NCBI RefSeq assembly: GCF_001194135.2
Contig: NC_069002.1
Location: 17,090,949 to 17,154,948, forward strand
DNA: 64,000 nt
Source of the DNA: Octopus bimaculoides
Taxonomy: Eukaryota
Direction: 5' to 3'
Part shown: positions 1-64,000 of the stretch, piece after piece
Layout of the letters: each line of letters begins with the position of its first letter
How positions within the stretch are numbered: the first letter of the stretch is position 1
The notes under the pieces: model-generated
What the model was told of the DNA's origin: nothing
What the model saw: the letters and a program-made list of their open reading frames with translations, nothing else
Database searches by the model: none
Program-made: the position numbers and the translations under genes

Positions 1-13449: not shown

Positions 13450-13660
13450 GTGAGTTGGCAGAATTGTTAGCACACTGGGCAAAATGCTTAGTGGTATTTT
13501 GTCCATCATTACATTTTGAGTTCAAATTTCATCGAGGTCAAATTTGCCTTTCATCCTTTCGGGGGTCAATAAAATAAGTACCAGACGAACACTGGGGTTG
13601 ATAGAATTAACTTAACCCCTCTCCCAAAATTACTGGCCTTATACCAAAATTAGAAACAGT
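13450..13660 (+). mobile_element. tRNA-derived SINE, family 2
   Basis: ggcagaat.gttagca...gggcaaaatgcttag...gagttcaaatt...gaggtcaa.tttgcctttcatcctttcggggtc. Related copies at about 5070-5560 (several), 14600-14704, 25160-25335 (-), 27435-27540, 29150-29370, 29845-30010, 44810-45220, 45630-45940, 61785-61920. Confidence 0.85.
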
Positions 13661-14379
13661 CATGAAGCTGGTGCTTGGAATATAAATTAATATGAAATTT
13701 TGATGGAAGTTTTTAATTTTGATCACTTTGAAACAAAGAATTTGTATCATAGAACCAAAGGTGGTGTCAGGTCTGCTAGTATCAAAAGTTTAATGGTGTT
13801 CATGTTTTGCTTACATCATTCCAAGTGTAGCACATAAACCATGTGCTGAGTGGGAATTTCCAGAGAGTCAAAATCCTGATAAGGAAGAATTTGATAGAGT
13901 GTGTAGTGTAGAGTTTAAGATGAACACAATATGGGGTATGACTACTAGAGACAAGTGGATTGGGAGTACCTGAGAGGAGGCAGTACAGTACCAGATAGTT
14001 CTGTGAAACAGAAACCATTGTAGTAGCAACAGAAAAGGGAGAGAGGATACAGCACATCAGTGGATCAGAAGGTTGAAGTATTTTGGTAAGCAACGACGAT
14101 AAATGTTTGTTTATTGGCCGGACATGTTAAACTTATAAACAAGCTAATGAGAAACCCTCTACAAGGTTATCCGACCTACTAGAAATAACAGCAAAATTTC
14201 ACTTAAATAATATAGCATCACAGTTCCAAAAAGGAGTCACATTGAAGAATACAATCCCAGGTAGACTATATCCGATGGATATTCATGATTGGAACGCCTT
14301 TGGGTCTACTTGGTCAGGACAAAGCTGGAGCTAATCAATAACAAAAGTTATTATTTTTTTTATTAATTTTTTTTTTTTT

Positions 14380-14620
14380 GGCGGTGTACACTGTTTACAC
14401 GTGATGCTAAGAGGTTAGTAACTGTTTCTATGGTACCTTTCGTTCGATTGTTGTTTAGGACGCTGGTGTCACTTCCGTAAATTACCGGAGAATTCCGAAA
14501 ACCGTCATCAACTATCAAATTCGATTGGAATTCTTATGATCATCGTTATTCTGTTAATATTATGCCTTACCCTTGGCCATTCTATCAGCAGTATCTAAGA
14601 AAAACACAAGCATGCAGCAC
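14380..14620. promoter_or_regulatory. CpG-enriched promoter-like patch, gene assignment unclear
   Basis: CACGTG near 14397, X-box-like GTTTCTATGGTACC at 14424-14437, CACTTCCG and GATTGG motifs, many CpGs; minus-strand ATGGCCAAGG|gtaagg at 14580-14571. Confidence 0.4.
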
Positions 14621-14704
14621 TGAATGCCTTGAGAAGTTTAGTTACAATTATTTATGTTCTGGGTTCAAAACCCGCTGAAGTCGACCTTGCCTTGAAACCC
14701 TCCG

Positions 14705-14970
14705 NNNNNNNNNNNNNNNNNNNNNNNNNNNNNNNNNNNNNNNNNNNNNNNNNNNNNNNNNNNNNNNNNNNNNNNNNNNNNNNNNNNNNNNNNNNNNNNN
14801 NNNNNNNNNNNNNNNNNNNNNNNNNNNNNNNNNNNNNNNNNNNNNNNNNNNNNNNNNNNNNNNNNNNNNNNNNNNNNNNNNNNNNNNNNNNNNNNNNNNN
14901 NNNNNNNNNNNNNNNNNNNNNNNNNNNNNNNNNNNNNNNNNNNNNNNNNNNNNNNNNNNNNNNNNNNNNN
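14705..14970. other. Assembly gap (N run); other gaps at 46-65, 12091-12100, 19098-19107, 24043-24671, 39795-40300, 41809-41818, 60141-60150
   Basis: Runs of n, usually next to (TA)n tracts. Confidence 0.98.
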
Positions 14971-15345
14971 AAAAAAAAAAACAATCTGACTAGTCTCTAC
15001 GGCTACAATATTCGACATTGTAATTTTAAAAAAGAATCTTGTAATTTTAATAAAACAAAAAAAAAAAGCATTTTCATAATCATAATCTCTGTATTTTTAA
15101 AAGTGGTATCCCCTCTCATCTAACTTAAAAACAAACAAGAAAAAACTAAATAAGAGGGGATTAAAAAAAATACAAAAGGTTTATTTGTATTTATTTAATG
15201 TTTTTCTAACTCTACAGGCTTCACACAGTTCCCGTTTACTAAATCCATTTACAAGGCTTTGATCGGCCAGGTGCTACAGTAGAAAACACTCAATATACCC
15301 CGCTGTGGTATTGAACCCGAAACTGTGTAGGTTGGGGACTGAACT

Positions 15346-15361
15346 TCAAAATGACACTGCG
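15346..15361 (+). promoter_or_regulatory. Antioxidant response element-like motif upstream of GCLM
   Basis: TCAAAATGACACTGCG fits TMAnnRTGAYnnnGCR; about 900 bp upstream of the GCLM ATG, inside a diverged SINE head. Confidence 0.35.
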
Positions 15362-16257
15362 CCTTGTATATGTTTCTTTCCGCTTCTTTGTCACTCACGC
15401 GACCTGTCTTCCTCTCTCCCCCCTTTCTGTTTTCCTTCTCTCACTCTTTAATAATTTTAAATCTTTGTATATGTGTATACGTGAGTGTTCTTGATATCTA
15501 TACTGCTTTTTTTTTAACCTCTTCTCCCCCTAATTCCTTTGATCTAACTGTATCACGCATTATTCTACAGCTTCACTTTTCCCATTTCATCCCCTTTTCT
15601 TGTTGCTTTTATCTTTATTGTTTTTTGTTTCATTTCTCTGTCATTAACTATTAATTATTGGCCCGATTAAACTCTGCCCTTCTCTCAATCTGATCTTTCT
15701 CCCTCTCTCTCTTTCTGCAACATCCTCAACTCATTCAATTCTCCTCCTCTAGGAGAGGGATTATACACTTTTTCTTTTATTTCATTCACCCCCCCCCTCT
15801 CTCTCCCTATTTTATACGTTTTCTTTCTGCTTTCTCCCTGTCTCTCATCAACATCCTCAACTCTTTAAATTATTTCACTCCGTCTTCGCTCTTACTCTTC
15901 TTCCTCTCTCTCTACTGTACATTCTTTCTCTCTATCCATATACGTTTTCTCCCCTCTTTTTGTACTATATACGTTCTTCCCCGCTATCTGCACTATACAT
16001 GTTCTCTCTCTCTCTCTGAACTGTACACATCTTCCTCTCTCACTTAACTATATTACAGCTGCCTCCTTCTCTCTTTTTGTTCCCTTCTCGTTCTTCCTCT
16101 TCCTTTCTCTCTCTATTTCAGGCCTATCCCGTTTACCTCTGTCTCATCTCCTCTGACCTCTTATATTGCAGCAGTCCCGACTGTCTAATTACACAGTGGC
16201 GACGCACACCATCGAAGCAATACTTCTGTCTATATCTTTCTCTCCAACTGCTCGCAA

Positions 16258-16371
16258 ATGGCCTACCCATGTCCAGTCTTTCCGAACGCTTCATCATTGT
16301 TTGTGCACAGTGGCAACATATTAAATTGGAATCGACTTAAGAAAAAACCATTACAGAGTCAACAAGAAGAG
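16258..16371 (+). CDS. GCLM: GCLM exon 1 (glutamate-cysteine ligase modifier subunit)
   Basis: MAYPCPVFPNASSLFVHSGNILNWNRLKKKPLQSQQEE|gtaaag matches the GCLM N-terminal motif (LHxGNxxNWxRLxKK...EE); phase 0. Confidence 0.92.
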
Positions 16372-16765
16372 GTAAAGAGAAGTCTCTTGTTTATTTTTGT
16401 TATACTTGTTTACTGTCCCAGGCCAGTCCTGAATTAACTGACCTATTGATCGAAAGTGTTTCAGTTGAAACCATCTCGACCTTTTGATTTTAATTTCGTT
16501 TAGAGTTATCTAGAAGAACTGCGATACTTCAAACTGTTCTTTCCTTTATTTTGTGATAGTATGATATTTAATTTTAGGAAGATTTGGTTGCTGTTTCTAA
16601 CATTTCAACATATTGAAGAATCTTCTTTGCGTGTGCATATGCACACACACGCACACACATACGTAGACGCTTTCGAACGAGGGGGAAAAAAAACACAGTA
16701 CTCAATCCACAATGTGTGTATTTATCATTATTGTATTATTTATCATTATTATAAGCTCTTTGGTT

Positions 16766-17087
16766 GTTATGTAACAGTGGTCCACGTGAAGATTCTATCA
16801 TTATATAGTTATGATTGCTCGCGTTGCCGTTGATCAGGGAACTTAGGCTTTATCGAATAAGAAGTCGAAATTGAAAAGCTCTTTTAACAACAAAATCCAT
16901 TGAACTCAATTTCATATCTCGAATCTTACTCCTCTTTTGTAATAACAAATTCATGCACGCACACACATACACGCATATATTATTTATTAATCGAAGTGTA
17001 CAGTATTATATATCTATTACGGCCGATGTGACCAATCGGTTTCGCACTAAGGATTCAACGGGTTATGTAACAACCCGGTTATGTAAC
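16766..17087 (+). promoter_or_regulatory. Three D-box (PAR-bZIP/NFIL3) motifs plus an E-box in GCLM intron 1
   Basis: GTTATGTAAC at 16766-16775, 17062-17071 and 17078-17087; CACGTG at 16783-16788. Confidence 0.55.
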
Positions 17088-17156
17088 CCTGCGCTAGGGG
17101 ATAGGGTATATACGTGTGTGTGTGTGTGTGTGTGCATTATATATATATATGGCGGA

Positions 17157-17237
17157 GGTAAAGAATACGCACACCACCCGTTTTGGGCGTAACCCTAATA
17201 CTAAACACTGAAAAAGTGTGATGTGCGTATTCTTTAC
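17157..17237. repeat. Small hairpin/MITE-like element
   Basis: ggtaaagaatacgcacaccac ... gtgatgtgcgtattctttacc inverted arms around an aacccta motif. Confidence 0.6.
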
Positions 17238-17432
17238 CAACGGACATTAAATGATGATGATGATATGCATATATATACCTGAAAATTGGCCTTGCCCAGA
17301 TGTGGTTTGGAGGTTCTGTTTTATAGCTCGTTAATTATTTCTAGTAATCAGTACTAAATACTCATGATTTATGTATGAATTCATACGGGTTGGTCAACAA
17401 AAAGTGTACTCCATCTGGCGAGAGTAAAAATT

Positions 17433-17550
17433 ATTGTTTTATACGATCACCTCACATGCATAAACCACGCTACTAATAGTTTCACGTACTTAGGTTTCCA
17501 TTTAGGTGAAGCTAGTGTGCTTTATGCATGTGAGGTGATCGCATAAAACA

Positions 17551-17552
<2 letters not shown>
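17433..17552. repeat. 32-bp inverted repeat hairpin
   Basis: attgttttatacgatcacctcacatgcataaa (17433-17464) versus tttatgcatgtgaggtgatcgcataaaacaat (17521-17552), one mismatch. Confidence 0.8.
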
Positions 17553-17585
<33 letters not shown>

Positions 17586-18318
17586 AGTACTGTGAACGTG
17601 GTGTTCTTAGGTAATAGAATTATAAAGAAAAAGAAATAAAACTGTTTATAAAATAAGTTATTGTGTTGATTATTAGAGGGTGTCTCCATTTCTGTAATAA
17701 ATTGCATCAAAGGTAAGCCCAACCCTAAAAATCATAGATTAGTCCACATGCTCATCGTTTTGTTTTCACACACATACACATACTAGCGTAACCAGTGTGT
17801 GTTTACACATACAGACACGTATCGCACATGTGTATGTATATGTTCAAGTTGAACAATGTTTTTAACTAGCTAAATAAATAAACTGTGCATTGTGAGTTCA
17901 ATCTGATGTAAGGGCTTTCTTATTTCGTTTCCCTATGGAGGACACCTTATCCCTCTCTGACCAAGTCCATTTAGTTCGTCATTGTAAATGTGTTAGTGCC
18001 AGATTGTCTGGGAGAATATATTTTTCCCCCTTGCTTATCAGAAGACATTTAAATATGTCTCTGTGTCTGCTGTCTCTCTTTATTTGTAAGTCTCTCTCTC
18101 TCTCACTCTCTTTCTCTGTCTTTCTGTCAATCTTTCTGTTTGTTCTTCTGTATGTGTATTTGTCTATCACTATTCATGTTTGTCTTTCTGTCTGTATTTC
18201 TAGCTGCCTTTCTCTGTCTGTCTTTGTCTCTCTTTCTTTCTGCCTGCCTATCAGTCTTTCTATTTGTCTATGTCTGTCTATATATTTGTCTGTATGTATC
18301 TAATTTTCTGTCTGTTTG

Positions 18319-18373
<55 letters not shown>

Positions 18374-19073
18374 CTCTTTGTCTGTCTGTGCGTCAGTTTA
18401 CCTGTTTATATATATATGGGGGTGGTCACTAAAAAAAAAGTCGATAGGTAAATTTTTGTTTCGGGTGTTTACAGTCCTCCCCCCCCCCCAAAAAAAAAAC
18501 CGGATTTTGTGTTCAATAGTTGTGATTTCACGTATATCAGGTTATATAACTGACCACGATATGGCCTTGAATTTCTTATTGTTGGAAACTTGTCATTTTG
18601 GTACGATTTATTGGGCTAAATCGAAAGATTACCGATTTATTTATAATCTGGTGATTTGATCTTTTTTTTTTCACCTTTGTTTTTCCTTTTTTAAAGTTTC
18701 TCATCTTTGTTTCTTTTTTCTTTCTTTCTTTAAAATACCTCACCGCACTGTCTATAGTTTTTCCTTATTTCCTTCACCGCATTTTGTAAAGACTGAGTGC
18801 TAGAATGCACAAAACAAAAAAAACATACCAGTAGTAGATGATGTATATCTGTTTCTTTTAAAACCATACGCTTATGAGCCATGTTATCTTGAAACAAATA
18901 TTGCAGTTGTATCAGGCTTTGAATAGTGTATCTGCATTAAGTATGATGCACAGATTGCTATTTTGAACTAATACTGCTTCTGTCACTCATAATGGTGCAG
19001 CTCTCCAGCTTGCTAGCTCTGGTCAAGCCGTCCGACCCATGCCAGCATGGACAACGGACATTAAATGATGATG

Positions 19074-19117
<44 letters not shown>

Positions 19118-19599
19118 NNNNNNNNNNTGTGTGTGTGTGAAAATTTATACTACAGGCTTTAATTACAATTGCAATATTTGTTTCCATGCTGTGGTAACAG
19201 CTGCAAGTTGTTTAGTTTTCAGTCTTGTATCATTACATGGATTGTTTTATAAATAATTGCATAAATGAATACAATCCAGCTGCATTTTTTCCAGGCATGT
19301 TGCTTTCAAAGAACTGCTGGATCACATTCAGTTTCCTCACTGTCTTTGCATTATTAACCTTCTTCTTTTACCGAGTAGCTCACAGTTCAAGGTGACACAA
19401 GTTATAAATACTAATATATATATACATATATAATATACAAGACGGCACCCAAAAGTAACTGGAAATGTTCTCTGTGGGACAAACCCATTGTAGTTCAGCC
19501 TTCTGCTGCTAGAAGCCACTTGATACAATCCTCAGGCATCAGTCTGCTGACTGGTGTTAAGTCTGGTTGTACTGCCACATGGTGCATCTTTGTTTTACA

Positions 19600-19770
19600 G
19601 TGCATCTCCCATGTTTGTTGATTTTTGCAATAGCTGAAATGAAGGGACAGCATGCTTCCATGAAATTCTGTTTTCTACTGGGGAATATGGTAGCCAAAAC
19701 AGTTGTCATGCTTCAAACAGCTGCCATGAGCAAAACACAAGTTTATGTAATTTAGCAATCAAGGATTGAA
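19600..19770 (+). mobile_element. Mariner transposase N-terminal remnant
   Basis: KGQHASMKFCFLLGNMVAKTVVMLQTAAMSKTQVY resembles the mariner HTH (QRxxIKFC...MS(R/K)TQVY). Confidence 0.6.
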
Positions 19771-20149
19771 TCCATGTTATGCCTGCATGAAGCCACTACA
19801 AATATGTTGTGGAATAAAAAATTTATCTATTGTCTTGGAAAAAGTGTAACTGTAAAAAAGCAGAATTATCGGTGTAATGGGCATTCAAAAAGTATGTATG
19901 TGTAGAAATGTATGAATGAAGTCTTTAAGATTGAAATCAAGGAAGTGCAATAATAATGTTTAGCAGTTCAAAACTGAGTAGTGAAATGCAGAATTAGGTT
20001 GGCTGATCGTGAGAATCAAATATTGATCACTTCGCTAAAAACTGCAGGTGATATGGGTTATTTCCCTTGGATTGTTTAAATAAAATGTTAGTAATATGTA
20101 GTAGATAGAAGGATCCTTTGGAGGGGCCCTGTTATCGATTTAAAGCAAC

Positions 20150-21080
20150 TTGATGTGGTAATATGCACATTATATTGCCCACCCAATGCCTCAAATCATA
20201 ACAGTAAATTTGAGGAAAGCCTTACAATGATAAAAGAAGTGCTAACAAAACAAGAATAAAGCGTAAATGTACTTCTGATGGGTGACTTCAACTTCTATAA
20301 TATTAGATGGCTGGAAAGTGACCTAAACTCAGGAATGACATGCAAAAAGCACAATCAAATAGAATTTTTGCTTGATTTCACAAAACTGCTGTTCATTGGG
20401 CAAACCGTACTCTTCCCAACCAGAAACAATGTCTTAGACCTTTGCTCCACCAACTGTGAGGAACTTATTCCCAGTGTGAAGATATCACTGACAATATTCT
20501 CAGACCATAACATTATAAAACTGATGACGTAAAAACCAAAACTAATTAATGATGTATTCCACACAGATGGTATTCAAACCATTTTCAGTTTGAACTCCTA
20601 TAAAGCTGGCTGCAAATCAGTTGAAAAACAGATTCTCCAGCAAAACTGGCTTAAAAGTCTCTCTTTGCAAGACATTGATATGAAACTTAAAGAATTCATG
20701 TCACTAATGTCCCAGAGAAGAGAGCAACTACATATAAAAACTTCATTCTCTGAGCAGGAGAGTCCTTATGAAACAGAGAATAAAGTTCTCTAAGTACTTA
20801 AATAAACTTAATGATAGTGAGAAATCCCTCCTCAAAGAAGTACTCTTAGTGACTGAAAATAAACCCAGACTCTCCCATAAAAGAAAGGGTAGAAAGAGAA
20901 TCCAGGGCAGTGGACAATATTAAAATGGATCCTAAAACCTTCTACAAGTTTGCAAAAGAATCTGCCTCGGTTAACTACAAGGGCCACTGTTTTTTAAGAA
21001 GACAGTTCACTGACGGCAGACCCCCAGGAGGATAAGTGAAGTGCTAATAAATAAACAATTCCAAAATATCTTTATCTTTC
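20150..21080 (+). mobile_element. Degenerate non-LTR retrotransposon, APE endonuclease and linker (CR1/L2-like group)
   Basis: LLMGDFNFYNIRW...FPTRNNVLDLCSTN...FSDHNII endonuclease motifs, then a broken linker (VDNIKMDPKTFYKFAK). Confidence 0.8.
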
Positions 21081-21578
21081 CACTGAGGCTGGAAATGGAA
21101 AATAGATTTCTTGTTCAGAGCAAAGGTCAAATTTTGTTAAGGAAAGACATCAATCACTTCAATTGACTCTAAAGGAACAAAAAGCTGTTGACAACAATGG
21201 GATTTGAACTCAGAAGTGAGAGGCTCTTGACTGCATACATAAAATGTATCTAATGCAATAATAATCTCTACCACTCTGGTTTTATATCTGAAATTAGTTG
21301 CAGAATTTCTGAAGACACAAGATCAAGTGTTAAATAAGAGGCAAGATAAGCACTTAAGTCAACTAAGAAATGTTACTGGCATTTGTTTACTCTACCTCCA
21401 ATGGATTAGAAGCAAATCAACTTACATGCATTTTCTACAGTGTACATAAACTTAACTGCCCTATATTTTGTTTCTACAGTTACTGTTGTCTAATGACAAA
21501 GCTAATAAATTTTATTTTATTTTTTTGAAAATTTATGTAGTTCGCCTCAACCTGATACTCATTGTAAACAGACCTTGC

Positions 21579-21990
21579 AAACCAAGGAGGAATCCTTGAT
21601 GTGGAACTGTGTTCCCTCAAACCATACCCAACCCTCTCAGAAAAAGCAGTTGACACTCCTCTTATCTGTCAAGGGACATGACTAAGCAAAATAATTGTCT
21701 TTCAAAACATACATATTTCAACTCACTCTGACACTCATTGCAACATTGAATTGACAAACCAAGGAGGGAATCTCAATATCATAGTTTACTTACTTGAATT
21801 TAACCACATTCCCTCAGACCATACCCAACTATCTCAGAAAAGACAACTAACACTCTTCTTACTTGTCTAATAACATGACGAAGCAAAATTAATTGTTTTC
21901 CAAAACGTGCATGTCTCAAATCACTGGTTCTCATGGTAGTATTGAATTTACAAACCAAAGAGTCTCAATATTGTAGTTTACTTGCTAGAA
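21579..21990. repeat. Diverged tandem repeat, about 180-195 bp unit, about 2.2 copies
   Basis: Units start aaaccaagga/aaaccaaaga near 21579, 21757 and 21952 and share ttccctca.accatacccaac..tctcagaaaa and acatgac.aagcaaaat. Confidence 0.75.
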
Positions 21991-22104
21991 ATAACAACCA
22001 TGTCTAACTTAATAGCACCACCTGATAGAATTATCTAAATCCTTTTTAAGTCAAGTTTTGTGGTATTATGGGCCATTCAAGTAGTCAGTTCTTGTTGAAT
22101 GAGT

Positions 22105-22176
22105 TGTATCCAGGTATGGGTGGCTTATCTGTATCCAGGTATGGGTGGTTTATCTGTATCCAGGTATGGGTGGCTT
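22105..22176. repeat. 25-bp tandem repeat x3 next to the truncated LINE end
   Basis: tgtatccaggtatgggtgg(c/t)ttatc repeated three times. Confidence 0.9.
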
Positions 22177-22196
22177 GTAGAAATTTGTCCAGACTT

Positions 22197-23950
22197 TGTT
22201 TAAAGATGACGGGATCCTTGTTCTGTGGACCGGAAGGTTCTTAAGATCCAGGAGTTCATCCTACGAGCTACATCGACCTTATTGTTGATGTGGGTACTCC
22301 AACTGAGATTGTTATCAACAATTACACCTAGGTCTCTGATATTATTAGATGCTGTGAACGGTTCCCCTGAAGGAAGAGAGTACGGCTGTTTTAGTATAGT
22401 CTTTCTTCCAAAATGCATCAGCTCAAATTTTCCCTCGTTTAGTTTCATTTTGTTTTTATCTGCCCATTGACTCAGAGCATATAGAACAGACTGGAGTTCA
22501 GTTCGGTCTTCTACTTCATTGATGATTTGCTGGAGCTTAGTGTCATCAGCAAATATTTTCACTTTGCATTGATTTACAACGCTGGGAAGGTCGTTTATGT
22601 AGATTATAAAGAGGAGTGGGCCCAAGACAGTCCCCTGAGGAACACCACTGGTGACTTTTGCTGGGCTTGAGTGAACTCCATCGACCACAACATGTTGTGT
22701 TCTATTCGCCAGGAAATACTCAATCCAGTGTAGAAGTTTTCCATGGATTCCAACATTTGCCAATTTTGAGAGTAAGATATTATGGTCAAACCTGTTGAAT
22801 GCTTTACTGAAGTCAATATATATGACATCAGAGTTTGAACCTGTTCCCAAGGCTTTAAGTATATCTTCAATGTGGTGTAAGAGCTGTGTTAGACAGTCCC
22901 TGCCACAGCGAAATCCATGCTGGTTTGCATTTAGGAGTCTGTGGGTCTCCAGGAAGCCAGCTATCCTTGATCTTACCACCCTTTCAAACACTTTAATGAT
23001 GTGGAAGGTGAGTGAAATTGGGCAATAGTTGACTGCGAGGGATGTTTCCCTGCTTGAAAACCGGGATGACAGACTGGGTTAGGAGCTGTTTCGGAATATA
23101 ACCTGAGTCTAAAGAATTTCTCTAGGGGTTGGTCAGAGGGACTGCAAGTTGGTTTCTACATTCCTTCAGGAGACTTGCAGGGAATCTATCAGGGCCTACA
23201 GCAGAATAGTATTTGACCTCATTTATTGATGTCTGAGGCAGCGATGGTTATGTCCGAGATTTTATATTGCAAATCAACTTCATTCGCTTCTCTTACATCA
23301 GTATCAGTGGGATCACTAAAGACAGAGCAGTATTGTTTATGCAGTATTTCTGCCATTTTTTTAGCATTGTGTTGAGGAATGCCATTATCATCAATCAATG
23401 GCCCAATAAGTGAGACAGCAGTTCTATGCTTATTTGCATAATAATAGAACACTTTTGGGTTCTTTTTGATGTTTTTGATTACCCACTGTTCCTCTGCAAC
23501 TCTTTGATTTTCAATGGAGGTTTTCATGTCGGTCTGCAGATGAAGTTTTTCCAACTCCAGCCTTTTCATTGTTGTTGAATGTGGATGTTGTATGAGGGAG
23601 TATTTTAACTGGTTGATTTTTTATTGAGTCTTTTGATGTGCCTGATGAGTGTTTTCTTCTTTCTAGGGAGCCAGTTTCTGTTTGTGTTTGTGGATTTTGT
23701 AGGAGCGTGTTTTGAGCATGTATAGGTGACAATGTTCTCAAAGTGCTACTATGCAGTCTCAATGTGAGTGGAACTGAGAGTGTAGGACAGATCCTTTCTG
23801 ATTGCTCCCCAGTCTGCTTTGTGGAAGTTTATGTTGTCAAATAAGTGCAGTGGAGTGGGACTGGCTGGTTTGGTTTTGATATGCCGGGAATTAAAATTGC
23901 AGAGTATCATGTCATGGTCTGAGAGGAGAGTTTTTTCAACCGAAATACTG
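22197..23950 (-). mobile_element. Non-LTR retrotransposon ORF2 fragment (RT; CR1/L2-like), truncated and frameshifted
   Basis: ORF 22200-22991: NQHGFR...YIDFSKAF...SGVPQGTVLGPLLFIIYINDLP...IFADDTKL; upstream linker KKNPKVFYYYAN and SDHDMI endonuclease end. Confidence 0.92.
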
Positions 23951-24009
23951 TGAACGGAGCTAGAGTGTTATTAAGGCAATATGTGTATGTATATATGTAT
24001 GTATGTATG

Positions 24010-24042
<33 letters not shown>

Positions 24043-25479
24043 NNNNNNNNNNNNNNNNNNNNNNNNNNNNNNNNNNNNNNNNNNNNNNNNNNNNNNNNNN
24101 NNNNNNNNNNNNNNNNNNNNNNNNNNNNNNNNNNNNNNNNNNNNNNNNNNNNNNNNNNNNNNNNNNNNNNNNNNNNNNNNNNNNNNNNNNNNNNNNNNNN
24201 NNNNNNNNNNNNNNNNNNNNNNNNNNNNNNNNNNNNNNNNNNNNNNNNNNNNNNNNNNNNNNNNNNNNNNNNNNNNNNNNNNNNNNNNNNNNNNNNNNNN
24301 NNNNNNNNNNNNNNNNNNNNNNNNNNNNNNNNNNNNNNNNNNNNNNNNNNNNNNNNNNNNNNNNNNNNNNNNNNNNNNNNNNNNNNNNNNNNNNNNNNNN
24401 NNNNNNNNNNNNNNNNNNNNNNNNNNNNNNNNNNNNNNNNNNNNNNNNNNNNNNNNNNNNNNNNNNNNNNNNNNNNNNNNNNNNNNNNNNNNNNNNNNNN
24501 NNNNNNNNNNNNNNNNNNNNNNNNNNNNNNNNNNNNNNNNNNNNNNNNNNNNNNNNNNNNNNNNNNNNNNNNNNNNNNNNNNNNNNNNNNNNNNNNNNNN
24601 NNNNNNNNNNNNNNNNNNNNNNNNNNNNNNNNNNNNNNNNNNNNNNNNNNNNNNNNNNNNNNNNNNNNNNNGATGGAAAGGAGAGATAAGAACAGAAAAG
24701 ATTAAAGAGCAGAATATAAGGAAAGTTGTCAATGCCAGTTTGTGATACAAAGTACTGACAGGCTACTGACCCACCTCCTACCTCTCCCCACATATGTCAG
24801 AAAACTGTGTTCCTGCAAAATGCGCTTTCTTATATATTCACTGACTTACCCTGGTCCTTAAAACAACGAACCTCCACAGCAGCTGGATATGATTTTATGG
24901 TAGACACAAACACGATGCCTATGTTGATGTTTCATGCTTGTCACAGGTAGAACAGTGACACCTCGTTGTAAACAGGAGCAATGAAGGTATGGCTTCAGGA
25001 ATACAACTGTGCTGAAGTCTGTGACTGGCTCAGTGCTTTATGGAACTCTTTCTAAATGCCCCTCCCCATCTCTTCATACCAATGTTTCAATCAGGTTAAT
25101 ATTTCAACTTGACTTAATAATAATAATAATAGTCCTTTCTACGATAGAAACAATGCCTGAAATTTGGGTTGGTGGGAAGAACAGTCAATTACATTGACCC
25201 CAGTGCATCGACTCCAAAAGAATGAAAGGCCAAGTCAACCTCAGCAGAATTTGAACTCAGAACGAATAAATGGACGAAATGCTGCTAAGCATTTTCCCCA
25301 GTGTGCTAATGATTCTACCAGCTCACCGCCTTAATAACAATAAAGATGATGATGATGATGATAATAATAATAATGTCTTCTTTATTGGCCACAAGAGCCA
25401 AACACAAAACAAAAAAGAACAATACAAAACAAGAGACATGTGAGGCTTAGCACTAAAATCCATGTATATAGTAAAACTA

Positions 25480-26140
25480 CTAACAATTAACAACAAAAAT
25501 TAGCCAGATCCATCCTACAGTCATCAAGCTGTTTGACAAGTCAGCACACATCTTGGACAGGTTTGTCTGACTGCAATGCAATGCCTGTAGAGCTTTTCTC
25601 AAACCTGTTGAACCCCCTGGCAGCACTGCCATGCCAAGGATTTCTGGAAATTATCCCTAAGCCCCAGCCTGAAAGTCCTCTGGAAAAGACCAGCTAATTC
25701 ATCCCTCATGATGGTCAGAGTTTCTCCAAGGATTTCATCTTTCTTGCCCACCACTAATCTCCTACAGAACTCCAATGTGGTATTTCCACCAACCACATTG
25801 CCCAACTAGCAGAGGGCTCTGAGAACTTGCTGATACTCCAGGTGTCAAGTGCTCTTTCTTGCACTACACTTCATCCAGGACTGTAACACCATCAGTGAGA
25901 CAAGCTGCAGAAAATCTGTCTGACAAACTACAACCACACCTGCTCACTTTAAGGAAGCACTGGAGATGTCACAGCCTCAGCATGTCTGCACATCCTTAGC
26001 CACAGCATGCCCGGTCCTCTACTCAGTGGCCTCTGACGACCAGAACATGTCCCTTCCACAAAAGTGGAAGAGCAAGCACTCTAGCTTAATAAACCGTGGA
26101 GCAGGGCAAGGGACAATGGTCAGGTGGTGGTAGATGATGG
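25480..26140 (-). mobile_element. L1/Tx1-clade LINE C-terminal fragment
   Basis: NFQKSLAWQCCQGVQQV*EKLYRHCIAVRQTCPRC resembles the Tx1-type zinc-binding C-terminus. Confidence 0.6.
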
Positions 26141-26150
26141 AAACGAAGTA

Positions 26151-27434
26151 TGAGGTTGGGCTGAAAAGTTCATAGGCTGACTAAGAAGGGGTTATCATAC
26201 AGAAATTAAACTTGGCATGCCTTAAATTCAACCTTTACTGATGCTAAGTGCATGTTTTCTTTCCACATGAACCAGCATTGGATACAAAATTGAGGACTTG
26301 GAAAAGTGGTACAAGAGACATTTCATGAAAAATGGATAATTTTTGGCTCCGTGGTGTTATCAAATATCTGCAGAAAAAGGGGGTTAGCCCCCAAGGACAT
26401 TCATGTTGACATGGCTGTTACATTAGGGGATGATACTGCAGCTTTATCAAGTGTGCAAACTTGGGCAGCTAAATTCAAGAGGGGGTAGGGAAGGTATTAA
26501 AAATGACCCAAGGTCCAGACATCCTGCTACAGCCACCTCCCAAGAAGACATCAACCACGTTCACCACATGGTGATGGATAACAGACGTTTAAATGTTAAT
26601 CAGATAGCTAATGCTGTAGGCATCTCCCATGAACTAGTTGAAAACATTCTGCATAACGAACTTGGCATGTCGAAGGTTTCTGCTTGGTGGATGCCTGATC
26701 AAAAGCACACCAGGCTGGTCATGTCGCAGGCAAACTTGGCACTTTTTGAAGCAAATCCAGCCGGTTTTCTTGAATGTTTCCTCATCCAAGATGAATGTTG
26801 GGTTCACCACTTTGAGCCAAAGACCAAACAGCAGTCCATGCATTGAAACACCCATCTTCTTCTCCACCAAAGAAGGCCAAGGGGGTGTCATCAACAGGGA
26901 AGGTAATGGCCTCTGTCTTCTGGGATGCAAAGGGCATTGTATTCATTGACTACCTTCAGAAAGGCCATGCTATCAATGGAGAATACTATGCCAACTTGCT
27001 GAGGCAGCTGCAAAAGGCAATCAAGTCAAAACAGCCTGGAAAACTGATGAAGGGGGTCCTGCTTTGCCAGGACAGTGCTCCTGCACATAAATCTGTGGCT
27101 GTAATGGCTACTGTGCACAACTGTGACTTTGAACTAGTTGATCACTCTCCATATTCTCCTGATTTGGCACCATCTGACTATTTTCTGTTCCCCAACATGA
27201 AAAAGCACTTGGCAGGGAAACAGTATCTAACTGATGATGAGGTCATATCTGCTGTTGAGGACTTTTTTGAGGGTCAGGATGAGAGCTTCTATGCCATGGG
27301 AATCCAAGCACTGCATCACTGATGGAAGAAGTATATGGACCACAGGTTAGACTATGTTGGAAAATAAAACACATTTGGTCTTGTTTGATCATTACCTATG
27401 AACTTTTCAAGGTCAGCCTATGAACTTTTCAGCT
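26151..27434 (+). mobile_element. Near full-length mariner (DD34D) transposon, inactivated
   Basis: TIRs gctgaaaagttcataggctgac / gtcagcctatgaacttttcagc. Transposase motifs QDECWVHHFEP, VMASVFWDAKG, QDSAPAH, HSPYSPDLAPSDYFLF are split by stops and frameshifts; outer right TIR lost at a SINE junction. Confidence 0.93.
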
Positions 27435-28871
27435 GGCAGCATCATTAGCATGCTGGGCAGAATACTTAGCAGTATTTCACCCATCACTATGTACTGAGTT
27501 CAAATTCCGCCAAGGTCAACTTTGCCTTTCATCCCTGCAAAAGCAAGGATAGAAAGCAACAATAAGTCAAGTAAAGAAAGACAGCAGTGTTGGCCAAAAG
27601 TGTATACTTCAATAGTTCACAGGATAAAGAAACAAAAGGATAGTAAAATGAACAATAAAAAGTTTTTAAGAGGAAAGGGTGGTAGTTGTATAGAATTTTT
27701 GAAGGGTATTTTTAAGCTTACACAATAACATCTATGTTCTTGTAATAATAATAATAAAAAGGTCATGTAAAATCATAAATAAAAGTTTCACAATTGTTTT
27801 AAAACCAGAGATGGATGTAGGCATTGTACTTTGCTGCAAAAAAAATGTATTTAACCTGGTGCAGTACATTAAAAGCACTGCAGTTTTCCAAATAACCAGA
27901 CATTTTCTAACTCAATCTTGCAACCTGGAAGTGAGTCATGACACAAAATTATCTAGTGCACACAATCTGCTGCTATTGCTCCATGGAACAATTTATAATA
28001 GTAAAATATAGAAACTGTCGTTGGTTTTATTATTATTATTTTGTATTTACCACCAGTCAGACCTGAATCTTGCTATAGCTGTGTGTATGTGTGGAGATGT
28101 GGATGTATGGTTTTGATTGTAGTATGTCTTCATAAACATTTTTAACAATTACAATAAAAATGGTAATTATAGAAAACAATGATAATTACTCACACACACA
28201 CAAAAAAAAAATAGAATTAATGTAAACAACAACACTACTATTAGAGCTGATATTGGCAAAAGCAGCTGTAAAATTAATGTAAGCAACAATAACAATTTTT
28301 GGTTTGTGTTGTTGGCAACTGGCAACACCTGAACCTAACAAGGATATTATAGAAGAAAAAAAGACATGGATTAGGTATGCCATAAGGGGCCCATGCCTCT
28401 TTGTTTGAAGAGTACATCAATGAGAAAGAGCAAAGAGAACAGTGATCTACTTCTTCCCCAAGGAGAGGAAAGTTTCAAATGGCTTCAAATGAGGGATTTT
28501 GGAAAGGCAAAGGGTGATCCAAAAAGTTTGGTGCCGCAAAGTATGGCCTTGCTAATTACTGTTAGGCTAGGGAATGTATTTGGGTGAGAGAACACTCAGT
28601 ATTGGTACTCAGAATAATCCCGGATCTGATTGGCCATAAATGGTGGTCCTCCTCTTGGAACTTGACCATATATTCTATATTATCCTTTTACTTGTTTCAG
28701 TCATTTTGACTGCAGCCATGCTGGAGCACCACCTTTTAGTCAAGCAAATCGACCCCAGGACTTATTCTTTGTAAGCCTAGTACTTATTCTATAGGTCTCT
28801 TTTGTCAAATTGCTAAGTTATGGGGACATAAACACACCAGCATCGGCTGTCAAGTGATGTTGGGAGAACAA

Positions 28872-28904
<33 letters not shown>

Positions 28905-29149
28905 CATATATATATGATGGGCTTCTTTCAGTTTCCGTCTACCAAATCCACTCACAAGGCTTTGGTCGGCCTGAGGCTATAGTAGAAGACACTTGCCCAA
29001 GGTGTCACGCACTGGGACTGAACCCGGAACCATGTGGTTGGTAAGCAGGCTACTTACCACACAGCCACTCCTTATTTCATTTGATTTTTGTGTAAATCCC
29101 CACACTTTCTTGTAAGCTGTTCCTTATACATAGCTACTGTAAGAATAAT

Positions 29150-30485
29150 ACAGGAGGATGGCGGATTGGCAGAATTATTAGAGCAAGAGAAAAAATGCCT
29201 TGTGGTATTTCTTTTGGGTCTTTAGGTTCTGAGTTCAAATCAGACCAAAGTCATCTTTGCCTTTCACCCTTTCAGAGTCAGTAAAATAAAGTGCCTGTCA
29301 AGCACTGTGGTCAGTATAATTGATTTAGGCTCTTCTTAAAATTGCTGGCCTTGTGCCAAAATGTTAACCCATTATCATCATCATTATAATTGAGTGAGAG
29401 AGCAGTGTATGCCATCAAAGTGACCCAATATACCTATCATGACTACCTATCTGATTAGGGTACACCAGGTACATCACGTCCACATGATGATCTCAGATCA
29501 AGATATACAGTGCATGACCTTGCAGGTGAGGACCAGTTAAAATTTTCTTCTGGTCAAGTAGCCCATTCTTCTCAAAAGGTCCCTGAATAAGAGTTGTTTA
29601 AGTATGATGAACAAAACACCCATGTTTCCAGAGGTGAATTATTCAAACCCCAATAATTCCTCTCAATACATGGCTATGATGCTCCCCCACTACTTCTGCT
29701 CATGATCAGAGATGCATAGATAATCAGCCACTATGGGACATGCTCAGCTGGTTAAGGTCAAACAACTGACAAGCAAATCTACAGTATTGAGCAGAATAAT
29801 TGATGTAGCCCATCTTATTATTTTTATTGTTGTTATTGTCATTATTAAGGTGGCAAGTTGGCAGAACCATTAGCATGCCAGGCAAAATACTTAGCAGCAT
29901 TTTGTCCATCTTCACATTCTTAGTTCAAATTCTGCTGAAGTCAACTTTGCCTTTCATCCTTTTGGATTCAATAAAATAAGTACCCCAAAATTTCAGGCCT
30001 TATGCTTATAGTGGAAATTATTATTATTGAGTGAGAGAGCAGTGCATGTTATCGAAGTGACACTGGGTAAAATATACGAAGCCCAATATACCCATCATGA
30101 CTACCCGTCTGATAAGGGTACACCAAGTACATGCATCACAGCCATATGTGCATGACATGGTGATCTCATATCAAGATAAACAGCACATGACCTTGCAGGT
30201 TAAAATTTTTTTCAGGTCAAGTAGCCTATCCCATTCAAAAGGTCTCTGATTAAGGATTGTTTAAGGATGTTGAACAAAGCACCCATGTTTCCAGAGGTGA
30301 ATTATACAAACACCAAAGAATTCCTTTCAACACATGGCTATGATGCTCCTCCACTACTTCTGCTCATGATCAGGGATGCACATATCGCCAGCCACCAAGG
30401 AACATGCTCAACTGGTTACGGTCAAACAACTGACAAGCAAATCTGTGGTATTGAGCAGAATATTTGCTGTAGCCCATCTTTTATT
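29150..30485 (+). repeat. Two adjacent copies of a SINE plus ~430-bp repeat unit
   Basis: 29390-29820 and 30027-30485 align (tgagtgagagagcagtg...catgaccttgcagg...cacccatgtttccagaggtgaatt...ggtcaaacaactgacaagcaaatct); each follows a family-2 SINE. Confidence 0.7.
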
Positions 30486-30525
30486 CCAAGACAAAGCAAT
30501 GTACATGATAATAATAATAATAATA

Positions 30526-30567
<42 letters not shown>

Positions 30568-31285
30568 GTATCTAACTTACTCAGTTTATTGCTGGAGGTA
30601 CCTTTAACGTGTCAGTTGTTCACTTCCTGTGAACACACTTTGGCTCATATTCATCTAATTTTTTCACTTTTTCTAATTTAGACTTGTTAAATACTTTCTA
30701 GTGAACCATTCTGGCAACATTGTCGTGCCTTCAGTTGTATTCTGTCTGAGCCAATTTGCTGCATTCACTTAAAATATGCCACAATTTCACCACTCTGAGG
30801 AATGATTAGTTCACTATTTGATATAGTTTATTCGCAACACTTGTTCCTGAACTGCATATATCTAGGCTCTACTAAATATACCTTTGTTCCTGTCCTACAT
30901 ATATGTAGGCCCCTGGCTCCCTGTTTCAAGTCACTCTTTTTATAACCACATCCATCTTTTATCTGGATCTGTGTTACTTTGTATTTCTCTCTCAAGAACT
31001 AACCATGCATCTTCTTCACCATTCAGTTGTTTTCCTTCTTTGTTTCTGTCTTTCGTTTGTAATTTATCTGATCTTGATTGCTTTCTGTATGTAATAGACC
31101 TGCCTTCCTTACTTGCACTTCATGTCATTTATATATCATGCACCTGCCTTCCTGACCTGCACAAACAGTGCTTCCTTTGCAATGTTTATGTAACAAGCAC
31201 TTGCCTTCTTACTTGTACTAGTTGTGCTTCTTTTGTATTCTTTAAATTCCAAGCTTATTGTTATTATTATTATTATAATTATAGT

Positions 31286-31400
31286 GTATCAGTGCCAAGC
31301 AGTGTTTAGGCATAAGTGAACTTTAGGTTAGTTGAAGTCACAAACATATTTCAACTAACCTCAATTTAGCTTATGCATAAAAACTGCTTGGTACTGATAT
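31286..31400. repeat. Imperfect ~115-bp palindrome (foldback/MITE-like)
   Basis: gtatcagtgccaagcagtgtttaggcataag...gttagttgaa versus ttcaactaacc...cttatgcataaaaactgcttggtactgatat; partial related copy at about 31653-31720. Confidence 0.75.
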
Positions 31401-31514
31401 TGTAGTAATTTTTTACGACTTAGCAGTCTAATGGCACAACTTAGTCAATGTTGATGACTGTGTTTTAGTTAAAGCTACAGCTGTAAGTCTGTAAGAGTTG
31501 TCTCTCTTCGAAAT

Positions 31515-31627
31515 TTCCCATTGATAATGGCTAAAGAGCTAGAAACACATCTGAGAATCCAACAGGGGGCACCACTGGACAAGAGCTAGAAACACATATG
31601 AGAATCCGACAGGGGGTAGCACTGGAC
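31515..31627 (+). repeat. Decayed hammerhead-like motif overlapping a 47-bp tandem duplication
   Basis: ttccca-TTGATAA-tggct aaag agcta-GAAA-cacatc-tgagaa; unit aagagctagaaacacat...actggac at 31534-31580 and 31581-31627. Confidence 0.5.
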
Positions 31628-32173
31628 AGATATAGAGTTTTTACACATTTTTGCCATAAGTGAATTTGCATTTAGAAGTTGAAATATGTCACAAACATAT
31701 TTTAACTAAAACTAAAGTTTGCTTATTATAATTATGTTTTGCTTTTAATTTATACAAGCCGCACCCAGGTCTCAATCAGAGATGCCAAGGGACAAGATTT
31801 TACATCTAAAGATGCAAACAGGTGTGACACTATGCAATTGATAAAATTGATATTTGTGTGTTATAAAGGAAACAAAATCATTATATAAAATTTATAATAC
31901 AACTGAATGAGTAAGATTGTATTTACATGGAGAGGAATTTATGTAAAATATTTGAGGCCCCTGTTAGAAAGATCTTTTTGCAATTCACTTATTTTGGAAC
32001 TACTGAGAACTTGGTCTACAAATTTGCTTTTTTTGATATTGTTACATGCCCTCTATCACATAGTATACAATATTGTGATGTAGACTGAAAATATTATGTT
32101 AACCGGATTTGTTGTTGTTGTTGTTATATAATGATGTTGATATTGATTTTTTTTTTTTTCATTTTGTCTTCAG

Positions 32174-32239
32174 TTTATTGAAAGTGTGAAGGGAACATTA
32201 TCATCATTCCTTGAGTCATCACATACGGACACTTTGCAG
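32174..32239 (+). CDS. GCLM: GCLM exon 2
   Basis: ttcag|FIESVKGTLSSFLESSHTDTLQ|gtaaac; 66 nt, phase 0/0. Confidence 0.85.
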
Positions 32240-32877
32240 GTAAACTATCAAAAGCTGCAGTATATTAACTTTTCCTTTCTGGCTACTATTTTATAACAGA
32301 AACTCAATTCTCTTCTTATATGTCTACTCACATCAGTGAGCAGTGGGAAAAATGTAAGCCTGTTGACCCATATAACTATGAATAGCTGTGACATTCTTTA
32401 GACTGGGAAACTCTTCTTCACCAGACCTAGTACCATCAGATTTTCACTTATTCAGATAAACTTGAACATTTTACGAGTGGAAAAACATTGAGAAGTGGAG
32501 ATGATGCCAACACAGTGCTCCAAACACTTTTCTCTTTTAAAAAACCTGATTTTTTTTTAGCCTGAGGAATCAGGAAACTTGTTTTGAGGTTAGGAAAATA
32601 TTATTGCTAACAATGACAATAATGATGAAGGAATAAATATATTTGCAAGATGTTTTATAGATGGAATTGGGACATTACTTTATGGTGTCACTGATTGTGT
32701 GTGTGTGTCTGTCTATGTGTATTAAAAGTAATTTTATTGTGTTATAAAAAATATTTATCATAGACAGGCTGTTGGGGTTCTTTTACTCCTCTTTTTAATA
32801 TTGATTAAATTTTATGAGCTTTCAATTCATAATAACAGCATAAAGTGATTGTTCATCCAAGTTTATCTCCATTATAG

Positions 32878-32959
32878 AACGTTCCAAAACTCAACTGCAT
32901 CCATTCTGAATTTAAGGAAGCTTTACCAAAGGAAGAACGATCAGAACTGAAATTAACAG
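32878..32959 (+). CDS. GCLM: GCLM exon 3
   Basis: ttatag|NVPKLNCIHSEFKEALPKEERSELKLT(V)|gtacat; 82 nt, phase 0/1; corresponds to the vertebrate INPDEREEMKVS region. Confidence 0.88.
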
Positions 32960-33099
32960 GTACATTTCTTCTAGTAGCAAGCAGCCAAGCTGATTGAAAA
33001 TTCTGTTTTTTATAAATTATAAATAGTTTTTGTTTGCAGCCCATGCTGGTGCAATGGTGATTTAAACCATTGGTACAGTTTTGTATTTAAGAGATGAGG

Positions 33100-34384
33100 A
33101 ATTATGTATATTATTTACATTTGTCGGATATTTGTCATCTTCTTTGTTGTTAACACAATGTTTCGGTTGATATACCCTCCAGCCTTCATCAGGTGTCTTG
33201 GGGAAATTTTGAACCTGGGTTCTCATTCCTAAGGTATTTTCCGATGTTATTATTATTATTATTCAGGTCACTGCCTGGAATCAAACTTAGAATCTTGGGG
33301 TTAGTAGCCCACACTCTTAACCACTACGCCATATGCTCACAATTACGGAGTGAATTTTAGGGTTTATAAATCTAATATTTTCCTATCCTTCCTTAATACC
33401 GGTTCCCATATGCTATTCATATCTGCACTCAGTCTGCTTAGGAGGTTGTGTCCTAGCATATGTGCTGCTTCTTTTAGTTTTCGTATTTTCCAGTGGTGTT
33501 CTCTGTCTATTCTGTTAACTTCATCCCACAGAGGAAGGTCATCTTCGCTTTTCCATACATGATCAGCTATACCCGATGTTTCAACATCTCCTCGTGTCAC
33601 AGCTTTGCGATGTTCCTCTACCCTTATTTTGAGGGGGTGACATGTTTCGCCTTTGTATAACCTATCACAGCTGCATGGGATGGAGTACACGCAGTTTTTG
33701 GTCATATTCTCTTCTATTGGTAGTTTTACCTGAAGGAGATATTTGCGAAGTGCTGTATTACTCTTGAATACTGTCCTGATGTCATATGGGCCATATATCA
33801 TTTGTATCTTTTTGGAGAGGCCTTTCACATAGGGTAGACAGACTGTAGACAGTTTATTGGTTTCACCCTCTCTTTTCCTCATAATTGCAGTAGATAGTAT
33901 GTTTTTGGGGTAGTTGTTGCTTAATAGATTGTTACTGAGCTTGATCATTTCTTCGTGGTGGGTATCGCGATCGCTACTTATATTCTTTGCTCGATGTTTT
34001 AGGCACTGAGCAATTCCTCTCTCTACACTGTATGGATAGTGAGAATTGAAGTTTAGGTATTGTCCAGTGAAGGTTGGCTTGTGGTATATGGATGTCCTGA
34101 ATCCATACTTGGTACGTGTTATTAATATGTCCAGGAAGGCTAGCTGATTGTCTTTTTCTTTTTCTATTGTGAACTGTATGGATGGCTTTATTAAGTTCAC
34201 ATGGTCTAACAGCACTTGGACATCTTCCTGGTGGGGCCAGAGAATAAAGGTGTCATCAACATATCGCAGCCATAGGCTTGGTTTTAGTGTTGTTGAGAAT
34301 TTGGCTTTAGGATCAACACCACTAAAACCAACCCTATGGCTGCAATATGTTGATGACACCTTTATTCTCTGGCCCCACCAGGAA
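33100..34384 (-). mobile_element. Penelope-like retroelement, 5'-truncated with inverted 5' end
   Basis: LWLRYVDDTFILW...FLDILITR...YHKPTFTGQYLNFNSH...VYSIPCSCDRLYKGET...EEHRKAV (RT plus GIY-YIG); hammerhead in the 3' tail. Confidence 0.92.
33151..33199 (-). ncRNA. Minimal type I hammerhead ribozyme in the Penelope 3' tail, probably mutated
   Basis: ACAC-CTGATGA-aGGCTG gagggtatat CAACC-GAAA-CA-TT-GTGT: stem I ACAC/GTGT, intact CUGAUGA and GAAA, one stem II mismatch, CG to CA change in stem III. Confidence 0.65.
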
Positions 34385-34699
34385 TTCTCTGGGTTTTGAA
34401 TAAATGTAACCAAAGCAAAATTTGAAGAAAATATTAGCCATTTTTCATACTTTCTAGGGGTAAGCAAATAGGAAATAACAGTTGCTACCCACAGACAAAA
34501 ATCATGCTACACAGTATTATCAGTCCAGAGACAAACAGCAATTAAAAATAACAGGCTTATTGGGGCTATTATAATTAGCAGAGCTCCAAATGACTTTACT
34601 ATCTAAAATATCAACAATATCAACTCAAATGTAAGAAGCCCCTCACAAATTTCCCATCAGCACTAAAAGGAATCACAGTTTTTAAAATCCCAGTGAGGA

Positions 34700-36400
34700 C
34701 ATATTTATATATAATGTGCTCCTTGATACAAATGAGTTTGAATAAACAATAGAATAGACATGGTTATTGTTGAAGGCACTTTCCTTTGCCAGATGTTAGA
34801 GTTATCCTGCATGTCAGGAAGACGGTGCTATTCAGTAAAGATTCAACTTGGTTCAAGGAATCTAACCCTGAGGGTTCCTTTGATGTAGCTATGGGAGTAT
34901 ATGACATCGTCGACGTTTGTGATCTTATCAGACTACATCCTGAACATGTTAGGGAAGAGGTTTCCTTCGGTCCTCTTTGGCCTGTACAGAGATGATGCCC
35001 TAGCCATCTCTAGAGGAGCCAATGGCCACACATTAGATAGACTTAGAAAGAACCTAATTAGTACCTTAGGCTCAATGGGTCTTAAGATCACCATTGAAAC
35101 TAATCTCACCAAAGTAGATTTCTTGGATGTTGTTTTAGATCTGGGCTCTGGTACATACAGGCCCTATCACAAGCCAAACGAGAGACTGCCTTATATTAAC
35201 ACAGCCTCCTACCACTCCTCTATAATTTTCAAGAACCCAGTGAAAGGTGTAAGCAAGAGGCTATCGAATCTATCCTCAAACCAAGATATCTTCAATGCCA
35301 CTGTCCCCTACTACAATGAGGTTCTGGCATCGAGTAGGTTTAAGGACCGCATCTCCTACATGCCTGGCCCTTGCACCAGGAAAAGGAAGTGCCACAGAAA
35401 TGTTGTTTGCTTTGCTCCACCCATCTCGCTCAATGTCAAGACTTGTGTGGGAAACATTTTCCTTAGATTGATAGACAATCATTTCACACACACACATAGA
35501 TACGGGCATTTATTTAACAGACACCACCTAAGAGTCTCCTTTAGTTGTGCACCTAACATAAAAAACATTTTAACAAGTACCCACTATACGAGGGAGGAAG
35601 CAGGTTGTTCTTGCAGAGTATATAATAACTGTCCAGTAGGAGGCCAATGCGAGGCTGAAGGGGTCATTTATGTGACTACATAATACCTAGAACTGCTATC
35701 TGCAATAACAGTAACATACCATCCAACAGCAATATTAGCAGATTAACCAGATCTCACACCAATACAATTGCCACACGCTGAGATAATAACCAGTCCAGGA
35801 CCACTGTCACAGAGAGCGTCACCAAAGACCCTGGTACCACCACCACCACAGATAATGAACAAACCATAGATACAGATAGAGTGACCATGACCACAATGCA
35901 TGTTACCACCAGTACAATTGCCACACCTAGAAATGATGACCAGTCCAGGACCAGCGACGTGGAAGAGGTATCCACCATTCCTAGTGCCACCACCACAGAT
36001 CATGACCAAATAATTATCTTCAACACCAATGGGATAACCAGCTCCACACCATATGTTACCAGGGATGCGAATAGGGCCACGTCCCATATTTGTAAATATA
36101 CTGGATCTGTGAGTACTTCTTTCAAGTGACATTTTCTTAACCACCAGTCATCCTTCAGAGTCCCAGAAAGACGATTTGTCACGTCCCTGGCCCACCATGT
36201 GTGGCACCTCAAAGATCAAGGGACCCTGTGTGCTATCAGGTGGAAATTATTTGATCGTCCGGGCCCATATATTAATGGATGTGGCCATTGCAAGATCTGC
36301 ATCATGGAGAGAGCCAAAATTCTTAAGGACTATATGAAACCTGATGCATTAAATAGTTGGAAAGAAGTGTTTTCTAAATGTATCCACTAGCACTACTTAC
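34700..36400 (+). mobile_element. Second Penelope-like element (different family) with an extended GIY-YIG spacer
   Basis: GLYRDDALAI...ITIETNLTKVDFLDVVLDL...YRPYHKPN (RT); NNCPVGGQC...GVIY, long insert, KYTG...SLAHHVWHLK...CKICIMER (GIY-YIG). Confidence 0.88.
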
Positions 36401-37323
36401 TGGAAAATTTGATTTCCCTGTTTGCAGGCTAAGCCTCTTTGGATCTACAAAGGTTGTTTTGTCTTCTGCTTCCTCATTAACGTTTTTTTTTTTTTTTTTT
36501 TTTTTTGTTACGATTTATATCTCGATTTCTGAGCATTTCCTCACATCCGCAACATAGAAATTTTAAATTTTGGGCTTTGTGGATGCAAAACCTCGGCTAA
36601 CTCTATATCCAAGATATAAAGTTTTGTTGCAATAATTACTGCTCTATTCTTTAGAGTGTGCTTCTTTCTGATATATGTTTTTATTTACTATATATATGTG
36701 TTTGTGTGTGTGTGTGTGTGTATCATTCTCATCATTTAATATCTGCTTTCTATGCTGGCATGGTTTGGATGGTTTGGCAGAAGACTGTACTAGACTTCAG
36801 TGTTTGTTATAACACTTGAAATGCTTAAAGGATTGTATGTAATATTGAAGGTTTTAAGAGACTCTTAAATAAACAAGTTGAAAGGGCAGCTATGGATGAT
36901 GAGAAGCAGGATGATCATCAGTGAAGAATGAAATGGAAGTTGGTAAATAACAAAAAAGAAAATGAATGAAACGTCTAAATTTGGATTTGCTCATGTTTGT
37001 GGTTTTTGTTGATGTGATGAATATTTGAATTTGCATATGTAAATGCAATCTAATCCATAATAAATCTGTTTTTCTTTATCCATCAGACACAAATTATAAA
37101 GGTTTTACTTGTTAGCTCATGAAAAATGTTTGTTTGTAAGTAAAAGTATAGTTCCACTCACTCTTGGAAGAAATATGTTTGTATTAAAAAAATGTGTCTT
37201 GTGTATACATGCATGCATGCATACATACATACATACATACAAACATACATATGTACATACGTGTGCATGCACACGCACATACATAAATAATCAGTAAATA
37301 TAGCAGTTTATTTTGTTTTGCAG

Positions 37324-37383
37324 TGAAAATATTTTTATACAACAATCAACCTGCGACAATTGTTAGAGATGCAGTTAAGAAAG
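37324..37383 (+). CDS. GCLM: GCLM exon 4
   Basis: ttttgcag|(V)KIFLYNNQPATIVRDAVKK(V)|gtacat; 60 nt, phase 1/1. Confidence 0.88.
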
Positions 37384-38124
37384 GTACATGTTCGTTTTTA
37401 TTCTATTTATCCTCATCAAGACCATCACCACTATCATCATCATTGTTTTAATGCCCACTTTTACTTGCTTGCATGTGTCAGATGGTATTTGTCGAGGCAA
37501 ATTTTCTTTGGTTGCAGAGACAAGATGTAAGCAAGATGAGTGGATGGATATGAATTGTTCTAAGTTCTAGTCTGTTTCAAGCATGCCGTTATTTCTGTGT
37601 AAAATATTGTATTCTAAATAGTCTCATAAACAAAGGGAAATTGATCTCCCATATGCTCAATGCCATATAATAAGAAATAAATAACATTTTCATTGAAAGT
37701 ACCTCAATGCTTAGAAATCAATTATATTATATTACATTTCCATTAAATATTTTGTCGATGTAACCATTAGAATTTGTAAAAGTACCTCTTAAGTTTTGAT
37801 TTTATTTTCTTCTCGTATGCCCTATATTTGTAATTATTTTCATATCTTACTAACATTTTACTTCTCCTCCATAGAATATGGTATTCTAACCTCTCATACA
37901 TTCTCTTATACCATATAGTCCATTCCAGTATTCAGTGTCTCATGATTCCAGTATTCTTACCTTTCATACATTCTCACCAATCAGAATACTGGAATGAACT
38001 TATAAGTCCATTCCAGTATTCTGTATCTTGTATTTCTACCACTCATACATTCTCACCTATCACCATTCCACATATTCCAGTATTTTTACCATTCATACAT
38101 TTTCAGCTCTTATCATAATCATCA

Positions 38125-39510
38125 TCATTGTCTAACATCCGCCTTCCATGTGCTAGCATGGGTGGGATGGTTTCACAAGAGCCGGCCAGGCCAAAGCCTG
38201 CATCAAACTTCTGTGACTGTTTTGGCAGGATTTTTATAGCTGAATACCCTTCCTAACACCAACCACTCAGCAGAGTGGACTTAGTGCTTTTCACATGACA
38301 CAAGCACAGGTGTTGTTGGTTTTGGCAAGGTTTTTACAGCTGGATGCCCTTCAGAACACCAACCATTTCACAGTGTGGACTGGGTGCTTTTAAGTGGCAC
38401 CTGCACTGACAGGGTCACCAAGTACTTGCAAGACAAAAAAAGAGAAAAAGCTTTCAAGAGGGGAGGGGGCGTAGGAGGAGGTGATCTTGTGTCAGATGAT
38501 GAAAGGTTATAGTGAGACACAGAGACAGAAACAAGTGCCTTGCTGTAGAGGAAGTAGTACAAAGTTACCCGGCCAGAGAGCAGGAGATCAGGAATGGAGA
38601 CAGAAACAGGTGTGCTACTGCAAAGGAAATACATGGTTACCCAACCTGAGGGAAGTGCAAGAGAAGGAGAGAGAGAATAGGAGAGAGACAGCAGGATAAA
38701 GATGGTGGCAAAATGCCAGAGATACTCACAAGGGACGGGGGATCAGAATATAAATGGGATGGTTGAGTAAAGGAAGAGAGAGATATAGATGGTGGCAAGT
38801 GCCAGGGCATACTCTTGTGGCAGGATATTGCAAAGGAAGTGTGATTAAAGAGTGTGGAGGGGGGAGTGAGTGGCAAAAACCTGGGCATATATATATATAG
38901 ACGGAGGAGCTACTGGATAGCAATGATACAGAAGAACAGGGGCTTGAGGACAGTGAGAGCTAGGCATAGCGTATGAAGGAGGAAATGTGAGCCAGAGATG
39001 TGGAGATGTAGATTGGTTTGTTGGGAAATTTTTTCTTGTTACGTGTGGGTGGAACACATGGGTCAGGGGCTAACAGAGAGAATGATGCAGTGGCACAAGG
39101 CCAACAAGACAGGATTGGAGAGTGGGAGGTAAGTCTAGTGCATGAAGTGGAAATGTGAGGAAGAGAAGAGATTTAGAGATGTAGTTTGGTTTGTTGTGTT
39201 AGAATGTGTGAGAAGTTTTCTTATTAAGTTTTGGTGAGAGAATCAGCACTTCTAGAACTCAGTTTTGCTGATGTGGGCAGCTCTTCTCTAGAACTTCATA
39301 TCGCCAGACATCTTGGTCCTTTGTCATATCCACTATGAGGCCCAACATCCTGAGATTGGTCCTTACCACTTCATCCCACATCTTCTTGGGTCTCCTTCTT
39401 TTGTGGGTATCATCCACTCCCAGTGATTGGCACTACTTTATGCAGCTGTCCTCATTCATACATATCACATATCCAAACCAATGTAGTCTTCTCTCTCGCA
39501 GACTTAGACA
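38125..39510 (-). mobile_element. RTE-clade LINE 3' fragment and associated tail-type repeats
   Basis: 39270-39510 reads RERRLHWFGYV...RRRPKKMWDEVVRTNLRMLGL; 38125-38430 is the (gat)n-ending tail repeat. Similar composites at 12545-12960 and 58040-59230. Confidence 0.7.
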
Positions 39511-40300
39511 TGTTTTCTGTTATTTTGTTCTAAACCAGTCGTATTTAATGATCTTTCTGCAATCAGAGAGGATGAAGATCTTACTTTTCTTGATTCCGTT
39601 CTCTTTTTTTTCCCATTCCATTTTTTTGCACCAACCTTCTTCATGTTTTTTCTTATTTTCTTACTGTCCAGCATCCTTGTTTTTAAAATATATATATATA
39701 ATGCATAAACAGGGCCCGAAAGTTTGCTTTTAGATACATGGCATATTTTATAAGCATTCCTGTTCAAGTATCATGAAACAATTAGTAGCTCTTTNNNNNN
39801 NNNNNNNNNNNNNNNNNNNNNNNNNNNNNNNNNNNNNNNNNNNNNNNNNNNNNNNNNNNNNNNNNNNNNNNNNNNNNNNNNNNNNNNNNNNNNNNNNNNN
39901 NNNNNNNNNNNNNNNNNNNNNNNNNNNNNNNNNNNNNNNNNNNNNNNNNNNNNNNNNNNNNNNNNNNNNNNNNNNNNNNNNNNNNNNNNNNNNNNNNNNN
40001 NNNNNNNNNNNNNNNNNNNNNNNNNNNNNNNNNNNNNNNNNNNNNNNNNNNNNNNNNNNNNNNNNNNNNNNNNNNNNNNNNNNNNNNNNNNNNNNNNNNN
40101 NNNNNNNNNNNNNNNNNNNNNNNNNNNNNNNNNNNNNNNNNNNNNNNNNNNNNNNNNNNNNNNNNNNNNNNNNNNNNNNNNNNNNNNNNNNNNNNNNNNN
40201 NNNNNNNNNNNNNNNNNNNNNNNNNNNNNNNNNNNNNNNNNNNNNNNNNNNNNNNNNNNNNNNNNNNNNNNNNNNNNNNNNNNNNNNNNNNNNNNNNNNN

Positions 40301-40340
<40 letters not shown>

Positions 40341-40378
40341 ACAGTAACAAATTGTTGTTTTCTGTACTTTGTTTCCAG

Positions 40379-40593
40379 TTCTCAGTGAACTTGATGTGGA
40401 ATACATAGAAACTGTTTTGCTATCATGGCATGCTGAGTTTGGTGAAGACGAAGATGAAGATGAACTAAGATTAAAGCACTTGCAACCTTACTGGGAAGTC
40501 CTGCAAGACTTACATGATGACGATCTATTGCTTAATGCTGGAGTCTCTGACTTAGACAGAGATCTGTTGGAAGAATTATATGAGTGGGCAAAG
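40379..40593 (+). CDS. GCLM: GCLM exon 5
   Basis: tttccag|(V)LSELDVEYIETVLLS...LKHLQPYWEVLQDL...GVSDLDRDLLEELYEWAK|gttagt; 215 nt, phase 1/0. Confidence 0.95.
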
Positions 40594-41049
40594 GTTAGTG
40601 TTTGAACATGAGCAAAACTTGTTAACATTTTAATAGTCCAGGCATGACTCAGTGGTTAAGAAATTTGCTTCCCAACTATATGGTTTCTGATTCAATTCCA
40701 CTGCATGTTCCCTTGGGCAAGCATGTGTGTGTATGCTTGTATCTTATTTTGACATCATATGGTAGTTGTAGATGAGTGTCACTGCCAAACAAGCAGTGTC
40801 GTTCATTTTCAGTAATCTGCAAACAATGAGTCTGGTCATGGGGGAATATTCCCTTGCTTGGAAACAGATAAGGATTAGTAACAGGAAGGGCATCTGGCCG
40901 TAGAAAATTTGCTTCAATAATCTCTGTCCAACCCATGCATGAGTGGAAAAGTAGACATTAAAACAATAATGATGATGCTGTTGTGATGTTTGCAGTGAAA
41001 ACGTCTGTATTACATTAGCACAATAACTGCCAGATGACTTACAGACTAC

Positions 41050-41660
41050 GACTAACAAACCTTACTACTAACAGAAATTTTATTATGGGCCCAGAGTAAG
41101 ATATATTACTCTGCGTGGGGCCAACAATGTGTTCCACTTTGTATTACACAGTTGGAAGATATGTTTTTTTGCCATTTTATAATACATAATACTTCATCAA
41201 GACTTGACAAAGTGGACCCCTTCAAGTACTTAGGATCCACTTTAACCAAGGATGGCAGATCTGAAAAGAAGATAACAAGACTCAGTTTAGCTTCTGCTGC
41301 TATGACAAAGCTGAACACCATATGGAAAAGCAATCTCATTACTTTTCCAGTAATACTCATAGTGTACAAGTCCCTGATGGGATGTCCTTCTGGATGGATG
41401 CAAGAATTGGACTCTTACAGCTAACATGGAGCAAAGAATCTAGGCATTTGAGCACAAGTGCTTCAGAAGGCTGTTACAAATCCAATATACAGAACACAAA
41501 ATGAACAGCTTTGTCAGGCAGCAAGTCAACAAATATACTCTCAGACAGGAACCACTTCTTGCACAGGTGAAAAGACAAGATACATTGAGGCAGATTTCCA
41601 ATAACCAGATGCTCTAGCTGTTGCCAACCCTCCCCTGTATTCAAGCAAGGCGATATTTTT
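41050..41660 (+). mobile_element. RTE-clade LINE RT C-terminal fragment
   Basis: VDPFKYLGSTLTKDGRSEK..RLSLASAAMTKLNTIWKSN with frameshifts. Confidence 0.8.
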
Positions 41661-41773
41661 CCTTAGTCCAGGCAATTTTTCATGGGAGATTATATAAAGA
41701 AAAAGATACCATTTATATGATGGTGACATTGTTGACAATAAGTAATGTCAAATAGACATGAATACATACACAC

Positions 41774-41808
<35 letters not shown>

Positions 41809-41823
41809 NNNNNNNNNNCACAC

Positions 41824-41866
<43 letters not shown>

Positions 41867-42733
41867 AGCATCTTTTCAGTTTCTCTTTACTAAATTCACT
41901 AATATGGCTTTGGTTCACATGAGCTATAGTAGAAGATACCATAGAGTGGGACTGAATCTGAAACCATGAGACTGCAAAGCAAAGTTTTTACCTACACAGC
42001 CATGCTATGTTAATATATATTGTATATATGTGTATCTTTGGAAACCATTGGGACAGTAAGAGAATATGTTAGTCAGGGCAGAATGGGTAGTACTCTTAGC
42101 CTATGTAGGCTCTCCCAGACCAGTGAGACTGATGACTGACGAACCTGGTAACTGATGAAAGCAATGATTGGCAAGACTGATGACCAGTTTGGATTAGATT
42201 AGAAGGAGAAAGAGGATTCAGTGTTTCCTCCTCCTCCTCCTCCTCTCATGTCTTTGCACAACCAACAGATGTGACCTTCTATATTACATACTGCTAGAAA
42301 TAATAGCTAATTCTTCCTCAACCCTTACACTAGCATCGTAAAAAAGAAGGAAAAGACACGATGTAGGAAATATTTAATGGCTCTTTGTAGATGTTTTTTG
42401 GGAGAGTGGAACCATGTAAGTTGTAGGTATGTTTAAATTTGTGTGTGCGTGAGTGCATGCATGTGTAGGTGTGTATAGGTAAGTATAAATATGTATGCCT
42501 CTGTGTGTAGGTTTGTACAAATGTGTGTGTGTCTATGTATGTGTAAATATATGTAAGCCAGTGTGTGTTTCTATAAACCTGTGTAAATGTGTATGCCCAT
42601 GTGTGTGTGTGTGTAAATATGCATGCCAGTGAATTTATGTGTATGTAGGTATGTGTGAAAGTATGTGTATACTTTTTGTGTTTGTGTGTGTGTATTATTC
42701 ACTTGGGTTTCTTTTCCATTTCACTTCTGGCAG

Positions 42734-42848
42734 GTAAAACCCTGTATAAACCAAGTGAACTTAGCAAGCTGCTGTACCATGCCTCCTGAGTTGATTGAAT
42801 ATGCCAAGGCTACAGACATACAGTTACTTACCCACAATGACCCTAAAG
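42734..42848 (+). CDS. GCLM: GCLM exon 6
   Basis: ggcag|VKPCINQVNLASCCTMPPELIEYAKATDIQLLTHNDPK|gtattc; 115 nt, phase 0/1; most conserved GCLM motif. Confidence 0.97.
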
Positions 42849-43199
42849 GTATTCATCTTGCTTTTCTTTTATTATATTCTTGTACTTGTTACAACCTTTG
42901 GGCTGCAGCTATGCTGGGACACCTACCTTCAGATAGTTTAGTTAAGTGATTTTAAAAATCTCAGAAGTGCAATTTAGAAGACTTCAGCTGACCAACTTGG
43001 CAAGAAAGAGCATCGTGATGCTGAACAAGAATACAGACAACATAGAACAGAGGAGAATAGCAGAAGACACAATAGGTCATCTAACCATCTCAAGCAAGTA
43101 ACAAAAAAAAAAAAGGCAGTGCTTGAATTTGAACAACATCATCATCATCATCATCGTTTAACGTCCGCTTTCCATGCTAGCATGGGTTGGACGATATAG

Positions 43200-43830
43200 C
43201 AACCAACCCTGACAACAAAGTGTTCTGGAAATATTGTACTTTCGAAGCAGAGACCTCATTTTCCAGTTGACCCTCTTTGCAATCCCCACACAAGTCGGAT
43301 TACTGATGATCCCAAAGAATGCACAGAACTTATTGCTGACTACTATGCTGGCATTTTTACTGTTGATAATCCAAATGTAGCATCTTCACCACCTCTGTAA
43401 CATTTGTAAAATTTGCACCTACAACTGTGACACCACCTCAGGAATAAACGCAATTATGCCTCTCCTGGTTTTGATGGCATTACTTATCTGTTTCTCAAAC
43501 GTGGTGGGTTCTTTCATTTACACCAGCTTTCATTCTTTTTTCAATTCTGCCTTCAGAGCAGTGGAAAATTGCCAGCATCATTCTCATATTCAAAAAGGGT
43601 GATCACACCTCACCTGTCGACTATCATCCAGTCAGTCTTACTAGCTGCATCGCCAGACTGATGGAGTCCTATGTCAGAGAAACACTCTGGAACTTCTGGA
43701 GTTCTCACAGCCATATTCAGCCCTCACAATTTGGATTTATCCCTGACTCCAGCTGCTGTAGCCAACTCATCTAGTTTCTTGAAGAAACTACCGTCACTAC
43801 CACTCTGTAATGGGACATAGCTCATACTAT
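43200..43830 (+). mobile_element. Degenerate CR1/L2-like LINE RT fragment
   Basis: SPGFDGITYLFLK...WKIASIILIFKKGDH...DYHPVSLTSCIARLME...QFGFIPDSSC. Confidence 0.75.
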
Positions 43831-44372
43831 AAACTCATTCTTTATGAACAAGCTGATTTATTGGCAATTCTTTGCTGGCATACACACATACACATATAAC
43901 CAAGGAGGAATTAGATAATCTAGGCTCTTACCTCAGGTAGCATTCACAGGATCAGCAGCTTGAAGTGTATGATGGAAAATTTTCTCCTGTGGAAACTTAG
44001 GTTTCAAATTAACAGAAAATCTATTGTTTGCTTATTGCAGAGTATAAACAAATGTGAAGAATGCTGTGTGACATTATATTTATTCCATGGTTTTCATTTG
44101 TTTCAACAACAAGCAGACACTGGAGCATGATGTAATCCTCAAATCCATCAGATCCTAACAAACTGTCTAACCCATGTTAGCATGGAAGATGGACATTAAA
44201 AAAATGATGATTTTGGTAGTGATAGTTGTGGTGGCTGCTGCTGTTTGTGTGTCTGTCTGTCACTGTGCATGTCAACAAAGTCTACAAAAAGAAGAATATG
44301 TATTTAAGTTAACTTGTAAATTTGTCAGTATTTTTCTACCTTTTCTTTTTTCTCTTCATTTCTCTCTGGAAG

Positions 44373-44569
44373 CCATGTTTCCTGATGCAACACTTCAAGA
44401 AATCATCCGAAGCTATACCACCCAGATGGATTCTGAGAACTGGTCAATGGAATGGGCTGTGTGTTATTCTGTTGTTGTTAAGTGCCGAGGTGTTATCAAA
44501 GCTAAAGGAAACATGATCACAGCAAACAGGCCCACTCAGAATTCTCTAAAGATAGCCAAGAGTGATTGA
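44373..44569 (+). CDS. GCLM: GCLM exon 7 (terminal); full CDS 849 nt, 282 aa
   Basis: ctggaag|(A)MFPDATLQEII...WSMEWAVCYSVVVKCRGVIKAKG...SD*; matches the RYSVIVKSRGIIKSKG motif; phases close over all 7 exons. Confidence 0.93.
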
Positions 44570-45941
44570 TTGATTGATAACAGATCAAAATATTCGCTAA
44601 CAATCAAAGTAAAGTTAGAGAAATTACAATTTATTTGTTGGCTAATTTTTGTTGGTAAATAGAAAGTGTGTGGATGATTGCTGGAGTAAAGGTGGACAAA
44701 TTGTTCAAAATGTGTTGTTTTTTTTTATATATATATTTAGTATATGACTGTGACTAGGACAGAATTTGTTGGGTTATTGTTGTTTTTATTATTATGAAGG
44801 TGTTGGAATAGCAGAATCATTAGTGTCACAGTGTCAGAACATATATATTGCAGTGTTTGTTCCAACACTTCATATTCAGAGTTCAGATCCCTTAGAGGTT
44901 AACTTTCCCTTTCATCACACTGGGGACTGGTAAAAATAAAGTACCAGGCAAGTATTGGGTGTTGAATCAACAAAACCATATCCCCCCCCCCAAAAAAAAA
45001 ATCACAATTCAGAAACAATTATTCTGAAGGTGGTAGTAACAAAATTGTTAAAGCACCAGATCAAATGCCTTCAGGATTTTACATTCCCAGTTCAAATCCC
45101 ATTGAGATCAGATTTGTCTTTCTGGGGAGGGAGGGTGGAGTCGATAAAATAAAAGTACCGGTCAGTTACAGGTCAATTTTATCAACTAACCCCTGTATCC
45201 CTGAAATTTTGGGCCTTGTACCTATCTTTTACTTGTTTCATTTCAGTCATTAGACTGCATTTATGCTGCGGCACAGCCTTGAGGAATTTTTAGTTGAGTG
45301 AATTGACCCCAGGACTTATTATTTTCTAAGCCTGGTTCTTTTGCTGAACTGCTAAGTTACAAGGTCATAAACACTAACATTAGTTGCAAAGCAGTGGTGA
45401 GGGACAAACACAAACATATATATTTGTGTATGTGTATGTATATATTTATGATGAGCTTCTTTCAGTTTCCGTCTACCAAATCTACTCACAAGGCCTTGGT
45501 CAGCCTGAGGCTATAGTAGAATACACTTGCCCAAGGTGCCACACAGTAGGACTGAACCCGGAACCATGTAAGCAAGCTTCTTATCACACAGCCATGCCTG
45601 CACCTATTATTGGAAATTATTAAAAAATGGTGCATTGACAGAAGCATTAGAGCACAGGATTTTATTTTAAATGTCTTAAAATATTGAGTTGTGGGTCTTT
45701 ATGTTCCAAGTTCAAATCCTGCTATGGTTAGCTTTGCCTTTCATTCTTCCAGGGTTGATGAAAATAAAGTATCAACCAAATACTGGAGTTGAGGTAATCA
45801 ACTAGCCTCTCCTCAAAATTACTAGCTTTGGGCCTAGATTAGAAACAATTATTATTTTTATTACTATTATTTAGTCATGATTTTTTTTTGTTCTGGATTC
45901 AAATCCCACCAAGGTCAACTTTGCCTTTCATCCTTCTAAGG

Positions 45942-46245
45942 TTATAGTTCTCAACCATTTTTTTACCTATGGGCCCTTTTGTTTACTATTTTATTCTGGT
46001 GGAACCCCATTGCCATTCAATGTTTATTAACTAATTTTATAGATACTTTTTCAAAATTCTTATTTTGTTATTCACATATTCACTTGTATAGGTTGAACAA
46101 GGTAAAACGTTAGAGAAAAGAAATGTAGCTGTTTCTTGCAATACATACATTTAACTCAAAACTTTTCAGTGGATCCCCAATTTACGATTTTGCTAGCATG
46201 GGCCCCACCCCAAAATCTTATATGAACTCTTGTTGAGAACCACTG
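45942..46245. mobile_element. hAT-type MITE nested in a family-2 SINE
   Basis: Ends ...agttctcaacc / gttgagaaccactg (CAGTGGTTCTCAAC-type TIR) and splits a SINE body; related 5' fragment at about 5680-5830. Confidence 0.65.
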
Positions 46246-49200
46246 TTCTTTCTTAAGGGTTGATAAAGTAAAGCTCCAATCAAAAACTGGAGTTGGTTAA
46301 ATAAGCAAGTACCCTGTCCCACCTCATTTCTGGCTTTGTGCCTATATTGTTATTGTTTACAATAAATTTACAATTTGATGAAATTGTATCTGTTGAAAGA
46401 CCAAATTCAGTGTAAATGAAATAGTTGTCTAATATGATACTGCTGTTGTTATTTAAGTGTTTATTTTCATTATCGTTATAATAATAACAATAAACATGCT
46501 TTGCTTGTTATTATGGTTGTTGGCAAAATGATGTATGCATAGTGAATGGGTTTTTATGTGCAGAAATATGTACATTTTGTGAGCATGGTTCACAATTAAG
46601 TGAATATTTTCTGTTAAGAGATTAAAAAAAAAATTAGTATTGATTGATAAAATTTATATTTTGAATTTTATAAAATTATATTTTAGAAAAAAAAGTTTTT
46701 TTTGTTGTTTTTTTTTCACTTTCTATTTTGTCTTTCAGCCAACTTTGGGTGTTTTTTTTTCTTTGTGCAATTTTTTTTTCTTTGTTTTTTCTTTACCATT
46801 TATTGTTGGTGCCAGGTGCAACAAGGATATTTTCAATTTCTGAAAGAGGAAGGGTCACCTCATAATTTTAGGGTGCTGTGCAAGAGTATTTTGGAGAAAG
46901 GTGCTCCCTGAAGTACTTATGGGCTTTTACAGGCCTCTTTTTTCTCACATAGGCTCTGGTTGGAATAGAAAAAGCCGTGCTTGTGACGTTTTTATTTCTT
47001 AGTGTATTCCATCCCTATGATATAAAATTGAGATGAATGAAGTTAGAGAAGAAAAGGTTTTGTTTAAATTGTTATTTAGCCCTGGAACATCCTTGATTCC
47101 GCAGTCCTATCATCATCCCACCTTTGTTAACAATATAATGTATCTAGGCCTATATCCTAGATCCACAAATTTCTGTCACATTTTAAGATGATAAAGTGCA
47201 ATTTGAAGGAGTTTGGCTGCCATTTCTAGCAGGTCAAGTGACAACGTCATACCCATCATCATCATCATCGTTTAACGTCCGCTTTCCATGCTAGCATGGG
47301 TTGGACGATTTGACTGAGGACTGGTGAAACCGGATGGCAACATCAGGCTCCAATCTAAATTTGGCAGAATTTCTACAGCTGGATGCCCTTCCTGACGCCA
47401 ACCACTCAGAGAGTGTACCCATACTAAAGAAAAAAGGTAAAACCAAAAGTGAAAAGGAAGTTTCAGAAGGCTGTTGGATCTGAGGAATAAGATTTGAACA
47501 TGTTTAGGAAGCAAATGTTTAGTAATGATTCTATTTAACCATTTCCTTGTCTTGCTAATATTTCTTGTATACTATTCAATTTCCTGTCGATTAACAATAT
47601 GCGGGGATCATGGCCACCTGAAACATGCGAATGACAGGATGAAAGTCTGGAGTCTATGGCAGTGGATTCTATATTAGTAGAATCATTAGAAGACAATTAT
47701 TTTTCACCTATTCTGGGCTAATAAAGTACTAGTCAAGTACTGATATATAATCAACTGTTAGCTGGAACACATAACCTAGTTGTTGGGTAAAGGTCTAGTT
47801 ACCAATTGACATATGTCTAGGTACATCTACAGGCACATCCAAAAGGATGCACCACATAACAATCAACACTATATCTGAACACTAACATTGCATTTGGACA
47901 TCCAGCCATTAGAAACCATGCCAGCACAGAAGACTGATGTTAAAAGATGATGACAATTACCATATAAGGTATTAATATTTACCAACAGTAATTCAGTCGA
48001 TGTTACCAAATACAGTAATGCTGTTTGTCAGATATATTGCCTTTAAAACTTAAACATACAGGTTCAAATTTTGATGAAGACCATCTACTATAAAAATCCT
48101 CTCACTAACTTAGCACTTTTTCATTGGTAAGGACACTGTAAATAGTACCATGGTTATCTTACTCCCTCTCTGTATGTGTACAAAAGCGTATATACTACCA
48201 AGTATTTCATTAGCTGTCAGTGATAGACTTATTTACTAAATTTTCAACTCTAAAATATCAGTTTCTTCTTCTTTTTTTTTTCTTTTTTTTTTTTTTTTTT
48301 TTTTTTTTTTGGTGGGGTGGGGGGGTACTTTGTATACAAAGTACACCAGTAATTATATATATTTTATCTCTGGTGCACCATGAAGTAAAATTATGGCTAA
48401 CTTCATGTTTTGAAGTGATCAAAATTAAAATCCTCCTGCAAAATTTCATGTTATGTTCAAAAGAGATTAATAACTACAATGTTATCTCACTAAACTTTTC
48501 GTTATTTTAAAAATTAAATAGTATATTACAAGTCAGAGTCTAAAAAAGTATAAAATGATGCAGTAAGCTACATTAATTTAACAAATTGTGTTCACAGTTA
48601 TCAAGAAAATCTGATAGATATCCTAGACTGGTGTTTGATCTAGCAGTATCCTAAAGGCGAGGACATTATTCTGTGTGCTTCAACTTAGCTGTTGAAATGA
48701 TGTACAGGTTTCAGTTGCATTATGGAACCAGACAAATCTTGCCTTATTGCGTTGTTCCATAAAATGAAACCTATTTTCTGGTATATATGGAAGTTCATGA
48801 AGATGACATAAGTAAAAGAATATGTTTTGCATTATGGAATTCCACATTATGACAAGATTTTCAGGAACACAGTGCTTCTGTAATCTGTGGGTTTCCATTT
48901 TAGATTTTCTCTCAAAATGAAAAACCATTAGAATTGGCCCGCTTTTTCTTGAATGATTCATCTAATCCTTTACTTGTTTCACCAATTTCTTCTACATTCA
49001 GAGATGAGAACTCCAGTGTTGCAGTGTGGTTGCATGAGCTGCTAGAAGTAGCTGTCAGATCTCCCATCTCATCACATCTTACAATTTACAAAACAAGAAC
49101 AACACATTAAACAATGCAGCCCAACAAAAATTGTGCCTGAATTAAAAATGGGACAGCCATGGCTGGAATATCTTTGAGCATAAATCAAAAGTAATCATTT

Positions 49201-49841
49201 GTTGGTGGACTTAATCATTGCTAGATTGAATGTCATCACCTAGTTTCTGGAGACCTTCATGCTGTGTAACTAGAGAATATCAAATTGACAGAATTCATTC
49301 TTCTAGAAATTAAATCCACAGGAAGAGATAAAACCCTGGTTTCTTCAAAATCTTGCAAAATACTTAATTTGACAATGCTTCCAATGCTACTTTTGGAAGT
49401 GAATTTTACCATTTTACATTACCTACCTACCCTAAATACAAATAAGGAGAACTGGGCTTTTAAGAGCCCTTGGCCACCAATATAAATTCTCCAATATATT
49501 TTAAATTAAAAATTAAATAAAATTTCAGACCAAATATGTTAACATTTTCCAATTTAATTCCCACACAAACACACACACAAGTTTCAATGTATCATCATCA
49601 TTATAATGTCTGCTTCTCCATGCTTCTATGAATTCAATGGGATTCATTGAGACAAAGTTTCTATGGCTGGATGACTTTCAAATGGTTAACTCTCACCTGT
49701 TTCCAAGCAAGGTAATAATTCCTCCATGATCAGACATGTTTTCACAGAAGACTGGATATGAAAGAGACCACTTGTATGACAATGTTGTTTACAACAGTCA
49801 TGTGTCATCAGGAAAAGGGTACACACGCATATGTCTGTGAT

Positions 49842-50165
49842 TTAAAAATCATAACATTTCTTCAAGATGTCTTCTACAATGTTCATATCCATTTTTGTCA
49901 CAATCCGAACATTACTTGACTTGCCTGTTATGTTTCTCCAATCTGGTACCATTTGACCTCTGGTTATAGATCCATTCAGTTCTACTTCTGCATAAAGTTC
50001 CACACTGTCTAACACACACTGATCATTAATGATAGCAGCCACAGCGAATTCATCACACATTATATATCTTTTGTGTTCCTTTATCCGATTCATTGTACTT
50101 TTGAAGATTGTTTGTATAAAGGCAGTTTTCTTGCCAGGATGTGATAGCAGATTCTCAAGAAAAGA
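49842..50165 (-). CDS. Nucleoside hydrolase duplicated terminal exon, distal copy A
   Basis: ttttcag|SFLENLLSHPGKK...YIMCDEFAVAA...VELNGSITRGQMVPDW...KCYDF*; 324 nt, phase 0, intact; ATTAAA signal at 49553-49558. Confidence 0.7.
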   Translation of the reverse strand, partial: SFLENLLSHPGKKTAFIQTIFKSTMNRIKEHKRYIMCDEFAVAAIINDQCVLDSVELYAEVELNGSITRGQMVPDWRNITGKSSNVRIVTKMDMNIVEDILKKCYDF

Positions 50166-50562
50166 CTGAAAAAAAAAATTCAAAAGAGATAACAGAAATG
50201 AGCTTCTTGCATGAAGTGCACTACAAGTGGTCAGGAAAGGGTAAAAGAGAGGACAGAAAGCAGCCATAAGTCAAAGAAAGACAGCAATGAAAGTAACAAA
50301 TATATACTTTGTACACAATATACAACACAAAAAGACTGAAAAATAAACAGTAAAAGAGCCAAAAAAGGGAAGGGTATACAGGTATGTCAGGAGTAGTGTT
50401 GGTGAATTTTGGGAAGCATGAAATCTTGGAAGGCTGTGTAGTGTCCTGACAGCAAACAACTGACATAAGGAGTCTGTTTTTGTTTTTTTTTTAATTGTGA
50501 GTGTATAGAAATTTTTTCATAAGTCATAAATACTGAAATGATTTTCAACTTTTTTCTATATA

Positions 50563-53084
50563 CTAGCAGTGCATCACTGTGTTGCCTGGATGTTATGATT
50601 ACAGCCACATTGTATAATTTGTTTCTTATGGGCAGAATCAGCACACAAGGAGTGTGAAACAATCAACTCTTCTTTATAAACTTGTTTTTCGGTCATTTTG
50701 TGATGAACAATGCTGAAATTGTTGACACCAAAAACATGTAGAATGACAGCTTAGATTAGAATGAAATCCTTATGTTGCCCTCAAAATGACCTAGACTTAC
50801 AGGTTTAAAAAATTGGATGACGTATGAGGATGTATAGGTATCCACATTGCAGAAAGTAAGGTACATGGAAAGAAAGCTGCTTCATTGTGAAAAGCATCAT
50901 CTCTAATGCTTGGGCAGACTGCACACTTCAACATGTGTTAAGTGAAATGCTTTTGGGTAAACTATGTTTTGCATAAGCCAAGTATTGATAGAATAAATAT
51001 ACAAGTCATCTGCACTGCTAACTTGAGAGCATGTGACATATAGTTGTCCATGAGAAAAGCAGGGTATTTGTAAATTGAGACCCATAATTTTTAAAGTTTG
51101 ACCCTGGGTTTTGTTGATCGTGATAGCAAAGCATAATTACACTGGGAACTGGAGGCGTTTGAATTGAAATGGCACATTTGAGGGAATGAGGGGCATGCAT
51201 GGAATATATGTGATCTCTTCTCGATGACAGCCAGCAATAATGGTTGCTTGTAGGACATGACTTGTCTTTGTAGTTACAGTCAATCTTGTACCATTGCATA
51301 GTTGTGGTGGGTCGAAATTCCTCAAGAGCATGATAGGTGCACCTTTCTTTAGGAGCAGCTAATGCAGTGGCAGTCCTGTGGGTTGTAGAGGGTTGAGAAA
51401 TTCAACTGGATACTCAACAGTAGCATGTTCATTGATGGTAGTATCAATGGAAACAAATGTTGAAGCATCTCCAGGTAGAACGTGGAGGAGTTCATGGATT
51501 ATTTTATCAATGCTTTCATTCCAAGGTGTTAAAATAGCTCTCTCTGTGAACCATGCTATGTTTTTGAAGTTGTCTTGCAATGTGAGAAATACCTTTTCTT
51601 TAAGCTCGGCCAATCTAGACACCACATGTCCATATTGCAGTACATGCTGTTGCAGGGTGTTATTCAATGGTAAGGCACCATTTTAAATTTATAGAAGTTG
51701 ATGAAAGAATTCCTCAGCTAAGGGGTTGTAGAGGCGAGCTTGCATATTGCTGCTTAATGAAAGCTGACAAACAAACCTCCACAGAGGTGAAAACTTCAGA
51801 CATACATAGATGTCATCAGCTCACGTATCCCGTGGTATGACTGGTAATATGACAGAAATCCCCTGCGAGGACAACAGTTAAGCGCCCCCTCCCCCCATAA
51901 TGGCAGTATTGTTTCTAATATTCCTTAGTGACTTATCTAGGGCTTCTAGTGCACCACTGTGTGCCATTGTGCGTTCATCCCAGTCAATAAGTGTAATTTA
52001 GAGCAGAATTTCTGCTGTCAGCGATTGTTTTGAAATATTATATATTTGGGCATTGCTGAAGTGAGTTTTCTTGAGCACAAATAGAGGCAGTTTTTTTTGC
52101 GGCCCTTGTTTGTAGAGATAAATGAGAATGTCTTCGTTTTGGTGGCATGGCTGAAAAGAGTGAACGATTAAGGAACATACAAGATGGAAGACATAGCAAT
52201 TGGAAGTTGTGCATTGTATAATTTGATTTTTTTAGTAACGAATGAAAAGATGTGGAAAAATTCATATGTCAAGTTGTATACTGTTATTATGAGAAGAAGC
52301 GGTAAACTGTGAATGATTTGGCTACGTTCTGTCTTGATAAGCATAATGCATTCTGTTAGTTGATATATAGTGGAGTGGATTAATGGCGTAATGCAAGTTA
52401 TTGTTTGTCCAAAAGTTAAGAGGTGGGGGGGGGTACAATTTGCATGAAAGTGATTTATGTTCTTAAGAAGGATCACAAACTATGTACTGTTTCATGGAGT
52501 AAAAAGGGGTTAATATGATTTTGCCCAGAAATCATGTTTTCAAAATTATAATTTCCCCCCTCCCCATCGAAATTTCCTAATTTTTAACTGTTTTTCGAAT
52601 TTTGTTTTTTATGCACGTGGTAAAATACACAGATTACGAATGTGGCAAATATAATTTGTTTGTTTTTGACATGCTAGAAACAACAGGTAAATGACAGGAT
52701 TTCTGAGATAATTTCCTTGTAAGTTTAAATGGAAAATCAGGTTTTGGAATATGCTCATCACAAACAGGAATGACAGAATAGGAAATAGTTATTTCCATAG
52801 AATTTGAGCAGTAATTTAGCGCACAGCAAAAAATAACATAATTCATACAGAACTTTAACTCTGTGTGTGTGCCAAAGGAAGTTATCAAAAGATTCAGTAC
52901 TATTTCTGCTACCAACTAAACTTTATGTTCATTGACATATTTCCATTACAAAATTTTAAAATTATAATCTTTTCCATAACTCAACTCTCGTAAATATTTT
53001 ATACAATGAGGATGACGTCACATTTTCTATATGAGAAATGTCAAAATTGGCACACACATACAAACTCTCTTTTATAGATATAGA
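50563..53084 (-). mobile_element. Internally deleted Helitron with both termini
   Basis: 5' A|TCTATATCTATAAAAGAGAG at 53084 and 3' ...ggcaacacagtgatgcactgCTAG|T at 50563. Broken Rep/Hel ORF: MPPKRR N-terminus, AILTP, MLLRNFDPPQLCNGTRLTV, PCFSHGQLYV (Pif1-like helicase). Confidence 0.9.
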
Positions 53085-54087
53085 TAACTGTGCCCAAGGG
53101 TAGTAAAGGTATTGACTTCCTAGAAATGGTCAAGAATGTAAGCTGGATCCTGTAGGAATGAAAAGAGGAATCTGCATGGTTGAAAAATTCACTTCATAAC
53201 AACCTTCTTGATAATTTCCATCTATTAAAGTCCACTCATAAGGACAAAGTATCGGTCAACTGAAGTCTATGGTGGAAGGCTTTTGCTCAAGATGCCCTGC
53301 AGTAGAATAGAGGGAAATTTATCTCTCATCTGCTAAATAGCATGAAACCAGAGCTACATAGCATTTTCTTTCAAAGTACTTCGATGCTTAGAAAAGCAGT
53401 TATAATTACATTTCCATTAAATATTTTGTCTATGTATAAGGATTTGTAGAAGTACCTCCTAATTTTTTATTTACTTTCTCCTCTTATACTCTATCTTTGT
53501 AATAATTTTCATATCTTACACACATTCTACTTCTTCTTCATAGAATATGATATTCTAACTTCTCATACATTATACCATATAATCCATTCCAGTATTCTAT
53601 GTATTCTCGTTCCTCTGTAAATTAAATACGCAAGAAGAGATTAAACTCTGGTTTCTTCAAAATTTTGCAAAATACTCAATTTGACAATGCTTCCAATGCT
53701 ACTTTTGGAAGTGAATTTTACCATTTTACATTACCTACCTACCCTAGATACAGATGAGGAGGACTGAGCTTTTAAGAGCCCTTGGCCACCAATATAAATT
53801 CTCCAATATATTTTAAAATAAAAATTAAATAAAATTTTTGACCAAATCTTTTAACATTTTCCATTTTATTCATACACAACCACCTTCACACACACACACA
53901 CACTTGTTTCAATGTATCAACATCATCATCATTATAAAGTTCACTCTTCCATGCTTGCATCAGTACAATGAGATTCATGTTTTCCCAGAAAACTGGAAAT
54001 GAAAGAGACCATTTGTATAACAATATTGTTGTTTACAACTGTCACGTGACATCAGAAGGTTATGCATGCACATATAATGTCTGTGGT

Positions 54088-54414
54088 TTAAAAATCATAA
54101 CATTTCTTCAAGATGTCTTCTACAATGTTCATATCCATTTTTGTCACAATCCGAACATTACCTGGCTTGCCTGTTATGTTTCTCCAATCTGGTACCATTT
54201 GACCTCTGGTTATAGATCCATTCAGTTCTACTTCTGCATAAAGTTCCACACTGTCTAACACACACTGATCATTCATGATAGCTGCTATAGCTAGTTCATC
54301 ACACATTACTGCATAGCGTTGGCGTGTCTCCACCAGTTTCATTGCACTTTTGAAGACTTTTTGCATAAGGGCAGTTTTCTTGCCAGGATGTGATAGCAGC
54401 TTTTTAAAAAAAGA
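54088..54414 (-). CDS. Nucleoside hydrolase terminal exon, proximal copy B
   Basis: tttatag|SFFKKLLSHPGKK...YAVMCDELAIAA...VELNGSITRGQMVPDW...KCYDF*; 327 nt, phase 0; AATAAA at 53865-53870. Confidence 0.88.
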   Translation of the reverse strand, partial: SFFKKLLSHPGKKTALMQKVFKSAMKLVETRQRYAVMCDELAIAAIMNDQCVLDSVELYAEVELNGSITRGQMVPDWRNITGKPGNVRIVTKMDMNIVEDILKKCYDF

Positions 54415-54720
54415 CTATAAAAAAAAATTCAAATATGATAATAGAAATGAGATTTTTGTATAAAGTGGTTGTAAAAAAGGGTAAAAGAAGGGAGAGAAAG
54501 CAGTCATAAGTCAAAGAAAGAAAAACAATGAAAGTGAGAAATACATGGAAAGCACACAGGATAAAACATGAGACAGAAAAGCAAATAGCAAAACAGCCAT
54601 AAAAAGGAAAGGGTACATAGTTATGTCAGGTGTAGTGTTAGTGAATTTTGGGAAGCATGGAATCTTTGAAGGATATAGTGTCTTGACAGCTATCAACAGA
54701 CATAAGGAGATTATTCCATA

Positions 54721-55587
54721 CATGGTCTGATCAATAAGTATCCGGACTGTTGCCATAGTAACAAAGCTAAAGCACACAGAGTGAAGCCGCTTGGTACAGA
54801 CTGACTTTGAACTCTGCTGTGCATGAGCACTAAGTTTTAACATTCTAGCTCACTTCCATTGTTTACAGCAGTGCTTGGAAGGAAGGTGTGTAGCATGTGA
54901 AAGTTAAGCAGAGAGTCTGCATCAAATTTTGCCAAAAGCGTGGCAATACCTGCTCAGAGGCCTATGCAAAAACGCCAAGTTTTCAAAAAGTTTTCATTGT
55001 TCTCAGCAGAATAGAGGAGATCTTGTGCAAGTGAAACCCAAGTGTCTTTTTGGTCAGCTGAAAGTAGTTGCGGCACAAACTTGGCAGACACATGTCTCAT
55101 ACTCAAATTTTCATCGATAATGAACTGAAATGAACTGTAAATAATCTGCACATCCTCTGATAACTCAAGGATCGTGATTCGACGATATCCCCTCACAGCG
55201 ACACACATCTGCAATGTTTTTCTGCTTTCTGCTGATTGCAGGTCTCCCAGAGCATTCATCAATATCAATATTTTTTTCAGCCATCTTGGAAACGTCTGAA
55301 CCATTTGTACACTTGTGTGCAACTCATACACTTTCTGCAACTTTGTGTAGACCTCTGAGCAGGTATTGCCATGTCAACTTTCTCTGTTGTGGTCAATGTG
55401 ACGATCACATGCTACACACCTTCCTTCCAAGCACTGCTGTAAACAGCAGAAGTGAGTGAGAACATCAAAACTTACTGTGCATGCACAGCAGCAGGGTTCA
55501 AGGTCAATCTTTGCCAAGCGGCTTCACTCTGCATGCTTTAGCTTCATTACCATGGCAACAGTCTGGATACTTGCTCATCAGACCTTG
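54721..55587. mobile_element. Mariner-derived foldback element (two 5' ends in inverted orientation)
   Basis: TIRs catggtctgatcaataagtatccggactgttgccat / atggcaacagtctggatacttgctcatcagaccttg; about 200-bp inverted arms; mariner N-terminal remnant on minus (RRITILELSE...MRHVSAKFVPQLL). Confidence 0.85.
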
Positions 55588-55888
55588 CATATGCTGAAAT
55601 GATTTTTTAAAAAATTTTTTTTTTATAAGTGTGTCTAAGGGCAGTAGAGGTATTGACTTCATAGAAACGGTCTAAGTTGGATCCTTTAGGAATGAAAAGG
55701 GGAATCTAGCCTGGCTGCATGGTTGAGAAATTCACTCATGGTCTACTCACAAGGACAAAGTATTGGTCATCTGAAGTCTGTGGTGGAAGATTTTTACCTG
55801 AGACACCCTGCAGTAGAATCGAAGCTAATTGATAACCACACCAACAGATCTGTTCCCATTATTTGATTCCTGAATTTCTGATACTTAC

Positions 55889-56025
55889 TGTAGGTTGCTT
55901 TAAATCTTCGCATAGTTCCCATGTTATCAGTGTTATTGGACAAGAAAGTTTCTTAAGAACAATGCTTGCTGCTTCTGGGTCATTGTAAAAGTTGAATTCA
56001 GCACTTCTTGATACGTTGCCAACTC
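55889..56025 (-). CDS. Nucleoside hydrolase penultimate exon
   Basis: ttccag|(G)[45 protein letters not shown]|gtaagt; 137 nt, phase 1/0; GN...AEFN...DPEAA family motif. Confidence 0.95.
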
Positions 56026-56159
56026 CTGGAATATATATGACAGAAAAAAAAAATCTGTTTAAGTCACTTCATAGCTTTTAGTCACTTTGTAGAGTTGTCA
56101 TTTTAGATTTATAGCCTGCAAAATGGTTTGGTTATTCAACATCCATTTTCACAATATAT

Positions 56160-56455
56160 CGAGCGAGATCGTTGCCAGTGCCCCTGGACTGGCTCTTGTG
56201 CGGGTGGCACATAAAATACACCATTTTGAGTGTGGCCATTGCCAGTACCGCCTGACTGGCCTTCATGCCGGTGGCACGTAAAAAGTACCCACTACACTCT
56301 CGGAGTGGTTGGCTTAGGAAGGGCATCCAGCTGTAGAAACTCTGCCAAATCAGATTGGAGCCTGGTGTAGCCATCTGGTTTCACCAGTCCTCAGTCAAAT
56401 CGTCCAACCCATGCTAGCATGGAAAGCGGACGTTAAACGACGATGATGATGATCT
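56160..56455 (+). mobile_element. Young GC-rich retro-repeat ending in (gat)n (RTE-tail type)
   Basis: Near-identical copies at 60505-60858 and 63698-63995, partial minus copies at 47255-47415 and 43140-43195; older relatives at 8510-8690, 12545-12720, 58040-58230. Confidence 0.85.
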
Positions 56456-57619
56456 TGAGTGGGAAGGTTTTCCCATATTTGGATATTTAGACATCGTTGA
56501 AATAATTATGTGAATATAATTACAAAGTACTCAAGCACAAAGAAGTTTTTGTGTATGCAGTTGTGAAAGGTGTTGTCTTAATACATAATTATAATAATAG
56601 CAATAATGGGCATATGTTATACAGTGCTCAGATGCACAACTCATCCGGAAAGGAGTAAAAGAAGGGACAGAAAGAAATGTCTAAGTCAAGAAAGACAGCT
56701 ATGACAGCCAAAATTGCATGCATAGTACACAGGATAAGACACATATAGTGAACAGTAAAAGGAGCATAAAGAGGAAAGGATGCACATCAGGAATTGTGTT
56801 AGTGAATTTCAGGAAGCAAGATGTATTTGAAGGATGCAGTGTTGTGACATAAAAACTGATCCATGATTCAACATTTCTGAGTATGAACTCTACACTTAAC
56901 TCCAACTGATGTCATAACATGGTTTTTCTAATATTCCTGTAATGAAATTGATGCATATACTTCACCCTACTTAAAATACCAACATGTCACAATCAAATGA
57001 AAAAATCCCTACATGTCACAGGCCAATTGAGGGAATCAGCTTTCTAGAAATAGCAGCCAACTTGTTTTCAAATCAGACCTTATTGTTTTGAAAGGGACAA
57101 ATTGGTCTTGGGTGCCCAGTGTCTGGGAAACAGAAGTGATGGTCACAAGACACTTTTAATCATATGCATGTTTTATCAGTGTTTTTTTGAGGCAGAAAAA
57201 AATGAACATAATGTTTAGGCACAGGTGTGACAGTGTGGTAAGAAGCTTGCTTCCTAACCACATGGTTTCAAGTTCATTCCCACTGCATGGCACCTTGGAC
57301 AAGTGTCATCTACTATAACCTCAAGCCGTCTAAAGCCTTGTGAGTAGATTTGGTAGACGGAAACTGTTCCCCACTACTGCTTGAGAATCAACAGAATAAG
57401 TACCAGACTTTAAAAAAATACATCCTGGGGTTGATTCATTCAACTAAAAATTCTTCAAGGTGGTGTTCCAGTATGGCCACAGTTTAATGACTGAAACAAG
57501 TAAAAGATCAAAGATAACAAAATGAATATAAAATACAGAATTAAGGTGGATTAAAATAAGGTAAATAAAAAAAGAAAAGAAAAATATCAAAGTAAGATTG
57601 AAAACAAATGTAAGATTAC

Positions 57620-57736
57620 CTTTATAATTTCCACCCATCATATAGCAACTCTTGAGTTTTGAACCAAAATCTGGATCTAAGGTAATTGCAGTGGCTATAT
57701 TAGTAAGAGGAGCTAAGCAAACAAGATGTAACTCCC
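57620..57736 (-). CDS. Nucleoside hydrolase internal exon
   Basis: tttcag|(G)ELHLVCLAPLTNIATAITLDPDFGSKLKSCYMMGGNYK(G)|gtaatc; 117 nt, phase 1/1; PLTN and MGG motifs. Confidence 0.95.
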
Positions 57737-59769
57737 CTGAAAAGTAAAAAAATGCAAAATCTTTATATTTTAGTACAAACACATGAAACAGCAGCGGTCA
57801 CATATTTAAGATGTGTACATTTTAGTTTTTTAATATATTTCTGCTAGAATGTAGAAGGCAATCAGTGCTGCGGAATCCTGTTTGGGAAAAATTTTCTTCC
57901 GACAGGCTTTGTGTGTGTGTGTGTTTTACACATTGAGTAGAAGTACAAGAAATGTTAAGTGAATACAGAGAAATTTTGCAGTGAACTTCTTTAATGTTCC
58001 AGAGTAAAGGAGCACACACATGTACATATACAGATAATCATCATCATTTAACATCTACTTTCCATGCTGACATGAATTGGGCAATTTGAGTGGATCTGGT
58101 GAGTCACAAGGCTACAATGAGCTTCAATGTCAGCTTTGACAGTTTTTACAGTTTGATGCCCTTCCTAACACCAACCACTTTACAGAGTGTGCTGGGTGCT
58201 TTTTGTGTGTGTGAAGCTATCAAGTAACTTGCAAGACAGAAGAAGAACAAGGAGAGGAAAAGGGAAAAAGCTCACACTGCTAAATGGGGAGTATTTGAAA
58301 GGGGAAAGTGGTTTCATACTGAATGTTGAAAGGCAAAAGTAAGATTAAGGGACAGGCACAGGCGTCTTGCTATAAAGGAGATAGATGGCTAACCTCTATT
58401 ATATAGGGAGGTAGATGGGAATAGTAGAGGAGATAAAGGAAAGTAGTGATGGAGTGCCAAAGCAAACTCTCCAGCTACAAGGTGACCATAAGAGAAAATA
58501 TGGACAGTGGGTTACGGGAGATGAGTTGAGAGGAGTTGTGGGTGGAGATGAGTGTAGTGAGTGATGAACAAGAGTGGAGGTGTGGTTGAGGGAAATACCA
58601 GGAAGGAGAGGTGTAAGGTGATAGATAAGAAAAGTGTTAAGATTGGGATAGAGCAAAGAAAAGAACTGGCACTGGCATTCTGTTGGTTACAACAACAATG
58701 AGGGTTCCAGTTGATCTAACCAATGGAACAGTCTGCTTGTGAAATTAGTGTGCAAGTGGCTGAGCACTCCACAGACACACGTACCCTTAATGTAGTTCTC
58801 AGGGAGATTCAGCATGACATAGTGTGTGACAGGACTGACCCTTTGAAATACAAGTACTACTCTTTTTTGCCAGCTGAGTGGACTGGAGCAACAAGAAATA
58901 AAATGTCTTGCTCAAAGAACTTATGAACTTACGATTGTGAGCCGAATGCCCTAACCACTAAGCCACATTTCTTTCACCAATGAAAAGAGATTGGGTTAAA
59001 GGCACAAAAGCAGGTGACTGGTGGGAATAGTATGGGCTGAGATGATAATGAGATATGGAAATGTTTCCAGGGGTGGTGGGAGTGGAGGTGACCAGAAGGG
59101 AGGGTATGTTGTATGTGCCAATTCTGTTCTCAGCAGCCAAGTAATGCTATAGATAAAGGAGTGATAAGCATTAGGGGAGAAGTATTGGAAGAAATGCTTG
59201 ATGGGACAGAGAGAACAGAGGGGTGGGCAGAGTTACTGCATGTACAAGCGTACCTAAGTAGTTTTAGGTTATCACCTTTGCTATGATGCTTGGGTCTCCT
59301 CGAGCACAGTAAATAACCAATTATCTAAATCCACTGTTATCTCTTCTGTAAGGTTCAGCATCCTGAGATTAACCTTCAGTACTCTGTCCCATGTTTTGAG
59401 GCAAGTGAAATCGGAATCGAACTAAATTTAACGACTGGCCCCCATGCCAATGTCTCCTCCATTGGACACTAAACTCTGCTTGCGAAGACCTGTTGGGACA
59501 AGCGAAAGTGAAATGTGCGTGTATACACATACACATATATTCATACATCCATACACACACATATATATGTATTTATGTGTAATTAATATTATATAAGTAA
59601 GGGTAAATCCCAGCTGTTTCCTCTTGAAGCGTATTCCAATATTACAATCAATATGTATCCATAGTTGGTGCTGTATGTGAGTCAAGATACATATTAAGAT
59701 TGAGAATTATGGAAAAACTATTTGCAGAGCTAATTTATAATAAAACAGGAATATTCCCTGTCTGAAGTG

Positions 59770-61200
59770 TTTCTAATAGGAAACTCTTTACATGTTGTTA
59801 AGGTTATCTCTACAAATTTTCTGTAGAAATTATAGCCAGCACTAATTTTGTTACAATGCTTCATATATATCTCTGGCACCTGATGTACACAATGAGATCA
59901 AAAATGAAAGACAGGTAATGGGTATATGACATATTTCAGGAGTTTTTGCCTCTTCATCAGCACCTATCCAACCCATAGTGGAGGTGCAATGGCCCAGTGG
60001 TTAGGGTAGCGGACTCACGGTCATAGGATTGTGGTTTCGATTCCCAGACTGGGCGTTGTGAGTGTTTATTGAGCGAAAACACCTAAAGCTCCACGAGGCT
60101 CCGGCAGGGGATGGTGGTGAACCCTGCTGTACTCTTTCACNNNNNNNNNNGTGTCATGCTGAATATCCCCCGAGAACTATGTTAAGGGTACACGTGTCTG
60201 TGGAGTGCTCAGCCACTTGCACGTGAATTTCGCGAGCAGGCTGTTCCGTTGATCGGATCAACTGGAACCCTCGAAGTCGTAAGCGACGGAGTGCCAACAA
60301 CATCCAACCCATTAACCATCCACAAACTCATTGATTTAATAGCCACTAAATATAGTGGTGTAATGCTATTGTGTATACCAATTCATGTATTAAACACATT
60401 CCTGGAAGCTGGTTTGTAAATATCAGTGACTTGTAGGGACACAGCATTTTGTTGTGCAACCATAATACTCTACAAAGTATATCAAACGTTTTTATAAGTC
60501 ATCGTGATGCCACCTGTGCCCAGCGTCGCCTTTCTGGCACTTGTGCCCGCGGCATGTCTAAGGACTTTCGAGCGAGATCGTTGCCAGTGCCCCTGGACTG
60601 GCTCTTGTGCGGGTGGCACATAAAATACACCATTTTGAGCGTGGCCGTTGCCAGTACCGCCTGACTGGCCTTCGTGGCACGTAAAAGCACCCACTACACT
60701 CTCTGAGTGGTTGGCGTTAGGAAGGGCATCCAGCTGTAGAAACTCTGCCAAATCAGATTGGAGCCTGGTGTAGCTATCTGGTTTCACCAGTCCTCAGTCA
60801 AATCGTCCAACCCATGCTAGCATGGAAAGCGGACGTTAAACAACGATGATGATGATGAATACTATGTTCTAGAGTGTTAGCAGTGCTATCACATCTCTTG
60901 TTAAGATTATCTCTACAGATTATCTATAGAAATTATAGCCCGCACTAATTTTGTTACATTTCATATATCCAAGATGCCTGATGTAAACAACAACAAGACT
61001 GAAGGCGAAAAATAGGTAATAGGAATATATGACATATTTCAGAAGTTTCTGTTCCTTCATCAGCACTCATCCAAACCTTCAATCATACACAATAGCCACT
61101 TAAATATAGCAGTGTAATGTAATTGGATATTCCAGTTTTACATATTAAACGCATTCCTGGAAGCTGTTACATAAATATTGATGACTTGTAGGGACACCAT
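59770..61200. repeat. Intronic direct duplication of a ~330-bp unit, copies split by retro-insertions
   Basis: 59770-59976 plus 60312-60450 aligns with 60868-61200 (ttatctctaca...tagaaattatagcc.gcactaattttgttaca...atatgacatatttcag...cattcctggaagctg...gacttgtagggacac). Confidence 0.8.
59977..60301 (+). mobile_element. tRNA-derived SINE, family 3, with 11-bp target-site duplication
   Basis: A-box/B-box-like head (tggcccagtggttagg...ggtttcgattccc); TSD atccaacccat at 59966-59976 and 60302-60312; minus copies at about 58665-58960 and 6870-6965. Confidence 0.88.
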
Positions 61201-61246
61201 ATTTCATCTTTGCCTTTCATCCTTTCAAGGTCGATAAAATATGTAG

Positions 61247-61620
61247 GCGCAGGAGTGGTTGTGTGGTAAGTAGCTTGCTTACCAACCACATGATTCTGGG
61301 TTCAGTCCCACTGCATGGCACCTTGGGCAAGTGTCTTCTACTATAGCCTCGGGCCGACCAAAGCCTTGTGAGTGGATTTGGTAGACAGAAACTGAAAGAA
61401 GCCCGTCATATATATATATATATATATGTATATGTATGTGTGTGTATATGTTTGTGTGTCTGTGTTTGTTCCCCCAACATCGCTTGACAACAAAAGAGAC
61501 CGATAGAAGAAGTACTAGGCTTCCAAAGAATAAGTCCTGGGATCGATTTGCTCGACTAAAGGCGGTGCTCCAGCATGGCCGCAGTCAAATGACTGAAACA
61601 AGTAAATAGAAAAAAAAAAG
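61247..61620 (+). mobile_element. tRNA-derived SINE, family 1, well-preserved copy
   Basis: ggcgcaggagtggttgtgtggtaag...gggttcagtcccactg...gaagcccgtc(at)n...gactgaaacaagtaaa. Confidence 0.88.
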
Positions 61621-62149
61621 AGTAAGTCAAGTGATGGGGTTGATATAATCAACTTCCCCCACTGGATTTTGAACTATAAAGAAAAACGATAACATCAAAA
61701 AGATGTTTTCTTGTTATCAGTGAACTTTGGAACCTTAGCTATCACTACCTGCTTATTGATAACGAACTTCAGTGTAAAGCAATGAACTGGCACAGAATTG
61801 TTACCAAGTCAGGCAAAATTCTTAGCGGCATTTCGTCATCTTCAGGTTCTGAGTTCGAGGTCAACTTTGCCTTCCATCAATAAAATAAGTGCCAATTTGA
61901 GTACTAGGATTGATTTAATCAAGTTTGCAAAAATAAAGTGTGTAAATTACATGGGTTTTACAGTAATTGTTTTTGATAAACCATGAAAAGTGTCATCAAA
62001 AGAGTTGATCTTTAATTAAAATGTTATTTAAATCTCAATAGATGCAGTACGGCTGAAAAGTTAAGAATTTCGCTTCACAACGACAAGGTCTCAGGTTCAA
62101 TCTCACTGCACATCATCTTGAGCAAATGTCATTTTCTAAAGAATTGGGT

Positions 62150-62262
62150 TGATGGTGGTGATGATGTTGATGTTAACAATGATGGTGGTGATGGTAGCAG
62201 TGACGATGATGACATCAATGATGACTATGACGATGATGACGACGATGATGATGATGAGGATG

Positions 62263-62316
<54 letters not shown>

Positions 62317-62340
62317 GCAATGACAATGACAACAACATCA
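62150..62340. repeat. (GAT)n microsatellite next to a hydrolase splice donor; many other (TA)n, (CA)n, (TATC)n and (TAA)n tracts in the window
   Basis: Direct inspection. Confidence 0.95.
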
Positions 62341-62346
62341 ATTTAC

Positions 62347-62521
62347 CTGGGTTTTGGTTCACAAGATGAATTAAAGCATTTACAGCATGTTCCTTCTGAA
62401 GGTGATCCAAACCCGGTGCTTCACTGTCTGCAACATCTCCAAAACCATCTTTGCCATGATAATATTGGGCATGCTGGACTGTTTGCATTAATGGATGCTT
62501 ACAACCTTGAAACACTGGAAT
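62347..62521 (-). CDS. Nucleoside hydrolase internal exon (most upstream one in the window)
   Basis: gtttcag|IPVFQGCKHPL...YHGKDGFGDV...EHAVNALIHLVNQNP(G)|gtaaat; 175 nt, phase 0/1. HGxDGxGD and EHAVxAL motifs; the DxDxxxDD exon was not found in the window. Confidence 0.95.
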
Positions 62522-64000
62522 CTGAAACAATATTTTGTTATAAGAAAATGAGAGATCATTTTGCTGGATATGTGCAGTTACTGTTCACCTTATACATATG
62601 TAAATCTAAACTGATGACCATAAGGAAAAACATGGGAGAAGAAGGAATTCCAGGGGCTTCACACTCAGGAAAGGAAGGATTGAATATATAGTGGTTAAGG
62701 TTGGGAAGGAAGGATGGGTGCAGTATGAATGATGGAGTGCGCCAGGTGGGTTTTGATGGAGGTGATACACTATGACCTAGTTCCAACAAGCAGATGCCAT
62801 TGTAATTGTAGTAGAAAGGTATAGAGGGAATAGCTACAGAAAGTCTACAGGCTAGAGGTAGGAGTTAATTGGTGAGTAATTAGGAGAGGAAAAGAAGAAC
62901 AACATCCCTGGGCCTTTGGTGGGATGAAAGAAGAAAGTTAAACTGAACGTTGATACTTGAAACAGAGCATACTCTACTAAAGATACCCAAGAGTCAGGTG
63001 GTGGTGTTAAACTAGGTTATCAATTAAATCTATCATCTATGACCAGGTATAATCACCCTGATTAAGCTTCCATGCCATTTCTATCTTATAAGGTTTGGGT
63101 CAACTTCAAATTATGGCAGAGGATATTTGCTCAAGGCACTGCGCTGTGGATGTCAATCTTGGAACTATATGACTGCAATACATTCAACCATACATTCACC
63201 CATCTGTGTGTATGTACACACACACAAACATACATATATGCATATATACATGCAACCATACAGTTCCAGCCTAATGAAAATTTTCAGTGAAAAAAAAAAA
63301 CGTTTGTTACCATCATCTCTATATGGTTGCTTGGCTTTCTAAATATAGCAACAGTGCTTTACTGTATTTAGTGTAGTAGTTATATAGCTGTACAACAATA
63401 AAGTGGAGTTTTAAAAGTCTGCCTCAAGCCTACAGGCTCAAGTGAGGCCAGAATTTATTTGAATGTTCAAGGAGTTTAGACTGAAAGTACAAGATTCCCT
63501 TTTGTACCTGAACAGGTCACCAATCTGTCACTGTGTTAATCTCCAGCTATCGCTAGTAGTAATTTTCAACAATGGGAAATGAAATGCTTTTCTCAAGGAC
63601 ACAACATGCCACCTGGTCCAGAAACTGAACCCATGATATATTAATCAAAAACTCAACACTCTAATCACTGGGCCATGCATCATCATCAATATACATGAGT
63701 GAGATCGTTGCCAGTGCCGCTGGACCGGCTCCTGTGCAGGTGGCACGTAAAATACACCATTTTGAGCGTGGCCGTCGCCATTACCACCTGACTGGCCCTC
63801 GTGCCGGTGACACATAAAAGCACCCACTACACTCTCGGAGTGGTTGGCGTTAGGAAGGGCATCCAGCTGTAGAAACTCTGCCAAATCAGACTGGAGCCTG
63901 GTGTTGCCATCCGGTTTCACCAGTCCTCAGTCAAATCGTCCAACCCATGCTAGCATGGAAAGCGGACGTTAAACGATGATGATGATGATGATGACTACAT

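Follow-up and report, generated by a model that had tools for sequence, protein, structure and literature searches.

Two tandem alternative last exons in a nucleoside hydrolase gene of Octopus bimaculoides

Tandem homologous terminal exons that lie behind shared exons, with one of them entering each mRNA, have been described in the Drosophila genes pipe (pip) and PGRP-LC, where a shared N-terminal part is joined to alternative C-terminal functional modules (PMC9013439). The locus analysed here, in an IU-NH family nucleoside hydrolase gene (PF01156) on the minus strand of Octopus bimaculoides, has the tandem arrangement, would by its gene models also place one of the two exons in each mRNA, and is of this already known kind, tandemly duplicated alternative terminal exons. 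It differs in copy number, since pip and PGRP-LC have more copies, the choice among which is reported to depend on competing RNA structures, whereas octopus has two, each additionally with a poly(A) hexamer. Human UGT1A likewise joins tandemly duplicated alternative exons to common exons, and its alternative exons encode the substrate-binding part of the enzyme (PMC9013439). These are, however, first exons with their own promoters rather than last exons with their own poly(A) sites, and their specificity differences are established, whereas in octopus a specificity difference is something we infer.

Structural group III nucleoside hydrolases carry a Cys at the His241/Trp260 position before the last Asp (PMC8910321, PMC10526354). 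Helix alpha8 reaches into the active site and tunes purine versus pyrimidine activity; in E. coli YeiK/RihB, alpha8 residues alone shift purine/pyrimidine efficiency, and two introduced Tyr (at 223 and 227) raised the inosine kcat/KM of YeiK 50-fold (PMC8910321). The octopus isoforms differ mainly in this same helix, but they are natural isoforms of a Cys-type enzyme, whereas YeiK/RihB is a group I enzyme with a His acid that was mutated in the laboratory. The Tyr pair is absent from them, the aligned positions being Thr/Ile in isoform A and Ala/Val in isoform B. The C. elegans NH (PDB 5MJ7) resembles the octopus enzyme in its metazoan IU-NH fold (Foldseek TM-score 0.89) and in the Cys that replaces His241 before the last Ca-binding Asp ('..yCDEiava' aligned against 'vmCDElaia' of octopus); unlike in octopus, alternative last exons are not described for its gene. 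We found no paper in the literature on cephalopod nucleoside hydrolases. To our knowledge, the physiological role of metazoan nucleoside hydrolases is not settled and the mechanism of group III (Cys-type) enzymes is unresolved. One O. bimaculoides protein of the family, XP_014774668, appears in one review, merely as a tree leaf.

Structure of the duplicated locus

The window, the whole stretch of 64,000 nucleotides that was analysed, contains exons identical to O. bimaculoides proteins. The upstream exon or exons with the DTDPGIDD motif lie past the window end, and the exon 1 peptide gave no match anywhere within the window. The relevant features are:

62347-62521, minus strand: IU-NH coding exon (IPVFQG...NQNPG), an exact match to proteins P0001 and P0122, with splice sites cag before and gtaaat after it
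57620-57736, minus strand: IU-NH coding exon (ELHLVC...GNYK-G)
55889-56025, minus strand: penultimate exon (VGNVS...KQPT), common to all isoforms, donor gtaagt, ending in phase 0 at a codon boundary
53607-55833, minus strand: duplication unit B (proximal), with an intron segment, exon B, 3' UTR and flank; direct repeat
54088-54414, minus strand: terminal exon B, 108 codons and TAA, acceptor ...tttttttttatag, used in XP_014774668 and XP_014774690
53865-53870, minus strand: AATAAA poly(A) hexamer of exon B
53323-53606, no strand assigned: dispersed repeat of 284 nt at the junction of the units, not part of the duplication
49295-53322, minus strand: duplication unit A (distal), enlarged by insertions including a Pif1/Helitron-like fragment; direct repeat
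49842-50165, minus strand: terminal exon A, 107 codons and TAA, acceptor ...ttttttttttcag, used in XP_014774676 and A0A0L8IEV3
49553-49558, minus strand: ATTAAA poly(A) hexamer of exon A

Acceptor, stop codon and poly(A) hexamer are separate for each copy of the last exon. Exons A and B (324 and 327 nt) are both open and in phase 0, and their products are 80% identical (tblastn E=1e-58); the open frames, the phase and the two hexamers, which we located at 53870-53865 and 49558-49553, are as an earlier sequence-only reading had described them. The units are direct repeats, with 83-84% identity between 49295-50472 and 53607-54709 (blocks 81 to 96%) and 70% between 53084-53322 and 55625-55833, so that the measured boundaries are very close to the 49306-53318 and 53618-55818 that the reading had given as approximate. 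It had also held that the duplication takes in the last exon, acceptor, 3' UTR and poly(A) signal and excludes the penultimate exon; unit B indeed stops 56 nt before the penultimate exon donor (55889).

Separate insertions account for the unequal length of the units, the Pif1/Helitron-like fragment of unit A lying at about 51137-51331. The junction repeat has an 80.6% identical copy at 37646-37933 and is missing at the corresponding O. sinensis position. An ORF at 54954-55340, in an insertion in the unit B intron, had no Pfam match. The segment 56636-56859 was considered as a third or older unit, as about 230 nt from upstream of both acceptors recurs there, yet tblastn revealed no third exon at this place and no third copy of the last exon in the window. 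As partial copies of the segment occur at 27539-27662 and at further places in the O. sinensis locus, it is a dispersed repeat.

The orthologous locus was compared in other cephalopods, as the sequence-only reading had proposed. The O. sinensis chromosome assembly has the same tandem order and spacing, and its haplotig (99.75% identical) the same layout; a homologous AATAAA was found in O. sinensis unit A. Only one last exon is present in Argonauta hians and in Acanthosepion pharaonis (10 kb downstream searched). At informative sites in the intron, 5' exon half and 3' UTR, A groups with A and B with B (10, 14, 8 and 7 against 0). A tandem duplication of about 2-4 kb probably copied the last exon with its acceptor, 3' UTR and poly(A) signal in the octopus lineage, after the Argonauta split and before that of O. 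bimaculoides and O. sinensis. An ancient second exon type in cephalopods was also considered and rejected, as last-exon peptides of Mya, Patella and Haliotis matched only the known exons by tblastn in the window, O. sinensis, Argonauta and Acanthosepion.

Predicted isoforms and the choice between them

Both isoforms match the PF01156 profile over positions 1-293 of 297 (293.7 bits for A and 293.0 for B; curated cut-off 34.2 bits), and the N-terminal DXDXXXDD Ca-binding fingerprint reads DTDPGIDD in P0001 and P0122, annotated proteins that match the window exactly in their remaining exons. AlphaFold2 models of the two had pLDDT values of 94.8 and 94.2, with Foldseek TM-scores of 0.85-0.91 against solved NH structures; by profile and models, both isoforms are IU-NH family members with an NH fold. 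They have residues 1-205 in common. Exon B encodes alpha8 (residues 217-236 in the models), the Cys243-Asp244 pair and the strands and helix that form the C-terminus. The duplicated exon encodes the last Asp that coordinates Ca, which is Asp242 in the C. fasciculata enzyme; Asp243 of A and Asp244 of B occupy an invariant column in 52 homologues, aligned to the HD of Leishmania IU-NH. MCDE is present in exons A and B and in all cephalopod orthologues, with the Cys at the His241/Trp260 position, as in structural group III. The paired second active-site Cys that is usual, though not obligatory, in group III is absent, as Asn41 of octopus ('vqGNvpv') aligns by phmmer with the Cys of 5MJ7 ('vhGCvtv').

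The locus had been proposed to encode a splice-switchable active site. This fails for the catalytic residue, since the same Cys-Asp pair is found in both isoforms. The divergent 5' half encodes alpha8 and the linker to this pair, and the placing of the divergent segment before the H241/D242 position, at the base pocket, agrees with the alignment, the models and published work (PMC8910321). The position equivalent to Tyr225 in the Leishmania IU-NH alignment is Thr in A and Ala in B of both octopus species. Since alpha8 lines the base pocket, it is plausible that the isoforms differ in substrate preference or kinetics.

In the O. bimaculoides annotation XP_014774676 ends in exon A and XP_014774690 in exon B, and exact-sequence look-ups recovered both isoforms from RefSeq or UniProt for each of O. 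bimaculoides, O. sinensis and O. vulgaris. The idea of one gene giving two isoforms through alternative terminal exons is accordingly matched by gene models in three species and is not new to databases. The use of exons A and B in transcripts is taken from these models, which were made by others. A third annotated model (RefSeq XP_014774683, UniProt A0A0L8IDR8) employs a further site:

54160-54165, minus strand: cryptic 5' splice site within exon B (CCAG/GTAATG), exon part ending at 54162

The site is joined to the exon A acceptor at 50165, giving a product that ends ...GKPVFS, and the two residue differences of the 3' half (PG versus SS) sit at it. The O. sinensis model P0124 is a B/A chimera that canonical splicing does not explain; some gene models are therefore artefacts. 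Exact look-ups of isoforms X4 and X2 in assembled public reads gave no match, and a homology search of a protein collection returned no octopus fragments besides annotated proteins and no transcript-derived contigs.

We propose that the lone penultimate donor (55889) can join either acceptor. With 55889 spliced to 54414, the transcript would terminate at the proximal poly(A) site and encode isoform B, and skipping of 54414 in favour of 50165 would give isoform A; the choice would be mutually exclusive because exon B is normally without a donor. The isoforms would then differ in one module with alpha8, the segment linking it to the leaving-group Cys and the Ca-binding Asp, and the strands of the C-terminus. 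The proximal acceptor (tag) is weaker and the distal one (cag) stronger, which is consistent with a regulated choice and no proof of it. For docking/selector RNA pairing we compared the intron that follows the penultimate exon with the sequences preceding each acceptor, and found no pairing that was conserved or above shuffled controls (duplex energies of a candidate docking region of about 190 nt, z = -0.1, 0.3, -2.1 and -0.7).

Divergence, gene conversion and competing explanations

Alignment of A and B reproduced exactly the amino-acid counts reported earlier, with 19 differences and one gap across the first 51 columns against 2 differences across the last 57. The contrast between these counts is inflated by recent gene conversion in O. 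bimaculoides:

49841-50036, minus strand: gene-conversion tract in exon A, with its exon B partner at 54087-54282

Exons A and B of O. bimaculoides (ObA, ObB) differ at 3 of the 196 sites of the tract, with 0 synonymous differences over 36 synonymous sites, against 17/196 between the O. sinensis exons (OsA, OsB) and 17-28% in the flanks. By this pattern, the 3' halves of O. bimaculoides are nearly identical as the result of recent gene conversion. A direction from B to A is favoured, not decisively, by the dS of ObA (0.087 to OsB, 0.245 to OsA). Recent conversion was not seen in O. sinensis, where A and B differ by 24 residues and one gap in the 5' part and by 8 in the 3' part. Conversion would hold the 3' halves alike while the alpha8 halves remain distinct and evolve fast. 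We consider this explanation probable as a whole; the anatomy, the conserved layout, the isoforms in annotations, the purifying selection on the 3' half of exon A and the conversion tract are observed, and a substrate or kinetic difference and a regulated choice between the exons are inferred from them.

The strongest competing explanation, which we regard as unlikely although by no means far-fetched, is that both exons are used and the isoforms are functionally equivalent, a neutral redundancy in which alpha8, a surface helix under weak constraint, drifts. The family is least conserved in alpha8 (2.61 bits of entropy versus 1.67 for the upstream exons), Pfam scores and model confidence are equal, the catalytic Cys-Asp is identical and most A/B differences are conservative substitutions. 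Divergence is likewise greater in the 5' than in the 3' half when the single exons of Argonauta and Acanthosepion are compared. The A orthologues of the two octopuses differ in the 5' half by 19 nonsynonymous and 1 synonymous changes (Fisher p=0.012 against the upstream exons), with 17/50 residues changed, and dN/dS between A and B is 1.2-1.6 in this half; the nonsynonymous excess is not significantly above neutrality (p=0.064). Given that the family varies most in alpha8, the rapid change there may reflect relaxed constraint rather than adaptation. Against equivalence, the 5' halves of types A and B remain separate in O. bimaculoides and O. sinensis alike, despite the homogenised 3' half beside them, the dN between OsA and OsB is about 5 times higher in the 5' half than in the 3' half (0.31 against 0.06) at equal dS, and an independent last-exon pair in Mya arenaria differs at the Cys position.

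It is considerably less probable that one exon, likeliest the distal one (A), is decaying or seldom used, a pseudo-exon annotated merely because it is open, so that a single isoform matters. The very fast change of its 5' half is compatible with neutrality, and recurrent conversion from B could hold its 3' half open without selection. However, in the 3' half of O. sinensis exon A, where no recent conversion was seen, dN/dS is significantly below 1, at 0.19 for OsA versus ObB (p=0.002) and 0.30 for OsA versus OsB (p=0.017). This points to purifying selection, and exon A is therefore probably not a dead copy. Three species have it with an intact frame, acceptor and stop codon, and several independent annotations use it, including the model that splices B to the A acceptor. 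Exon A also retains outgroup-like features, the absence of a one-residue insertion and the family-consensus residues Phe221 and Ile225, which are changed in exon B.

An assembly artefact, whether mis-assembled haplotypes or a collapse or expansion, has a negligible chance as the origin of the two units, and the duplication is real: the window comes from a draft assembly with eight N runs, but none lies inside 49295-55833, the non-coding parts of the units diverge by 16-30% with different insertions in each, and the tandem order recurs in the O. sinensis chromosome-level assembly and haplotig.

Last exons of other molluscs and significance

The IU-NH gene of Mya arenaria (isoforms X1 and X2) also has two tandem homologous last exons behind one penultimate exon, in the same family and at the same exon boundary as in octopus. 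Unlike those of octopus, its copies are only 29-31% identical, and the duplication is therefore much older or independent. The spacing between them is about 75 nt, in which no poly(A) hexamer was seen, and at the Cys position itself one has Ala and the other Val. The Mya pair, by analogy, suggests that this module has repeatedly been kept in two versions. A bolder view, which we hold only tentatively and think rather doubtful, is that molluscan IU-NH genes have in their last exon a self-contained specificity module, made of alpha8, the leaving-group residue and the C-terminal sheet, which is selected by splicing and was duplicated in tandem more than once, in Octopus, in Mya arenaria and probably in Patella (from proteins only), and that in Octopus diversifying selection acts on the distal alpha8 while conversion keeps the structural half uniform, so that one gene would serve two riboside preferences.

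The octopus locus opens no new kind of mechanism. It is a compact case of mosaic evolution within one duplicated exon, a converted half set against a distinct and fast one, and its natural pair of isoforms sharing residues 1-205 is a ready-made experiment on alpha8 and base preference in a Cys-type enzyme.

Gene structure and the duplicated terminal exons

The IU-NH gene lies on the minus strand, and the exon carrying its DXDXXXDD fingerprint falls past position 64000, outside the window. A single penultimate exon is followed by two homologous terminal exons, B (proximal) and A (distal).

Exons and poly(A) signals of the IU-NH gene
62521-62347, minus strand: exon with canonical splice sites
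57736-57620, minus strand: exon with canonical splice sites
56025-55889, minus strand: penultimate exon with canonical splice sites, ending on a codon boundary
54414-54088, minus strand: terminal exon B, 108 codons, phase 0, open to TAA, acceptor tatag
53870-53865, minus strand: poly(A) hexamer AATAAA of exon B
50165-49842, minus strand: terminal exon A, 107 codons, phase 0, open to TAA, acceptor ttcag
49558-49553, minus strand: poly(A) hexamer ATTAAA of exon A

The tandem duplication of the last exon, first noticed in a sequence-only reading, was confirmed. Both copies are open and in phase 0 with a poly(A) hexamer each, as had been claimed, and the proposed coordinates of the two duplication units proved correct to within a few bases when the region was compared with itself using BLASTN. 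This comparison aligned 54709-53607 with 50472-49295 (83-84%) and 55833-55625 with 53322-53084 (70%). A repeat search of 47000-58000 returned long direct repeats whose starts lie about 4.25-4.3 kb apart, and none of the N runs of the window falls within the duplicated region.

Direct repeats and an embedded element
49295-49556 and 53607-53868: direct repeat pair, 92% identity
49831-50062 and 54077-54308: direct repeat pair, 96% identity
50064-50218 and 54313-54467: direct repeat pair, 81% identity
Several further blocks in the intron: 89-91% identity
51137-51331, minus strand: short ORF matching the Pif1 helicase 2B domain (PF21530, 25.9 bits), a Helitron-like fragment in the enlarged intron of unit A

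Units A and B are separated by a dispersed repeat of about 285 nt (53323-53606, 284 nt), inserted precisely where they meet, and a second copy of it lies at 37646-37933 (80.6% identical). Since this repeat is missing from the O. sinensis locus, the two units were originally adjacent, and their unequal lengths are due to separate insertions in each; the region holding the Helitron-like fragment is collinear with O. sinensis.

Directly upstream of both terminal-exon acceptors (54476-54709 and 50223-50472) lies a segment of about 230 nt, which is found again in the preceding intron at 56636-56859, with 70-72% identity, where it is kept in O. sinensis (90%). This last copy was considered as a third duplication unit and rejected, as the segment has a further partial copy at 27539-27662 and looks like a dispersed repeat family. 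A marginal tRNA hit from Rfam (58893-58972, minus strand), scoring 29.9 bits where the gathering score is 29, lies in the intron that separates the exons at 62347 and 57736 and may represent a tRNA-derived SINE; noted alongside it was an element of about 250 nt, of similar translated sequence, near 56135-56380, 60485-60790 and 63650-63920. Downstream of the IU-NH gene the window seems repeat-rich and free of any other obvious host gene, judging its ORFs by eye. The long ORFs there resemble a reverse transcriptase (22200-22991), a mariner transposase (26430-27322) and a retroelement pair (33364-35683), the ORF regions listed being 22200-23569, 26430-27322 and 33364-35683.

Annotated isoforms and the proposed splicing choice

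The sequence-only reading had proposed that one gene uses alternative terminal exons, and two such exons are already in public annotation. In a protein search, the exon-B isoform matched cephalopod proteins of the IU-NH family (PF01156). XP_014774690.1 exactly matches the window exons joined to exon B, and the O. bimaculoides UniProt entry A0A0L8IEV3 is identical to the window exons with exon A, which identifies the window as Octopus bimaculoides. The cluster listings hold five RefSeq isoforms for O. bimaculoides, with exon A in X2 and exon B in X1, X4 and X5, together with four UniProt models from the genome project of this species; for O. sinensis and O. vulgaris, both A-type and B-type isoforms are listed. 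The idea of two terminal exons is thus present in RefSeq and UniProt, and our literature search found no paper discussing it for this gene.

The remaining isoform, X3 (XP_014774683, the same as A0A0L8IDR8), is present in both the UniProt and RefSeq sets and ends in ...NITGKPVFS. We were able to reproduce this end exactly by joining a GT within exon B (CCAG/GTAATG, 54160-54165 on the minus strand, exon part to 54162) to the acceptor at 50165, which results in a frameshift and a stop after three codons (...GKPVFS*). The product is truncated and lacks the last strands and the C-terminal helix. The cryptic donor was made by an A-to-G change, the G being found only in exon B of O. bimaculoides, and falls on the sole two residues that distinguish the 3' halves, PG in B and SS in A. 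The X3 model therefore uses the distal acceptor at 50165, whose use the sequence-only reading had wished to see tested. All the isoform evidence consists of gene models and not reads, and the O. sinensis model XP_036355901 (P0124, on the haplotig L004) is a reminder of this. This RefSeq chimera joins the start of exon B to the rest of exon A (SFFEKLLIHPGKKTA followed by FMQKIYKST...) within an identical stretch and without GT-AG, and the paralogous exons probably gave rise to it as an artefact of alignment or assembly.

Under the arrangement we propose, the single donor at 55889 would have a choice of two acceptors, the proximal tatag at 54414 and the distal ttcag at 50165. Use of exon B would end the message at the proximal poly(A) site, while skipping of exon B, or transcription past it before splicing is committed, would lead to exon A. 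The choice would be exclusive because exon B has no regular donor, and its cryptic donor illustrates what would follow once one arises there. A weaker proximal and a stronger distal acceptor are the usual arrangement for regulated choice, and the pair seen here may reflect the same. When the intron that follows the penultimate exon was searched for conserved pairing with the sequences preceding either acceptor, nothing rose above shuffled controls.

Age of the duplication, gene conversion and constraint

Orthologous loci were compared. On the O. sinensis chromosome (L001) the order is kept, with the penultimate exon at 24826-24960, exon B at 26381-26707 and exon A at 30668-30991, and a 99.75% identical haplotig (L004) has an unchanged layout. 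The whole region is collinear between the two species at 89-90% identity, older insertions included. The two units are not an assembly artefact: the sequence-only reading had named mis-assembled haplotypes as an alternative and the orthologous locus as a check, and chromosome and haplotig show the matching layout. The last exon is single in Argonauta hians and Acanthosepion pharaonis and, like exon A, has no one-residue insertion; no second one was found in the 10 kb searched downstream.

In a four-way alignment of the intron, the 5' half of the exon and the 3'UTR, informative sites pair the A copies of the two species with each other and the B copies likewise (10, 14, 8 and 7 per 75 columns, against 0), and non-coding divergence is 17-28% between paralogues as opposed to 7-12% between orthologues. 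Both observations indicate that the duplication is older than the bimaculoides/sinensis split by a clear margin; it is also younger than the Argonauta split, provided that no copy has been lost in Argonauta.

The 3' half of the exon has a different history. Over 196 columns (A 50036-49841, B 54282-54087), the two O. bimaculoides exons differ at 3 positions and those of O. sinensis at 17, against 17-28% in the flanks, and no sites in this stretch group by orthology. By Nei-Gojobori estimates, used for dN and dS throughout, the O. bimaculoides paralogues show 0 synonymous differences in 36 synonymous sites of the 3' half, whereas dS is 0.20 between those of O. sinensis. These counts mark the stretch as a recent gene-conversion tract in O. 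bimaculoides, probably in the direction B to A. With a difference of no more than 8.7%, the O. sinensis copies suggest that homogenisation also took place earlier. Alignment of the exon A and B proteins shows 19 residue differences and a gap across its first 51 columns, and 2 differences across its last 57; among the segments that differ are TAFIQTIFK/STMNR in A and TALMQK/SAMK in B. The counts of the sequence-only reading, 19 against 2, therefore hold, although the contrast is partly a product of the conversion; in O. sinensis it is 24 and a gap against 8.

Constraint on the 3' half was measured with O. sinensis, whose copies of the tract have had time to accumulate differences. dN/dS is 0.19 between O. 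sinensis A and O. bimaculoides B (p(<1) 0.002) and 0.30 between O. sinensis A and B (p(<1) 0.017), and both values, being below 1, indicate that exon A is constrained as coding sequence; the baseline for exons 2-4 between the species is 0.33, with dS 0.082. In the 5' half, dN/dS is 1.2-1.6 between A and B within a species and 0.64 between the B orthologues. The changes between the A orthologues number 19 nonsynonymous and 1 synonymous, which gives p=0.064 when tested against neutrality and p=0.012 when compared with the upstream exons.

The exchanged module and its parallels in molluscs

Both isoforms score 293 bits against PF01156, their AlphaFold2 models have pLDDT values of 94.8 (A) and 94.2 (B), and the isoform A model matches solved nucleoside hydrolase structures with TM-scores of about 0.9. 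The terminal exon starts at residue 206 and covers a short helix (205-212), a long helix (217-236), a short linker and Cys242-Asp243 (243-244 in B), after which come one more helix, the final strands and the helix at the C-terminus. On alignment, the long helix is that carrying Tyr225 and Tyr229 of Leishmania IU-NH, and the octopus Cys-Asp aligns with its His240-Asp241. According to a review of the family (PMC8910321), this helix, alpha8, puts two Tyr into the active site; the C-terminal part of the helix gains order on binding of a base mimic, being disordered in the ligand-free enzyme, and engineering two Tyr into alpha8 of E. coli YeiK raised kcat/KM for inosine 50-fold. Taken with the Leishmania alignment, this makes the structural premise that the segment before H241/D242 lines the nucleobase pocket a sound one.

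Its Cys in place of His places the octopus enzyme in structural group III, and since this Cys is kept in both isoforms the catalytic acid itself is not switched. The C. elegans enzyme has a second Cys, which the octopus enzyme lacks. No other segment of the family varies as much as alpha8: its columns have a mean entropy of 2.61 bits, those of the upstream exons 1.67 and those of the 3' half 2.28. Tyr225 is aligned with Thr in isoform A and Ala in isoform B, a difference kept in O. sinensis, and Tyr229 is aligned with Ile in A and Val in B. Isoform A retains the family-majority Phe221 and Ile225, which are Leu and Val in B. The linker ahead of the Cys is one residue longer in isoform B, and model confidence falls to 80 there.

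A similar arrangement was found in the bivalve Mya arenaria. In the family alignment its IU-NH isoforms X1 and X2 share 99.5% identity as far as that same exon boundary, after which identity drops to 25%.

Last exons of the Mya arenaria gene (L005, the locus on CP111016.1)
12907-13038: penultimate exon, single
14795-15142 and 15217-15567: tandem last exons with AG acceptors, 29-31% identical and about 75 nt apart

The two last exons give RefSeq isoforms X2 and X1, with Val and Ala at the Cys position, respectively. Patella vulgata X3 and a P. caerulea protein (P0022 and P0028) show a like pattern at the protein level, with Ala versus Cys. No trace of a second, older exon type was found in the cephalopod loci. 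From these sequences, duplication of the last exon may be recurrent or ancient in molluscs, which would modestly raise the odds that two versions of the module are useful. A 439-aa protein assembled from public reads (P0006) is a decapodiform-like IU-NH homologue with 55% identity and an N-terminal FLYWCH-type zinc-finger region (PF04500), and could be either a chimeric contig or a real fusion.

The interpretation given in the sequence-only reading is supported in part. It is very likely that A and B are two functional alternative terminal exons, and a difference in substrate specificity between the isoforms is plausible. Alternative terminal exons that arose by tandem duplication are a well-known kind, of which the octopus gene is a further case. 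Our literature search found no prior discussion of such alternatives in this enzyme family.
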